Source of the DNA: Anthoceros angustus
Taxonomy: Eukaryota > Plantae > Anthocerotophyta
DNA: 64,000 bases
Direction of reading: 5' to 3'
Assembly: GCA_010909165.1 (NCBI GenBank)
Contig: MU008156.1
Coordinates: 868,001-932,000 of the forward strand
Shown here: positions 1 to 64,000 of the stretch, in pieces
How positions within the stretch are numbered: position 1 is the stretch's first letter
Layout: every line of letters begins with the position of its first letter
The notes under the pieces: model-generated
What the model was told of the DNA's origin: nothing
Databases searched by the model: none
Seen by the model: the letters and a program-made list of their open reading frames with translations, nothing else
Program-made: the position numbers and the translations under genes

Positions 1-494
1 CATTGAGCATATGTTAGGAACCCATAATGATTCATCAACACATTAAACATTTAAGTTCGGACAAAAATCCTTACATACTGAGAAAAAATTCTAAATGATT
101 TAAGTTACTTAAAATCTCTAAAAGTTTCTGCATATATGATGTATCTCATATGTGTTGTTGTATTAGATGTTACTATAACATATTAGAGTAAAAACTATAA
201 AACATAATTAGAAATGTGTTAAATAGTTTAAATACCACATATATATAGAGATAGGTCATAATCCTTGAGACAATACTAAGTTCAAAGACTATATATGTAG
301 GACATGGTTCAACATACTTGTCAAGACCTTATCAATACTTTGAGTAATACACTTATGCCTTACATACACTATTGCATAGTTACCTTGAGTGTGGTGTACA
401 TGTACGTGTCTAGAGGCATTGAGCGTAAAAAATAGCTGTTATACTTCAATCCATAGCAAAGACAATTAGTCAAAGGTTCCTTTAGTCAGGAATT

Positions 495-1433
495 ATGTGT
501 TATGTACAGGTGGAATGCGCAAGACAAGATGATGATAAATCTGCCACTGAGGAGAAGGAAATTAAAAGTTGTGGGTGTAGTAATTGTAAGGGTCTTATGT
601 CAATTGATAAACAATTTTTTAACAGAAAACTTTCAAATGATGCTACTCCTTGGGAGATGAAAATTCCAAGTGAGGATGTTTGGGATTGGAGAAAAATGAA
701 TGTTTTACCTCCTATTGATGACCAGTTTGAGTGCCAAATATGCTCCCTCTTTGTAGTCGTAACTGCTGTGTGCGCTGCGATTGCTATTAAATATGATACT
801 CCGCCATCGCAACTTTCAGTGCAAGACTTTATCGACAATCGGCAGCCTCAAACCTTCTATTTATTAGGCAATATAATAGCACACCCCATGAAGTTGCGAA
901 CAATTTTCAAGAGTTTGAGGCGATTAAATGGGCGGATGGAAGAAGTGAGTATGCCATGCATTTATGGTGCATTAAATCCTACACATGTATTTAAGTATGT
1001 GAAGGAAAATGGAGTAATTTTGGCAAAAGATTGTCCATGGCATCAGGGTTGGGGTGATCAGTGTCGGCGAAATCCTCCTTGCGACCGCAAATATGTCTTA
1101 CCCCATAAAATTGATTTCAAGATCTTTCGACACTTAAACATACAACTAATGAAGAAACTTGTAAGGAGCACACCGGTTGTGGTAGGTTTGAACATTGGAT
1201 ACGATACTACAGAGTTCGAATATCATCTTGACCACAAAGCTAGAAAACCTTATTCTGGCAAGTGGCAAAAGACACTATGGGGACATGCTGCATTAATAGT
1301 AGGATTTGAAAGCAATGTATGGATCGTACGTAACACGTGGGGCGAAATATGGGGTGATGATGGATATTTCAGGATTAGCTTCAATGACAACGCCTCTGGA
1401 ATATATAAAAAGGCATGGGTACCTCTCCTTTAG
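495..1433 (+). CDS. Papain-like (C1A) cysteine protease, intronless catalytic domain, no recognisable signal peptide or I29 prodomain
   Basis: WDWRK...DQFECQICSLF (oxyanion Q and catalytic C), QLSVQDFID, GHAALIVGF (catalytic H), WIVRNTWGEIWGDDGYFRI (catalytic N). The true start is uncertain because tgtacag|GTG at ~510 could be a splice acceptor. Confidence 0.85.
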   Translation: MCYVQVECARQDDDKSATEEKEIKSCGCSNCKGLMSIDKQFFNRKLSNDATPWEMKIPSEDVWDWRKMNVLPPIDDQFECQICSLFVVVTAVCAAIAIKYDTPPSQLSVQDFIDNRQPQTFYLLGNIIAHPMKLRTIFKSLRRLNGRMEEVSMPCIYGALNPTHVFKYVKENGVILAKDCPWHQGWGDQCRRNPPCDRKYVLPHKIDFKIFRHLNIQLMKKLVRSTPVVVGLNIGYDTTEFEYHLDHKARKPYSGKWQKTLWGHAALIVGFESNVWIVRNTWGEIWGDDGYFRISFNDNASGIYKKAWVPLL

Positions 1434-1728
1434 TTTAATCTATGTATGTGTAGATATAATAAATTAATTAATATACATATAATTTTAAAACCTTCAAGGC
1501 CTATTCACAAGATGAACTTGCTGTTATAATATAGGATCGTACGTTACGTAATCGCGCCTCAACCTAAGCTGTAATTAAATGAAAAAAGAATTAAGTGGGA
1601 TTTAAGGTTTTTATAATCTAGTGGCCGTGATAAACCAAAAAAAGGAGCTCTTATACAGGGCCCTCGTAATTTGCGAAAAAGAAAACGAGCCCAGTTATAT
1701 GATAGTATGGGGGTAAAATTTACAATAA

Positions 1729-1868
1729 CCTAAAACTCTTAACCAACCTGCGACTAACATCCTTGTTCAATACCTAAAACCTGTTATCGAACCTGCTGTA
1801 ACATCTTTGTTCAGCAACTAAAACCTGTTAACCAACCTGCTGCTAACATCCTTGTTCACCAATACCTA
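1729..1868. repeat. Degenerate ~44-bp tandem repeat, about 3 copies
   Basis: ctaaaacctgttaaccaacctgctgctaacatccttgttca recurs three times. Confidence 0.75.
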
Positions 1869-2014
1869 CTGCTAACTGCTGCTTGAGAAAAATTAAACGA
1901 ACTGCTATTTGAGAATTCCTAGGGCCTTATTGTCATGCCATCACTGACTGTTCCAGGGACAGACTTTGGAAGAAGAAGAAGAAGAAGAATTTTATTTAAG
2001 TCCACTAAGGACAG

Positions 2015-2260
2015 TGTTACAAAACAATTAATCTGTCCGTAACCCTACCGTCCGCTAGTTACCGTAGACCGTAATTAATAGTATTTAGTAATTATGAACG
2101 GGCGTGCCTCTTCGGAAGAGACACCCACAGACACTATTTAAGACACACTTTGTATACACCTTATAGCTAATTCAACACGAAATATCTTTGTGAGCATAGC
2201 ATCTCGATAATGCTAGATTAGATACAAGAGATGCACAATCCTACTGCTAGGATTTTAACA
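2015..2260 (+). repeat. 5' LTR
   Basis: TGTTA...TAACA, direct repeat of 4892-5137. Confidence 0.95.
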
Positions 2261-2273
2261 TGGTATCAGAGCC
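2261..2273 (+). promoter_or_regulatory. Primer-binding site (tRNA-iMet)
   Basis: TGGTATCAGAGCC immediately after the LTR. Confidence 0.95.
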
Positions 2274-2815
2274 TACATCATGCTTATGATCCTCCGGGAG
2301 TCTAAGGGAGATGCCGCGGCGGCAGTCCCATTGTAGAAGTTCTCAACATGGAGAGCTGTCGTGGCATGCAAACCAAGGCACATGGCTGCCTCGACGGAGA
2401 ATGACCCACGAGCCTACAATAGCCTTGTGCACCGCCTGCCGTGAGGCTCCATCGTTGCAATCAGGCCCACCACCTCAGGCGCGCGGCGACAGATTTCTTC
2501 ACAATTTCTACTACCGCCGCACTGATCCGACCTCGCAGCAAGCTTGGACCTACGGCCCCCACCAATTACACCTGCGAGATAACATGATACTGTGAATTCC
2601 ATCGACAGGTTAGAATTCAACAAAATTACACGAGAATTGAAAGCCTCCCTCCGCCGCATTGAAGCCATTTTGATGCGTGTCTTGTCTATTGCAGGCTAAA
2701 AGAAATCTGGATATGGCCAGTAATTCCAGGCAAGAGGAGCAGCAATTTCCGGCGACCTTACCCTAGCCGTGAGAGCCGGAGGCGCGATCCCGCCCTCACC
2801 CCGACGCCAAGATGT

Positions 2816-2938
2816 GGTGCGCCCGGAGCGCAGCGGTGCGCCCGGAGCGCAGCGGTGCGCCCGGAGCGCAGCGGTGCGCCCGGAGCGCAGCGGTGCGCCC
2901 GGAGCGCAGCGGTGCGCCCGGAGCGCAGCGGTGCGCCC
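2816..2938. repeat. 19-bp GC-rich minisatellite (GGTGCGCCCGGAGCGCAGC), about 6.5 copies, in the retrotransposon leader
   Basis: Perfect tandem copies. Confidence 0.95.
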
Positions 2939-3109
2939 CCGTGGGAGGGCCCCTCCCGCCAGCGCGGAGGCCCGGCGAGGCCCGGCGAGGCCCGGCGTGG
3001 AGCCCCGCCTACGGGCGCGCCCGCACGGAGCCCGCAGGTGGGCGGAGGTCCCGAGGGGCTGGGCTTAATACAACTTTAGTTGCCAAAAATACAATTTTAG
3101 TAGCCAGAA

Positions 3110-3196
3110 ACTAATTCTACGGAACCTGCTGGACTCGAACCCGCTACCTCCATGAACGATGGAGGTGGACTAACCACCACTGTAACCGGATTAGTT
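3110..3196 (-). other. tRNA-derived / Pol III B-box element inside the retrotransposon leader (not a functional tRNA)
   Basis: Minus strand GGTTACAGTGGTGGTTAG...ACCTCCAT-cgttc-ATGGAGGT-AGCGGGTTCGAGTCCAGC, with a perfect B box (GGTTCGAGTCC) in a T-arm-like stem. Confidence 0.55.
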
Positions 3197-3489
3197 TACC
3201 ATGTCTCGTTTTCATTAATTTTTAATCAGTTTCTAGCAGAATATATATACATAAAAGAGGAGAGAAGCGAGCAAGGACGCAAGCTCCAGCGGAGCAAAAA
3301 AAAAAAAAAGGTGGGGAATTCTCACAGGAGAAATTAAAAACAAGTCAGAGATGGATAGCTATATTCTTCGAGATCTCGCAACACCAACAACCCGCGACGA
3401 GGATTCAACTTGAAGTCTTATGACCACAACTTACAGAGACGTGGTGAATCAACTTATACAATACTTCAACTCGCTGCCGGCCACCGCCC

Positions 3490-4860
3490 ATGGCTAGCAC
3501 CTCCTCCCTCGTGGAGAAAAGTCTTCACCACCGATTAAAGAGAAAGATTGATTCAATGGCCAACAGTACCCCGTGTGGCGAGTTCGCATGAAGTCCATAC
3601 TGATAGGTCGAGGTATTTGGAAGATTGTCGATGGAACCCGTTCGAAGCCTACCTCTTCAACCACACCTCCCCCATCAGTTGCTGATATTGAAAGATGGGA
3701 CTACTTGAATGGGATTGCAATTGCCCTCCTCATCAGCGGACTCGACTCAAGCCTGGTGCCCAACATGGAATTCCTCACAGAGGCTTCTGCAATCTGGGAC
3801 CAGTTGTCTAACACCTACAATGTTAACAATGTTCTGACCTTGTCCAGTGTACGGCAGGAATTCAACTCCTTAAAGATGAAGGAGACCGATGCGATTTCTA
3901 CACACACCTCGAAGTTCAGACAGCTGCGAGGGCAGCTCGCCTCCCTTGGCTCAACCATGTCGGAGACCGATGCCGCTGCACAGCTGTTAATGAGCTTACC
4001 ACCGTCTTACCACAACTTCGTGACCAGCCTGATGTTGGTATCGACTCATGGTAAGTCAAGTACACCCTCCACCCTTACAGTGGAAGATATTATCGGTGCT
4101 CTAGATCAGCAGGAGCAGAGCCGCCTTAGCTCTGCAGGAGGGTCCAAGCCCGATGCAGACAGGGCGCTTTCCACCCATTTCGAGCCCGGGAGGAATTCGA
4201 AGGGCAAGGCAAACTTCACCCCTAAAGGTGACTCAACCTCCGCTCTTCCTCGCTGAGCCGGAAACTGCAATTGGTGCGGAGCTGCCGGCCATTGGGCAGG
4301 AGAGTGCCGCAAGAGAGAGGCTAGAGAGCCGCAGAAGGCCGACTTAAGACAGGCAGCCAGTATTGCAGTTAGAGGGAGCGCCAGTATAGCGGAGGCAAAG
4401 ACCGTAAAGATACTTATGGTTTGCCTCAACACCGAGTTGCATCGATGCGGGTGGTATCTCGACAAGGAGCCACCGCCCACATATGCAACAACGATTTCAT
4501 TCACCAAGCTGGATACTCATCCTCTCAGGGAAAGGGTGTTACTTGGTGACGAACGGAGTAGATCCAGCCTGCCAATTATGGGGCAAGGCATTTGCGAATT
4601 TCCCCTCGAGGACGGTTCGGTGCTTACCTTGGAGCCTGTGCTCCTCGTCCCACAAATGGGCAAGAACCTGGTTTCCATGACTCAGCTGCTGAAGCAAGGC
4701 TATCTTGAGATGCTTGTTTCAAGGGGGTCATGCTACTTTTTCAGGACCACAAGTCCTGACTTGTGCCTATTCAGTGCCGTGCCTCAAGACGGCCTGTATA
4801 AGCTTTCATTACCCTTCAGAGGGAGCGCACCAGAGGAGCGCCCATGGGAGATAGCCTCCA
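3490..4860 (+). pseudogene. Copia gag-protease remnant
   Basis: KD*FNGQQYPVWRVRMKSIL (Copia gag N-terminus), Zn knuckle CNWCGAAGHWAGEC after a stop at 4254, frameshifted WYLD-GATAHIC protease. No integrase, RT or RNase H. Confidence 0.9.
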
Positions 4861-4891
4861 CCATCGCTCGTCACCAAATTTTAAGAGGGAG

Positions 4892-5137
4892 TGTTAGGAA
4901 ACAATTAATCTGTCCGTAACCCTACCGTCCGCTAGTTACTGTAGACTGTAATTAATAGTATTTAGTAATTACGAACGGGCGTGCCTCTTCGGAAGAGACA
5001 CCCATAGACACTATTTAAGACACACTTTGTATACACCTTATAGCTAATTCAACACGAAATATCTTTGTGAGCATAGCATCTCGATAATGCTAGACTAGAT
5101 ATAAGAGATGCACAATCCTACTGCTAGGATTTTAACA
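4892..5137 (+). repeat. 3' LTR
   Basis: Direct repeat of 2015-2260, preceded by the PPT. Confidence 0.95.
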
Positions 5138-6123
5138 GACAGATTTCCGTCATGGGACTTGGTACTTAACAACTTGTACCATGATGTGCCTAAGCTACTT
5201 GCACCAAGGCATCCACTCCCTTTAGGCATCCCATCTAAGTACCGATCCAAGCTCAAGATGCTTAATCACGGCGTAAAATCATACGGAAGAGTGGCCAAAG
5301 AAATCTTTTATATTTTTCTTATGTGAAATTTGTTGTACCCACACGCAATTGATGTACTGGCCTTCCATCAGCTTTACCTCACACAGTGTGCCTCGTCAAT
5401 CACAAACCTAGGCAGCTGCCCGGGGCTGTAGCATGCACCGAATTTTGCATCAAGATGCTGCAGGGGTACCCAAAACGCAAAGAGGCACGAGACCGTTGTT
5501 CATAGAGTATGGAGTCCTTCAAAATCAAGGGAGAGCAAAGCTCAAAGAGATTACCCGCACCTTTTGATCCAGACGTCCCAGGACATCTTGAAAGCAAGTT
5601 GTGCTCCCAACAACTTTGTCAGGGTTTTCACAAACTAGGTTACATGACGCGTGCCGTTGTTTCCTGACCCAGTAGGCAAACAGATCCGGACAGGTGAAGA
5701 AGTTTGCCTCCAAACTTGTCCACTGGGTGACGTTTAATTAGCCTCCGTGCTTGTTGAAACCATCTCCATTTCACCTACAAATCGAAGACAAGACGAAAGC
5801 ACCTCGTCCACAGGTACCATTTCCGGACCACTGGCAAGCTCCATACAAGGTGGACATAAGTTGTTACATGCATTCAGATTAGCTTAAGAGCTATGCAATA
5901 GAAGAAAAGGCACCAGTGTCTTTACTCAAAATGGTGCTAAGGACTCCACAAAGTCTTTGGAACAAATGTCCCAGGTGCTGTTCCCAATCTAACTCTCTGG
6001 CCATTATGACCTCCACGCTAATCTGATCACGGATGCATTCCCAAAGTTCACATCGTATCTGCAGAGACCTAACAAAAATGTACATGAGACAGGTTGCAGG
6101 CTGTTCAGGAATCAGCAGCGGGC

Positions 6124-8270
6124 TCATTGAGGTGGATGATTCTTTTCCAGACCAAGCTCAGTGCGGCTGACGACGCAGGTCTCCACCTGCTTGTAGCTGT
6201 ACCTGGAAGCCAAGAACAGGAAGACGATGACATCCACAGCATCTGTGATGGCCAGGAACCAATAGAAGTTATCCAGTCGGGAGGAGTTGATGTTTGCCCC
6301 GACCCATGCGTGATTCCCGTTCCTCTCTGTGAAGAGGGATGTGAGAGAGATGAAGCCAGTGCTGAGAAAGCTCCCGGCACCTAGAGCTGACAAGTTCATG
6401 GCAGCACCCACAGTGCGCATGTGGTCTGGGGTCTGATCGTAGAAGAAGTCGAATCCAGCCACTATGGCGAACACCTCGGAAACTCCCATGGTCAGGTACT
6501 GAGGAAGAAGTCTGAAGACGCTGAGAGGCAGCCTGGTGCGAGGGTGAGCTTCGAGGCCGTGGTCCCACACATACCGCAGCCTGTGCCTCTCCGTGAGAGC
6601 TGCGCACACCATGGAAAGGCAGCCCAACGCGAATCCGATTGCGAAACGCTGGAGGAGTGTGATCCCTCTGGGGTTGCCAGTGTATTTGCGGGCAAATGGC
6701 ACGAAAACTCTGTCGTAGAGGGGAAGGCCGATCATAACAGTGGCTTGGGAGAAGAGCTGGAAGGAGGCTGGGGGGATATGGAAGTGGGCGCCCAGCTTGT
6801 TGTCCATGGTGCTGCCTTGCTTGGTGAAGAGAGTGTTGAGCTGGGTGTAAGTGGCGAGGTAGACCACATGGGTGACCCAGATCGGGAGTGCCCCGATTAG
6901 CAGCTTCACTTCTTCCACTTGCGTCACAGTGCAGACCTTCCAGGGGTTGCTTCTATCGTCGGCCGTGCCCACAGTGGCCGCCTTGTCAAGGAATCTGGAG
7001 GGCGAACACAGTCAAGATTTTAGTCCACCCAGATGAAGCCGCAAGTACAAGCTTGCAAATGGCCTTCACGGACAGCATTTGGCAAGGGAGAGATGCCAGC
7101 TGGGACTCACGCGAAGGAGTCGGTGTGCAGCATCTGTCTCCTGTTGGGACTCAGATGCTTCCTGCCGGGCAGTTCGTGCAGAAGCTGGGGGTCGTGAGGA
7201 ACCGGGACCCGCCATTTCCTGACTGCAGCAACCAGGACCTGGGCGGCCTGGGTGAAGGGGCTGCCTTCCACCACCTGGTACCTGTACAGGCTGGTTCCAG
7301 TGAAGAAGATTAAGAGGGCAAGAGCAAAGGCGACTGCGGGGATGCCGTAGCCCCAGCCCCATCCCACGAAATCCTGGATGTACACCACCACCGTGACGGA
7401 CAGCACGATGCCCACCGCGATCATCGTGAACCACCAGTTGAAGAAGGAGTTTATGAGCGGGGCCTCCTTCTCGTCCTCCTGGTCGAATTGCGCGGCTCCC
7501 AGGGAAGAAATGGACGGCTTCATCACTCCCGACCCCACAGCCATGACGTAAAGCGAGAGGAAGAAGAAGAGCCTTCTCCTTCCGCCTACGGGCGTGCAGG
7601 GAATGGTGGAGTCGGCCAGGCAGCGGGGCCTCAACCAATCCACCGTCACGCTGCACACGAGCATGATGATCCCCTGAAGTCATGCCATGTCCAGCACGGT
7701 CAGCTCGACCTGCCTTCTGGAGCCCTGATCGATATGGCAATATGGCTGAAACATGCCACAATCACTTACAATCAGGTTGACGAAGCCGAAGACTGCAATG
7801 GTGCTGTAGCGGCCCCAAAATGCATCCGCCAGGAACGCCCCCGGAATGGAACAGAAGAAGACGCATCCCGACCAATTGTTGACGTTCTTGGCAGCCACCG
7901 CCAGACCTTCTCCCAGCACTTCCGTCAAGTAAGTCACGAGATTGGTGGAAACGCCGAAGTAGCTCACCCTCTCTGTCACGTCGTTCCCTGATCATGCGCC
8001 AGATTTTGGTCTCAAACCATCAGCAACATTAGCTCATGGCCCTCAATTTACAAGTCATGAAATGAGAAATGAGATCGCACCCAGGAAGAAGTAGCAAGCT
8101 TTCCATCCTCCCGTGCTAGATTTCCTCGCAGGCCTGCCCTTGTAGTCCACAGAGCCATCCTGAGTAAACTCGGAGTCGCCGAAATTCGCACTCCGATGCA
8201 CGTCATTCCCATTGCGGGCCTCCTCCACTACTGACAGCGGCTTCACAAGAGGAGGCTCAGCGCTCCCCAT
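6124..8270 (-). CDS. NPF: NRT1/PTR family (NPF) nitrate/peptide transporter; 4 exons (8081-8270, 7770-7987, 7111-7673, 6124-6994), about 613 aa
   Basis: EFTQDGSVDYKGRP..TGGWKA, NLVTYL, GAFLADAFWGRY, KPSISSLGAAQFD, FFNWW, GSPFTQAAQV, FLDKAA, CTVTQVEEVK, FFYDQTPDHMR. GT-AG introns give a continuous frame. Confidence 0.95.
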
Positions 8271-8872
8271 TGTTGTTCCCAGGCTCGGCCTGCCCGTCAG
8301 CGCACGCTTCAGCTATAAAACAACAGCACCTCTCAGTGGGCTCCCAGGTTCGACGAAGTCCCGTTCGGCGTCCGGACGGGACAAGGAAAAGCTCACGTTT
8401 ACAAGCCCGATCGATCTTATTCCATCCTTTCGCTGACAACAGACGCGTGACTTGTTGTATCCTTCAGGACATTTGAGCTTACGTCTCTGCCGCCGGTAAG
8501 TCGCGGACGGCTGATTTCACTCGATGACCACCAACCTACCCCAGCATTCGAGTCCTTGTCTGTAGTGCTCCTATCGAATTCCCCAGCCACGTATCTCGTT
8601 TCACGACTTCGTCGGGCCTGGGGAATCCAACTTGAAATCCCAAAGCCTTTCCATTTCGACCTCGCCAAGCTAACCGTTTTGGTTTTCCACATCCCCGCAT
8701 TCCCACATTCCCACACTCCCACATTCCGAATGACGAAAAACTGGTGAGAGACTTCATGCTGAGTCCCGTCCGGACTCGGAACGGGACTTCGAACTTCGGA
8801 TCCTGACGGGCCGGGCCGAGAACGGAACACGTAGGCGGGATAAGATCTACCGGCCTCGACCCGTCACTTCGC

Positions 8873-10030
8873 TCAAGGCTTCAGGTCGATCGATCGGCAC
8901 ATGGCACAAGCACTTCCGCTAGTCCGACACACAGCCCTCTCGTACGCCTCCCCAAATTTGAAGTACTCCAAAAGCATTCCACGGCGATAACGCATCTGCC
9001 AAATGTACAAACGTATGCACCCGCGCGGGGAAAAGCATACGCGAGAAAGAGGGGTGAGCACAACACGGGAGGAGCATGTCAGCTGGCTCCGAGTGGAAGA
9101 ATTGATTGGGTTGTACCGTCTCTTGCCAGTAGGTTTGCATCTTCCGAGCCTCCTCCATGCCCATCTTGAATCTCTCCTTACTTCGGCCGTGGCCCGAGCG
9201 TAGCATGCGTATGATTATGCTGAAATCCTGCTTTTGTTACAGTGGCGTGAAGGCCAAGAGCAGCCCTCTGCATTCATGGCAAGGAGGTGTGGTTGGAAAG
9301 GACGTCAAGAAGTTAAGGTTGCAAGCCGGTGACCTGACTCTCGACTTACCACGTCGGCACTGTTGATTCCCATCCCGAAGACCGCAGTTGCACATATGAC
9401 CTGTACTTCACCACTCTGCCAACTCTGTTGCACCCACTCAACTCCCGTTGGCGGCTGGTGTGCGGCTTTTAACTTGGATGTTTGCTGGAGATGACTGGAC
9501 GCCTCCATGCATTCCTTCTGTGAGAGGCAATGAACGATTCCACATTTCTTATCGAACCGACTCTGGATGAGGTCACCCAGCTGCTTCACAGGGTCCTTCG
9601 CATCTTTCTTCAGGAGCACGTACGTGAGATTTGACCGGTCTAAGCCCACTTCCAGCACAAGGCCTCGCGGAATTCGAAGGATCGTAAGTCTGTCCTGCAA
9701 GCAGAACACAGCCAGGAAACAGTTACCAATGTGATTTGGTTGTTGAAACTTATGGAGGACGAACCCACCCCGCGCCGTACCTTACGAACGTTGCGTGTTG
9801 CCGTGGCTGTTTACTTCCATGACAGGTACTGCTGCTTCAAAATTCCTAGGGCCTTCTAGTCTTGCCTGAAGTCATTCCCCCATTGACTGTTACATGACAG
9901 ACGTGTGTGCAAGGGTGGCCCAAACATATCTTGTTCTTTTTTTCTGTTTGGTACAAAAACCATTACGTGTGACAGAGGCAATTGGGAACTGACCTTCCAT
10001 CAACTTTACCTCACACAATGTGCCTGGTCA
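8873..10030 (-). pseudogene. RECQ1-like helicase, 3' half (b): motif II to the C-terminal Zn-binding domain, degenerate
   Basis: DQAHCV, LGILKQQ, TATAT, DRSNLTY, CGIVHCLSQKEC, VICATAVFGMGI, MLRSGHGRSKERFK, RRGMLLEYF.GE...C...C..C. Contains in-frame stops and has lost motif VI. Confidence 0.85.
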
Positions 10031-10552
10031 TCCGAGTCCCAATTGATAAGGACACTCCCGACCCTCATATACCAATTTGCAACCACAACCCACATGCGCA
10101 CATCTGGTGTAAAAACTGTGACCGATCAACCTTTATCTAGGGTTTATTGGCTATGGCGCGTGCTTATCCAAGACCACGATACTCAACCAGTTACACCACT
10201 CCTCTATCGGTGCATGTAACAGCCCAGCACTCTCCATTTTGCCCTAGGGTCACACTCGCAATGGCATATGAGGAGCACGGCAATCGCGACAGTGGAATCA
10301 AACGTTGCAACGAGATCAGCCTCGCTATGGCAAAGGTAGAAGCGATCATGTGGGAAGGCTAGGTGGTCAGTCATATGATGCTTTGGAAGGCTTTGGTATA
10401 CCTCGCTATGGCAAAGGTAGTTGGAAGGCATTGCTATACCTCGCTATGGCAAAGGTAGAAGCGATCATGTGGGAAGGCTAGGTAGTCGGTCATAGGCTTT
10501 GCTATATTAGTTTGTATGGAGATTTAGCCCCTGCCGTACTTTGAAGACGGAG

Positions 10553-13014
10553 AACACGATAATTTTTGAAGGGGGTTAATAATCTCGAAGGGGGTTTTCC
10601 GCAAATAATCTCTGAAGGGGGTTTTTGATGGGCCCTAAAACAGCGTTTTGAAGGCATTGAAAAGCGACTCAAAAAAGGTGTCACCAAAAATTACTACTTT
10701 CCATCCTAGCAATGTTTGTGGCCAATGGTGGTATGAAACTCGAACCTAGGGAAATAATGCAAAGTAGGAGCGGTGAGGAAGGCCGTTCTCGCCGCGACGA
10801 TCAGAACTCGCTTTGGGATGGAAATGTGGTTTTGTTATGACACCACAAAAGCCACGCAGACGGTATTTCCTAACACGTAAACATCAAGAACCGGACTTAC
10901 AACATTAACTCGGGACCCGGAAAAAGCGAGATTTCGGTTCACTCATCCCGAGTTCAATCCATCGTCATCACTTGGTCCACTTCTCCTCCATTGTCATCAC
11001 TATCTTGACGACACTTTCACTCGCAGTTGTATGAAGCCACGCAACTCGAAGAGCTTATCCCTTATCGCTTTTTTGTCCACCGCATACAGATGTTTCCGTG
11101 CGTTCAACACAAACCCATAATACAGGATGACTGTTTCATTCACAAATACCTCCTGTATGTTTTTTAGGTAATGGATCTTATTCCCTTTTTTCCTCGGCAT
11201 TGGACCAGATGGGTTACCACTCTGGCGGACTATGTGTTCCTGCACATATCTCCCTTCATACGCATCTATGTGCTCGGTCCGATACTAGTGGATAAGAAAG
11301 TGAGGTCGTGGTGCGTTTAGCTTCACGTCAATGACCTCCCCAATCCAGAATGGCCTGTTATGCATGTCCGTATTGCACGGCACTGCCAGAAACATCCCCT
11401 CTCGGATTTCCGTTATGTCCCCATTCATCCGTGCCATTTCCGCAGCTTGCCTTCCCGCATTTTGATATGCCCCAAATACATATCACGTGGGAGGTCCCTC
11501 AATAATGCCTCATCTAGCAAAGCTTCATCCGGCACTTGAAGTGGTCAGGCTGTATGATCCACTTCTGCACGTGAAAACCACTTCCAAGGACGCTGTAGCA
11601 CTAGCCCAATGTTATTCTCCACAACGATAGCAATCTCCTTCCGGTCCAACAGGCTTCCCACCACTTATACTCTTCAACAGTCACCTATGGATGCAAATCT
11701 TTTAACCCTTCCTGCAAATGGGCCACACCTTCCATCGGTGATAGGATACCTGCCGTTCCCTTCTTGTCCCCCCCCTAGCTTCACCCGTATGCACCGTAGG
11801 ATGGTGCTAAGGGAGGGCGCCGGTCGACCGGCGCCCTCCCCCAGCATGCCCTGCTCATGGGCGCCGGCCGGCCGGCGCCCCCTAGCACGCCATGGGCGCG
11901 GCCGGCCGCGCCCCCAACACGCCTGCCCATGGGCCGGCCGCCTCCCCAGCACACGCCATGGGCGCCGGCGCCTCCCCTAGCACCGCCCATGGGCGCCGCC
12001 GCCGCCTCCCCTAGCACACCCATGGCGCCGGCCGGCGCCCCCAACACGCCTGCCCATGGCGCGGCCGGCCGGCGCCCCCACCAACACGCCATGCCTTGCC
12101 CATGGCGCCGGCCGGCGCCTCCCCTAACACCCTGCCCTACCCATGGGCGCCGGCCGGCGCCTCCTCCTAGGCTGTCTTCAAAAATAAATATTTAGCGCCT
12201 CAAGAGTATTCAACCATGGACTGTTGGTCTAGTGTTTGGGAAATAAGTGTAGTAATGAATAGGTTCGTGTTCAAACCTCGTGCCTCCTCAAGTTCAATTT
12301 TGTTGATTTTAAGGATGCTTGCATGGGCGCATGGGCAACTAACTTTGTTCATTTTAAGGACGTTGGCATTGCCTTAAAGCCCAAGTGGTTGCATTGAGTG
12401 CGGAAGGTTGAAGACCACGATGGCGACCTTTTGGATGAGGGTCGGAGACCCTAGATCTTTGTGTGGCGATCGACACCGTCGGGGCCCAAGAATGATACTA
12501 TTGAAGGCGAGCAAGCAATGGAGGAGAACGACAACTTCGAGGCGGAGGATATGGACCGCCTCGAATATGGCGGTGGTACTTGACTCGATTTGGCGCAAGG
12601 CATGGATGAGTCGCCGGCCGCACTCTTGAATGGCTATTGTCGATGCCGATGACCACTTCCTCCTTGATTGTTTGTTGCAATGTTCTCACGACCACTTAAA
12701 TGAGACTCCTACAGAGATTGTTTTCATTGTGTTCCACCACTTGAAAGTAAAAGTTTTCGGTTGTAATAAACATATGAAAATGGCAGCCCTCTATGCATTC
12801 TACTAAACGCAACGGGCCCACACCCTCATGCTCCGGTTCTCGGGTGTAGACTTGAAAGTGCATCTTTTATCAAAGATATGACCTCGAGAAAGGGTGTGTG
12901 CATTATCAAAGTAGGGCACATATGCTGTTCTAGGTAAGGTGTTCTTCGTGACAAGGGGGTGATGTCTCGGCCGAAGGGGGTCAGTATATCCCCCCCTTCA
13001 AAAATTATCGTGTT
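10553..13014. mobile_element. TIR DNA transposon copy 1 (2462 bp), AACACG termini, non-autonomous, carrying a degenerate unknown gene on the minus strand
   Basis: TIR AACACGATAATTTTTGAAGGGGG / CCCCCTTCAAAAATTATCGTGTT, 4-bp TSD GGAG (10549-10552 and 13015-13018), subterminal AAGGGGGT repeats. Confidence 0.9.
11813..12168. repeat. GC-rich degenerate minisatellite (~30-35-bp units, CATGGGCGCCGGCCGGCGCCTCCCCTAGCA-like) inside the TIR element; also at ~22160-22505
   Basis: Repeated ccatggg/cgccggcc motifs. Confidence 0.85.
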
Positions 13015-13083
13015 GGAGGTTTTGAGTGCCGGGCATGCGAGAGTCCTTCTGGTAGTGTGCAATGCAATCAGGGGAATTATTAC

Positions 13084-13493
13084 CCACTTCGATCATGTGC
13101 TATTACAATATTATCCTTAGAAGGAAATACAACTTATGTATACATAGAAACCACTTCGATCATGTGCTATTACAATATTATCCTTAGAAGGAAGTACAAC
13201 TTATGTATACATAGAAACGAATTTTATTTAAGTCCACTAAGCTATTACAATATTATCCTTAGAAGGAAGTACAACTTATGTATACATAGAAACCACTTGG
13301 ATCATGTGCTATTACAATATTATCCTTAGAAGGAAGTACAACTTATGTATACATAGAAACCACTTGGATCATGTGCTATTACAATATTATCCTTAGAAGG
13401 AAGTACAACTTATGTATACATAGAAACCACTTGGATCATGTGCTATTACAATATTATCCTTAGAAGGAAGTACAACTTATGTATCATAGAAAC
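13084..13493. repeat. 67-bp tandem repeat, about 6 copies, one unit containing the SINE 3' end
   Basis: ccacttSgatcatgtgctattacaatattatccttagaaggaagtacaacttatgtatacatagaaa repeated. Confidence 0.9.
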
Positions 13494-13657
13494 GAATTTT
13501 ATTTAAGTCCACTAAGGACGGATTTCCGTCATGGGCCTTGGTGCTTAACAACTTGTACTATGGTGTGCCTAAGCTACTTGCACCAAGGGCATCCACTCCC
13601 TTTAGGCACCCCATCTAAGTATCGATCCAAGCTCGGGATGCTTAATCACGGCGTTCT
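13494..13657 (-). mobile_element. 5S-rRNA-related SINE-like element, copy 2 (uninterrupted)
   Basis: Minus strand AGAACGCCGTGATTAAGC...GATACTTAGATGGGGTGCC...GACGGAAATCCGTC...AAATAAAATTC, highly similar to the joined copy 1. No clear TSD. Confidence 0.7.
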
Positions 13658-14056
13658 TATAAATGTGTGTCCATTTGGCCTAATCCATTTGGACACACTA
13701 AAGGATTAGCCTCAAACTAAGTCAAGACATTTCTATTTTTTTTCATGTTTTCATTATGTTTGAGTCTCATGATATCAACTCTTCTTGGTAGACTTACATA
13801 TATTTTCCTTCTACTCCCATTCACCAAAAGATATCAACTTACTTTTATTTAGGGGAAAAAAATATGTATGCCTTCACTAATCTTCATTCTTCTTTGAAGC
13901 TAAAGCTCTTGGAAATATCTATAACATATTCCACTACACGATCTTTTATTACAACTCCATGTACACACCAAGGTTCATGAGAGCCTACAATGTTATCTTA
14001 TACCACATTTATCACATGACAATACATAGAAAAGGAAGAAAAATTTTGATTGTTGT

Positions 14057-14983
14057 CTATTGCGGATGATAAATAGGTTGAATAATACAGGTCCTACAAA
14101 TCGGACAATTCATATTGGAATATAGCCACTTTGCGATACATTCTATATGAAATGGATGTCCACAAGAAGGACAAAGGTATATGATATGTCCTAAAGGAGG
14201 GCATTCTAAACATATTGAACACATTTCATGTGTAGAGGAAATAGGCATTAATTTTATATCTTTCTCGCAAACTCCCATGAACTTATGATTACCCACCATA
14301 GCATGTTGCAAGTAGGCATTCCATGGTAAAGAAATAACAGTCATAGGTACAATATTTGGCGCTGGCGCTGGAACGTAAAATGCTGTATGATAATCTTTTG
14401 TATTCAATCCACTTAAGAATGCCGTTTCATACATCTCTTCTTCAATCTCTTCTTGCCTTACTACACATGCCATATCTTTAGTACTAGATAGATGAAAATG
14501 TAGGAGCACCATACGCATCCCGTATTGGTATCGACCACATCCGGCTCCTTCATTTCCTCCTCCTTGATATGAAGCATCTACGTTTTCAGCTATTTGAATT
14601 CTTGTTTCATTTTCTTGTTCTTGATTTAAACCATGTGCGTCTCCAACTATAACACCACGCGTTTGATTCAGTTCTCGTTCTTGATTTGAAGAATGACCAA
14701 TTATTTGATAATCTATTTGATCAAATTCTCGTTCCTGATTTGAAATTATTTGATCTACTCTTTGATTTAATTCTCTTTCATGATTTGAAGCAATTTGATC
14801 CCTTCTTTGATTAAATTCTTGATCCTGACTTGAAGCATTTTCAATACGTTGTAGATTAAGCTCTGTCGATCGTTGGTCCTTGGTGCGGGATGTAACGTGC
14901 GATATCACCTCTTTCATAATAATAAAAATTATTATAATAAAAATTATAATGAGAATAGTCATCATTATCATCATCATCATCAT
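14057..14983 (-). CDS. ATL-like RING-H2 E3 ubiquitin ligase (N-terminal TM, NQERELNQ repeats, C-terminal RING-H2), copy 1
   Basis: Poly-Met/Ile hydrophobic N-terminus, GLD-like motif GVCEKDIKLMP, CSICLE...CGHPFHIECIAKWL....CPICR, intronless. Confidence 0.85.
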   Translation of the reverse strand: MMMMMIMMTILIIIFIIIIFIIMKEVISHVTSRTKDQRSTELNLQRIENASSQDQEFNQRRDQIASNHERELNQRVDQIISNQEREFDQIDYQIIGHSSNQERELNQTRGVIVGDAHGLNQEQENETRIQIAENVDASYQGGGNEGAGCGRYQYGMRMVLLHFHLSSTKDMACVVRQEEIEEEMYETAFLSGLNTKDYHTAFYVPAPAPNIVPMTVISLPWNAYLQHAMVGNHKFMGVCEKDIKLMPISSTHEMCSICLECPPLGHIIYLCPSCGHPFHIECIAKWLYSNMNCPICRTCIIQPIYHPQ

Positions 14984-15104
14984 GTCTATGATAAATAGAG
15001 ACTCTCGTTGTGTCTAATTTAAGAAACTATCTTGCCCTTTAAAAATAGGGATACGGCTTGTAGATTAATGTGCCTCAACCAATCGTTAAGCTTTAAAGTC
15101 GCAG

Positions 15105-15400
15105 GATAATGTGCCTGAACCTATTGCCAAAGTCTAAAGTCTTCGAATGAATTTTATCTCTACTAGTTCCTAATATCCTCAATTGATTGTTTGAGATTGT
15201 GTTTTGTCTAATCCATCATGGTTTTGAGCACGTTTATTCTTGATTCAAACAAGATAATGTGCCTGAACCAATTGCCAAAGTCTAAAGTCTTCGAATGAAT
15301 TTTATCTCTACTAGTTCCTAATATCCTCAATTGATTGTTTAAGATTTTGTTTTGTCTAATCCATCATGGTTTTGAGCACGTTTATTCTTGATTCAAACAA
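15105..15400. repeat. 148-bp tandem duplication upstream of RING copy 1
   Basis: gataatgtgcctgaacc...ttgattcaaacaa occurs twice here and once in each paralogous upstream region. Confidence 0.85.
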
Positions 15401-15781
15401 GATTCTCAAGTGCCTGTCAAGTTTACTCTTCCGCATAAGTATCACATTTATGAGTTTTATCTGCAAAGCTCAAGGGTCTTTTACAAATCTATCATCCATA
15501 TGATAAATAATCACTTAAGCTCTTCTCATTTATATATAGGTAAGTAGAATTACTTTTCCTTTCAAAAAAGAGCTTTAACTTAGCAACTACTAAAACCACT
15601 CTCTTAATGCATTTGATAGAGAAAGTAGATAGCATCGTTTAGACACTATTACTAAATACTATGACATACTATATGTATGGCATGCCACATGGCCTATCAA
15701 TGAGAACTATAGTTAGACTTTACTATTTTGTAATTTGTACATGCTTTACAAGTGGTTCACATCTTTCTTCAAGAGCACATA

Positions 15782-16046
15782 CGTTAGATTTGAGGGGTCA
15801 AAACCCACGTCCAACACAAGGCCTCATGGAATTGTTGCACCTTAATAATAGCCATTGTTAACTTAGGGTTTATTACATATATACACAAGTTAGGTTGTTT
15901 AATTTTTTTTTAGTGAAATATCATTTGTTAAAAATACATTTTATATATCAGTACAATTTCAGCCTTAATTATTTGTTCTCTTGTTCTATTATGGCTAAGC
16001 CGCTCTTGCTTGCTCGAGCGTCTGATATTTCACATGGTATCAGAGC
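15782..16046 (+). mobile_element. Probable LTR (~250 bp, left end uncertain) followed by a tRNA-iMet PBS
   Basis: ...TTTCACA then TGGTATCAGAGC at 16035-16046. Homology to the RING paralogue flanks stops at ~15760. Confidence 0.55.
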
Positions 16047-16099
16047 AACTATATAAATTGCAACCTAACGCTCATATGCCTACGGTAGAATGAAGAGGG

Positions 16100-18188
16100 A
16101 CATTGAAAGTAAGATCCAAAAATTTGAAGATGATCGATAGAAGGCTTTTTATCAGTAAATGCTTCATAGGGAGTTATATCTTGAACAACATACGTAGACA
16201 ATCTATTAATGAGGCAAATGGCTATAAGAATAGCTTTTGCCCAATAAACCTTGGTAAGTGTGCTTGGGATAATAAACAGCTTGCGATCTCGTATAGGCAT
16301 AGATTCTTATTTTTCGCTACGCCATTTTGCTGAGGAGTGTGTACAACAGTGAGTTGTTGAGCTATGCCTTCAGCTCAACAAAACTCAGCTAATACATGTG
16401 ATGTAAACTCGCCACCATTGTCGGAACATAAAGTCTTGAGTTTTTTATATGTTAATCTCTCTACCCAAGTCATATAGTCCTTAAAGAAATGATGAGCATC
16501 ACTCTTGTATTTAACGATGTAGGTGAGGACGAAACAAGAGTAGTTGTCTATGAAATTCAAAAAGTATCTACTACCACGAAAAGAGGGTTTGGAGATAGGA
16601 CCACAAATGTCTATATGCACAAGCTCAAAGTGATATAGCCCTTTGTGGTGAGATGTTCTGAAAAGGAGCCTGATGTCTTTTGGTAATGACACAAACTTCA
16701 CACCAAGGTAGGTGTTCAATCTTGGAGAGAGAGAGAGTTTCATAGAGGTTTCCCTTCGACATTTGGAGTAATTTTTGACTATTTGGATGACCTAGACGAC
16801 AATGCCAAAGCATAGTAGGTGTTGGTGTAACAGAATCTTGGGACGCTACATTGATGGAATGTGTGGAACCCACTTGGACTGACAATTTGTAAAGTCCATC
16901 TTCTAATGTGCCTGTGCACATGGCATATGACTTATTGGTGACATAAATAATGAAGCAACTTCCTGCATGGAGTGTAATTTGCATAGTATGTTCTAGACAT
17001 AAGCTAGCGGTAGACACTAAGTTCTTATACGTGGATGGTACATGAAGGACGTTATTTAAAAGAAGAAGTTCACCTGAATCGCATCTAAGAACAACATGAC
17101 CGACTCTATCTATGGGGAGGTTGTGGTCATCACCCAAGAGAACAGACTCATGTCCTTTGGTTGGGAAATAAGTCTCAAAAGAGTTTTTGTTGTAAGAGTT
17201 GTGGGAGGTTGCTCCACTGTCTAAGTACCAACAGGGGTCAGAAGGCTCAAATGATGCCAAGTAGACAGTGAGAGCTAATGGTATTGTTGAAGACTATTTC
17301 TTTATAGCAACATGTGCTCCAGGTGGGGCCTCTTTCTTAGGCTCGCCATTCTTCTTTTTCCTACAGTCCTTCTCCATATAGTTTGGAATTCTGCACAAAT
17401 AATTCCATCCTTCTTGTTACCTCTTGTAGGTGTAGAAGAAGATGAAGTCTGCCCAATAAAAGTATATTGTATAAGATTGGTAGGTCGTGAAGAGGGTCTT
17501 CTATCGCAGCCTTGGCCTCAACCTCGACCTCTCCCTCTACCTCTTCTTGTGTACATTACTTGCTCTCTGATTATGGAATCTGGAAATGTGCCGACGACTT
17601 GACTCCTCCTGGATCAATGCTTCAATTAATTCATTGACACTAATGTCCATCATTTCGGAGTCATATTTGCGCATGTTTTTATGAGCATTCCTCAACACGG
17701 CATTCTATGTTGTCACAAATCTATAAGAGGGTGATAAGGAGGATAAGAGAGCAACAAAGCAATTTTACTCAAAAAAGCTTAGTGCTGAATGCAGCTTCAA
17801 GTTGAGATCTTTCCAAACGAAAAACACTAATGTGATGTTTGATTGTATTTGATTCCTACATCTTCAAATTATGGAAATCACGGGTAATTGTCATCAAACT
17901 CATAACATCCTTCGAGGAGTATAGCTGAGTAAGATGGTCTCACATTTCGTTGAAGGAGCTTGCTTCACCGATTTGCCTTACCATGTGTTGTGAGAGGCCA
18001 CTAATTAGGATATCTTGAGTCTTCTCGTCTTTGGCGTCTCAGGTACGTTTACTCTCAAGACCTCAGATGAGGCGTTCATTGGTTCTATTGACTATATCGC
18101 ATAATTCTCGGTTGCATACAACTCCTCTCATTAGTAGGTGCCAGACGTCATAGTCTTGGCCTTCGAATCTATCCTTGGGTGCAAGCAT
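16100..18188 (-). pseudogene. Copia gag-protease-integrase remnant (no RT/RNase H)
   Basis: MLAPKDRFEGQDYDVW, WYLDSGATSH, LWHCRLGH, ELVHIDICGP, LCSDNGGEF, TPYEAFTDKKPSIDHLQIFG, with many stops and frameshifts. Confidence 0.9.
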
Positions 18189-20683
18189 GGTTAGGTAAAC
18201 CACTTTATGTGGGGATGGACGCAACACGTATATATGCCCACATGTGGACATATTTACCTTCCAAAAATTCTTTCCAATAGAATGATTGTTGAAATGATTC
18301 AAAATTTTTTCCCATAACTAAGAGCAAGGCAACAAGTCCACACTAAAATGCTCATAGTTAAAGGATATGATTTGTACATAAGGTATTTAATTGTTTGATC
18401 ATGGATGGACAAGTGAACTTTGGACACGTGAACTTTGGACACAAAAAGTGAGCACAAGAGACACAACCCAAGTTCATTGGAATTTCAAACCATCCATCAG
18501 ATGAACATAGAATACGAAAAGTGAGTCTTTGTCACTCAAGTTTGAACTTGTTCAAATTTCAAAGTTGGAATAGCGAGAATTTCAAAGTTTGGCTTTAGCG
18601 GAATTTCAAAATTCATACAAGTGTACACTTATTTGTGACCATGCCTCACTTTTAGTGTTCTATGTCGATTAATGGATCGTTTGAATTTCAAATGTACAAG
18701 TTGACGGTCACAAACAAGTGTACACTTGTATGAATTTCAAATTTTTGTTTAGCGAATTTCAAACCAGTACCCAAGTTGCTATGGCATGTTTTTATGAGAG
18801 CATAACGCCATCTTCATGCTCATGAGCCCTTTCACCATCTTGCTTTGCGCTAAGGGCACTCGGTCCGTGTGTGAACAACACCATAATTTTGAAGGGGGGG
18901 AATATACAAACCCTTCGAGGGAAAAATAACACCTTGACGGAAAAGGCACCATCCTCAAATTGTGTGAAAGCAGTTGGTTTGAAAATACGTAGACACCCTC
19001 CGTTCATATAAATCTATAAGCGGATCTCCACGTACATCCATCGTTACCGGATGGGCCATGTGTCTCCACTTCATCGACCAAGTGAGCAACCATATGGACT
19101 TGAATGTCGAAAAACTTTGGCGGCATGATAATTTTGAAGGGGTTAATAATCTCAAGGGGTTTTCCGCAAATAATCTGAAGGGGTTTTGATGGGCCCTAAA
19201 GCAGTTTGAAGGCATTCGGAAAACACTCGAAAAAAGGGTGTCACCAGAAAATTACTACTTTCCATCCTAGCAATGTTTGTGGCCAATGGTGGTGAAACTC
19301 GAACCTAGGGAAATAATGCAAAGTAGGAGCGGTGAGGAAGGCCGTTCTGCCCGGGCAAACGTAAACTCGGTTTTGGGATGGAAATGTGGTTTTGTTATGA
19401 CACCACAAAAGCCACAGACGGTATTTCCTAACACGAAACATCGACCGGACTTACAACATTAACTCGGGACCCGGGAAAAACGAGATTTCGGTTTCACTCA
19501 TCCCGAGTTCAATCCATCGTCATCACTTGGTCCGACTTCTCCTCCATTGTCATCACTATCTTGATGACACTTTCACTCGAGTTGTATGAAGCCACGCTCA
19601 TGAGCTTATCCCTTATCGCTTTTTGTCCACTCTGAGATGTTTTATGTTCAAACCCATAATCTGGGATGGTATTTCATTCACAAATACCTCCTGTATGTTT
19701 TTAGGTAATGGATCTTATTCCCTTTTTCCTCGGCATTGGACGGATGGGTTACCACTGGCGGACTATGTGTTCTGCACATATCTCCTTCATACGCATCTAT
19801 GTGCTCGGTCCGATACTAGTGGATGAGGTCGTGGTGCGTTTACTCTCAAGACCTCGGATGAGGCGTTCATTGGTTCTATTGACTATATCGCATAATTCTC
19901 GGTTGCATACAACTCCTCTCATTAGTAGGTGCCAGACGTCATAGTCTTGGCCTTCGAATCTATCCTTGGGTGCAAGCATGGTTAGGTAAACCACTTTATG
20001 TGGGGATGGACGCAACACGTATATATGCCCACATGTGGACATATTTACCTTCCAAAAATTCTTTCCAATAGAATGATTGTTGAAATGATTCAAAATTTTT
20101 TCCCATAACTAAGAGCAAGGCAACAAGTCCACACTAAAATGCTCATAGTTAAAGGATATGATTTGTACATAAGGTATTTAATTGTTTGATCATGGATGGA
20201 CAAGTGAACTTTGGACACGTGAACTTTGGACACAAAAAGTGAGCACAAGAGACACAACCCAAGTTCATTGGAATTTCAAACCATCCATCAGATGAACATA
20301 GAATACGAAAAGTGAGTCTTTGTCACACTCAAGTTTGAACTTGTTCAAATTTCAAAGTTGGAATAAGCAGGAATTTCAAAGTTTGGCTTTAGCGGGAATT
20401 TCGAAATTCATACAAGTGTACACTTATTTGTGACCATGCCTCACTTTTAGTGTTCTATGTCAGTTGACGGGATCGTTTGAATTTCAAATGTACAAGTTGA
20501 CGGGTCACAAACAAGTGTACACTTGTATGAATTTCAAATTTTTGTTTAAGCAGGAATTTCAAACCCAGGTACCCAAGTTGCTATGGCATGTTTCTGATGA
20601 GAGCATAACCTGCCATCTTCATGCCTGCGAGCCCTTTCACCATCTTGCTTTGCGCTAAGGGCACTCAGTCCCCGTGTGTGAAC

Positions 20684-20760
20684 AACACCATAATTTTTGA
20701 AGGGGGGGAATATACAAACCCTTCGAGGGAAAAATAACACCTTCGACGGAAAAGGCACCA
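20684..20760. mobile_element. Orphan AACACC-type transposon terminus downstream of the Tnp2 transposase 3' end (noisy duplicate at ~18877)
   Basis: AACACCATAATTTTTGAAGGGGGGGAATATAC..CCCTTCG has the same layout as the right end of the 2.4-kb elements. Confidence 0.7.
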
Positions 20761-20829
20761 TCCTCAAATTGTGTGAAACAGTTGGTTTGAAAATACAGAC
20801 ACCCTCCGTTCATATAAATCTATAGCGGA

Positions 20830-20937
20830 TCTCCACGAAGTACATCCATCGTACACTGGATGGGCCATGTGTCTCCACTTCATCGACCAAGTGAGCAACC
20901 ATATGGACTTGAATGTCGAAAAACTTTGGCGGCATAA
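20830..20937 (-). pseudogene. CACTA Tnp2 transposase, C-terminal (DUF4218-like) piece
   Basis: MPPKFFDIQVHMVAHLVDEVETHGPSSVRWMYFVE joins in frame to 23355+ once the TIR element is removed. Confidence 0.85.
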
Positions 20938-23354
20938 AACACGATAATTTTTGAAGGGGGTTAATAATCTCGAAGGGGGTTTTCCGCAAATAATCTCTGA
21001 AGGGGGTTTTTGATGGGCCCTAAAACAGCGTTTTGAAGGCATTCCGGAAAACAGCTCCGAAAAAAAGGGTGTCACCCAGAAAAATTACTACTTTCCATCT
21101 AGCAATGTTTGTGGCCAATGGTGGTCGCAAACTCCAACCTAGGGAAATAATGCAAAGTAGGAACGGTGGAGAAGGCCGTTCCTGCCGGGCAAGAACGACT
21201 GTAAACTCAGTTTTGGGATGGAAATGTGGTTTTGTTATGACACCACAAAAGCCACGGACAGGTATTTCCTAACACGTAAACATCAAGAACCGGACTTACA
21301 ACATTAACTCGGGACCCGGAAAACGAGATTTCGCCACTCATCCCCGTAGTTCAATCCATCGTCATCACTTGGTCCAGCCTTCTCCTCCATTGTCATCACT
21401 ATCTTCAGCGACACTTTCACTTGTTGTATGAAGCCACGCAACTCGCAGAGCTTATCCCTTATCGCTTTTTGTCCACCGTGACATGACAGTGTATGCTCAA
21501 CACAAACCCATAATAGTGATGACTGCTTCATTCACAAATACCTCAGTATGTTTTTAGGTAATGGATCTTATTCCCTTTTTCCTCGATTGGACCGATGGGT
21601 TACCACTCTGGCGGACTATGTGTTCCCACATATCTCCTTCATACGCATCTATGTGCTCGGTCCGATACTAGTGGATAAGAAAGTGAGGTCGTGGTGCGTT
21701 TAGCTTCACGTCAATGACCTCCCAATCCGTAATGGCCTATGCATGTCCAGACAGCCGCGCCGTAAACATCCCTCTCGGATTTTATGTCCCCATTCATCCG
21801 TGCCATTTCCAGCTTGCCTTCCCGCATTTTGATATGCCCCAAATACATATCACGTGGAGGTCCTCAATAATGCCTCATCTAGCAAAGCTTCATCCGCACT
21901 TGAAGTGGCCGTATGATCCACTTCGCACGTGAAAACCACTTCCAAGGACGTGTAGCACTAGCCCAATGTTATTCTCCACAACGATAGCAATCTCCTTCCG
22001 GTCCACAGGCTTCCCACCACTTATACTCTTCAACATACCTATGGATGCAAATCTTTTAACCCTTCCCGCAAATGGGCCACACCTTCCATCGGTGATAGGA
22101 TACCGCTGCTCCTTCTTGTCCCCCTAGCTTCACCAGATGCACCGTAGGATGGTGCTAAGGGAGGCGCCGGCCGACGGCCTCCCCAAAGATGCCTCGCCAT
22201 GGGCGCCGGCCGCCGGGCGCCTCCCCTAGCACACCTGCCCATGGCGCCGGCCGCCGGCCGCCCCAACACGCCCGCTGGGCGGGCGCCGGCCGCCTCCCTA
22301 GCACCGCCCATGGGCGCCGGCCGCGCCTCCCTAGCACACCCCGCCCATGGGCGCGCCGGCCGCCCCTAGCACCCCATGGGCCGGCCGCCCCCAACACGCC
22401 CGGCCGGCCGCCGCCGGCGCCCCCACCAACACGCCATGTTTGCCCATGGCGCCGGCCGGCGCCTCCCCTACACCCTGCCACCCATGGGCGCCGGCTGGCG
22501 CCCTCCTAGGCTGTCTTCCAAAAAAATATTTAGCGCCTCAAGAGTATTCAACCATGGACTGTTGGTCTAGTGTTTGGGAAATAAGTGTAGTAATGAATAG
22601 GTTTCGTGTTCAAACCTCGTGCCTCCTCAAGAGTTCAATTTTGTTGATTTTAAGGATGCTTGCATGGGCGCATGGGCAACTAACTTTGTTCATTTTAAGG
22701 ACGTTGGCATTGCCTTAAAGCCCAAGTGGTTGCATTGAGTGCCGAAGGTTGAAGACCACGACCGCGACCTTTTGGATGAGGGTCGTGAGACCCTAGATCT
22801 TGTGTGGCGATCGACACCTGGACCGGGCCCAAGAATGATACTATTGAAGACGAGCAAGCAATGGAGGAGAACGACAACTTCGAGGCGGAGGATATGGACC
22901 GCCTCGAATATGGCGGTGGTACTTGACCTTTCGCGCAAGGCATGGATGAGTCGCCAGCCGCACTCTTGAATGGCTATTGTCGCCGATGACCACTTCCTCC
23001 TTCAGCTTGTTTGTTGCAATGTTCTCACGACCACTTAAATGAGACTCCGCTAATGCAGATTGTTTTCATTGTGTTCCACCACTTGAAAGTAAAAGTTTTC
23101 GGTTGTAATAAACATATGAAAATGGCAGCCCTCTATGCATTCTACTAAAGCATAACGGGCCCACACCCTATGTGCTCCAGTTCGGTGTAGACTTGAAAGT
23201 GCATCTTTTATCAAAGATATGACCTCGTAAAGGGTGTGTGCATTATCAAAGTAGGGCACATATGCTGTTCTAGGTAAGGTGTTCTTCGTGACAAGGGGGT
23301 GATGTCTCGGCCGAAGGGGGTCAGTATATCCCCCCCTTCAAAAATTATCGTGTT
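20938..23354. mobile_element. TIR DNA transposon copy 2 (2417 bp), inserted into the Tnp2 transposase
   Basis: Same TIRs as copy 1, 4-bp TSD ATAA (20934-20937 and 23355-23358), near-identical internal sequence. Confidence 0.9.
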
Positions 23355-25410
23355 ATAACCCTCTCTAACCGCACTAAGGTCTCTTGTGCATGTAGCCTCA
23401 TCGCAGGAATCTCCGATGGGTCAACCTCCCTTGTCCTAGCCATCGAAATAACCGTGCCAAGCCGACTATGGGCTAATAGACCTCCCGCGGTAAAGCTCCC
23501 CGCAATGCAATTGGGAGATAATACTCCATAACTTTTTTCCAGTCATGTGTTTTAAGGCCAGATAGTTTCCCGTCTGCAAACCTCTGTCCGATGTATGCGG
23601 CAAACCCAGATGGTGGCCTAATCAACTTCAGCTGCTCATGCACCATCGCCATGGCCTCCGGCTCCACAACATACATCGCATCAACATATGTAGCATCTGC
23701 GGCTGTGCTCGACGGCCAGAGGTCTGGTTTGGTGTTTACATCATAATCTGCCATGTCCCGCCGACAGGGGAGATCATCCTTAACACCAGATAAGAAACCA
23801 TAAAGTGAAACCACAATGTTCTTCAAAATGTGCATGCAATCTTTAAGATCACCCACTAATAGATGTTGCGGATTCAGTGATAGGGGATTAGAGCACATAT
23901 TGTAACCCAAAAACAAGGCTGAAGGAATAAATGAATGATAAAGCGAGAGGTCAGGGAAAGAATAGTACCCTTTTGTAAGGGAGGTAGTCGTAGGCAGCCC
24001 ATTTCTTCCACACATTCCACCGCCATTGCTCCATATGGTCTTGTGGCGTGGCAGACTCCCATGCATCCATCTCGTCTACAATCATGGCAGTCGTTATCCT
24101 CATTGGAGGCGCGACCGTCTCTACAACTCCGTTGAAAAGATGGATGTCTTGGACCCTAAGGTCATGGTCAAGAGGGAGCAACTTCCGGGTCCCTGGGTAA
24201 ACCACTTTGTGAAGATGAGGCGAGTGTCGGGCCTCGAGGTGCTTCCAACATGGGGGGCACGCCATATATCCTGAAGTATGGAGGCCACATAAAGTTCCCA
24301 TGCCCGGGTAGTCTGCCATCATGCAGAGTTGCGCGGCTCGCAGCCTAAAAATGCTCTTTGGATGGCCAATAGGGTACGAGGCATCTACGGCTTGTATGCC
24401 ATGCCATAACTCCCGCATGTCCTCGTACAACGGCGCCAGATATACATCAAGATTGCATGGCTTATGTGGCCCAGGCACCAACACAGCCGTCAATATGTAT
24501 TCCTTCCGTATGGTCTTCCAAGGGGCCAAATTATAGTTCAGAAGTAGAACTATGCTTCTGTCCGAAGGGATTAATGCCATCAGTGCTTAAGCCAAATCGG
24601 AGATTACAGTCTTCCTCCCCGAAACCATCAATCGCATCCGGTGTAGCCCATGCGGGCATATCTGCCATTAGTGCCATTTTACCGGTCTCACTTCGGAGTT
24701 GCCGATGGGCCACACGATCGCGGGCCAGCTGTGGAATAACGAACATATGTCGGCACCTCTTCAAAAGGGGGAAGTACCACATGACTTTGCTCGGAGTGCG
24801 TTCCTTCTTCACAGTGTCGGCCCGGTAACGAGGAAGGCCACATTTCAAGCAATTTTTCTCCCTCGAATATTGCCCTCTAAACAGCATGCACCCTTTAGGA
24901 CATACATGGATCCGCTCACATCCCATCGACACACATGAAATAATGCCCAAAGCTTCCGCTCGGCTCGCCGAAAGGCAATTCCCCTCTGGTAATATTGCCG
25001 TATGCAAAGCTTGGAAAAGGGCATCCATAGCAGCGTGGCTCACTCCGTACTTTGATTGTATTTCGAGGACAATCATAACGGCCGAGAGAACATCCACTTT
25101 GGTACCGGCGAACAAAGTTCGGCCGGCTGCCACCAGGAGCTTGCCCAAATCACCGGCACCATCCGCACCCACTCCATCAAAAAAACTAGAGTCCACTCGT
25201 TCGGCAATGTCATCTGCACTTCCTTGGATGTGCCATATTCATCCTCTCCTAGCGGGTCCATAATGTCTGCATCGGCGGCGCCACTATCCTCTTCCTGGTT
25301 ATCATTGCTTTGCATTTGCCCCCCCTCGAGCGTGGCAGGTTGGCCACGGGCCCGTATCCCGGACCCCAATGGGCGGCCGAATTGGTCGTAGTATCAAGCT
25401 TCTGGGCTAT
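23355..25410 (-). pseudogene. CACTA/En-Spm Tnp2-family (Transposase_21-like) transposase core, frameshifted
   Basis: RIHVCPKGCMLF..CLKCGLPRY, NLRFGLSTDGINPFG, NYNLAPW, VPGPHKPCNLDVYLAPL, ADYPG, DCMHILKN, LSGLKTHDW. Confidence 0.9.
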
Positions 25411-25469
25411 GCACTTCCACAGGGAGTTAAGAAATAAGTAGGGTTTGTTTTTAGGATTGAAGGATAAAT

Positions 25470-28400
25470 AAAGGCGGAAAGGAGGAATAAATTGGGGTGG
25501 CGCTTGGACGAGGCTCGGAGTATACTCGGACTGGAGTGAACAACGGACCCCGGTACCACTATGGCAAGCTCGGACTACGCCGAGTAACGGATAAGTCCGG
25601 AACCCACCCAGTGTCAAAACAGGATAAGTACGCCAGTGAAAGTAACCTAGGAGCGAGGCGTGAGGATGACGAGGCGGCGCCACGTGGACGGCCCCGAGTG
25701 GAGGTCGGCATGCAGAGGTCAGACCGTAACCTGCCGAGGCCGCAGGCAGTATTCACGCCCGCGCGCGCGCGAAGGCCGCAGGCCGGTAAGCGAGGGTCGA
25801 GTAAGCCGCGCACTCGCGCTACGGACAACGAAGAGGCGCCCAGCTTTCCACAAGCGCGCCAAGGAGGAGGTCACCGCAGCCTGCATAATCCTCACGGTCC
25901 CTTGCGCCCGCAATCCGCTCGGGCGCTTTTGGGCGCCTACCGGCAGAGCGCGCAAGCAACGCGCGAAGGAGGAACATCGTGCCGACCGCCAGCAGCCTAC
26001 AAGAACAAGAGGAGGAGGAAAGCAATGGCACCCAAAAGCCGACGGAAGTCTGGGAGCCATGGACCGTGGAGCGCAACATTGTGACCCGCGCTATCCGGAC
26101 TGGGCCCCGGCCGGAGGAAGCAGGGAATTGGTGCGGAGTGGCATCCGGACGTGTTCCAAATGGTCTCGACCTTTGACAACCTACTCTAGTCCGGAGTTTG
26201 CCCGAAGATGCCGGGCGATCAACAAGGAGGTCCGATCCAAGAACCTCCGGAGGACCCGAGGCGATGGACCTTGAGGTCCCGAGGATGGCCTACAACCGCC
26301 CAAGGAGGAAGAAGGGGCGGTGCCGAGCCCCTTAAGGCGAAGGGAAGATAGGGCCGCCACGGGCGCGCCGAGGCTCGAACGCAGGACAACCAACGGATGG
26401 TTGATATCCGATCCGCCGGATACCGAGTAAGGGCGGTAGCCGGATCATTGTCCATTGAACTCGCCACCAAGGTGGATCACCTTGGTGATAACCTGCTGGT
26501 ATTCTCGCATGCGCCCAGCTGGGAAGAGAGCGACCGGGAAGGATTATCTTCGCCCGCCTGGGCCAGAGGCACGCAAGCTAAGGAGCGAGAAGCCTCGCTT
26601 ATCGACCCCATACCGATTCATGTATGGGGACATTTCGAGCCCCTCAAGGAGGAGAGCTTGAACGGGCGCCAAGGGCCGGAGGCCCCGCCAAGTAGAGCGT
26701 GCAAGGGCGCCTGAGGTGGGGGTCGCCCTTCAAGACCAAGCGACTCGGAGGAGGACGATCGAGGATTCCTGACCCCATACGCTGAGCGAACCCCTCACCA
26801 CCTGTGGAAGTTTGGGAGGAGATTCCCCTTCCTCCTTTTGCCCTGCCGCCCGCATGAGGGAGCCGATGCCGAGGGCGCTGGCCCGCACCGGCATGCAGCC
26901 CAACAACCACGACGGCCGCCGAGCCCCGACGAACTCAACGGGAGCCAAGAGGCGGAAGACGGTGCCGCTTACCAACGCAAAGACCTCGGTGCCGGACTTA
27001 CCCACGGAGTGGCAAGAGGTCAAGAGGCGGTAAGGAGGGTAAAGGGACGTGGCCCAAGGAGCAGGAGGTCACCGCAGCACACCTCGAGCCGGCCCCTGCC
27101 CCGTGAAGGGGCAAAAGAGCTTGCTCCCGACCCCCTCACCTCCTCCGAGCCCTGTGAGAAAGAGGGCACAAAGGAGTTAGAGGCCAAGAGGGCCAAGAGG
27201 GTGAGACTGACCACCACTGTGACCCGAGGGTCCCGATTAGGTCCGAGAACCCACCGACTTACTCGGCGGTATGGAGGTCCTGGATCGAGAAATGCCGGCC
27301 CCACTACGGACTTTGTGGGGGCCTCACTGCGGCCGTGGAAGAAACACGGCGAAGTCCTGCTACGGCCATGGACGGAATGCTTTGGGGTCTCGTGGTACGG
27401 AGAAGACCTGTGAAGTGGAGGCCACCCGAGGAGGATGGTGGAACCCAAGAGCAAGTGAAGGCGGCCGAGGGGCAAAGGAAAAGGCGGAGTCCTCGCCGAT
27501 CGAGGAAGGGAAACGCCTGGCGGAGCGCGAGGCCCGCGGTTCAAGCAGACTGGGTTCTTCACCGCGAACACCTGGCAAGCTCGAGGCCAAGCGGGCGGAG
27601 GACCTTGCAGCGAAGAGGGAAGCGCAGCAGAGGCGGAAGAGGCCCGGCACAAGCAGAGAGCTCGGACCGGAGGCGGCCCCAGAGGCCAAGGGCGAGGCCT
27701 GTAAAGGCGGAAAGGAGGAATAAATTGGGGTGGCGCTTGGACGAGGCTCGGAGTATACTCCGACTGAGTGAACAACGGACCCCGGTACCACTATGGCAAG
27801 CTCGGACTACGCCGAATGGGATAAGTCCGGAACCCACTCCAGTCAAATAGGATAAATCGCCGAAAGTAACCTAGGAGGCGGGCGTGAGGATGACGAGGCG
27901 GCGCGCGTGGGCGGCCACAGAGTGGAGGTCGGGCATGCGGTAGGCGGGCCGTAACCTTGCGAGGCCGTTATAGCGGTATTCACGCCCGCGGCTGCGCGGC
28001 GTAAGGCGAGTGGAGCGTGGGGGTCGAGTAAGCCATGCGGACCCACAGCGATTCTGGACAGCGCCTTCAGCCCGGTTACTTCCTGGCGCGGCCAAGGAGG
28101 AGGTCATTTGCTGTGACCTCGAGACAATCCTCACGGTCCCTTGCGCTCCATAATCCGGCTCTCTGGCTATCTTTTGGGCGCCCGATCGGCTTAGCGCGTG
28201 GCGCACCGTCAAGGTTGGAGCGTGACAGCGGCGAAGGAGGAACATCGTGCCGGCGGACTCGGCCAGCGGCTACAACAAGAGGAGGAGAAAGCAATGGCAC
28301 CCAAAAGCCGGTGATGCAGGAGCCATGGACCCTCGTGGGCGCAACATTGTGACCGGCGCTATCCGGACTGGGCCCCGGCCGGAGGCGGGGATTGGTGCGA

Positions 28401-31400
28401 GTGGCATCTGGGCGTGTTCCAAATGGTGCGGACCTTTGGCGTCACTCTAGTCGGGAGTTTGCGGAAGATCTTGGCGATCAACAAGGAGGTCGATCCAAGA
28501 ACCTCCGGAGGACCAGGCGATGGACCTTGAGGTCCCGAGGATGGCCTACAACCGGAGGAAGAAGGGGCGTGGTGCAGGCCCCTTAAGGCGAAGGGAAGAT
28601 AGGGCGGCCACGGTGGCGATCTTGAGGCACAGGCAGCGGACAACCAGCGGATGGTTGATATCCGTCTGCTGGGCGGTCGAGTAAGGCGGTAGCCGGATCA
28701 TTATCCATTGGAACACACTCACCAAGGTGGATCACCTTGGTGATAACTGTTAGTATTCACATGCGCTCGGTGAGGAAGGGTGGGAAGGATTATCTTAGGT
28801 TGATCGAGGAGCCGCAAGCTAAGGGCGAAGCCCTCGCCATCGGTGACCCCATACGATTCATGTATGGGGACATTTCGAGCTCTGAAGGAGGAGAGCTTGA
28901 GCAGGCGCTCGGGAAGGTGGAGGCCACGAGTAGGCGTGCAAGGCGCGAGGTGGGGGTCGCCCTTCAAGACCAAGCGGACTCGGGAGGAGGGCGGAGGATT
29001 CGGACTCCATCGTCTGGGCGAACCCCTCACCACCCGGGGAAGTTTGGGAGGAGATTCCCCTTCCCTCCTTTTGGTGCCCTCGGGCGGTAGCACGGAGGCG
29101 TCTGGGAGGCGTTGGCGGCTCCGGCACCGGACAGCCAACAACCACGGCGGCTGCGGGCCCACGAACTCAGCGGGGCCGAGGCGGAAGGCGGTGCCGCCTG
29201 GCACCTCGGAAGGTGCGGTACCCTTACCCACCTTGCAGGTGGAAAGTGAGGCGGTGGGAGGCGAGAAGGGGCGTGGCCCAAGGAGGCGAGGAGGTCAGCG
29301 GCGGCCCACCAGGCAGTCTGTCCCCGGGAAGGGGCAAAAGAGCTTGCTCCGGACCCCCTCACCTCCTCAAGGCCCAGGAGAAAGAGGGCACAAAGGAGTT
29401 AGAGGCCAAGAGGGCCAAGAGGGTGAGACTCGGACCTCACCACTCGGGACTGAGGTCTGATTAGGTCAGGAGAACCCGTCCGGACTTACTCGGGGCGGTA
29501 TGGAGGTCCTTGGCGGAGAAATGCGGCTCCACTACGGACTTTGTGGGGGCCTCACAGTGGCCGTGGAAGAAACAGCGAGTCACAGCTCGTCATGGGCCGG
29601 AATGCTTTGGGGTCTCTGAGTGCAGTGAGAAGACCCGAGTGGAGGCCACCGGAGGAGGATGGTGGAACTCAAGAGCAAGTGAAGGCGGCCGAGGGGCAAA
29701 AGAGCTTGCTCCGGACCCCCTCACCTCCTCAGGCCCAGGAGAAAGAGGGCACAAAGGAGTTAGAGGCCAAGAGGGCCAAGAGGGTGAGACTCGGACCTCA
29801 CCACTCGGGACTGAGGTCTGATTAGGTCAGGAGAACCCAGTCGGACTTACTCGGCGGTATGGAGGTCCTTGGCGGATCGAGAAATGCGGCTCCACTACGG
29901 ACTTTGTGGGGGCCTCACAGTGGCGGCCGTGGAAGAAACACGGCGAGTCAGCTACCGTCATGGGCCGGAATGCTTTGGGGTCTCGTAGTGCAGTGAGAAG
30001 ACCCGAGTGGAGGCCACCGGAGGAGGATGGTGGAACTCAAGAGCAAGTGAAGGCGGCCGAGGCAAAGGAAAAGGCGGAGTCCCTCGCTCGGATCGAGGAA
30101 GGAAGCCGGGTGGCGGAGCCGAGGCCAGGCGGTTCGGGGCCGGGCCAAGGTTCTTGTGTCTGACAGTGAAACAAGCTCGAGGCCAAGCAGGCGGAGGACC
30201 TTGCAGCGAAGAGGGAAGCGCAGCAGAGGCGGAAGAGGCCGGCACAAGCAGAGAGCTCGGGACTGGCGGAGGCGGCCCCAGAGCAGGCCAAGTGGGCGAG
30301 GCCTGTAAAGGCGGCGGAGTCAAGTCACAAGAAGAGCGACCGGATCACCATGCACGTGATCGAACCGTGGAGAGAGTCACAGTACCGAGGTTAACTCAAG
30401 GCCGCACAAAGGGCTATGGAGTGCAAGGCGCGAGGTGGCCCAAGGAGGAGATGGAGGCCAAGACTCGGGAGATAGGATCTCCGACACCGAGGAAGTAGAG
30501 GAGAGGCGGCAGCAGATGGAGGACAAGAAGGACACGCTGGAGCTACAACCCAAGATGCGCTTGAGCAGTGATTCTCAACGAGAGAATCCACGACTCGAGC
30601 ACGAAATAGAGTGCCCAGCCCGGCTCAAGACGGAGGAAAATCGCGACTATCCAAGGAGTTGGACGCTGCTGCTGCATGAGCCGGAGGCGGAAGAGGCCGG
30701 GCACAAGCGAGAGCTCGGGACTGGCGGGCGGCCGGCTAAGCGGCGCCAAGTGGGCGAGCCAGTAAAGCGGCGAAGGAGTCGCCGCGGCAAGCGGCAGGAT
30801 CACTCTGACGTGATCGGGTGGAGAGAGTCGTATGACGAGAGGCTAACTCGAAGGCCGCCACAGGCTATGGGCGAGCAAGGGCCGGTAGGGGAGGAGATGG
30901 AGGCCGGCCTCGGGAGATAGGAGATCTCAGAGTGCAGTGCAGGAAGTAGAGGAGGCGGCGAGATGGAGGCAGCAAGGACAGCTGGGCTACAACTCCAAGA
31001 TCGTCGAGGCGGCGGTGATTCTCAGCGAGAATCACGACCTCGAGCACGAAATAGAGTGCCTCGGCTCCGTCGAAGGCGGAGGAAAATCGGCGACTATCGA
31101 GGTTGGGCGTTGCGAAGGAGGAGGAAGTCGGGAGTCGGACGGAGGTACGGCCACTTTGGAGAGGGTGAGCTAAGGCGAATGAGCGGAGGCCGGAGCAGCT
31201 GGGCGAGAAAGAAGGCTGCTGGTCCGGTGAGAAAGGCGGAAGGAGCAGCTGCGCTATGAGTGGTGGCAATGGAGAGAAGCAGCGGGGAGGCGGAGCAGCG
31301 GAGGAGGCGGCGAGATGGAGGCCGCCTTGTAGCCTCGCGTGATGACCAGCTCGGTGTCAAATCTGGCGGAGAGGTGGCCCAACAAGCGGCACGCCCGGCT

Positions 31401-32822
31401 CCGGAACACTTATGGCGGAGGAGTATCGGGTGCTCGGGCACCGTGGAAGAGGCAATTCAACAAGTCGATTCGGACTTTGCCTATTACCACGCCGAGCTCC
31501 CTGATGAAGCCTCTCGGCGGCGGAGGCCGGACCACAGTCGGACCGGAAGGCTCGAGAAGGAGATGAAGGCCACGGGGCAGCCAGGGACCCTAGTGGCCTG
31601 TTTGAAGATAGCGAGGCGGAGGCGGCGGAGGCGGAGCGGAGGAGGCGGCGGATGCGATCGAGGTAAGCACCCGCACCTCACCATGGAAGGAGGAGGGCCA
31701 GCGAGTCACTTGAGCGATCGGGAGCAGTGGAGGACTTGAGGAGAGCCACGGAGGTCCGTGAGGGAGGAAACCCGGGTGGGCGTGAGTCGGACTTTGTCCG
31801 GACCCGGAGGCCGGACCACAGTCGGACCTCGGTAATAAGTCCGGACCACAGTCGGACCAGTCCGGACCACGTGGGACCAAGTCCGGACCACGAGTCGGAG
31901 TGTCCGGACCACAGTCGGACCACAGTCGGACCTGGCCGGCGGACCCGAAATAAGCGGACTCACGAGTTGAGTCGAGACAGACCTCGAGGCCTGCGGCGAT
32001 GAGGAGGAGCCCCGCCGACTTACGCTAGGGCCAGAGTGGACCGGCGAAGGACCGAGGGGAGGAGGATGGCGTCGTGGTAGCGGTTGTCGACCGCCGTGTA
32101 ACTGATTCGGGAGAGGAGGGCCCGCCTCACGGATCATCCGATTGGGTGCACCACAAGCTGTCGGGGACGAAGTTGGACCACCCATTCGGCGGGGCCAGGA
32201 CCTTCCACAGTCGGCGAAGGAGATAGGGGAAAATAGGGTAGGCGGCCGATTAGGGTATATGCGGCTATCATTTCGAGAATAGGGGTGTAATAAAGGCGCC
32301 TTGGCGCGATATAAGAGTGCTCTAGTAAAGCATCTTTCTCTTGGTGTTGATCGCGTTCTTGCGGACCTTTGTGAGTCTTCTTGCTAACGTGAGTCTGAGT
32401 CAGCGAGCCGGACTCGGGAGATTGATCAAGGTCCGGTGGCGGACTTAGCGTTGTGGTGTGTGTGCGGGGAAGGGTGGCGGTGACGTGCTCGTCCGGGAGC
32501 CAGCGGTCACCGGCATTTGGGCGTGTGGCCGGAGGAACTCGGGAGGCGTGTAGAGCACAGGCGGAGGAGGCGGAGCAGCGGAGGAGGTCGGGCACGTCGT
32601 CTTTTCTAAGGCGAAGAGTGTAGCGTGAGGAGAGAGGAAAGGGCGGATCGTGAGGATGTATGTGAGCACGTCTGGGCCTTGAGCAGGTCCTTAGTACTCT
32701 GAACTGTCTGTGAAACGTTGTGAGTAGTTAGGAGTATGTGTGTGTTGAGGCGGAGCAGCTGGGGCCGGTAGGAATCAGCAGTGGCAGGCCTATCATTCCC
32801 TTGGAGCGGACTTCTTCCTACA
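25470..32822 (-). mobile_element. Gypsy/Tat-like LTR retrotransposon remnant (one LTR, PBS-like site, GC-rich internal region with degenerate antisense coiled-coil ORF pieces), inserted in the Tnp2 gene
   Basis: Minus-strand LTR TGTAGG...CCCCGACA (32159-32822) followed by TGGTGCACCCAATCGG. Tnp2 coding flanks both sides. No gag-pol motifs recognised. Internal noisy duplications. Confidence 0.55.
31790..31935. repeat. Short CCGGACCACAGTCGGA-type repeat cluster
   Basis: Multiple ggaccac/gtcgga units. Confidence 0.75.
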
Positions 32823-33030
32823 GCGACCGGATTATGCCTTGGTAGCCGAAAAGTCACGCCACAAGCTGTGCGCATTATAAATTCTAAATGGATCCGGTTC
32901 TCAGGGTGCAATCCCTTGGTGGAATTGCCTGAAACAGTGCTGCCATGCAACATCGCCAGGCAAAGGCTTCATCTTCTTACATTTGCGGCAGGGGCACCAT
33001 ACAATGCACTTTTCCATCGCGGACTCTTTC
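32823..33030 (-). pseudogene. Tnp2 transposase N-terminal 'transposase-associated' Zn domain (duplicated at ~34045-34240)
   Basis: MEKCIVWCPCRKCKKMKPLPGDVAWQHC fits the CPCxxC...V..H pattern of CACTA N-termini. Confidence 0.7.
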
Positions 33031-34599
33031 GGCAGAGCTTGTGCGTAAACCTTGTTGTCAGTTGGATGTTGACACCACCAGAGTTCACAACTAATTAGTC
33101 ACGCGGGTAGCGCGGTCATTCACCACGACTAATCGTGCACCACGTTTGTATCGTGTCGTAGTGGTAGATAGTTTCACGAGTCGACCCTCTGAGTCCGGCA
33201 GAATAATGATCTGGTAAATGGCAATAATGCGTATCGATTAGTTTCATTCGAGCATAATCCACATCCGAACATGGCGGCTCCCCCATCATTGCAACCCGAG
33301 CAAGGCAGCCATGAAAGAATGATCCACTATCAACTGGACCCAAGCCGAATACCAATGGCTGTGCCACAATCGGGGCGAGTTGGACCACCCATTCGGCGGG
33401 GCCAGGACCTTCCACAGTCGGCGAAGGAGATAGGGGAAAATAGGGTAGGCGGCCGATTAGGGTATACGGCGCTATCATTTCGAATAGGGGTGTAATAAAG
33501 GCGCCTTGGGCGCGATATAAGAGTGAGGCTCTAGTAAAGCATCTTTCTCTTGGTGTTGATCGCGTTCTTGCGGACCTTTGTGAGTCTTCTTGCTAACGTG
33601 AGTCTGAGTCAGCGGCGAGCACGCGCTCGGGAGATTGATCAAGGTCCGGTGGCGGACTTAGCGTTGTGGTGTGTGCGAGGTGGAAGGTGACCGTGCTCGT
33701 CCAGCGGTCAGGCAAGCAATTTGGGCAGTGTGGCCGGAGGAACTCGGGAGGCGTGTAGAGCCGGACGGAGGCCGGAGCAGCGGAGGAGGTCGGGGGGCGT
33801 AACCAGCGTCTTTTCTAAGGCGAAGAGTGTAGCGTGAGGAGAGAGGAAAGGGGATCGTGAGGATGTATGTGAGCGATCTGGACGAGCAGGTCCTTAAGCG
33901 TTTAGCCATCTGGGCTGTCACGGTGAAACGTTGTGAGTAGTTAGGAGTATGTGTGTGTTGAGGCGAGCAGGCGCTAAGGGCGGTAGGAATCACAAGCAGC
34001 GATGGCAGGCCTATCATTCCCTTGGAGCGGACTTCTTCCTACAACGGGATTATGCGCGCGGTGACCATCGGCAAAGTCACGCCTGGCATATTACGCATTA
34101 TAAATTCTAAATGGATCCGGTTCTCGGGGTGCAATCCCTTGGTGGAATTGCTCGAAGCAGTGCTGCCATGCAACATCGCCGAGCAAAGGCTTCATCTTCT
34201 TACATTTGGCGGGGCACCATACAATGCACTTTTCCATCGCGGACTCTTTCGGCAGAGCTTGTGCGTAAACCTTGTTGTCAGTTGGATGTTGACACCACCA
34301 GAGTTCACAACTAATTAGTCACGCCCGGGAGTGGCCGCAGTCATTCTGCACCCTGACTAATCGTGCACCCACGTTTGTATCGTGTCCGTAGTGGTAGATA
34401 GTTTCACGGTCGACCCTCTGAGTCCGACAGAATAATGATCCTGGTAAATGGCAATAATGCGTATCAGTTAGTTTCATTCGAGCATAATCCACATCTGAAC
34501 ATGGCAGAAGCACTCCCCCATCATTGCAACCCGAGCAAGGCAGCCATGAAAGAATGATCCTGGCTATCACTGGACCCAAGCCCGAATACCAATGGCTGT

Positions 34600-36136
34600 G
34601 CCACAATGTCCCGGGAGAGGATGCTCTATGAACCTATGACGGTGGCGACCCGAAAATGCGGGTGTCACTGGCCACTCCGCGAACGGTTGCTTCGCCTGAT
34701 ACGATCGATAGGCAAGCATGTTCTCGGACTTGCACGGGCAGTGCCTGCAGTCACCCTTACTTGCGCCATGAATTGGGAGAGGACGATCCGCCACACTGCA
34801 TAGCATCGCGAAGGAGGACTCAAGCCCGAGCAGTGGCGGCAAACCAGTGTGGCGCCTGGCGGGACACGAGAATGTCACGGGGACAGCAGTATGCAAGGCG
34901 GCTCGCTTATCTCCCAAGGGAGCTTATAGAGTAGACAGGGAAGCAGCCCGTGGTGTTGGAGCAGGGCATTTTCATGCCTTATTATCTACAATCGTCCATC
35001 ATTTCAGTACATGGGTTATGCGGGGTCAATGGCGCACATCATGCCAGGAGTGCTGTCCTATCTAACCGTGGTGTAAGCAACGCTAGTCATCTTCACCGGG
35101 CATCCGAACTGTGCATGGAAACTTTTTGGGGGAGCAAGCTTGGATCCCCAATTGCACTGAAGGCGGGGCCTTCAATCTGACTGTTGCGCCAGTTTGTGGT
35201 GAGAGTATGGCGTCTTTGATTGAGGGTAAACCACCCCGCGAAGCACTCGGCTTGTTGTGCAACGGCGAGAGTTCTTCCGGTGGGAGCTTGCGCGCAGGTC
35301 TGTTGGATGTATTCGAGAGGGAAGCCACGGAAGTGGAGGTTGCCGGTACGCACATCCACATTGCTATTCCACTTGGCTCCTCTCAGTGGTTATGGGTTCA
35401 CGCTCCGAGAACGGGCCTATAGGCTCGCGAGACGAGGTGCGCGCACCATCGGAGACTTGGGAGCCATCAATCGCTGTATCGGAGTCTGGCAGGGAAACAA
35501 AGACAGGATTGTGGGTTTGGGCGCGCAGTATGCAAACACAATCCCGTCCACACTGGCACGCACAGCTGTGGAGGCAGAGATGATGGTGGCCATATCCCTG
35601 AAGCTGAAGCTGGACCAACAGTTTGGGCGAAGACACTCGATGCCCTTGACGCAATTCCTGAAGGAGTTGAAGATGGAGGCAAACAGGCGGCTTGCTGGTC
35701 TCCGATTACAGTGTGGTCTTGAAACCCTCGGAAAGGATGACGCTAAAGCATGGGGATGACTGGTTGTGCAAGGAGACCCAAGCTCGGACATGGTGACGGC
35801 ATTAAGAGACTCGCGTTTGGCTGGCAAGCAGATTGGCTGATAGGCCGCCCGAGACAATTGACCTTAATCGGAAGTGGATTCTCAACGTGCTGGAGAGGAC
35901 CTACCTTCTGTGGAGAGAAATCTGACCGTGTGTGCGACTCACAAGACATGCTCAAAGTGCTTGTGCCCCCGGATTGTAAACCGGATGCTCAACAGCCAGA
36001 CTGTGGGCCGGGGATGGCTCGACACTGTTGCCTCTCGATTGTGTTAAGTGGCTATTCCGATTCAATTTCTCATTGTGTCCACTACCAGTTTTTGCCGCCC
36101 GACTATTGCCTCTATACCACTAGACTTGTGTACTAG
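34600..36136 (+). pseudogene. Degenerate unknown gene, divergent from Tnp2, apparently homologous to the gene inside the AACACG elements
   Basis: Chain of frameshifted ORFs 34847-35065, 35111-35422, 35220-35759 and 35750-36136, with collinear short motif matches (see findings). Confidence 0.5.
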
Positions 36137-36384
36137 CGGACAGTCGCGCGTACCCTAAGCGTTTGTCGCAGCAAACCTGGCTATCGTCCAATCCATCCAT
36201 TTGACATTACGCTTGGGCGCTAGAGTAGAGGTTGAGCGTGGGGCGTGTTTGCAGCATGCGTATGGTGCTTGTACCAGATAGGGCTGGCAATGCGGCAGCT
36301 TGATGCCAGTCGGTACTACGCGTTTGTTACAAAATAGTAAAGGACATACGCCCCAAGGGGAAGGGGAAATGGTTGACTACTTTG

Positions 36385-39300
36385 ACTGGAGAGGGGCGTA
36401 AGAGGCCGATTTACCACCATCCTGGTGGATGTAGACGCTCTGCAAAGACAATACTGCTGGAGCCGAGGAGGGCATCATACCCCAAACAAGGCGATGGCCG
36501 TTCCTACGCCCCCAAGTTCGGTTGGTCGGTGCGCGCCACTTCCACCTTGTCCGCTGATCATGAGTGCTCGCAGAGCAGTTGTTTGATCATGAGCGGTGGA
36601 AGTTTACACGATGGGCGTGGTTGCATGCGTGGCGATACCGAAGCGGGGTAATTGGTTGCGTCTATGAATTCCTAGAATGTGGGCAACAGACAGGCTATTG
36701 GAGGGCATCACCTCTGCACAAAGTAAAGAAGACTTGAAGGCTCTCAATCGGTTGGTGGTTTGCTAGGTGTCAAACGAGCGGCGTCTGGTGAACTTAGCAG
36801 TGGAGCACCATGCAACGCCTTTTGATAGCACACTGCGGTGGGCGGTGAAAGTACTTGTGTTGAACCATATGCCTAGTACTCTGAGTTGTGACGTAGGGAG
36901 GGACGCAGGAGGGGGAGCCCTATCCTGAGCAGGCCAGGGAATTGGATGGCTTCAGCAGTGCATCCCTCTTCGAGTGCACTTAAGAGAGCAAAACATGCTG
37001 CTTGGAAGCGCTGGTGGAGGGAAAAGCAAATTCGAGTTTCATCTCTGTGTGTGGAAGATATTAGGCAAGAAGCTGGAGCATCTTTATGTGTAGAGGATGT
37101 TAGGCAAGAAGCAGGAGCATCTTTGCGTGTAGAGGAGGTTTGTCACAATGATGTTCATCCTCTAGTAAGTGGACATGAGGCAACTTCAACGGGGTCAGAA
37201 GAACCCTTGCATGGTAAGGAGGGATCTAGTCTATGGTTGAATGTTATTGTGGAAGAACAGAGCAGGCCGTGGGTAGAGCAAACAATACCTCTTTCATCCA
37301 CAGAGCAGTCAAGGCGGGTCCATGCACGGCAAGGTGGGGTGGGATCTCACCTAAGTCAGTGAAGGGGCTGTTGTGATGCATAATGTGGACGTGTTGCTCG
37401 AGAAATTGGCCACATTTTCTTACATAGAATTGCCCACTTCAATTCCAATATCAAGACTAAGGTGCTAGATGCTTTTCAAGGCTTCGTGGCCTCGAGGAAT
37501 TCTTCCCTGTTATTGTGGGGTGAAGGCTCGGAAAAGTCCTAAATATCGGTGACCATGAAGAAGCCGCGGTGTGTACAAGCATCCGATAAGTTGAAGGCAA
37601 GATAAACCTTCATGACTATTGTGCTAATTGAGGATGTGAGGTTCTCTTTGAAGCTATCTCCATAACTATGGACCATTGTTGGCTTTGATTCTTGCGAGTC
37701 CTTCTCTTTCTGCCTTTATTCTTGTTTTGGTTAATCTTGTCATCAAGATTTTCTTCGTTGTCATCCTGTCCAACCATCGCACGTGAATTTAGAAGGCATC
37801 GCTAGATCGTGCGCATGCATGTATGGAGAAGTTGATATATTCCGAATTTCCTACATCTTCATCGAATTAGAATCTGCAGAATGGGGAGTTTTTGTTATGA
37901 GGAGTTTTTTTTAGGGAGACTTGAGACTGTAAGATTTAATTTATCAATAACATTGCTAAGATAGCAAATTTATCTAGTTATCTAGTGAAAAAATTCTCAT
38001 TATGTTACTGATGTCATAATTCCCGATTTTGAACGCACAGGTTGAAATGCATGCGGCATTGCATTGCACCACTCGCGACAATACCAAAGCTATACCATTC
38101 TTTGTGGATTAGGGTTAGTCATTACCATGGCTCGTGCCTTAGGCAAGGACGACTTTGTGGAGAGGGCGTAAGAGGCGATTTACCACCATCCTGGTGGATG
38201 TAGACGCTCTGCAAAGACAATACTGCTGGAGCCGAGGAGGGCATCATACCCCAAACAAGGCGATGGCCGTTCCTACGCCCCCAAGTTCGGTTGGTCGGTG
38301 CGCGCCACTTCCACCTTGTCCGCTGATCATGAGTGCTCGCTTGAACAGATTGTTTGATCATGAGCAGGTGGAAGTTTACACAGTAGGCGTGGTTACGCAC
38401 GTAGCGATACCGAAACCGGCTGGTAATTGGTTGCGTCTATGAATTCCTAGAATGTGGGCAACAGACAGGCTATTGGAGGGCATCACCTCTGCACAAAGTA
38501 AAGAAGACTTGAAGGCTCTCAATCGGTTGGTGGTTTGCTAGGTGTCAAACGAGCGGCGTCTGGTGAACTTAGCAGTGGAGCACCATGCAACGCCTTTTGA
38601 TAGCACAACTGCGGTGGCGGTGAAAGTACTTTGTGAACCATATGCCTAGTACTACGAGTTGTTGGGGAGGGGCGGGAGGGAGCCCTATCACGGCGAGGCG
38701 GTGGATGGCTTCAGCAGTGCATCCCTCTTCGAGTGCACTTAAGAGAGCAAAACATCTTGCTTGGGCGGTGGAGGGAAAAGCAAATTCGAGTTTCATCTAC
38801 GTGTGTGGAAGATATTAGGCAAAATTGGAGCATCTTTATGTGTAGAGGATGTTAGGCAAGAAGCGGAGCATCTTTGCGTGTAGAGGAGGTTTGTCACAAT
38901 GATGTTCATCCTCTAGTAAGTGGACATGAGGCAACTTCAGCGGGTCGAAGAACCCTTGCATGGTAAGGAGGATCTAGTCTATGGTTGAATGTTATTGTGG
39001 AAAACGAGGCGGTGGGTAGAGCAAACAATACCTCTTTCATCCACGGAAGGCGGTCAAAGGCGGGTCCATGCACGGCAAGGTGGGGTGGGATCTCACCTAA
39101 GTCGATGAAGGCATTGTGATGCATAATGTGGACGTGTTGCTCGAGAAATTGGCCACATTTTCTTACATAGAATTGCCCACTTCAATTCCAATATCAAGAC
39201 TAAGGTGCTAGATGCTTTTCAAGGCTTCGTGGCCTCGAGGAATTCTTCCCTGTTATTGCAATAGGGGTGAAGGCTCAGAAAAGTCCTAAATATCAGGGCG

Positions 39301-39918
39301 GCCATGAAGAAGCCGCGGTGTGTACAAGCATCTGATAAGTTGAAGGCAAGATAAACCTTCATGACTATTGTGCTAATTGAGGATGTGAGGTTCTCTTTGA
39401 AGCTATCTCCATAACTATGGACCATTGTTGGCTTTGATTCTTGCGAGTCCTTCTCTTTCTCCTTGCCTTTATTCTTGTTTTGGTTAATCTTGTCATCAAG
39501 ATTTTCTTCGTTGTCATCCTGTCCAACCATCGCACGTGAATTTAGAAGGCATCGCTAGATCGTGCGCATGCATGTATGGAGAAGTTGATATATTCTGAAT
39601 TTCCTACATCTTCATCAGAATTAGAATCTGCAGACTGGGGGGAGTTTTTGTTATGAGGAGTTTTTTTTTTAGGGAGACTTGAGACTGTAAGATTTAATTT
39701 ATCAATAACATTGCTAAGATAGCAAATTTATCTAGTTATCTAGTGAAAAAAATTCTCATTATGTTACAGCGTGTCATAATTCCCGATTTTGAACGCACAG
39801 GTTGAAATGCATGCGGCATTGCATTGCACCACTCGCGACAATACCAAAGCTATACCATTCTTTGTGGATTAGGGTTAGTCATTACCATGGCTCGTGCCTT
39901 AGGCAAGGACGACTTTGT
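36385..39918. repeat. ~1.77-kb tandem duplication of unidentified, probably TE-derived sequence
   Basis: 36385-38158 matches 38159-39918, differing mainly by small indels. Confidence 0.8.
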
Positions 39919-39950
39919 GGCTGGAGGGAGCCATGAGAGGAGCGATTGCG

Positions 39951-40458
39951 GGAGGATGTAGGAGGAGGCTAGAGGGAGTGATGGCACATGCATGAGTAGG
40001 AAAGTAATATTGTCGGGGCCAAAATATGAGGGATCAATCCTAGGATATGGGTGCATGTGGATAAAAAGATTGCAGTTGGAGGATGTAGGAGGAGGCTAGA
40101 GGGAGTGATGGCACATGCATGAGTAGAAAAGTAATATTGTCGGGGCCAAAATATGAGGGATCAATCCTAGAATATGGGTGCATGTGGATAAAAAGATTGC
40201 AGTTGGAGGATGTAGGAGGAGGCTAGGGGGAGTGATGGCACATGCATGAGTAGGAAAGTAATATTGTCGGGGCCAAAATATGAGGGATCAATCCTAGAAT
40301 ATGGGTGCATGTGGATAAAAAGATTGCAGTTGGAGGATGTAGGAGGAGGCTAGAGGGAGTGATGGCACATGCATGAGTAGGAAAATAATATTGTCGGGGC
40401 CAAAATATGAGGGATCAATCCTAGGATATGGGTGCATGTGGATAAAAAGATTGAAGTG
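39951..40458. repeat. 127-bp tandem repeat, 4 copies
   Basis: Unit starts at 39951, 40078, 40205 and 40332. Confidence 0.95.
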
Positions 40459-40606
40459 GAAGTTTGATAACGCTTGGGATACAATGTGGCTATGCTCTTT
40501 CCACTTCCTATGGTTTATTTTTCTTCATCTTCATCATCATGTCTTCCATGCGCCGGTGTTGGGAGTGGCGCAATAGCAGGGTCTAGGAGGTCGTGACGGC
40601 GAGGCC

Positions 40607-40871
40607 GGCGGTGAGCCGGATTCCAGGTTTAGGGTTTCACAAGTATAGGGTTTCAGAGGTTTAGGGTTTTGCGGCAGCTGATCTTCTAGGTTTAGGGTTT
40701 CACAAATTTAGGGTTCCACAGGTTTAGGGTTCTGTGGCTGCTGATATTCTAGGTTTAGGGGTTTATAAATTTACGGTTCCACAAGTTTAGGGTTTTACGG
40801 TAGCTGATCTTCCAAGTTTAGGGTTTCACAAATTTAGGGTTCCAAAGGTTTAGGGTTTTATGGCGGTGAGC
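40607..40871. repeat. ~63-bp tandem repeat, 4 copies, each with three TTTAGGG-like telomere/telo-box motifs
   Basis: ggtttagggtttcacaaatttagggttccacaggtttagggtt... periodicity. Confidence 0.9.
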
Positions 40872-41871
40872 TAACTTTCGATGTCGCAGCCTCTGAGGCT
40901 TCCCTTGGGCGCCTTGAGAACTCCCGAGATAGGCGGCTAGACTTTGTTCCTTTTTCTTCCCCGGTGGTGTCTCCGTCGCTCTTGAGGTCGGAATTCAGGT
41001 CATAGGGAGGTTGCCTCCTAGCTCCGCCGTTTCCGGGCCGGGGACTGGCAGGCTCTTCAGGAAGAGGGGGGTTATGCTGCTCGAGATCATCATCATCCCA
41101 TGTCAATATGTCATAGCAGTTCGCCGTCCTCTCCACCCTTGCGACTTGCACATCTCGGGAGATATCGGGTTCTGGAACGAGCATCCCGTCCGAGACCTTA
41201 TCCGAGAGGGCGATGCTTAACTGCCATGTCCTTGTTGCCATTTACACCATTCCTCTATCGAGGCATGTAACAGCCCAGCACTCTCAGTTTTGCCCTAGGG
41301 TTACACTCCCGGTGGCATATGGGGAGCACGGCAATCGCGACGGTGGAATCAAATGGTGCAATAGAATTGGCCTCGCTATGGAAAAGGTAGAAGCAAGCAT
41401 GTGGGATGGCTAGGTGGTCGGTCCTATGATGCTTTGGAAGGCTTTGCGAAACGATGAAGACATGACATTTAGGTACACATATGAAGGATTAGCAAAGGTT
41501 TGAAGGATTTTTAGTTTAGCATAAAATTAAGTCAAGACCTTTTTATTGTTTTTCATGTTATCATTACATTTGAGTCTCATGATGTCACCCATTCTTGATA
41601 CACTTACATGTATCTTCCTTCTTCTACTCCCATTTACCAAAAGATATCAACCTATTTTTATTTAGGGGAAAAAGATATCTATGCCTTGACTAATCTTCAT
41701 TCTTCTTTGAATCTAGAGGTCTTGGAAATATCTAGAACATATTCCGCTACATAATCTTTTATTACAACTCCATGTACACACCAAGGTTCATGAAAGTCTA
41801 CAGTATTAACTCATACCACATTTATCACATGTCAATAAGTAGAAAAGAAAAACAATTCTTATTATTATCCA

Positions 41872-42816
41872 CTACGGATGATGAACAGGTTGAATAATAT
41901 AGGTCCTACACATTGGACAATTTATATTGTAATATAACCACTTTGCGATACATTCTATATGAAATGGATGTCCGCAAGAAGGACAAAGGTATATAATATG
42001 TCCTAGAGGAGGACATTCCAAACATATAGAACAAATTTCAGATGTAGAGGAAATAAGCATTAATTTTATATCTTTCTCACAAACTCCTACGAATTTATGA
42101 TTACCCACCATAGCACGTTGCAAGCCGGTATTCCATGGTAGAGATATAACAATCATAGGTACAATATTTGGTGCTGGCGCTGGAACATAAAATGCTGTAT
42201 AGTAATCTTTTGTATTCAATCTACTTAGGAATGCCTCTTCATACATCTCTTCTTCAATCTCTTCTCGCCTTACTATACATGCTATATCTTCAGTAGTAGA
42301 TAGATAAAAATGTAGGAGCACCATGCGCATCCCATATTGGTATCGACCACATCCAGCTCTTTCATTTCCTCGTCTTGAATATGAAGCATCTGCGTTTTCA
42401 GCTGTTTGAATTCTTGTTTCATTTTCTTGTTCTTGATTTAAAGCATGTGCATTTATTAGATCACGTTGATTAAGTTCTCGTCCTTGATTTGAAGAATCTG
42501 CACTTCTAGTTATTTGATAACCAATTTGATTAAAGTCTCGTTCCTCATTTGAAATTATTTGATCAACTCTTTGATTTAATTCTCGTTCATGATTTGAGGC
42601 AATTTGATCCCTTGTTTGATTGAATTCTTCATCCTGATTTGAGGCATTTTCAATACTCTGCTGGTTAAGCTCTGAAGCATCTTCAATTAACTGGTTAAGC
42701 TCTGGCGGTCGTTGGTCCTTCATGCGAGGTCTAACGCATGATATTACCTCTTTCAAAATAATAACTAGACAAATAATAATGAGAAAAGTCATCATCATCA
42801 TCATCATCATGTCCAT
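41872..42816 (-). CDS. ATL-like RING-H2 E3 ubiquitin ligase, copy 2
   Basis: Paralogue of 14057-14983 with intact TM and RING-H2. Confidence 0.85.
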   Translation of the reverse strand: MDMMMMMMMTFLIIICLVIILKEVISCVRPRMKDQRPPELNQLIEDASELNQQSIENASNQDEEFNQTRDQIASNHERELNQRVDQIISNEERDFNQIGYQITRSADSSNQGRELNQRDLINAHALNQEQENETRIQTAENADASYSRRGNERAGCGRYQYGMRMVLLHFYLSTTEDIACIVRREEIEEEMYEEAFLSRLNTKDYYTAFYVPAPAPNIVPMIVISLPWNTGLQRAMVGNHKFVGVCEKDIKLMLISSTSEICSICLECPPLGHIIYLCPSCGHPFHIECIAKWLYYNINCPMCRTYIIQPVHHP

Positions 42817-44528
42817 GATAAATAGATAAATTAGATAAGGCGAAAGTCGCTCGCATAAGCATAAGAAAAACTAACTTGCCCTATAAAAATAGGGATACGG
42901 CTTGTAAATTAATAAGCTCAAATCAACCTCTAAGCTTTAAAGTTGCAGGGTAACGTGCCTGAAATTCGCCAAAGCACTAAAGTCTTTGAAGAAATTTATC
43001 TCTGCTAGTTCCTAATATCCTCAATTGATTGTATGAGATTGTGTTTTGTCTAATCCATCATGGTCTTGAGCTGTATCGAGGTTTATTCCTGCCTCAAACA
43101 AGATTCTCAATTGCCTATCAAGTTTACTCTTTCGCACAACTGTAATATTTATGAGTTTTATTTGCAAAGCTCAAAGGTCATTTACAAATGTATTATCGAT
43201 ATGATAAATAATCAATTAACCTCTTCTCATTTATATATAGGTAAGTAGAATTATTTTCCGTTTCAAAAAACGAGCCTTAACTTAGCTACTACTAAAACCA
43301 GTCTCTTAATGCATTTAATAGAGAAAATAGATAGCATTGTTTGGACACTCTTACTAAACACTATGATATAAGATATATGGCATGCCACATGGCCTATCAA
43401 TAAGAAATATAGTTATACTTTACTATTTTGTAATTTGTACATGCTTTACAACTAGTTTGCATTAGGGAATTGGATAATGGAGCTGCTCCAACCTGTTAGG
43501 CTTCTTGTAAAATAATTTTCTATTTTGGGGATATTTTTTCTTGAAATGAGACATGTTTATGGTACCTTTAGGGTAGACAATCGGGGGCTGGTGTAAGAGT
43601 CATCTCCCCAAAACAAAACCGTCTTTCCTATGTAGCTTGCCCTATTTATCATGCCGCTGGCATCCTATTTTGGCATGTGAGTTGTGCCTCATAAGTGGCG
43701 AGGATGGAGAACATATAGCATGAAGAAAGGGCTGTGACCGTAAGACCGGCTAGGAGCGATATTACACGCGAATTCAACAAGGTGAACATAATCCTCCCAA
43801 GACTCTTGGTGACAAGAAACAAACAGTACTAAGGAGGGAAAGGTTTTACAAGACCCCTCGCTCCCTAGTCCCTAGTGCAAACCGGTTGTAAAGCATGTAC
43901 AAATTACAGAACAGTAAAGTCTAACTATAGTTCTTATTGATAGGCCATGTGGCATGCCATACATATAATATGTTCTAGTGTTTAATAAGAGTGTCCAAAC
44001 TATGCTATCTACTTTCTCTATTACATGCGCTAAGAGAGTGGTTTCAGAAGCAGCTAAGTTAAGGCTCGTTTTTGAAAGGGAAATTTATTCTACTTACCTA
44101 TATATAAATGAGAAGAGCTTAAGTGATTATTTATCATATCGATGATAGATTTGTAAAAAACCCTTGAGGTTTGCAAATAAAACTCATAAATGGGATAGTT
44201 GTGCAAAAGAGTAAACTTGATAGGCAATTGAGAATCTTATTTGAGTCAGGAATTAATAAACCTCTATATAGCTCAAAACCATGATGGATTAGACAAAACA
44301 CAATCTTAGACAATCAATTGAGGATATTAGGAACTAACACAAATAAAATTCATTCGAAGACTTTAGAGCTTTGGCAATAGGTTCAGGTACATTACCCTCC
44401 GATTTTAAAACTTGGCAATTGGTTCGGGCACATTGATCTGCAAGATGCATCCCTATTTTTAAAGGGCAAGTTAGTTTCTCTTATATGAGAGACTCTCCCT
44501 GTGTCTAATTTATCTATTTGTCATAGAC

Positions 44529-45400
44529 ATGATGATGATGATAATGACTATTCTCATTATTATTTATATTATTATAATTATGAAAGAGGTGATATTACGC
44601 GTTAGACCTCGCATGAAGGACCAACGACTGCCAAAGCTTACCAACAGCGTATTGAAACGCTTCAAATCAAGATCAAGAATATAATCAAACAAGGGATCAA
44701 ATTGATTCAAATCTTGAACGAGAATTAAATCAAAGAGTTGATCAAATAATTCCAAATCAGGAACGAGAATTTAATCAAATAGGTCATCTAGTAAATGGTC
44801 ATTCTTCAAATCAAACACGATCTTTTAATCGAACACGTGATCTAATAGTTGGAGATGCACATGCTTTAAATCAAGAACAAGAAAATGAAACAAGAATTCA
44901 AACAGCTGAAAATGCAGATGAGGAAATGAAAGAGCTGGAGGTAGTCGATACAAATACGGGATGCACATGATGCTCCTACATTTTCACCTATTAAATACGA
45001 AAGATATGGCTTTTGTACTAAGGCACGAAGAGATTGAAGAAGAGAGGAATGAAACGGTATTCTTAGGTAGATTGAATACAAAAGATTATTATACAACGTT
45101 TTATGTTCTCGCGCCAGCGCCAAATTTTGTACCTATGACTGTCATATCTCTACCATGGAATATTGGCTTGCAATATGCTGTGGTGGGTAATCATAAGTTC
45201 ATGGGAGTTTCTGAGAAAGATATGAAATTAATGCTTATTTCCTCTACACCTAAAATTTGTTCTATATGTTTGGAATGCCCTCCTCTATGACATGTTATAT
45301 ACATCCATTTCATATAGAATGTATCGCAAAGTGGTTATATTACAATATAAATTGTCGGATTTGTAGGACCTGTATTATTCAACGTATTTTTCATCCATAA
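44529..45400 (+). pseudogene. ATL-like RING-H2 copy 3, pseudogene
   Basis: Early frameshifts, GGA>TGA at 45288, and a deletion removing LCPSCG from the RING. Confidence 0.9.
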
Positions 45401-45659
45401 TGGATAATAATAAGAATTTTTTTCCTTTCTACGTATTGACATGCAATAAATGTGGTATGAGATAACATTTTAGGCTCTCGTGAACCTTGGTGTGTACATG
45501 GAGTTGTAATAAAAGATCGTGTAGCAGAATATATTATGGATATTTCGAGAAGCTCTACCTTCAAAGAAGAATGAAGATTACTGAACGCCTAGATATCTTT
45601 TTCCCCTAAATAAAACTAAGTTGATATCTTTTGGTAAATGGGTGTAGAAGAACGATTCT

Positions 45660-47130
45660 CCTTTCTGTGCTGGTTCTCTCGAACTCTCGCAGCCTCCAGT
45701 CCTTCGGTCTGACTGATCTTCAAAACTCCATTCCTCACTTCTTGCTTTGGAGTCTCTTGGGTAGACAACTCCTCTATCTCCTCCCACATCTCATGCCTAT
45801 GCTTGCTTTGAGCGCTTAGAGCATGTGCTGCTCCATTTGCAGCCTTCATCTTGCTCTTCCTTCCATGCATATGCATGTCCAGTGGGATCCGAGCAACCTT
45901 GGTGAAATCACCATCCCTCCAAAGCGGCTGATAAAACTCTTTTGCGTACAATGGATCAATGCCCATTGTAGGCCCATGCGTGGTGTTTGCTCCCAGCAAT
46001 ACATCATATGTCTTAGCATTTGTCACAAGACATTGTACCTCCATCACACACGCATCAGGCGTGCCAAGCTTGAGCTCTATCTTCATAGGATCTTTTGTCA
46101 TCCTGAGAACCTGCTCCTTTGTGCCTGCTGAGGTTGTAATACTGGCATCACTTGGTATGAGCTTGCTGCCATACAGCTTGAGAGCTTCCTATACTCGAGC
46201 TCCCAACAATACCGAATCTCCTCCAGTATCTATCATCATATTGGCTGGCGCAAAGCCATCAAAAGTGATCTCCCTACCTTTGTTCATCACCATGGCTACT
46301 CCCCCTTGACCCCTTGCTCTAGGCTTCAAGTGTTCACCTCTTAGGCTTGCCATCGTGGCCACTGCAACTCCTTCGTCCACCTCTTTGCGAATCCAAGCTT
46401 GCATTACCTTCTTGAACAAGTGAGAGCCTTTCACACCTAGGTCTCTAAGGCTGACAACTGGAACCTCCATCGCTCTCTCCAACAGTGCTTATGCACTTGG
46501 CTACAGGGTGAACTCCTTCGTCATCTCACTGCGTCCATCTTCCTGCTGCCTAAACGATTCCAGCATTTTCAACTGTTCTTGGATCACCGTCTCCTTGCTA
46601 GTGACCTTATTACCAAGGTCAAATGTGACCTTCTTCTTCTTTGAACATCTTGTAGTTGATAGTGCATAAGTCTCCACATCAGATTCATCTGAATCCTCTT
46701 CCATTGGCGTTGTACGACCCATCATGCTGGCAAGCTCCTTTTGTAGCTTTTCTACATGCCCCATCAATGCCTTCCACGTCAGAGCATGCTTGCCCTTTTC
46801 TGCCTTTGCTCTGGACATTTCCTTCTACTTGAGTTCTGAGTATGCCTCCCAACAGGCTGCTTCAACGTGTCCCCCTCGGTTGCATGCTTTGCATGCCTCC
46901 TTCCCCTTCGGACCTCCAGGCCGGTAGTCGCACTCAAATGCTTTATGTGGACTCCTGCATCTTCTATATTTCACAGCCACAATAGTAGCATTGTTAGCAG
47001 GGCTCTCCTTGGCCGTTGCTCCCTTACTCTATCCGGATGACTTTCCATGATCTCTATACCCAAAGTGATGTTGGTATTTCGAGCCCCCTTGATTCCCTCT
47101 CTACATCCATAGGCTCTGGGAGTGGAACTT
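45660..47130 (-). mobile_element. Gypsy-type gag/aspartic protease remnant
   Basis: MMIDTGGDSVLLG (DTG protease motif), YDVLLG, degenerate Zn knuckle YRRCRSPHKAFEC, multiple stops. Confidence 0.65.
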
Positions 47131-47947
47131 CCTGTGAATAACTTGAGATCAAGTGTCGCAAAAAATGTACTTAGAATTAATTACATAAAGTTTACACACA
47201 ACGTTGATGTATATATGTCTAGCACACAACTTAAGCAACAATTCAGCAAGTGACCCTTCAGTAAACCCTAATTATTACGAGTAAGCGAGTACGCCCCTTC
47301 TTCATTCTCAACACTTCCAGCTCGTCTTCAAGGTCTATGGCCTTCTTTCCTCTTGTGCTCCTCTGGCTTAGACTCATAAATTTCCACCTCTTCTTCCTCT
47401 TTTCTATCAAGGGTTCGGACATGGGCTGCTCCTTCAACCTCTCCCAACTGCTCCACTTATCCATATCTCCTCATTGCAAGGGGTATGGGCACCTCCCCCA
47501 AAGGTACCAACTGCACAACGTCAAAGGGGTAGTTCGAACATTACAGGTTCGAGTGTCAAGGTCTATCATGTAATAAGTGTTTTAATTTAATAAAATCAAA
47601 AATATTTATTTATTGATATATTTATTTATTTTTATATTTAATTTTTAATACTAAAAATAAAGTTACAATGCAATAGAACTTGGGTTGCCTCAACCCATGT
47701 CAATATGGAAAGATATGACTCAACGTTGAGATTTGAAGTTCCATGAGCTTGGATGATATTAAAGCTGCTCTGTCACGATGGTGTCTAATTTATAAGTAGT
47801 TGTGATTTTGATGCATAGTAGATTTGTTTTAAATTTTCTCTACTAATTTATAAGTAGTTGTGATTTTGATGCATAGTAGATTTGTTTTAAATTTTCTCTA
47901 CATCCTTTCATGAACGTTAACAAACCCCACATGGCACATTGTGCTTC

Positions 47948-48400
47948 ATGATCAAGAGTCCATGGCTTGTGAAATGGACTCCCTACTTCCTGCTTATGCT
48001 TGCAAGCATATCTATCTTAATGATTGCATTTATAGCCTTAATGAAATCCTACTGTAGGAACGACGAGAGGCGAGCTATTGAAGGAGAAGACCAGGCAATA
48101 CAAGCTAGAGCGAATTGGGCGGCAGGGCGGGCAAAAGAGGAGGCGCGGCGTGAAGAGGAGGAGCGGGTTGAAGAGAAGGAGCGGGTGGAAGAGGAGGACC
48201 GGGTTGAAGAGGAGGAGCGGGTTGAAGAGGAGGAGCGGGTTGAAGAGGAGGAGCGGGTTGAAGAGGAGGAGCGGGTTGAAGAGGAGGAGCGGGTTGAAGA
48301 GGAGGAGCGGGTTAAAGAGGAGGAGGGATGTGAAGAGGAGGAGCAGGTTGAAGAAGAGGAGCAATGTGAAGAGGAGGAACAGGTTGAAGAAGAGGAGTGA
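47948..48400 (+). CDS. Single-TM protein with (EEEERV)n acidic repeat, probably truncated or pseudogenised
   Basis: Hydrophobic YFLLMLASISILMIAFIALM followed by an 18-bp repeat array (48150-48490) with TGA stops in the later units. Confidence 0.45.
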   Translation: MIKSPWLVKWTPYFLLMLASISILMIAFIALMKSYCRNDERRAIEGEDQAIQARANWAAGRAKEEARREEEERVEEKERVEEEDRVEEEERVEEEERVEEEERVEEEERVEEEERVEEEERVKEEEGCEEEEQVEEEEQCEEEEQVEEEE

Positions 48401-48763
48401 CGTGAAGAGGAGGAGCGGGTTGAAGAAGAGGAGTGATGTGAAGAGGAGCAGCGGAGTGAAAAGGAGGAGCAAGTTGAAGAGGAGGAACGTGTTGTAGTAA
48501 TCATGATTCAAAGCATGAGGTTAGAGTCCTACTTGGTCCACCAGTTAACAATATGGGCCTGCCTGGGACAATATCAAGCCTAGAAATGGATATTACCATA
48601 AAACACGTTTCCATTAGCTGAAGAGGAGGAGCAAAGGAACCTGGCGAGGAGGAGTGGTGTAATTAATGAACACAAGTTGTTCACAGATGAGTGAACAACT
48701 TAGCCTTGGATGAATGGGCAATGGTATTCGAGAGATGGATGATATTGAAATATGAGCCGACAT

Positions 48764-49005
48764 TGAAGACCTATGTGCTAAATAGCATGTGAAGATGTTT
48801 TTACTAGATGGGCTTACCCCATCTCTTCTCTGAAAACTCCAAAATTTGAAGACCTATGTGCTAAATAGCATGTGAAGATGTTTTTACTAGATGGGCTTAC
48901 CCCATCCCTTCTCTAAAAACTCCAAAATTTGAAGACCTATGTGCTAAATAGCATGTGAAGATGTTTTTACTATATGGGCTCACCCCATCTCTTCTCTGAA
49001 AACTT
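48764..49005. repeat. 83-bp tandem repeat, about 3 copies (fourth degenerate copy near 49075-49150)
   Basis: tgaagacctatgtgctaaatagcatgtgaagatg... at 48764, 48847 and 48930. Confidence 0.9.
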
Positions 49006-49914
49006 TAATCCGATAATGGTATTTGGGAGATGGATATTGCAATGTGAGCTTTGCTGACATCATTAGTGAGAGAAAACCTATGTGCCATATCCCATGTGAA
49101 GATCTCCTTTAGTAGATGGGCTCACCCCATCTCTTCTCTAAAACTTTAATCCGATGTGAAGATATTTATGTGTCGGTATCAATTTCTTGTGTTACTTTGA
49201 AGTACAATAAGACCTAGAACTCACATTGGAATATAGGACCCCTACCCCCTTTTGTTCGGCACACGTATACCTAAACCTTTCCGAGATTCGAGCTCACGTG
49301 GTGGTGCCTTCACATATTAAAACTTTCTAATTCTTTGAAGTTATGACTAAATTTAGTTTTCGTTAACGGCTTCAAGCTACTAATCTGTATCAATTTGTAC
49401 CCAATTGTGATTCACGATATTAAGAATTTTTCGCAAGCCATCCTCACCAAACCACCAAACTCCCTCCACTGCATGGCTCAAGCTCAAGCTCTCCATGGCA
49501 TTGATTAGGTTGGGCTAGCCTATAGTCATTCTAGGCAGGAAGAATTTATCAGTTGATCAATCTCACGAGGAGCAGACTGTGGACATTCCACTCACGATCA
49601 GAGAGAATTCATCGATTCAGCAATCTTTAGCGGAGGAAAGGCTAGTATTCATTTCTGTTCCACTCATGATCAGAGAGGATTCATCGATTCAGCAATGTGC
49701 AGAGGAGGAAAGGCTAGTATTCATTCCTGTTAGAGAGAATTCTTTGACTGAGCAATCCAAAGAGATGCGCGAAGGTGCCGGGCTATGCACCCGGTGCGCC
49801 GAGTGCGTGAGTGGAGTGAGAAGGGGATGGCATGAGAGCCGCCTTGTTGGATTGACAACTACAAAGCTCCCGCACATCAGAGCGCTTGGTTTTATCTTCT
49901 CTTATCTTACATTT

Positions 49915-49927
49915 TGGTATCAGAGCC
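49915..49927 (+). promoter_or_regulatory. tRNA-iMet PBS after a probable LTR end (truncated LTR element)
   Basis: ...TCTTACA-TTT-TGGTATCAGAGCC. Confidence 0.55.
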
Positions 49928-51090
49928 TATATATCAATGTTGGCTGATACAAATCTTGCTAATTAATGATTGGTTGAGATACATGCATTTGATTGCAACA
50001 TCATGTCCCTTTGTAAATCATTAGTACATCATTTGGATAGAACCACGTATGGGGTCAACATAATGCGGGAAGAGGGAAGAGAGAAGAGAGAAGAACCAAA
50101 GTCTACACTGTACCCTTTCCTCACGATACATGATTCCCTCAAAATACCTTACTGTGGGTTCAGTCGTTCCCTTACTGGCCCAGTGGAGGGTTGGTAAACT
50201 TGTCATGATTCCCTCAGAATACCTTACTGTGGTTTCAGCCGTTCCCTTACTGTCGTCATCGTGGGGACCCAACAACTTCCTTGTCAACAAGGAACGCATC
50301 TCCTTGGCGAACGTGTTGACCCTAGCATGTAAGTGGACCTGCATCTCCTGTCCTTTCAAACAAATCTCATCAAATTCCTTAGGCCATTCTCCTGAGACTA
50401 ACTTACTTCGCAAAGCATCCCTCTCAAGCGTCACCTCACTCAAGCAGGCAAGGTGACATTTTGCATCTCTCTTCCATGCCTCCGATCCCTTGCCGCCATG
50501 CATAGTCGGCTGGGCGTTGCTTCACCGACGTACGATGCATCATTTTCCTCGGTGGGCTACCTCTTCCTTCCACCATTGGTCAGCCTCCGTTGCTTGCTTT
50601 GTGAGCTCCTCACGCTCCTTGCTCCATGTGGCCTGTCCGCTCCTCCTTTTCAAGCCGCTGCATTGCCAGATTCACTCTAACTTGTATCGCCTAGTATTGT
50701 CTTTCTACAAGCATGCCTTTTGCCAATCATAAAGTATGGTCCTAGGAAAGCTGTCACTACCCGAATTATTAAAAAAATGCATGCAAGCGCAACCAGGAGG
50801 TCGTCTATGTTATCCATGGACTCTAAATTACGAAGCAGTGTACTATGTGCGTTTCGTTCACAAAAGGATCTAGAGCAAATTTAAAACAAATAGACTATGC
50901 ATCAGGGGTTTAAAGATAGGGGGAAGTCAATACGTCAATCGCGCACGCGAAACAACGAAGCTGTTTTCATTCGAAATGGAAAGTAAGCATCATTTTTGAC
51001 GGGATCAGTTCACATTGAACACGGATTAAGCAACACCTCTGTGCAGCTCGTGTTCTCAAGCTCGGATAGTTACTTGTGGCGGCAACTCAG

Positions 51091-51990
51091 ATGGACATTG
51101 AAGATCTCCCTTACGGTTGGGAGGTGCAAGAGCCGCCAGGTGGCTTGTTCAACACGCAACATCTGAAGTTCGCACCCACTGTTAAAGCAAGACGGTATCA
51201 GGTTGTTTCTAGGAATTGCATGCCTGCTATTTCTAGATTTGCCATCATTCCAAGGAACAAGGCGTCCGACTTGATGTTAGGAGAAGGCAAGAATGCGCAG
51301 TTTCCCACATACTTTTGGAAGGAGACGAGTAAGAAGTAAGCTGCCCCCAACATCATTCGCAATACATTCCCGACGCAGCTGTCACACTGCGCTTTTGTGA
51401 GAAGTTGCACTGACCGAAAATTTATCTACACTATCTTCACTGTAAGTGCAGAGTGGACATCCACACCTGAGTTAATTACAGCCATGGCTAGGAGAGGACA
51501 TGCCAATTGCTCTCCGCGTTCACAATTCCAATGCATATAGGTGTTGAGCAGTCGCTGCAGGAGGAGGCAAACACGCCTGCTTTCCCAGCTCAGCAAGACA
51601 CAGAGGCATTGTCTGCAGCGGGGCTTTATGGCAACGTAAAGCCACGTGTGAACGCCGTTGCTTCATACCAGGGTTTGGAAACTATATTGAAAGAAGTGTG
51701 GCAAATGGTGAATGCTGATTCTTCTTTGCTGCAGCATACTCATGCAGCAGCTTCTATGTTGCTTCTCCAAGTTCAACAATTGCAGGCATGAAAATGTGCC
51801 AGTGCTGCCGGGTCCGTAATCCACGGCCGGCTTATCAAACTGGACAATGGCATGGGAGACTCTTTGAAGAGGAAGAAGAGCATCGTGGTAACTACGTGAA
51901 AGCCAGCTACCCGCCGGCAAAAGCCAAAAATGGTTGAGGTGTTGCACCAAACTGCTGAGGGTAGTTCTAATGAAGAGAGGGAAGGGATGT
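51091..51990 (+). pseudogene. Internally deleted remnant resembling plant MULE-related SWIM zinc-finger genes
   Basis: VQEPP..F...L.F...RFAIIPRNKASDLMLGE.KNAQFPTYF resembles, from memory, the N-terminus of Arabidopsis At1g60560/At4g13970-type proteins. The catalytic core is absent. Confidence 0.5.
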
Positions 51991-52589
51991 AATGCGTGGC
52001 TACTTCATGCCACACTTATATGTATTTTGTGTATGATAGCTCATCGGAAACGAGTTCAGAACTCTACATTGTGAGCAATCTGTACGCGACTTTGAAGATC
52101 GATGTTGATCGCAATCGTCTGTCAACCTCTGCGTGCCTTCTGGTTTTCAAACTCTCAATGCGTGTTCCACAGGCGTTGATACAGAATGAGGTATTGCTCA
52201 TTCTGTAACCCTTCAGACAAGCTGCGGTTTCATGTCTTCTGTTTTGCTCTTTGGATGAGTAAAACTGAAGATATGAACAAAAACGTGTTGAAGATTCTAG
52301 TAGCTAAAGCTAAACCGGCATCCCATGTATCTCAGGCCTCAACCCCAAGTGCTCCACGTTTCTGGGTTCGTGGTCACGCACACGGGATGCGTCCCCGTTC
52401 TAGTATGTGTGCATGATGTGCATCATGTCTGTTGTGCTTGTGACCTAGTTTTACTGTCATGATCAGAGAACATGCCCTCTACCGTTCCATTGGTAAACAT
52501 GTCGGCCATGCCAGCTAGGTAAGGAGGTGCATTTTGAACCGGAATGCTCCCTTGCCTGCAGAGCCTGCCTACTTGACAAACCCATCCCG

Positions 52590-53760
52590 CCCCCTCACAA
52601 ACGCTGTGTGTTGCTGTGGCTGTTAATGGCGTGACAGGCACTCGAGGGAACTAATACTGCTGCTTCAGAATTCCTAGGGCCATATAATCTTGCCTAAGTC
52701 ATGCCCCACTGACTGCTACAGGACAGACTGTGTAAGCCTGGCCCAAAGAGTTTTTTCTTCTTGTGTGTTTGCTGTACAAGAAACCATTACCTTCACAGGC
52801 AGTTGTTACTGGCCTTCCATCAACTTTAACTCACACTATGTGCCTCATCAATCACAAATTTACCTTCACAAGCAATTGATACTGGCCTTCCATCAACTTT
52901 AACTCACACAATGTCCCTCGTCAATCACAAACCTAGCCAACTGCGCCTGCAGCATGCGCCCAATGTTGCATCAAGGTGCTGTGCCACCCAAACCGGAGAG
53001 AGGAAGGGAAGCATAACTGTTGGGCACTCTAAAGTCCTTCAAAAATTTCACGCTGAAAAACAGAAGTGCTTCAAAACTTCGCTCAAAGAGATCACTCGCA
53101 CCTTTTGATCCAGACGTACCAGGACATCTTGCAAGCTTGTGCTTCCAACGATGTTTCTCATGGGTTACATATACTAGCTTACATGACGCCCGTTGTGTGT
53201 CCTGCTAGGCAAACAGGATCCGCAAAAGATTAACTCCCTTTGTGCTGTTCGATTCCAATCGGTGGGAAGTCACAATCTTGAAAAAGAGCTCACCTGAGCT
53301 CATCCAGCACAGACATGGCCTGGGAGCGCGTTTGTTGAGAACGTAGATACGCTGCAAGGATGGTGTACCGCTCGACCAATTCCAGGACTTGATGTTGGAT
53401 GAGGTACAGCAGAGGCGATATACAACTGTCACACCTGGGCATAGTATCACAGGAAGCTGATATGCAAATCAGTCAGCTAAGGCCAACCACCTTGTCCACA
53501 TACAGTACAGCCAGTAGCCAATCTGAGCCTCACCTGATTGCAAAGACTTTTACCACCACCAGTTGGCAATAAGACGAAGCAGTCCTGGCCAGGCACAGTG
53601 GCCTCACATGCCTTGCGCTGCAGTTGAGGAAAGCATTTGTGCTCAAACTCAGCTAGATTATCTAAGCCGAAATCATCTAATCCTTGAAGTTCTGTCAGAG
53701 TGTCCCCTGACCTCGAGGCAGCCCAGTCTGTGGGCCACCTGCAACTAAGTAGGAATCGAT
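52590..53760 (-). pseudogene. RECQ1-like helicase, 5' half (c): motifs I-III with introns, degenerate
   Basis: DCFVLLPTGGGKSLCNQ, GVTVV-SPLL..IQHQV, SCKLVYVTHEK, RFVIDEGHCV, LGILKQQY*FPRVPVTPLTATAT. Confidence 0.85.
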
Positions 53761-56700
53761 TCCGGTTTGCCTACTCTCGGTGCTCTGCCAAACTGAAAAA
53801 CATAAGACTCTGAGAGTGCCGTGCCCAGCGGAAACCTGGCAGTGGCTCGGGGTTTCTTACACAGCCTACAAAAAGAGACAACATTACCTCTCGTCTCCTG
53901 CTGTGGGCACCTCCTGCAACTGAAGCAGCAGCCGGAGCATTCCCTGACAACAAATTCGGATTGTCAATAATTACAGACTCCGGGTCCCCAAGTCCGTCAC
54001 GCCGGGGCCCCGCACTCCGAGCGCAGCATCTGCACATTCCGATCTACAATCTGCCTGCTCAGCGGGACCAGCATCGCTGGTGGCCAGGCCGGCGCCCTGG
54101 ATGTGGATGTATCAACATATAAGATTTGTCACAAAAAAAAAAACAAGCCATCGAGGAATGCAAGCACTCAACTATGTACGTGGTACATGGTACAAGATGT
54201 GGAGTCCCCAAGTATGTAGTATGTACTGAAACGCATGAATCTGGATTCCGTAACGTGCAATGCTGAACAGGGCATCAGAGTATAGGGTTCTGTTGAGTTA
54301 ACCTTCTTGAGTCCAGATGAGCCAATCCCGACCATGGGAGGAGTGGATGCATAATCGTTTCTTCATCTTACATATGACAGTGCTAGCTGGCCGGATTGAA
54401 GAAGTGTTTACAAAGCAGCGGGCAGCATGAAGCTAGCTGCTACACACGAGCAACAGCTATGTATGTGCAATTTTGCGAGCCTGTGTGAAGGATGATGACA
54501 GCACTACTTGCATGTCTGCTGTGCTGGTAGCCTAGCTGGTTTCACTACCATGACCGGAAAACATGCAATCTAAGCTCATTGTCCCATTTGGAAAATATCT
54601 CGGCCATGCCAGCCAGTTATGTATGTAACAAGGCGGTGCATTTTGGACGGGCTTTGTCCCTGGCATTGGCTTGCCTGCACTCTGCAGTTGACTCCCTCCA
54701 AATTAATGCCACAGAATTTACATTACAGGCCAACAGGAGCAGTTGCCCGCCAGCATGTTCCAACAACGCTCCCTCCTGGAATCCGACTCCCGGACTGGAC
54801 GATCATCAGGCGAGCCAATGCAGCGATGCAAGTGGAGCTGGAGTCCCGGCTCTCTTTATGCCGCTATACCAGCATGTTCCCCCATCGGCCGTCTCCGCCC
54901 GATTGGCCGAGCCCTCTGACACACCAGTGGCAGCGACCAGTCCCGTCCACCCAGAAGGAGCTAGCAAGCGCTATTTCGAGATTCGCGACGGAATCCGCGA
55001 TGTCTGACACTTTTGTCAGCCGGCACGAGCTCGGCGCATGGATTGGGTCCGCCCCATCTGCTCCAGACTCCAGTCCGCAGATCGCAACGGCTCGCTCATC
55101 AGCCTTCCACTATCCCGTGACGTCACCCGCAGGGCTAGGGTTCCGTCGCCATGTGTGCGCCATGTCGGGCTCCATGGTAGAGTAACATAATAATGTACGC
55201 CGGGCCACGCGCTTCAAGGCACGCGGTGTCTCGCACAGTACACACTAGGGATACAGGCTGGGCCCGGGTCATGGAGCCTGGAGCTGTGGAGGAGGCGAAT
55301 TTCTCACCCCAGGCCCCAGCCACGCCTACACGTGACAGCCATCAACAGGGTGGTGCATGTTGTAATGCGTTGCCTCGCACTTTGCACAGGCAGGCACCGT
55401 GTTGAATGTCGATGGCCATGGCCGCTGGCTGGACTGTGACGGAAGTTAATGGGTCATATTCTCTCCATGTCCGATGCCGCACCCTTCTTTACTGTCGTTC
55501 GTGAATAGACCACCTACCGCCATCCACACTTCCAGATGCGCAGGCCAGGCCAGCTGGGTGATATGCCGATCGGGCCATGGCAGCCACTCCCCAGACGACG
55601 ACCACGCACCTGCCCATCATATGGGCATACAATGCTTTTCCTCCGCTGCGAGATGCCACCGAGAGTGTCAGTCAAGTGTCGCGTCCGGGCTGCATCAACC
55701 ACGACACTTTCCGGCTTTATCTAGCAATAGCAGGAATCGCAGTGAGTTGGAAGTTGGAACCCGGGAGTGAGAGTTATCAACCTCAACCGGCCCCAGAGGA
55801 GGTCCGAGGTATATTCAATCCGGGATGCAGATGCCCTACCGCCCGCGGTGCACAGGACACTGACTTCTACAGCTCTCTTCCTGCAGGTATAGTGGCAGAC
55901 ATCACATCGCAGCGAGCAGGAAATGAGAGGGGAGCAAACACGGTACACGAAGCTTGCATGTGCACAACAGGAGTACTGTGCCACAGTGAGCTGAGGGCGG
56001 GAAGGTGGAGGGGCTTAACTGCTCATGCAGCGAGAGGCACTTGACTTGGTCAGTTTATTCACACAGCCTGAAGGCTGAACTTTAGTACAAAGTGTGCCGA
56101 GGGCATGGAGCTCCGGCCTGCACTCAAATGGGCGGGCTTCGCAAGTAACGCAAGCGAAAGAAAAGAATGGACTCGAGATTAAACACAAATAATTGGAGGG
56201 AGAGGGACCTACTTCCTGAAAAGCAATAGGATCTATGCAAACGGTGTCCCGGACGTGGAGTTACACGTAGACATACCAGCGAGCGCTATGGTGTACCCAA
56301 TTGTCAGCGCCAACAACAACACTATGGCCAAAACAAGGGAATATGCCTCGAGAAGACATGGCTACAGGAATGAGTGACGTACCCAGATCCACCCCTGCCT
56401 AAATCCTCTGCTTCGGTGTGCTACTCTGCACGTCAATGGCTGTGGCCAGCCGACTGCGGCCAGCACCACAGACTCTGCAGGTTACCCGGTGCGGGAGGAG
56501 AGAATCCACTGAATTGGCTTCTCATATACACTCAGTTTTACACAAATCTGAAGGCTCCTCCGAATGATACCACTACACCTCCCTCAAATGCAAAAATAGA
56601 GAAATATTGCTGAGCGGAGGCTGGAAGAACACCGAGCTAATCAGTGCCAACTCCCTTTGCCAGGGGGACCAAGGGTGTTCTTGCAAACTTGCTTGCTTAT

Positions 56701-56934
56701 GAGCCATCCTTCCTGTCAACCAACCCGATTTCCCACCCAGGAGACAGGCATAAATCTGTACTCGCTCTCATCCAGACTGGTGCATCTATCTTTCACTCTC
56801 CTTGAGGAGATAATACCCAGCAGAAACTTGACGACCAAGCACCTTGAAATTGGCATCCTTAGTTAAGATGCACATACGAGATAGTACCATTGCTCTGTGT
56901 TCTCACAAGTCTGCTCAAAGCAGCCTGAGATTCC

Positions 56935-59567
56935 TCAACTCACTTGTTCTCCAATCAGATCAAGCCCCACAGCCAGGAAAGCTAGTCCTTGGAAAAGGAG
57001 GAAATAAAAGTGCACACCTTTGGCTGATAATAAGCTCCTTGCTGACGCGGTCAGCAGCAAAAATGATAAAGTGAGCTCCTTCCTGTACAGTCGATTGGTC
57101 TTCTTCTTCAAAAAGGGCACTGGACTGGGTGCAACCTGCTGCTGTGGGTGCTTACCCATACCTTCCAGGTTCACTGCTGATGCCCCGCGACGGTGGCCAG
57201 CCAACGGCAACTCAGCATCCTCTTCTGTCTCCTTTTGGACAATGGCCAGAAGATCTGCCTCCGACGATCGTCCCATCTTCTTGGTGACGACCCACTCATA
57301 GGCACTACCAAGTTGGAAAAGTCCCGACACCATGGCATTGAACTTGGTCACAGACATGGTGTTCTCAAAAAGCAAGTATGGAACGAGGAACGGAAAAGAC
57401 TTGGGGGCAGGTAGAACATTCAGGAAGGACATCAGGGCAGGTATGTAGCACACCACCCACAGGGGAAGGTGCGCCTCAGGGACAAACATGGTCATGGGTA
57501 GAATGATGCAGAAAAGAGTGAAAGAGTAGAAGGGAAGGATAAGTTTCCTCAGGAGGAAGAAGAGGAAGATAAGGTTGGCTTTCTTTCCAAGAGAAATCTG
57601 CACCGATCACAAGGAAGCACAAAGAATCAGCAAACGTGACAAAATCACTTCGTGGCTGTGACAAATCAAAATAGAAAGCTGCTTTTCTCCGGCAATTCAA
57701 ACTCCACTCACTTGTGATTTGATGATGTCAGGCAGACAGAGACGGAACAGCTGCATCGGGCCAGAGTGCCAGCGATGCTGCTGCTTCCTGTATGCCTCAT
57801 ACGACTCGGGGAGTTCACAGATGCACTGTGCACAGAGCCACACAGGATGTAAAATAGTCAGGATCTAGGAACCATACATCCACCTGTCAGAACTACTTGA
57901 AAGATGTTAACTACACGCAATAAGGGTGTCACCTTCACATCATTCAGGAAAATAAACTTCCAACCCTTCAGATGAGCTCGCACTGCAATATCCATGTCCT
58001 CCACGGTGGTCCTTTCAAGCCAGCCACCCGAATCTTCAAGAGCTTTGATTCTCCAGACGCCTGCTGTTCCGTTGAAGCCAAAGAAGTTGAGAAATACCCC
58101 ATTTACTTGCTGCTCCACTTCAAAGTGGAATGATAAATTGATATTCTGCAATCGTGTCAGCAAATTCTCGTCCCTGTTGATAAAAGCCCACCGAGTCTGC
58201 ACAAGACCCAGCTCGGGATTGTCCTGCACAAGACAAGGAGAAAGAGAGTGCACAAGCTCAGTATCTGGCCACACAGCAGAACATCAAGCGGACAAACTTC
58301 GACAGAAGATAGTACTAAACATACAATGAAATGGGGAACAGTCCGCTTGAGGAAGTCAGGCTGAGGCTGGAAATCAGCATCGAAAATAGCAACATATTCA
58401 TAAGCCTTGACGTAGTCGCACAGCATCCCAGCTTTCAAGTTTCCGGCCTTGTAACCAGTTCGATTGCGGCGGTGCCTGTAAACGGCGTGCACGCCCTTGA
58501 GGGACCATTTCTGCACCTCCGCCTTGATGAGTTCCTGAGTGGAGGGGTCATCTGAATCGTCCAGTACTTGAACGAGCATTTTAGACCTAGGCCACTCCAT
58601 GTTGCAGACTGCCGCCAGAGACTGCTGGTAAACCTGGGAAGGCGGCGTCACAAGAAAGTTGTCAAACACAGACGAAGCAACCACAGCACATGCATGTCAG
58701 CAGGAAGCAGTGCATGGAGAACCCTACGCGATCAAAGATCTGAATGCCTTCCAACACAAAACGACACAGCCGGGGTCCAACAGCAAGGAACGACAGAAAA
58801 ACGCAGTGCAGGGCATGACGGAATCCGAGAAAGCCTGTGCCTACCTCCCTCTCGTTGCACATTGGTATCTGAACAAGAACATGCGGGTAGGCAGCATCCG
58901 GATTCTCCAGATCATCCGGCGTATCGAATGACGCCACGTTGGGCACCGGAACAACGCGCCTATACTTGATCCAGATACAGCCCAGGCAGAGCAGCAGCCT
59001 GTCCGCAGACTGGATGAGGAAAAGAATGATGCAAGCGTCCGCCAGCAGCTGCAGCGGAGGCGCAATGTAATTGGAGCGCAGAAAGATCCAGGACAGGTAG
59101 ACGACATGCGGCAGGCTCTGTACTTCCACCACAGTGGGCATGTGGAGATGCGGCCGGGTGAAGTGCCAGCCCTTGAAGTAGGCCAGTATCTCCACCCCCA
59201 GCATGACGATGGAGAAGAACAAGAAAATCCTGATGCAGTGGTAGAGCCTTCCCTTGTGCGGCTTGTCCGACGGAGGCGGCACTCCCTCTTGGAAAATCAG
59301 GCGCTTCTTCACAGCAGCAAGCACGGTCCAGAGCCCCATGGCGAGCCAGGCCACGCAGCCCGCAGCCCGGTGCGCCTTGAGCATGAGCACCCAGGTAAGC
59401 TGCTTGGTATTCTTGTCCCGATTCTTGTCTGCCTCAAAGACTCCAGCCTTGGGGCTCTGCAGCTCCAGCATGGACCAGTTGGGATTCTCCATCTTCACCA
59501 CCACGGGCGTGCCCCTGTGCGCCTCCTTCGTCCCCAACCACTCCCCGATATTAAAGCTAGGTGGCAT
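56935..59567 (-). CDS. CSLC: Cellulose synthase-like C (xyloglucan backbone beta-1,4-glucan synthase); 5 exons (58845-59567, 58325-58633, 57933-58223, 57712-57825, 56935-57597), about 699 aa
   Basis: [78 protein letters not shown]. All introns are GT-AG and phase 0. Confidence 0.97.
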
Positions 59568-60364
59568 TGTGACAGTTTCTCCGTATCAACCGCTCCCGCA
59601 AGCAAAGACGCAGAATCAGAGTGAGAGCAGGAGCTCCGCAACCGCAACCGCTGCACCCCGATCTCCTACGTGCATGCCGCAGCAGGCGCGCAGGGCGAGG
59701 CCGGCACAGCCCGGCGGCCCATCCCGGGCTTCCCACACCGCTCCCTGGCCGCCTCCGCAACAGCAGCAAGCGCTCACCAATCCGCGTCCCGCCGGGAGCA
59801 TCCCCCGCCCTCCCGGATTGGACCCACAAAAATGCCCGCAATGCAGCCCCGGATCCGGCGAGCCCAGCAGGCGGGTCAGCTTCCGGGAGCGGGGGCCCTC
59901 TTGGGCGCCATCGCTGCAGCAATGCCGGGGGCCCGGAGCTTCCCTCCGGAGGCGAGCTCTCCAAGCACGGCCCGAGATGGAAGACGAGAGCTGCGCAGGC
60001 CCCGCAGGAGCGGGGTAAAGAAGCCTGGTCGCGGGGAGGGGGCGGGCGCGGGGGACAGCGACTGCGAGGGACGGCGGGCGAGGAAGCAAGGAAGCAGAGC
60101 TTTCTGGCGCACCAACCGGGCCGGCGTGGGAGAGACGAGGAGCAGGAGAGGAGGAGGGAGCAAGGGAGATGATGAGTGAAGAGGAGGCTGCAACAGCAGA
60201 CAACAGCAATGGGCTACCAGTCGGCTCCCTGCCGGACGCAGCTTGCCGATGGCCGCAGCTTCCTACACTGCGCTGCTCTGCTCTGCTGCTTCTGCGGCCG
60301 CGTCTGGCCCGGCCTCTCACTCCATAGCCCGCCTGCCCGCCAGCCTGCCACGCCCTGAAGACCC

Positions 60365-60399
60365 AGAGAGAGAGAGAGAGAGAGGAAATAGAGAGAGAG
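60365..60399. repeat. (GA)n microsatellite in the CSLC 5' region
   Basis: agagagagagagagagagg...agagagag. Confidence 0.8.
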
Positions 60400-63300
60400 T
60401 GCGGTGTGGGAACCTGGACCCGACGCCCTGGACCGGGCTATGCCGGTCCCGGTGACAGCAAAGAAGAGGAGAGCCGACGCCAGCTGGCTGCCCGACACTC
60501 CCCCCTCCTGCTGCCCGGTTTGAAAGTTGGTTTGTCCCGTTGAGCTGTCTTTTACCCTGGCGCCGTGGCCCCCATTTCTCGTTATTATTCAATCCGCCTC
60601 GCCAGCACCTGCCCTGCCTTCTCGACTCCCTTGATTTTGCAAAATTCGCCATATCTAATCATCGCTTCGTTGCTCCAACTACCACTTCCATTGCAGCCTT
60701 ATTACAAGCACACTCAGATACACATATATATTTATCATAATATGATGACATCTATAACTTCTCCTTCTTATGATGTCGAGACGGTAGAGATCCAAGGAGG
60801 GCTGGACCATGTATCAACATTCTAGGTGGAGCGAGAAGAAGAAGAAGAAGAAAAGCCAGGAGACGATACATGTACATATATTCAAGTCGTGTGAAACCCA
60901 GATATCATGTGGATGCTTCTTAAAATTGTCCATGCTTTTCACCTCGGTGCAAATTGCATGGTACTAAATTCCATGACCCAACACCGACTCCATACTAGAT
61001 TTGTTTTTGTCCTGTTTTTTTTTTAACAGAGGAAAGAATAATACTTATTCATCAGGCACTTTCGGTCGCTTTGCTTGGGTGGAGGGGAGTGGAATGGACT
61101 CCGACTGGAAGATCATTGGAGGGTGCAGGAGATGGTGGTGTCGCAGCGGGGTGCAAGGGAGGGTGGTGGACCAGGGACCCACAGACCCGGGAGCGCCACG
61201 AGCAGGGAGAAGGGAGAGGGAGAGGGAGAGGGAGCAGGGCTCAAGAAACGCTAGCTTGTTTCCTGGCAGTTTCTCTTCTCATGCTCTTTCGGTCGTACAT
61301 GGCAGACAGAGCTGGCAACTCTGGGTCCTGGATTGTTCACGGCTCAACACGGCTTGGTGGGCGGCACTCGAGTTTAGTAGCCGCGGCCCCGAGGGCAACT
61401 GGTTCTTCCAACCGACCCGTGGCCGGCTGCGCAGTGGTATGTGCAGACACATGTCACAGTTCGGGGTTTGAGCGCGGCCCTCGATTCCAAGCCGTCGCCT
61501 AGCGCGTTTGTCGCCGACTGTGATGCGTGTGCGGAACAACCCAGGCATCCAAAATGCCGCTCAAACCCGAAACGAACCCCGCCTTCCAGTCAACCTGGGC
61601 TACTCTCGTTCAGAGACTCCGCAACTGGAAATGGGCCTTCGAAGACGAGCCCCTGTTGACAGAGGGAGATGCAAACACAGCCATGCATCCAGGAACTCTG
61701 CGAATATGAAGGGATTAGCGGGATCTCGAGCTGCAGGTCATTTCCTTCCCCGTGGGCACGTTTCCCGCTCATCTCTGGATGTTGCTTCCCGCGATAATTA
61801 ATTAACGAAAAAGTGAGGAGCGGTGGAGCGTTAAGCAGGAGGATCTGATGGGCTGGATCCCGGAATCTGTCGCAACAGGCGCTTGGCGAAGGGCATGGCA
61901 GACTTGATATTTGAGGCTAAAGCCATAGTGTATTGCATGTGCGTGCGCAGGCGGGCGGCTCTGCCTCTCTCGCTCGGCTGCTTCTCCCCTCACCACCGAC
62001 TGCACGGCACGTGTGGCATTCACACATCGCCTCCTGTAGGACCGCCTTTACCCTAACTTTGTGCTGACCGTTAAAGCCCACAACGGCCGGAAGCCCACGG
62101 TGGGGCCGCGCACGCCCCGTTTGCAGTTTCCCGTTCTCCCAAGTGCCCACAAGTATGTTACGTATGTATGCTGGCGGAAAGCGTATTCTACGCCCGTGGC
62201 CAGTACATGCCACCGTTGATGCCAAGTCGCTTTACATTCGTTTACTACAAAAAAAACATGTCCCCCTCCCTACACTGCATGCTACCGGGTGGGGTCAAAG
62301 TGCACCCTTTTAAGACCTGTATTGTTGTCCTTCGTATTTTACTCGCTTTACTATCTTTTGTATTTATCGTTTGCATCTGTAAGGCTGGCAAATCATGTAA
62401 ACCATGACTGAGCTCAGTATACGTACTATCCTTCGTATTTTGTTGTTTGTTTTAGTCACCCTCGCAGGCCATATCAGGAGCTCCTAAGTTGTTGCAACAT
62501 GCTCCCCAGCACTCATCTACTCCCAGCAAAACCACGTAGAACGCATCAAAATCCACAATCCAAACGATTTTCAAGGCAAATTGGCTTCACAACCGAATAC
62601 AAACAAGCCAGCGCTGGTAACCACTGGTTACAGCTACCGAGCGCAAAAATGGACCGGCCATGTGCCCGACGGCAAATAGCAGGCCGCCAGGCCCCAGGGC
62701 CGGTACAGTCTCAGGGGCCCCCCCTCCTCCCCAACCGGCCTCACCTCGGTTCAGAAACGGGGAAGGGACGCAAGAACCGGGAGGCCACCGACCCACCGCC
62801 GGCTACCAGCGGTATCCCGCACCGGCAGCTGTGCGAGACGGTGGAGGACGCAGTGGGGTCGTGGGGCCGGCACGGCAGGTGTGTGTTTTTTCAGGCTAAC
62901 CAGAGAGAGGTTGTGCGGGCGTATGTCCGCGGGCCGGCTTCGTGAGCCTCGGTTTGAGTCGATCGAGGATCGAGGCGCATGGGTGATGATGGGAAGGGAC
63001 CCGGACATGGAGCAAGTACGCCTCGGCTGAGGCAACAAAGCAGCACATGCTTTAGAATTTTTCACTTCGCACTGTAAGCACAATTTGAGGCAGAAGGGTA
63101 CGAAAGTCTCCAGTCTTATGCTCGAGACTTTGGTGATTTGCGAGCTGTACTACTATGTTGTCTTTCGATGACGCATGGTTTCATCACAAATACTTAGCAC
63201 CCGTATATGGCATAGGCGCAATCCCTGGATGGAGCTGGTGTGGACTGCCAAGAGGTCCACCGTCCGCAAGTTAGAGAAGAAAGGGCTGAGGTTGGGCGGG

Positions 63301-64000
63301 AGGAGAGCAGGAGTTGCGGGTACGCATCCACAGCTGGGTCGCTTTGGAACTGTGGATGATGGCCTGCTCCTTGCTGTGTGTGTCAGGATTCGGCTTCAGG
63401 CTTTGGCTGGCTTCACATGTTTCTGGGCGTGGCCACTTTCCCCTCCTGTGACTTCAGCAGCTTACAGAGGCTGGGGTGAAAGAGTTCAGTTGAGGTAGAT
63501 CGGGAGACTCATCGGAGGCGTAGTTGCATGCGCAACAGACAATCAGAGGGGAAAGAAAAGGAAAGCAAACAGGCTGTGACAGTGCCCTAGATACCTGAGG
63601 CGTCACTGCATGGGAGGCCGGGAACACAAGTCCATGGACATTGATTGGGGCGTCCTCCGTCCACGCCCTCATTCGCACCATGAAACAGACACGGAAGCAG
63701 GAGGTGCGATTGTTGCCCGGGGAAGCGCGTCTCCGGTACCTTGTCGCGTGTCCAACAGGGTTGAACCGTAGGGTGAAACGTAGGTTCCATCAATTTTGCA
63801 ACACTTCACATTTGCAAAGGCTGTCACTGGAATAATAATATAATTGCAGAGTACAAGAGGAAGGGGTTCGCCGTTTAAGGCACCGAGTACAGAACGCCCA
63901 CACATTTATTTTACCAGGTAAGCAAATGATAACTTCCTCCAGACCTCTGCACGGATCTACATACCTACACCGAAAACGAGAAGAAGCTTTCGGAGCAGTT

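Follow-up and report, generated by a model that had tools for sequence, protein, structure and literature searches.

AACAC-ended transposons with 4-bp target-site duplications beside a Tnp2-type transposase gene in Anthoceros angustus: a probable divergent lineage of plant CACTA/EnSpm elements

The DNA considered here (the window) is a stretch of 64,000 nucleotides from Anthoceros angustus (assembly GCA_010909165.1, contig MU008156.1, positions 868,001 to 932,000). A RING-H2 zinc-finger gene segment is present three times (13706–15757, 41516–43468 and 45652–43869), with one copy inverted, and RING-H2 zinc-finger ORFs are found at 14057–14983 and 41872–42816. Pieces of host genes (a papain-type protease and a POT/PTR2 transporter) and copia-type gag/pol fragments also occur (495–1433, 6124–6972, 3573–4256 and 16625–17260). 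About 1 kb past the 3' end of the first RING-H2 gene is a small mobile element, with a tandem repeat (13084–13516, period about 67 nt) immediately to its right. A second copy of this element interrupts a Tnp2-type transposase gene some kilobases further on.

The two small elements belong to a transposon family with AACACG ends. A preliminary description of this DNA had proposed two elements of ~2.4 kb that have 23-bp terminal inverted repeats in common, each with its own 4-bp target-site duplication (GGAG and ATAA). A direct reading of the sequence bears out both points, and for the second copy the duplication is also supported by a restored reading frame. The ends, boundaries and duplications are the following:

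10553–13014: copy 1 of the AACACG element, 2462 bp, with inverted ends that mark the exact limits of its homology with copy 2
20938–23354: copy 2 of the AACACG element, 2417 bp, in the DUF4218 part of the Tnp2 gene
10549–10552: left target-site duplication of copy 1, GGAG, which recurs at 13015–13018
13015–13018: right target-site duplication of copy 1, GGAG, from direct reading
20934–20937: left target-site duplication of copy 2, ATAA, from direct reading and a protein-level empty site
23355–23358: right target-site duplication of copy 2, ATAA, from direct reading and a protein-level empty site
10553–10575, plus strand: left terminal inverted repeat of copy 1, AACACGATAATTTTTGAAGGGGG, 0 mismatches
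12992–13014, minus strand: right terminal inverted repeat of copy 1, 0 mismatches

Each copy opens with AACACGATAATTTTTGAAGGGGG and closes with the exact reverse complement of this sequence. This 23-mer has four perfect occurrences in the window, which form two inverted pairs (0.00 expected from shuffles), and in both copies the inverted repeat is flawless over 23 nt, with none beyond. The junctions of copy 1 read GACGGAG-AACACGATAATTTTTGAAGGGGG on the left and CCCCCTTCAAAAATTATCGTGTT-GGAGGTT on the right, and those of copy 2 read GGCATAA-AACACG and CGTGTT-ATAACCC. Alignment of the two copies together with 100 nt of flanking sequence showed that their similarity is bounded precisely by the termini and that the flanks are unrelated.

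The chance of finding two independent 4-nt direct matches is about (1/256)^2. If the ends are drawn one or two bases away, as at CACG...CGTG, the direct repeats vanish from both copies, and a 4-bp duplication is therefore the sole consistent reading. The two sequences duplicated, GGAG and ATAA, reveal no evident target consensus from the two complete copies. No paralogous empty site for copy 1 or copy 2 was found within the window. An exact scan of metagenome contigs with the terminus gave zero matches, and a full-text literature search found no paper containing the terminal sequence. The transposon family is real, and so is its non-canonical signature of ends and duplication.

The gene into which copy 2 has inserted encodes a transposase and is split into pieces, all on the minus strand:

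24534–25238, minus strand: piece with the first catalytic Asp region (RFGLSTDGINPFG), from homologue alignment and motifs
23954–24586, minus strand: core piece with the second Asp and CPPC, matching PF02992 (Transposase_21) with E 1.7e-35
23476–24075, minus strand: piece with the MHxExN motif, here DCMHILKN, from homologue alignment and motifs
23357–23542, minus strand: piece ending ...TLVRLERV at the copy 2 insertion site, from comparison with homologues
20813–20935, minus strand: piece resuming MPPKFFDIQVHM..., matching PF13960 (DUF4218) with E 3e-9

The pieces on either side of the frameshifts and of the insertion were searched separately and set beside homologues. The downstream piece (20813–20935) has MPPKFFDIQVHMVAHLVDEVETHGPSSVRWMY as its first residues, and 18 homologues run across the insertion point with the pattern ..LC.LE.IFPP.FFDIMVHL..HL..E....GPV.YRWMYP, gap-free. 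Removing copy 2 and one ATAA joins ...LERV directly to MPPKFFD..., with the frame and motif spacing exact. Since the homologues have no gap at this point, the inserted block corresponds to the element plus 4 bp, and since the removal restores the transposase motif, the boundaries of the element and its 4-bp duplication are independently confirmed.

The transposase retains the motifs DGINPFG, ADYPG...CPPC and MHxxKN. However, the D.MH.E.N motif reads DCMHILKN, so that the presumed catalytic Glu is replaced by Leu, and because of this replacement, the frameshifts and the insertion of copy 2, this copy of the gene is dead. In full-length relatives, residues ~87 to ~760 can be aligned with 25220–20819. 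When 1.84 billion representative proteins were searched exhaustively and without a profile, 510 matches were obtained at E<=1e-10. Among the best 150 of the 510, the named matches are plant Tnp2 proteins; named relatives come from the liverwort Riccia sorocarpa, Tanacetum (“CACTA, En/Spm sub-class”), rice, lettuce, Asparagus and Cicer. The best matches, to plant CACTA/En-Spm transposases of Riccia, Tanacetum, rice and lettuce, have 42–46% identity, and none of the 510 exceeds about 46%. In a quick tree, the transposase falls in no supported clade and has a branch of 2.0 changes per site versus a median of 0.44, a placement that is unreliable in that the query was paired with another long branch. 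Part of this branch length must be due to decay and assembly error. Neither AACAC ends nor clear termini were found at the loci of the nearest relatives (Riccia sorocarpa and two metagenome contigs). Directly upstream of the transposase N-terminus is a G+C-rich tandem array (25469–30314) with a period of about 2.2 kb and many long spurious ORFs on both strands.

Inside their terminal repeats, the small elements have a regular arrangement of short motifs, shown here for copy 1:

10568–10622, plus strand: left subterminal array of three direct GAAGGGGGT motifs, starting at 10568, 10587 and 10614
12953–12981, plus strand: two AAGGGGGT motifs next to the right end, opposite in orientation to the one within the right terminal repeat
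11856–12169: G+C-rich minisatellite (tandem repeat) inside copy 1, period about 31–43 nt

Going inward from the left end, AAGGGGG occurs three times in direct orientation, at nt 17, 36 and 63, while the right end has one AAGGGGG within the terminal repeat and, further inward, two in inverted orientation. The window contains GAAGGGGGT eight times versus 0.6 expected, and all eight are within copies 1 and 2. This layout agrees with the earlier observation of subterminal motifs in both orientations, and the view that a CACTA-like subterminal architecture is here combined with non-canonical ends and target duplication is likewise supported. The minisatellite is the part of the element with the lowest similarity between the two copies.

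No ORF in the 2.4-kb element exceeds 123 aa. An ORF-like stretch on the minus strand (11003–11479) matched nothing in the Atlas and nothing convincingly in Pfam, and no recognisable protein coded by the 2.4-kb elements was found in the ORF list, Pfam or the Atlas. The 2.4-kb element is therefore non-autonomous. A tblastx comparison against the window detected no coding sequence common to copy 1 and the region 34600–36136, where the ORFs at 35220–36136 had no Pfam match.

A fifth terminus, AACACCATAATTTTTGAAGGGGG, is found at 20684, close to the end of the transposase gene, and has a tandem duplicate at 18877–18966:

20684–20773, plus strand: terminus and subterminal region of the transposase-bearing element (AACACCATAATTTTTGAAGGGGGGGA...), identified by its match to the right end of the small elements

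Of the first 26 nt of this terminus, 25 are the same as in the small elements at their right end. The resemblance continues inward, where nt 27–90 align with the small elements with a score of 7 (shuffles, -9.9 +/- 3.9; 0 of 2000 as good), and inverted CCCTTCG motifs lie at equal distances in the two ends. The initial AA is kept in all five termini, the AACACC end included, with CAC at positions 3–5, and the terminus pattern over the small and large elements is AACAC[CG]ATAATTTTTGAAGG. Homology to transposases stops about 130 nt inside the AACACC terminus, within DUF4218, and none is found beyond its outer (left) side. Since a terminus nearly identical to those of the small elements thus bounds a gene with Tnp2 (PF02992) and DUF4218 domains, the CACTA affinity of the family is better founded than before. 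Neither a scan that allowed up to 3 mismatches nor gapped short-word blastn revealed a second end of the large element in the window, and no CAC...GTG inverted pair with a 3-bp duplication was found to enclose the transposase there. No DNA transposase besides Tnp2 was detected in the window among ORFs of at least 190 aa, a screen that a frameshifted one could escape. Judged from its sequence, the locus would most simply represent an AACAC-ended Tnp2 element with an internal deletion and several frameshifts, in which a non-autonomous relative is nested.

The two copies had been described as near-identical, and recent activity had been suggested on that basis. As assembled, however, they are 90.5% identical (blastn), and identity of 100% is limited to the outer ~100 nt at each end. 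They differ by 185 substitution columns and 57 indel events, and transitions and transversions are practically equal in number (93:92). For the first ~740 nt, a three-way comparison is possible, thanks to another, incomplete copy:

19124–19824: partial third copy, comprising the first ~740 nt, in a tandem repeat (18042–19824) that matches 19833–21676

Private substitution columns number 27 in copy 1, 31 in copy 2 and 38 in the duplicate at 19124–19824, a star-like distribution, and the duplicate often sides with copy 1 against copy 2. Such a pattern suggests identical sequences that each carry a few per cent of assembly error. The comparison thus points to assembly noise as the dominant source of the differences between the copies, and for that reason the age of the elements is not readable from the 90.5% identity. 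The proposal of recent activity is left unsupported by differences that are star-like, with transitions about equal to transversions; the real divergence of the copies may be small and recent activity may have occurred. The position of copy 2 inside a transposase gene of its own family indicates that the small element moved after that copy of the gene existed, and no finer date follows from it.

The partial copy at 19124–19824 may well be an assembly artefact. Head-to-tail duplications of 1.2–2 kb with 80–94% identity are found elsewhere in the window too: in addition to 18042–19824 versus 19833–21676, there are 36375–38160 versus 38148–39920, 32161–33370 versus 33370–34607, and 25469–27476 versus 27702–29700. 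They suggest a noisy and possibly artefactually duplicated long-read assembly rather than old duplications, a reading that rests on the star-like differences in the first of these pairs (18042–19824 and 19833–21676).

The combination of features in this family has to be compared with several known transposon groups. A 4-bp target duplication is made by Chapaev, which has CA/CAC-type ends, and by Sola (Sola1–3), an alternative already named in the preliminary description, while piggyBac and Kolobok use a TTAA target and were rejected, since the duplications here are GGAG and ATAA. Chapaev has in common with the present family both the duplication length and the broad transposase group. However, the transposase described here scores best with plant Tnp2 proteins, and Chapaev would be set apart on this ground. 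The ends alone do not separate Sola from the family. The sole transposase linked to the ends is nevertheless Tnp2, as judged from ORFs of at least 190 aa in a frameshifted assembly; to our knowledge, there is no Sola model in Pfam.

Chapaev and Mirage are filed under EnSpm in Repbase (PMC4455052), and the Chapaev families in the papers retrieved are from animals (PMC4079192, PMC3014272). Ginger1 makes a 4-bp target duplication as well, with 5'-TG...CA-3' ends and an integrase-like transposase, and GingerRoot a 6-bp one (PMC6839031). Ginger and GingerRoot were rejected because of their TG..CA ends and 6-bp duplication, respectively, as opposed to AACAC...GTGTT and 4 bp in this family; no integrase-like transposase was seen here. 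The EnSpm-Mirage-Chapaev-Transib (CMC or CMCT) group has mostly 5'-CA..TG-3' ends, duplications of 2–5 bp and a DDE transposase with a C(2)C motif after the second Asp, and EnSpm itself has 5'-CAC..GTG-3' ends and 3-bp duplications (Kojima, PMC12730594). The presence of ADYPG...CPPC and a duplication of 4 bp are in keeping with this wide group, although the ends of the family do not begin with CA.

The likeness to plant CACTA/En-Spm elements is closest. It includes a linked Tnp2 transposase (PF02992 and DUF4218) with DDE-region motifs and CxxC, found at a single broken locus, the 2.4-kb elements themselves having no recognisable coding. It also includes short (23 nt) inverted ends with CAC within the terminus, short subterminal motifs in direct and inverted orientation with the same layout at the end of the large element, and non-autonomous forms that share only their ends with the coding element, as in the internally deleted and Pack-CACTA derivatives. 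Unlike CACTA elements, which end in CACTA or CACTG and make 3-bp duplications, the family ends in AACAC(G/C) and has 4 bp in both complete copies, and its transposase, on a long unplaced branch, is just 42–46% identical to the nearest relative. Autonomous CACTA elements also carry a second, TnpA-like gene; the ORFs considered in this regard, at 35220–36136, had no match in Pfam. A literature search covering CACTA, Chapaev, 4-bp duplications and bryophytes found no precedent.

The 2.4-kb units are cut-and-paste DNA transposons that probably belong, as non-autonomous members, to a divergent CACTA/EnSpm lineage of land plants in which the ends are AACAC and the duplications 4 bp long. They would be moved in trans by the Tnp2-type DDE transposase of this lineage, the termini of which may be written as 5'-AACAC(G/C)ATAATTTTTGAAGGGGG. 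The 23-nt inverted ends would serve as recognition sites for the transposase, and the subterminal GAAGGGGG arrays are probably bound by the transposase or by a helper protein, much as TnpA binds its motifs in En/Spm. Excision would be followed by reinsertion at a 4-nt staggered cut, giving the 4-bp target duplication, and the stagger would then be a property of the enzyme, with a duplication length that is measured on two complete copies. Whether a land-plant Tnp2/CACTA branch has changed both its ends (to AACAC, with CAC two bases in) and its cut (to a 4-nt stagger) is evenly balanced. All in all, the family seems to be an aberrant branch of a transposon superfamily already known, rather than a new kind of element or mechanism.

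Several observations weigh against this assignment. The two defining features of CACTA elements, CACTA ends and a 3-bp duplication, are absent, and the branch of the transposase is very long and unplaced. The link between the transposase and the AACAC ends comes from a single broken locus, with frameshifts, the Glu-to-Leu change, a truncated DUF4218, a single end in the window and a tandem duplication, and a rearrangement could have brought an unrelated terminus beside a CACTA transposase. The AACAC elements would then belong to another superfamily with 4-bp duplications (Sola, Chapaev proper, Ginger1 or Academ), and the AACACC end would be a leftover of nested insertion or rearrangement. A 4-bp duplication and non-CACTA ends are as expected there, the locus at about 18–21.7 kb is rearranged or duplicated, and the transposase is cut short within DUF4218. 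This origin is nevertheless unlikely. The inner side of the 20684 terminus reaches transposase coding sequence in about 130 nt, whereas the outer side lacks the remainder of the transposase, so that at least two extra events would be needed; no other DNA transposase is found in the window among ORFs of at least 190 aa, and the TG..CA ends of Ginger are a misfit (PMC6839031).

It might also be supposed that these are ordinary CACTA elements with a 3-bp duplication, the boundaries of which have been misplaced by two bases, given that CAC occupies positions 3–5 of the terminus and that the subterminal repeats are arranged much as in CACTA elements. This can hardly be right: ends drawn at CACG...CGTG leave GAA/TTG in copy 1 and AAA/TTA in copy 2, which are not direct repeats, the AA is conserved in five of five termini, AACACC included, and the protein-level empty site shows that the insert consists of the element and 4 bp more. 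Equally improbable is the idea that there is no mobile element at all and that the two units reflect segmental duplication or an assembly artefact, even in a noisy assembly with several tandem duplications of 1.2–2 kb. Segmental duplication is ruled out by the way in which similarity stops exactly at the inverted ends with unrelated flanks, and each copy also has a separate 4-bp duplication, while copy 2 cleanly splits a conserved reading frame.

Non-autonomous DNA transposons are classified by their terminal sequence and duplication length (PMC4455052), and annotation that relies on CACTA ends and 3 bp would overlook a Tnp2-type family that ends in AACAC and duplicates 4 bp, or label it “unknown”. 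If true, a divergent CACTA/EnSpm lineage of this kind is thus relevant to repeat annotation in bryophyte genomes. Shifts of duplication length within superfamilies are documented for hAT (5–8 bp), PHIS (0–3 bp) and CMCT (2–5 bp) (PMC12730594), and the family would add a plant case to them, as a plant counterpart of the shift from 3 bp to 4 bp between EnSpm and Chapaev. It would also offer a natural system for finding out which part of the CMC transposase sets the duplication length.

Follow-up and report, generated by a model that had tools for sequence, protein, structure and literature searches.

A short SINE-like retroposon with a LINE-type tail and a putative 5S-type control region in a plant

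A short non-coding element, less than 215 nt long and present twice about 8 kb apart in the 64,000-nt stretch of plant DNA analysed here (the window), is best explained as a SINE, i.e., a LINE-dependent retroposon of the plant, with a proposed life cycle based on Pol III and 5S boxes. We regard this reading as probable. A sequence-only reading of the same DNA had already pointed to a short retroposon that is dispersed, ends in a microsatellite, and is flanked by a target-site duplication (TSD), and this is supported by the comparison of copy 1 with uninterrupted paralogues of its target. The more specific proposal that the family is the first plant 5S-promoter SINE (SINE3 type), in which boxes A and C stand behind a new 5′ hairpin and the RNA is mobilised by a LINE via a stem-loop and (TTC)n, has in our judgement a little better than an even chance of being correct. 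Transcription by Pol III, the 5S ancestry of the boxes, and the LINE partner are what we infer. The features are listed in Table 1.

Table 1. Coordinates of the two SINE copies, their parts, and the sequences associated with them (positions of the window).
Feature	Position	Strand	Basis or remark
SINE copy 2	13494..13698	-	~205 nt, probably full length
5′ hairpin GTGTGTCC AAA TGG ATTAGG CCA AAT GGACACAC	13665..13698	-	predicted fold
Box A-like block AGAACGCCGTGATTAAGC	13657-13640	-	direct read and consensus match
Box C-like block TACTTAGATGGGGTGCC	13605..13621	-	18 nt 3′ of AAGC
Long body stem CCTTGGTGC...GCACCAAGG	13588-13536	-	in minimum-free-energy and centroid structures
3′ hairpin GACGG-AAAT-CCGTC	13530-13517	-	sequence read and fold
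3′ end CTTAGTGGACTTAAATAAAATTC, containing AATAAA	13516-13494	-	sequence read
Element 3′ ~60 nt, GACGGAAATCCGTC...AATAAAATTC(TTC)n			
Last 22-23 nt of copy 2, duplicated within tandem array	13219..13241	-	BLAST/sequence match
SINE copy 1, 5′ part	5143..5284	-	5′-truncated
SINE copy 1, 3′ end	1974..2012	-	(TTC)5 tail at 1989-1974
Copy 1 TSD, 5′ copy	5285..5290	.	GGAAGA on + strand, TCTTCC in element sense
Copy 1 TSD, 3′ copy	1968..1973	.	merges into tail; alignment with uninterrupted paralogues
Nested non-autonomous copia-type LTR element, 3.1 kb	2013..5137	+	splits copy 1

Copy 1 is proven to be an insertion: it begins at 5284 and ends in a (TTC)5 tail, with a TSD of 6 bp. Its host repeat has two uninterrupted paralogues (52650-52870 and 9822-10040) with one hexamer each (GTAAGC or GCAAGG), and in the alignment with these paralogues, the flanks of copy 1 (1898-1973 and 5285-5410) overlap on GGAAGA. 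The tail and the GGAAGA duplication claimed for this copy in the earlier reading are borne out, and the single hexamer in both uninterrupted paralogues strengthens the case. In the element sense, the duplication begins with T and lies 7-13 nt 3′ of TTTCTTT. A TSD with T as its first base, shortly after a run of T, is the signature described for RTE-related SINEs (PMC6007223); the context of copy 1 fits it, in one case only. The host repeat itself has three members in the window (1898-1973 plus 5285-5690; 52650-53222; 9822-10040), which are 73-87% alike. Its 73-nt unit forms a tandem pair at 52787 and 52860 and is also found at 5335 and 9967.

The LTR element that splits copy 1 has LTRs of 248 nt (2013-2260 and 4890-5137; 97% identical), TG..CA ends, and a TSD of its own, GACAG, at 2008-2012 and 5138-5142. 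Its primer-binding site (PBS), TGGTATCAGAGC at 2261-2272, follows the 5′ LTR directly and is a tRNA-iMet primer site, while a purine tract (PPT), AAGAGGGAG, precedes the 3′ LTR. It encodes gag only (copia-type domain PF14223), for which the protein search gave a single match, at 52% identity, and a GC-rich 19-bp tandem array is located at 2797-2967. The LTRs are unrelated to the SINE, and the LTR element was inserted into copy 1 later.

With the nested element removed, the two SINE copies are 94% identical over 161 nt, matching from 13654 downstream; BLAST aligned 138 nt of them at 92.8% (5138-5274, with a further piece at 1987-2012). Eight of the ten differences between the copies are transitions, and in the stems, the two copies yield no compensatory changes, only wobble-compatible transitions. 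The boxes of the two copies show no differences where about 1.8 would be expected, and hence this comparison is uninformative, as is that of the stems. The 3′ hairpin together with CTTAGTGGACTTAAATAAAATTC (13494..13530) consists of the same letters in both copies.

The 5′ ends are not alike. Copy 1 starts at 5284 with 10 nt, GTATGATTTT, unlike copy 2, and clear homology to copy 2 is seen only from ACGCCGTG on. The sequence-only reading had the two copies start only a few bases apart, near 5S position 40. Neither half of this is supported: the first 10 nt of copy 1 are unmatched and the AGA of AGAAC is not common to both copies, while copy 2 most likely extends about 41 nt further 5′, into the hairpin at 13698-13665. 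Copy 1 is better read as truncated, and so the common start at ACGCC is not the start of the family. With a start near 5S position 40, box A would stand at the extreme 5′ end, where it could not serve a type-1 promoter.

All the strings quoted in the earlier reading of copy 2 are present on the minus strand at 13494-13657, including the 30 nt ending in TACTTAGATGGG (13621-13610) and followed by GTGCC. Copy 2 has a predicted folding z-score of −2.85 and a tail of a single TTC. Its sense strand bears no TTTT, which is weak evidence, as about half of random sequences of that length also lack it. The only open frame of the element is antisense and 71 aa long, and no protein in the protein collection shares a word with it. 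The hairpin at 13698-13665 is probably the 5′ end of the element, as judged from one copy. This reading is suggested by two weak but converging indications, namely, the truncation of copy 1 and the position equivalent to 5S +1 at 13696. In the Rfam search, the 5′ hairpin drew a chance-level match to mir-BART2, a spurious miRNA-like stem.

Copy 2 lies directly 3′ of a RING-H2 gene (14057-14983), and its segment is missing at a paralogous locus, locus B (41446-41516). No convincing TSD was found for copy 2 there, the junction at locus B being blurred by indels and by a 16-nt resemblance to a hairpin arm; locus C, considered as another empty site, diverges too early. The 16 nt in question belong to the left arm of the 5′ hairpin and resemble the SINE-less locus B, so the 5′ limit of copy 2 stays anywhere from 13684 to 13706. 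At 41461-41486, locus B reads TATGTGTACCTAAATG, like the left hairpin arm, and CTTCATC precedes the common flank GTTTC. The likeness is due either to chance or to a relic of a SINE lost by internal deletion, in which case the insertion would predate the duplication.

A segment of about 2 kb with a RING-H2 zinc-finger ORF occurs in three copies, at 13706-15757, 41516-43270, and 43880-45655 (inverted), with 86-90% identity; the RING-H2 ORFs lie at 14057-14983 and 41872-42816, and the SINE stands beside the first segment copy only. The RING ORF is not on record in the protein collection. On the other side, a 67-bp tandem array of six units (13084-13493) begins exactly at the 3′ end of copy 2. In one array unit, the last 22 nt of the SINE stand in place of 14 nt, so that the spacing there is 75 nt. 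As the SINE 3′ end is found inside an array unit, the array grew after the insertion, apparently by slippage at an AGTGG microhomology. Other, unrelated tandem arrays in the window are found at 48037-48540 (18 bp), 39824-40585 (127 bp), 40620-40864 (63 bp), and 48763-49011 (83 bp). Fragments of a Tnp2 (CACTA-type) transposase (PF02992) lie on the minus strand at 23473-25196. A POT/NRT1 transporter domain and a papain-type protease domain, together with the copia gag, the tRNA-iMet primer site, and Tnp2/CACTA, are consistent with a plant host.

The hairpin, AATAAA, and microsatellite tail are typical of LINE 3′ ends, and copy 1 is clearly 5′-truncated, so that both copies might be fragments of a LINE 3′ UTR, all the more as two copies cannot establish a common full length. 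We consider this unlikely. Copy 2 stops within about 205-213 nt, against flank common to the paralogous locus, and the ends of the two copies are no more than about 50 nt apart. Their 5′ part contains the top-scoring 5S-box site of the window, which there is no reason to expect in a LINE UTR. Furthermore, no LINE ORF or LINE domain was detected among the 20 ORFs scanned in the window (the 16 longest and four shorter ones), and apart from the 23-nt duplicate at 13219-13241, no other sequence with the tail of the element is present in the window.

The resemblance of the head to 5S rRNA was gauged on the sequence alone, with references taken from Rfam or from papers, since the Rfam model scores the whole folded RNA. 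With that model (5S_rRNA, RF00001), the check was negative: cmscan of the whole window gave no hit at the gathering score, and at E<=10, the 119-451-nt stretches 13350-13800 and 13540-13658, one of them cut where the element putatively starts, gave neither 5S nor tRNA. Taken block by block, the box A-like block agrees with RF00001 consensus positions 42-58 at 12/17 and the box C-like block with positions 77-93 at 11/17, at the 18-nt spacing of the model itself. The two-block score of 23/34 is the highest among the 128,000 window positions, the next being 21 (copy 1 and one unique site); it occurs at 11 of 38.4 million shuffled positions (~0.04 per window) and in one of 20000 element shuffles. 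A second box-A-like site at 41222-41238 (21/34) was set aside: the sequence is unique and its match no better than chance.

Another reference was an angiosperm 5S segment of 56 nt (positions 34-89), built from published probes (PMC7413363). Ungapped, the element scores 31/56, again the best of the window, a value seen at 36 of 38.4 million shuffled positions (~0.12 per window) and in 2 of 20000 element shuffles. The gapped local alignment to this segment has a score of 13, equalled by 8 of 1276 window tiles and reached by 17 of 5000 shuffles (P = 0.003). The degenerate boxes of Cassandra and 5S, RGTTAAGYRHGY and RRRATRGGTRACY, set 18 nt apart (PMC7215508), are matched at 10/12 and 9/13 with exactly 18 nt between them; other window sites do equally well or better, and the score is reached in 239 of 300 shuffled windows, i.e., at chance level. 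The canonical plant C-box is AGGATGGGTG (PMC10853983).

The element was recognised as a retroposon without recourse to the 5S match, and we therefore take the per-element probability, about 1e-4, as the fair measure. By this measure, the box match is significant; window-wide, at 0.04-0.12, it is borderline. The match lies in the 5′ half of the element and has the same sense as the tail. An alignment of the boxes with 5S places position +1 at 13696, 2 nt away from where the hairpin starts (13698). A type-1 layout, in which about 50 nt precede box A and the boxes have the 18-nt spacing, is present only on condition that the element truly begins at the hairpin. For the earlier claim of a 5S-type head, the evidence is suggestive only. 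In its favour is the best box match of the window, in the sense orientation and with the A-to-C spacing of exactly 18 nt as in 5S. Against it, Rfam is negative, the 18 nt between the boxes (the intermediate element region) match 5S at only 4/18, and boxes A and C are paired with each other in the predicted fold, unlike in 5S. A control region of 5S ancestry is moderately supported and seems the likelier origin of the boxes, short of being established.

The same retroposon features would equally suit a true SINE, or another short retroposon, that has a LINE-type tail but a head of strongly diverged tRNA type, with A and B boxes, or of other origin, the 5S likeness being fortuitous. SINEs are mostly tRNA-derived, and some have no detectable homology to a source RNA (PMC8825457). 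The negative Rfam result for 5S, the window-wide 5S match of only 0.04-0.12, and the chance-level match to the Cassandra box consensus all agree with such a head. In addition, an A-box-like TGTCCAAATGG (position 12) or AGGCCAAATGG (position 26), combined with a B-box-like GGATCGATACT (position 79), gives 14/18 (7/9 + 7/9), a score that only 8 of 1000 shuffles reach (P ~0.008). However, neither ARAGORN nor Rfam finds a tRNA-like fold, the 5S test per element outdoes the test for type-2 boxes by a factor of about 80, and the 5S boxes are exactly 18 nt apart, at a distance from the start of the hairpin that is like that in 5S. We hold this origin of the head to be possible but rather doubtful. 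ARAGORN detects no tRNA gene anywhere in the window (1-64000). The B-box-like GGATCGATACT lies at 13628-13618, and the arms of the hairpin (13695-13671) contain two repeats, CCAAATGG, that resemble an A-box; the SINE head may carry a hybrid or a type-2 promoter.

Another carrier of such boxes deserves consideration, because Cassandra is known to bear a 5S promoter in plants, has boxes A and C 18 nt apart, as here (PMC7215508), and a tRNA-iMet primer site, also typical of Cassandra (PMC7215508), is found nearby (TGGTATCAGAGC at 2261-2272). That the copies are a fragment or a solo LTR of a Cassandra-type TRIM is nevertheless very improbable. The nearby PBS is that of the copia-type element, which has its own LTRs and its TSD GACAG; these are the only LTRs nearby, and they are unrelated to the SINE, in line with the earlier statement that the element is not Cassandra. 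At either site, the SINE stands alone, unaccompanied by a direct repeat. It lacks TG..CA ends as well as a PBS and a PPT, and its 3′ terminus is AATAAA-(TTC)n; its TSD is 6 bp, not 5 bp, and the Cassandra box consensus is matched only at 10/12 and 9/13. Single copies, the lack of TG..CA, PBS, and PPT, the microsatellite end, and the 6-bp TSD together mean that the defining features of Cassandra are absent, and Cassandra or its solo LTR is ruled out by anatomy. A MITE is ruled out as well, as there are no terminal inverted repeats.

For the LINE-mobilised SINE with 5S-type boxes, the following life cycle may be proposed. RNA polymerase III would start about 50 nt upstream of the box A/box C-like control region, at the foot of the 5′ hairpin, and would transcribe the full unit, whose sense strand is devoid of TTTT. 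A LINE ending in the same tail would supply the reverse transcriptase, which would recognise the 3′ stem-loop and AATAAA-(TTC)n and copy the RNA into a nicked target, with the nick a few bases 3′ of a T-rich run and the (TTC)n tail priming on the TCTTCC target. The outcome would be a short target-site duplication and an often 5′-truncated copy.

Further copies were sought by exact matching of a 22-mer of the body, a 21-mer of the tail, and a gapped pattern of the boxes in metagenome, prokaryote-genome, and viral contigs, with no match in any of them; the host genome is seemingly absent from these collections. The description given here is that of the two copies in the window.

SINE3 elements, which are derived from 5S, are known in fish, mammals, reptiles, and insects, while plant SINEs described so far are, to our knowledge, either tRNA-derived or of unknown origin. 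According to a 2024 review, no 5S-derived SINE is known in plants, which have Cassandra LTR elements instead (PMC10946416). No later report of a plant 5S-derived SINE was found in the literature searched.

With zebrafish SINE3, fruit-bat MEG, and the lepidopteran HaSE3 and CsSE2, the present element shares its small size and non-coding nature, a sense 5′ part resembling 5S boxes A and C, a body, a LINE-type 3′ end with a microsatellite tail, a TSD, and 5′ truncation. In lepidopteran SINE3, too, conservation is centred on the promoter boxes (PMC10886601). In contrast to known SINE3 elements, the one described here resides in a plant, its 5S similarity is limited to about 50 nt and escapes the Rfam model, and its first ~34 nt form a hairpin unrelated to 5S. 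There is precedent for a 5S similarity restricted to the promoter, namely, Ajax and lepidopteran SINE3 (PMC10886601).

Cassandra TRIMs of plants and Ajax of nemerteans are similar in carrying 5S promoter boxes for Pol III, 18 nt apart, without a functional 5S RNA, a property that in the present case is read from the sequence; Ajax is alike also in that only the promoter part has been retained. Both differ in having two LTRs, a PBS, a PPT, and 5-bp TSDs, none of which the present element possesses, its end being a LINE-type tail. The Au-like plant SINEs mobilised by RTE resemble it in the 3′ hairpin, the microsatellite-like tail, and the short TSD that starts with T a few bases 3′ of a T run (PMC6007223). 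They differ in their tRNA-type heads and other tails, and the likeness stated here is one of features.

What the window contributes is a clean empty-site proof of retroposition, a chronology of nested insertions, and a sober gauge of the 5S similarity. For annotation, tools for finding 5S or SINEs that require Rfam-level similarity can miss or misread such elements. If the proposed reading is true, the element and its LINE would form a pair suitable for probing how the stem-loop and the (TTC)n tail are recognised, and the type-1 Pol III promoter would have been captured by non-LTR retroposons in plants, too. A SINE3 inserted into an LTR has been proposed as the origin of the Cassandra 5S region (PMC10886601), and the present element would then be a concrete candidate for a progenitor of this kind. 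Provided that the 5S reading holds, a SINE3-type element would exist in a kingdom from which such elements were thought to be absent.

What the first reader, a model, noticed from the sequence alone, without database searches (positions are those of the whole stretch)
20684..36136. Reconstructed putative autonomous partner: Tnp2 transposase linked to an AACAC terminus
Seen: removing the 2.4-kb element (20938-23354) and the Gypsy-like block (25470-32822) leaves one minus-strand Tnp2 gene in correct domain order: CPCRKC domain at ~32830-33030, TDG/DYPG core at 23355-25410, then LVRLERV|MPPKFFDIQVH...WMYFVE at 20830-20937. About 150 bp beyond it lies AACACCATAATTTTTGAAGGGGGGG, homologous to the right end of the small elements. 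Inference: a Tnp2-family enzyme mobilises the AACAC/4-bp-TSD elements, and a non-autonomous member inserted into a related transposase gene. Caveats: the transposase is truncated after FVE, and the opposite terminus (predicted ...ATSGTGTT followed by GAAC) is not visible in the window.
Basis: partly seen in the sequence, partly recalled or inferred. Interest (0 to 1): 0.8.

Follow-up and report, generated by a model that had tools for sequence, protein, structure and literature searches.

The report
Dead CACTA transposase beside AACAC end
This stretch is a pile of dead jumping genes in a non-flowering land plant: a broken CACTA-type transposase gene was split by a small "AACAC" element and now abuts the end of another, but that one junction does not show that this enzyme moves the AACAC elements.

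Summary
The sequence observation mostly holds. A minus-strand Tnp2 (CACTA/EnSpm-type) transposase pseudogene lies at 23357-25390. Its DUF4218 tail lies at 20813-20935. A 2,417-bp non-coding element (20938-23354) separates the two; it has perfect 23-bp AACAC inverted repeats and a 4-bp ATAA target duplication. Removing it plus one ATAA restores one open frame. The gene stops after WMYFVE, where it meets about 145 bp of a diverged AACAC right-type end (20684-20830).

Three points do not hold or are weak:
- The "Gypsy-like" block has no retroelement domain in 76 open stretches.
- The CPCRKC N-terminal exon is only weakly supported.

The inference that Tnp2 mobilises the AACAC elements rests on a single junction. 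No second terminus lies in the window. The transposase groups with ordinary plant CACTA enzymes, nearest to liverwort ones. The review read here describes plant CACTA elements as having CACTA/CACTG ends and 3-bp duplications, and Sola as the plant superfamily with 4-bp duplications. I give the Tnp2-AACAC link about 0.25. The likelier reading (about 0.55) is nested, rearranged, unrelated transposons. Other scan notes record AACAC elements on other DNA of this genome.

The parts
20684..20706 (+). AACAC-type terminal repeat (AACACCATAATTTTTGAAGGGGG), outer flank GAAC at 20680-20683; element interior lies to the right
   Evidence: 22 of 23 identical to the small elements' repeat
20707..20830 (+). 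Diverged right-type subterminal region retained next to the terminus; the last codons and stop of the truncated ORF (IRYRFI*) are read from it
   Evidence: Similar to the right but not the left subterminal region of the small elements: z about 5, 0 of 500 shuffles
20813..20935 (-). Tail piece of the Tnp2 gene (MPPKFFDIQVH...WMYFVE); Tnp2-derived part ends at about 20831
   Evidence: Pfam DUF4218 positions 30-64 of 114, E 3e-9; colinear tblastn; coordinates
20934..20937 (.). Left copy of the 4-bp target site duplication ATAA (right copy at 23355-23358)
20938..23354 (+). 2,417-bp non-autonomous AACAC element with perfect 23-nt inverted ends, inserted into the DUF4218 coding region
   Evidence: no Pfam domain in its open stretches; excision restores the frame
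23357..25390 (-). Core of the Tnp2 (CACTA/EnSpm-type) transposase pseudogene. Frameshifts near 24550 and 23440, in-frame stop at 23473-23475, possible short intron about 23869-23974, L in place of the conserved E in DCMHILKN (23809-23841)
   Evidence: Pfam Transposase_21; six-frame reading; homologue alignments; motif count; coordinates
25391..32885 (.). About 7.5 kb of GC-rich, purine-skewed direct repeats (~2.2-kb units) between the core and the candidate first exon. Either an insertion of unknown type or a repeat-swollen first intron; not shown to be Gypsy
32886..33098 (-). Candidate N-terminal zinc-finger (CPCRKC, Transpos_assoc-like) exon; weak
   Evidence: No Pfam hit; best window peptide against a custom profile, E 0.002; six homologue N-termini align here
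33370..34607 (.). Tandem copy (88%, indel-rich) of 32161-33370, including a second copy of the CPC piece at 34094-34318
18042..19824 (.). Tandem copy (92%, indel-rich) of 19833-21676. Holds a second terminus (18877-18899), a second DUF4218 tail (about 19028-19123) and the first ~700 bp of the small element, lacking its AACAC
10553..13014 (+). Second complete small AACAC element (2,462 bp, TSD GGAG), 90% identical to 20938-23354

Best explanation
The region is a nest of dead transposons.

SHOWN. A plant CACTA/EnSpm-type transposase gene (Tnp2: Transposase_21 plus DUF4218) lies on the minus strand and is a pseudogene. It has at least two frameshifts and one in-frame stop, and it has L where homologues keep the E of the D.MHxEKN motif. 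From memory of Yuan and Wessler 2011, that E is the catalytic one. A 2.4-kb non-coding AACAC element transposed into its DUF4218 coding region, duplicating ATAA. The gene is cut off after WMYFVE and joined to the inner side of about 145 bp of a diverged AACAC right-type end. Later tandem duplications copied parts of the locus.

INFERRED. The junction at about 20830 is a deletion or rearrangement breakpoint between two unrelated elements. One is a CACTA remnant that has lost its own ends. The other is a second AACAC-family element that landed in or beside it. The AACAC family is probably moved in trans by a different enzyme. By its non-specific 4-bp target duplications, the Sola superfamily is the obvious candidate. 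Sola is known from mosses, and other scan notes say Sola1-like elements are abundant in this genome.
For: Anatomy: gene, breaks, restored frame; inverted ends, 4-bp duplications GGAG and ATAA; terminus and right-type subterminal homology.

One AACAC insertion into this very gene is proven, so AACAC elements do target this locus. The region is heavily rearranged: three tandem duplications, and a nearby copia fragment at 16282-17260. No partner terminus lies anywhere in 64 kb.

The transposase sits inside the plant CACTA family, sister (aLRT 93) to two Riccia liverwort proteins. All named relatives are land-plant Tnp2 proteins.

Literature: plant CACTA elements start with CACTA or CACTG and make 3-bp TSDs. 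Sola elements make 4-bp TSDs, have very variable ends, and occur in the moss Physcomitrella (PMC10741241).

Scan notes, not checked by me, report many 9-24-kb 'Sola1-like' transposons in this genome.
Against: The terminus faces the gene with its inner side, at about 145 bp. That is just what an internal-deletion derivative of an autonomous element looks like. The retained end is a diverged subfamily (repeat 22 of 23, subterminal part only about 60% alike), as expected for a distant autonomous partner rather than another copy of the 2.4-kb element. No CACTA-type inverted-repeat pair surrounds the gene. AACAC contains the CAC...GTG hallmark of the CMC group, offset by two bases. CMC and related lineages make 2-5-bp TSDs, and Chapaev makes 3-4 bp (PMC12730594, PMC4079192). 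The TSDs seen here (GGAG, ATAA, flank GAAC) do not fit the AWWT preference reported for Sola1 (PMC3845634). No Sola-type transposase was seen in the window, although Pfam has no Sola model, so it could not have been seen.
Confidence: 0.55

Rival explanations
1. 20684 onward is a large AACAC-bounded element whose own transposase is this Tnp2 gene. An internal deletion removed everything between the middle of DUF4218 and about 145 bp from the right-type end, and the left-type end was lost or lies outside the window. The 2.4-kb elements are its non-autonomous derivatives. This would be a plant EnSpm lineage with AACAC ends and 4-bp TSDs.
For: Inner side of the terminus faces the gene's 3' end, about 145 bp retained. 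The repeat is conserved while the subterminal region is diverged, as between autonomous and non-autonomous partners. No CACTA ends lie near the gene. The transposase core sits on a very long branch (1.95 against a median of 0.41) and is at most 42% identical to anything among 1.84 billion representatives. TSD length varies from 2 to 5 bp across CMC-like lineages, and CAC...GTG lies within AACAC...GTGTT. The small element's left end has three direct GAAGGGG motifs, recalling CACTA subterminal repeats.
Against: It is a single junction in a rearranged, indel-rich region. There is no second terminus in 43 kb to the right. The small elements share nothing with the gene or with the region upstream of it. 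The long branch is expected for a decayed pseudogene in a noisy assembly. The protein is otherwise a normal plant CACTA transposase, and the review read here gives CACTA/CACTG ends and 3-bp TSDs for that group. No other note on this genome contains the word Tnp2.
Confidence: 0.25
2. An AACAC-family element carries the Tnp2 fragment as captured or nested cargo. Either a CACTA copy inserted into a large AACAC element, or a fragment was picked up. The gene then lies inside AACAC ends without being their enzyme.
For: The Tnp2 sequence lies on the inner side of the terminus. Nesting is the rule in this window.
Against: No CACTA ends or 3-bp TSD mark a nested insertion, and no left-type AACAC end lies to the right. 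From the window alone this cannot be told apart from the best explanation.
Confidence: 0.1
3. The adjacency is an assembly artefact. The terminus-gene junction and the tandem copies come from mis-joined or uncorrected long reads.
For: Repeat copies in 10-40 kb differ mainly by short indels. Gap openings against mismatches are 72:41, 63:51, 46:40 and 121:75, compared with 14:124 for an older repeat pair elsewhere in the window. Many differences sit in homopolymer runs.
Against: The junction occurs twice (18877-19123 and 20684-20937) in the same arrangement. The small element's ends and TSD are exact, and its excision restores the frame. Errors of this kind produce frameshifts, not new junctions.
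Confidence: 0.07

Closest known systems
En/Spm (CACTA) TnpD-type 'Tnp2' transposases of land plants (Pfam Transposase_21 + DUF4218)
   Same: Same domains in the same order. 30-46% identity, colinear, to full-length proteins of Erythranthe, Papaver, Riccia and others. Has the STDG and DYPG motifs and the C(2)C motif.
   Different: Truncated in DUF4218, with no DUF4216 or C-terminal third. Frameshifts, a stop, and L at the conserved E position. No CACTA/CACTG ends or 3-bp TSD at the locus; the only terminus nearby is AACAC.
Sola superfamily (DDD transposase, 4-bp TSD; known from the moss Physcomitrella)
   Same: The AACAC elements make 4-bp TSDs and have short inverted ends. Sola ends are described as very variable, sizes as 2-9 kb and up to more than 15 kb, and the superfamily occurs in non-flowering plants (PMC10741241).
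   Different: No Sola-type transposase was seen, and Pfam could not detect one. The TSDs GGAG, ATAA and GAAC do not fit the AWWT preference reported for Sola1 (PMC3845634).
Chapaev and other CMC/CMCT lineages
   Same: Chapaev is described with 3-4-bp TSDs and invariable CAC...GTG ends, and CMCT lineages with 2-5-bp TSDs (PMC4079192, PMC12730594). AACAC...GTGTT contains CAC...GTG.
   Different: The CAC is offset by two A's. The transposase here is of the plant EnSpm type, and I had no Chapaev reference sequences to compare.
Lanisha (proposed EnSpm-like superfamily from the moss Ceratodon purpureus)
   Same: A bryophyte cut-and-paste lineage with weak similarity to EnSpm transposases (PMC8245031, PMC12730594).
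   Different: Its ends, TSD and protein were not available to me. The gene here is a clear Transposase_21 member rather than a weak relative.

Membership tests
Plant EnSpm/CACTA transposase (the gene) | Transposase_21 (Tnp2) catalytic domain | tested here: met
   E 1.7e-35, profile positions 54-210 of 213, plus positions 3-50 in the upstream ORF
Plant EnSpm/CACTA transposase (the gene) | DUF4218 following the catalytic domain | tested here: met
   Positions 30-64 of 114, E 3e-9, in 20813-20935; the rest of the domain is missing
Plant EnSpm/CACTA transposase (the gene) | N-terminal Transpos_assoc (CPCxxC) domain | tested here: inconclusive
   No Pfam hit at E 10; custom profile E 0.002, best in the window; weak tblastn matches from six homologues
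Plant EnSpm/CACTA transposase (the gene) | Intact DDE triad | tested here: not met
   The D motifs STDG and DYPG are present. The position that is E in 49 of 54 homologues (D.MHxEKN) is L. That this E is the catalytic one is from memory, not tested.
CACTA element (the locus) | CACTA/CACTG...TAGTG/CAGTG termini | tested here: not met
   No such inverted-repeat pair surrounds the gene
CACTA element (the locus) | 3-bp TSD | not testable with these tools
   No element ends could be identified for the Tnp2 remnant
CACTA superfamily (the AACAC elements) | CACTA/CACTG ends and 3-bp TSD | tested here: not met
   Ends are AACAC(G/C)ATAA; TSDs are 4 bp (GGAG, ATAA)
CACTA superfamily (the AACAC elements) | Autonomous copies encode a Tnp2 transposase | tested here: inconclusive
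   One terminus-gene junction only; no complete large copy in the window
Sola superfamily (the AACAC elements) | 4-bp TSD | tested here: met
   GGAG and ATAA; excision plus one TSD copy restores the frame
Sola superfamily (the AACAC elements) | DDD Sola-type transposase in autonomous copies | not testable with these tools
   No autonomous copy in the window. Pfam has no Sola model (PMC5751038), so the blank Pfam scans say nothing.
Sola1 subgroup (the AACAC elements) | AWWT target preference | tested here: not met
   GGAG, ATAA and flank GAAC against AWWT/AWDT (PMC3845634); only three sites
Gypsy LTR retrotransposon (block 25470-32822) | gag, protease, RT, RNase H or integrase domains | tested here: not met
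   No Pfam family in 10 ORFs or in 76 open stretches; no YxDD or zinc-knuckle motif
Gypsy LTR retrotransposon (block 25470-32822) | Pair of LTRs with a 5-bp TSD | tested here: inconclusive
   Two ~2-kb direct repeats, 80% alike, lie almost head to tail (25469-27476 and 27702-29700), with further partial units; no TSD could be defined

The most novel reading that the evidence does not exclude
A deep-branching land-plant lineage of Tnp2 (EnSpm/CACTA-type) transposases has switched from CACTA ends and 3-bp TSDs to AACAC(C/G)ATAA ends and non-specific 4-bp TSDs. It mobilises the 2.2-2.7-kb AACAC elements scattered through this genome. The locus would then be an internally deleted autonomous copy hit by one of its own derivatives.
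Probability: 0.25. Interest if true: 0.55.

Novelty: new member of a known kind. Interest (0 to 1): 0.25.

Why it matters
If the link were real, it would show that target-duplication length and the name-giving CACTA ends are not fixed within the plant EnSpm clade. It would also assign an enzyme to an unclassified, apparently common family of this genome, which would help transposon classification and annotation in non-flowering plants. As it stands, the locus is an ordinary nested transposon graveyard. Its practical value is a clean, frame-restoring example that fixes the AACAC family's ends and its 4-bp TSD. It also gives a precise, cheap genome-wide test of which transposase that family uses.

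Tried and rejected
(1) Word-index protein searches with the 209-aa core and with a RING ORF found nothing. The full search gave only relatives of 42% identity or less.

(2) I looked for ends around the nearest relatives: two Riccia loci with 10-kb flanks, and 8.7-kb and 7.3-kb metagenome contigs. I found no convincing inverted-repeat and TSD pairs, and the AACAC-like octamers there are chance matches.

(3) An exact scan of metagenome contigs for the 23-nt terminus gave 0 hits.

(4) I tested the 'second gene shared by large and small elements' at 34600-36136. There is no DNA or translated similarity to the small elements, no Pfam domain, and no usable Atlas hit with low recognition for ORF 35220-35756.

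(5) A SET-domain exon, reported in this genome's other CACTA copies, has no motif in the window.

(6) A weak zinc-finger-like hit inside the small element (22613-22714) is on the wrong strand for a Tnp2 remnant and was rejected as chance.

(7) A tblastn hit at 16282-16464 comes from a chimeric database protein's copia integrase part, not from Tnp2.

(8) The paralogous segment at 41238-41520 does not cover the insertion point of the small element at 10553, so it is not an empty site.

(9) Rfam gave no match in the window.

(10) The Bao et al. 2009 Sola paper and the Lanisha description could not be read.

(11) Scan-note look-ups by sequence were blank, which means nothing.
Full report
WHAT IS THERE

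The window is nuclear DNA of a land plant outside the flowering plants. It holds an NPF/PTR2 transporter exon, a papain-like protease, RING-H2 genes and copia fragments. The NPF exon is closest, at 60%, to a hornwort transcript (Nothoceros), and 50% or less to Ginkgo, lycophyte, moss and fern proteins. Other notes of this scan call the genome liverwort-type. The species' own proteins are not in the collections searched.

THE GENE

ORFs on the minus strand between 23473 and 25196 carry Pfam Transposase_21 (Tnp2). ORF 23951-24580 matches at E 1.7e-35, and the start of the domain lies in ORF 24531-25196. A full HMMER search of 1.84 billion representatives gave 1,770 relatives but none above 42% identity. 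All that carry names are land-plant proteins: Riccia, Asparagus, Erythranthe, Oryza, Papaver and others.

tblastn of these proteins against the window is colinear in four blocks. For P0052 (1,077 aa):
- aa 135-341 map to 25163-24546
- aa 347-537 map to 24550-23975
- aa 548-701 map to 23841-23419
- aa 716-759 map to 20956-20822

The last block is the 41-aa piece 20813-20935, which on its own matches Pfam DUF4218 positions 30-64 of 114 (E 3e-9). About 320 C-terminal residues, including DUF4216, have no counterpart anywhere in the window.

The gene is dead:
- The frame changes near 24550 and near 23440.
- There is an in-frame stop at 23473-23475.
- The motif D.MHxEKN reads DCMHILKN; homologues have E there in 49 of 54 cases. 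That this E is the catalytic one is from my memory of Yuan and Wessler 2011.
- A ~100-nt gap with a frame change at about 23869-23974 may be an intron.

Some frameshifts could be consensus errors (see the duplications below). The stop, the truncation and the insertion are not.

THE INSERTION

20938-23354 has perfect 23-nt inverted ends, AACACGATAATTTTTGAAGGGGG, and ATAA on both sides. A 90% identical copy at 10553-13014 has GGAG on both sides. The pattern does not occur in 100 shuffles. Neither copy has any Pfam domain in its 75 open stretches.

In a script I removed the element and one ATAA. The minus strand then reads one open frame...LVRLERVMPPKFFDIQVH...WMYFVE. This proves both the insertion and the 4-bp duplication. 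The pieces were searched apart, by reference.

THE TERMINUS

At 20684 lies AACACCATAATTTTTGAAGGGGG, 22 of 23 identical to the small elements' ends, preceded by GAAC. The following ~120 nt are significantly similar to the right subterminal region of the small elements (z about 5; 0 of 500 shuffles reach the score). They are not similar to the left one (z -0.8). The similarity is only about 60%, so this end belongs to a diverged subfamily.

The similarity runs to about 20830, so the Tnp2-derived sequence stops right after WMYFVE, and the last codons and the stop are read from subterminal DNA. The inner side of the terminus faces the gene. No partner end, in either orientation and allowing five errors, occurs anywhere else in the window.

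1. Three tandem duplications:
- 18042-19824 is a 92% copy of 19833-21676. It repeats flank, terminus, DUF4218 tail and the first ~700 bp of the small element.
- 32161-33370 and 33370-34607 are 88% alike.
- 36375-38160 and 38148-39920 are 94% alike.

Their copies differ mostly by short indels, with 72 gap openings against 41 mismatches in the first pair. An older repeat pair elsewhere in the window shows 14 against 124. This suggests an indel-prone assembly in this region, or unusual decay.

2. The block 25470-32822 is not shown to be Gypsy. There is no Pfam family in 10 ORFs or in 76 open stretches of 60 aa or more on both strands, and no RT or zinc-knuckle motif. It consists of GC-rich, purine-skewed ~2.2-kb direct repeats. 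It may be an unclassified insertion or a swollen first intron. Other notes say that CACTA genes of this genome have a long first intron, but no SET motif is present here.

3. The CPCRKC piece (32904-33098) has no Pfam hit. Against a profile I built from the N-termini of 41 homologues, it is the best of 1,617 window peptides, at E 0.002 over 32 residues. Six homologue N-termini align there on the right strand. I take it as a probable first exon, at about 0.6.

4. 33100-40000 holds no recognisable domain apart from nothing at all beyond the duplicated tail, and it shares nothing with the small elements. The end coordinate 36136 marks nothing I could identify.

PLACEMENT

A quick maximum-likelihood tree of the catalytic core (144 rows) puts the window sequence on a very long branch (1.95, against a median of 0.41). 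It is sister (aLRT 93) to a small group with both Riccia proteins, and outside a well-supported group (97) that holds all named angiosperm proteins. The careful tree search did not finish, so this is the quick tree. The protein is therefore an ordinary, if decayed, member of the plant EnSpm/CACTA family with bryophyte affinity.

DOES THIS ENZYME MOVE THE AACAC ELEMENTS?

For:
- The junction has the look of an internal-deletion derivative.
- The retained end is a diverged relative, as autonomous partners often are.
- No CACTA ends surround the gene.
- CAC...GTG lies within AACAC...GTGTT.
- CMC-type lineages make 2-5-bp TSDs, and Chapaev makes 3-4 bp (PMC12730594, PMC4079192).

Against:
- It is one junction in a rearranged region.
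- The second end is missing.
- One AACAC insertion into this gene is proven, so a second insertion followed by a deletion is an equally short path.
- The review read here describes plant CACTA elements as having CACTA/CACTG ends and 3-bp TSDs, and Sola as making 4-bp TSDs with very variable ends; Sola occurs in moss. Ginger, the other plant superfamily with 4-6-bp TSDs, has TG...CA ends (PMC10741241).
- Scan notes report many 9-24-kb 'Sola1-like' elements in this genome, and AACAC-bounded elements of 9.1 and 10.8 kb whose cargo I could not see. No other note contains the word Tnp2. These are unchecked leads.

Sola1's reported AWWT target preference is not met by GGAG, ATAA and GAAC, so membership in Sola1 is doubtful too.

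The rest goes to cargo or nesting inside a large AACAC element, and to assembly error.

ATTEMPTS TO SETTLE IT WITH OUTSIDE DATA FAILED

The nearest relatives' loci show no clear ends. The terminus is absent from metagenome contigs.

VERDICT

The mechanistic inference is possible but unproven, and on present evidence it is the less likely reading. The decisive test is a simple genome-wide census of the ends of this Tnp2 lineage and of the cargo of long AACAC elements.

Noticed in passing
window 18042-19824 / 19833-21676; 32161-33370 / 33370-34607; 36375-38160 / 38148-39920: Three tandem duplications of 1.2-1.8 kb whose copies differ mainly by short indels, often in homopolymer runs. Either a locally noisy long-read consensus or unusual decay. 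Frameshifts in this region should not be trusted without the reads.
   Followed up: partly
window 20270-20563 (copy at 18479-18763): Six same-strand copies of GGAATTTCAAA at irregular spacing, plus hairpin-forming inverted repeats, just outside the AACAC terminus. There are 13 matches in the window against 1.8 expected. It looks like the subterminal region of yet another transposon, but no ends were found.
   Followed up: partly
window 34600-36136: The stretch another note calls a 'second gene shared by large and small AACAC elements' has no DNA or translated similarity to the small elements, no Pfam domain, and a low-recognition Atlas result for its longest ORF.
   Followed up: yes
window 13706-15757 versus 41516-45655: A roughly 2-kb segment carrying a RING-H2 gene (ORFs 14057-14983 and 41872-42816) is present three times, once as a large palindrome (41.6-43.5 kb against 43.9-45.7 kb), at 84-90% identity. 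Here the differences are mostly substitutions.
   Followed up: no
window 3573-4256 and 16282-17260: Copia fragments: gag (Retrotran_gag_2), and the Pol beta-barrel, pre-integrase and integrase parts.
   Followed up: partly
window 5138-5274 and 13517-13654: Two 93% identical ~138-bp repeats, noted elsewhere as a 5S-derived SINE. Rfam found no family at gathering score anywhere in the window.
   Followed up: partly
window 48037-48540; 39824-40585; 13017-13499: Tandem arrays with periods of 18 bp, 127 bp and 67 bp.
   Followed up: no
P0138 (database protein): One of the Tnp2 relatives is a chimeric gene model that joins Transposase_21 to copia integrase and RT parts. It produces false Tnp2 hits on copia DNA.
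   Followed up: yes
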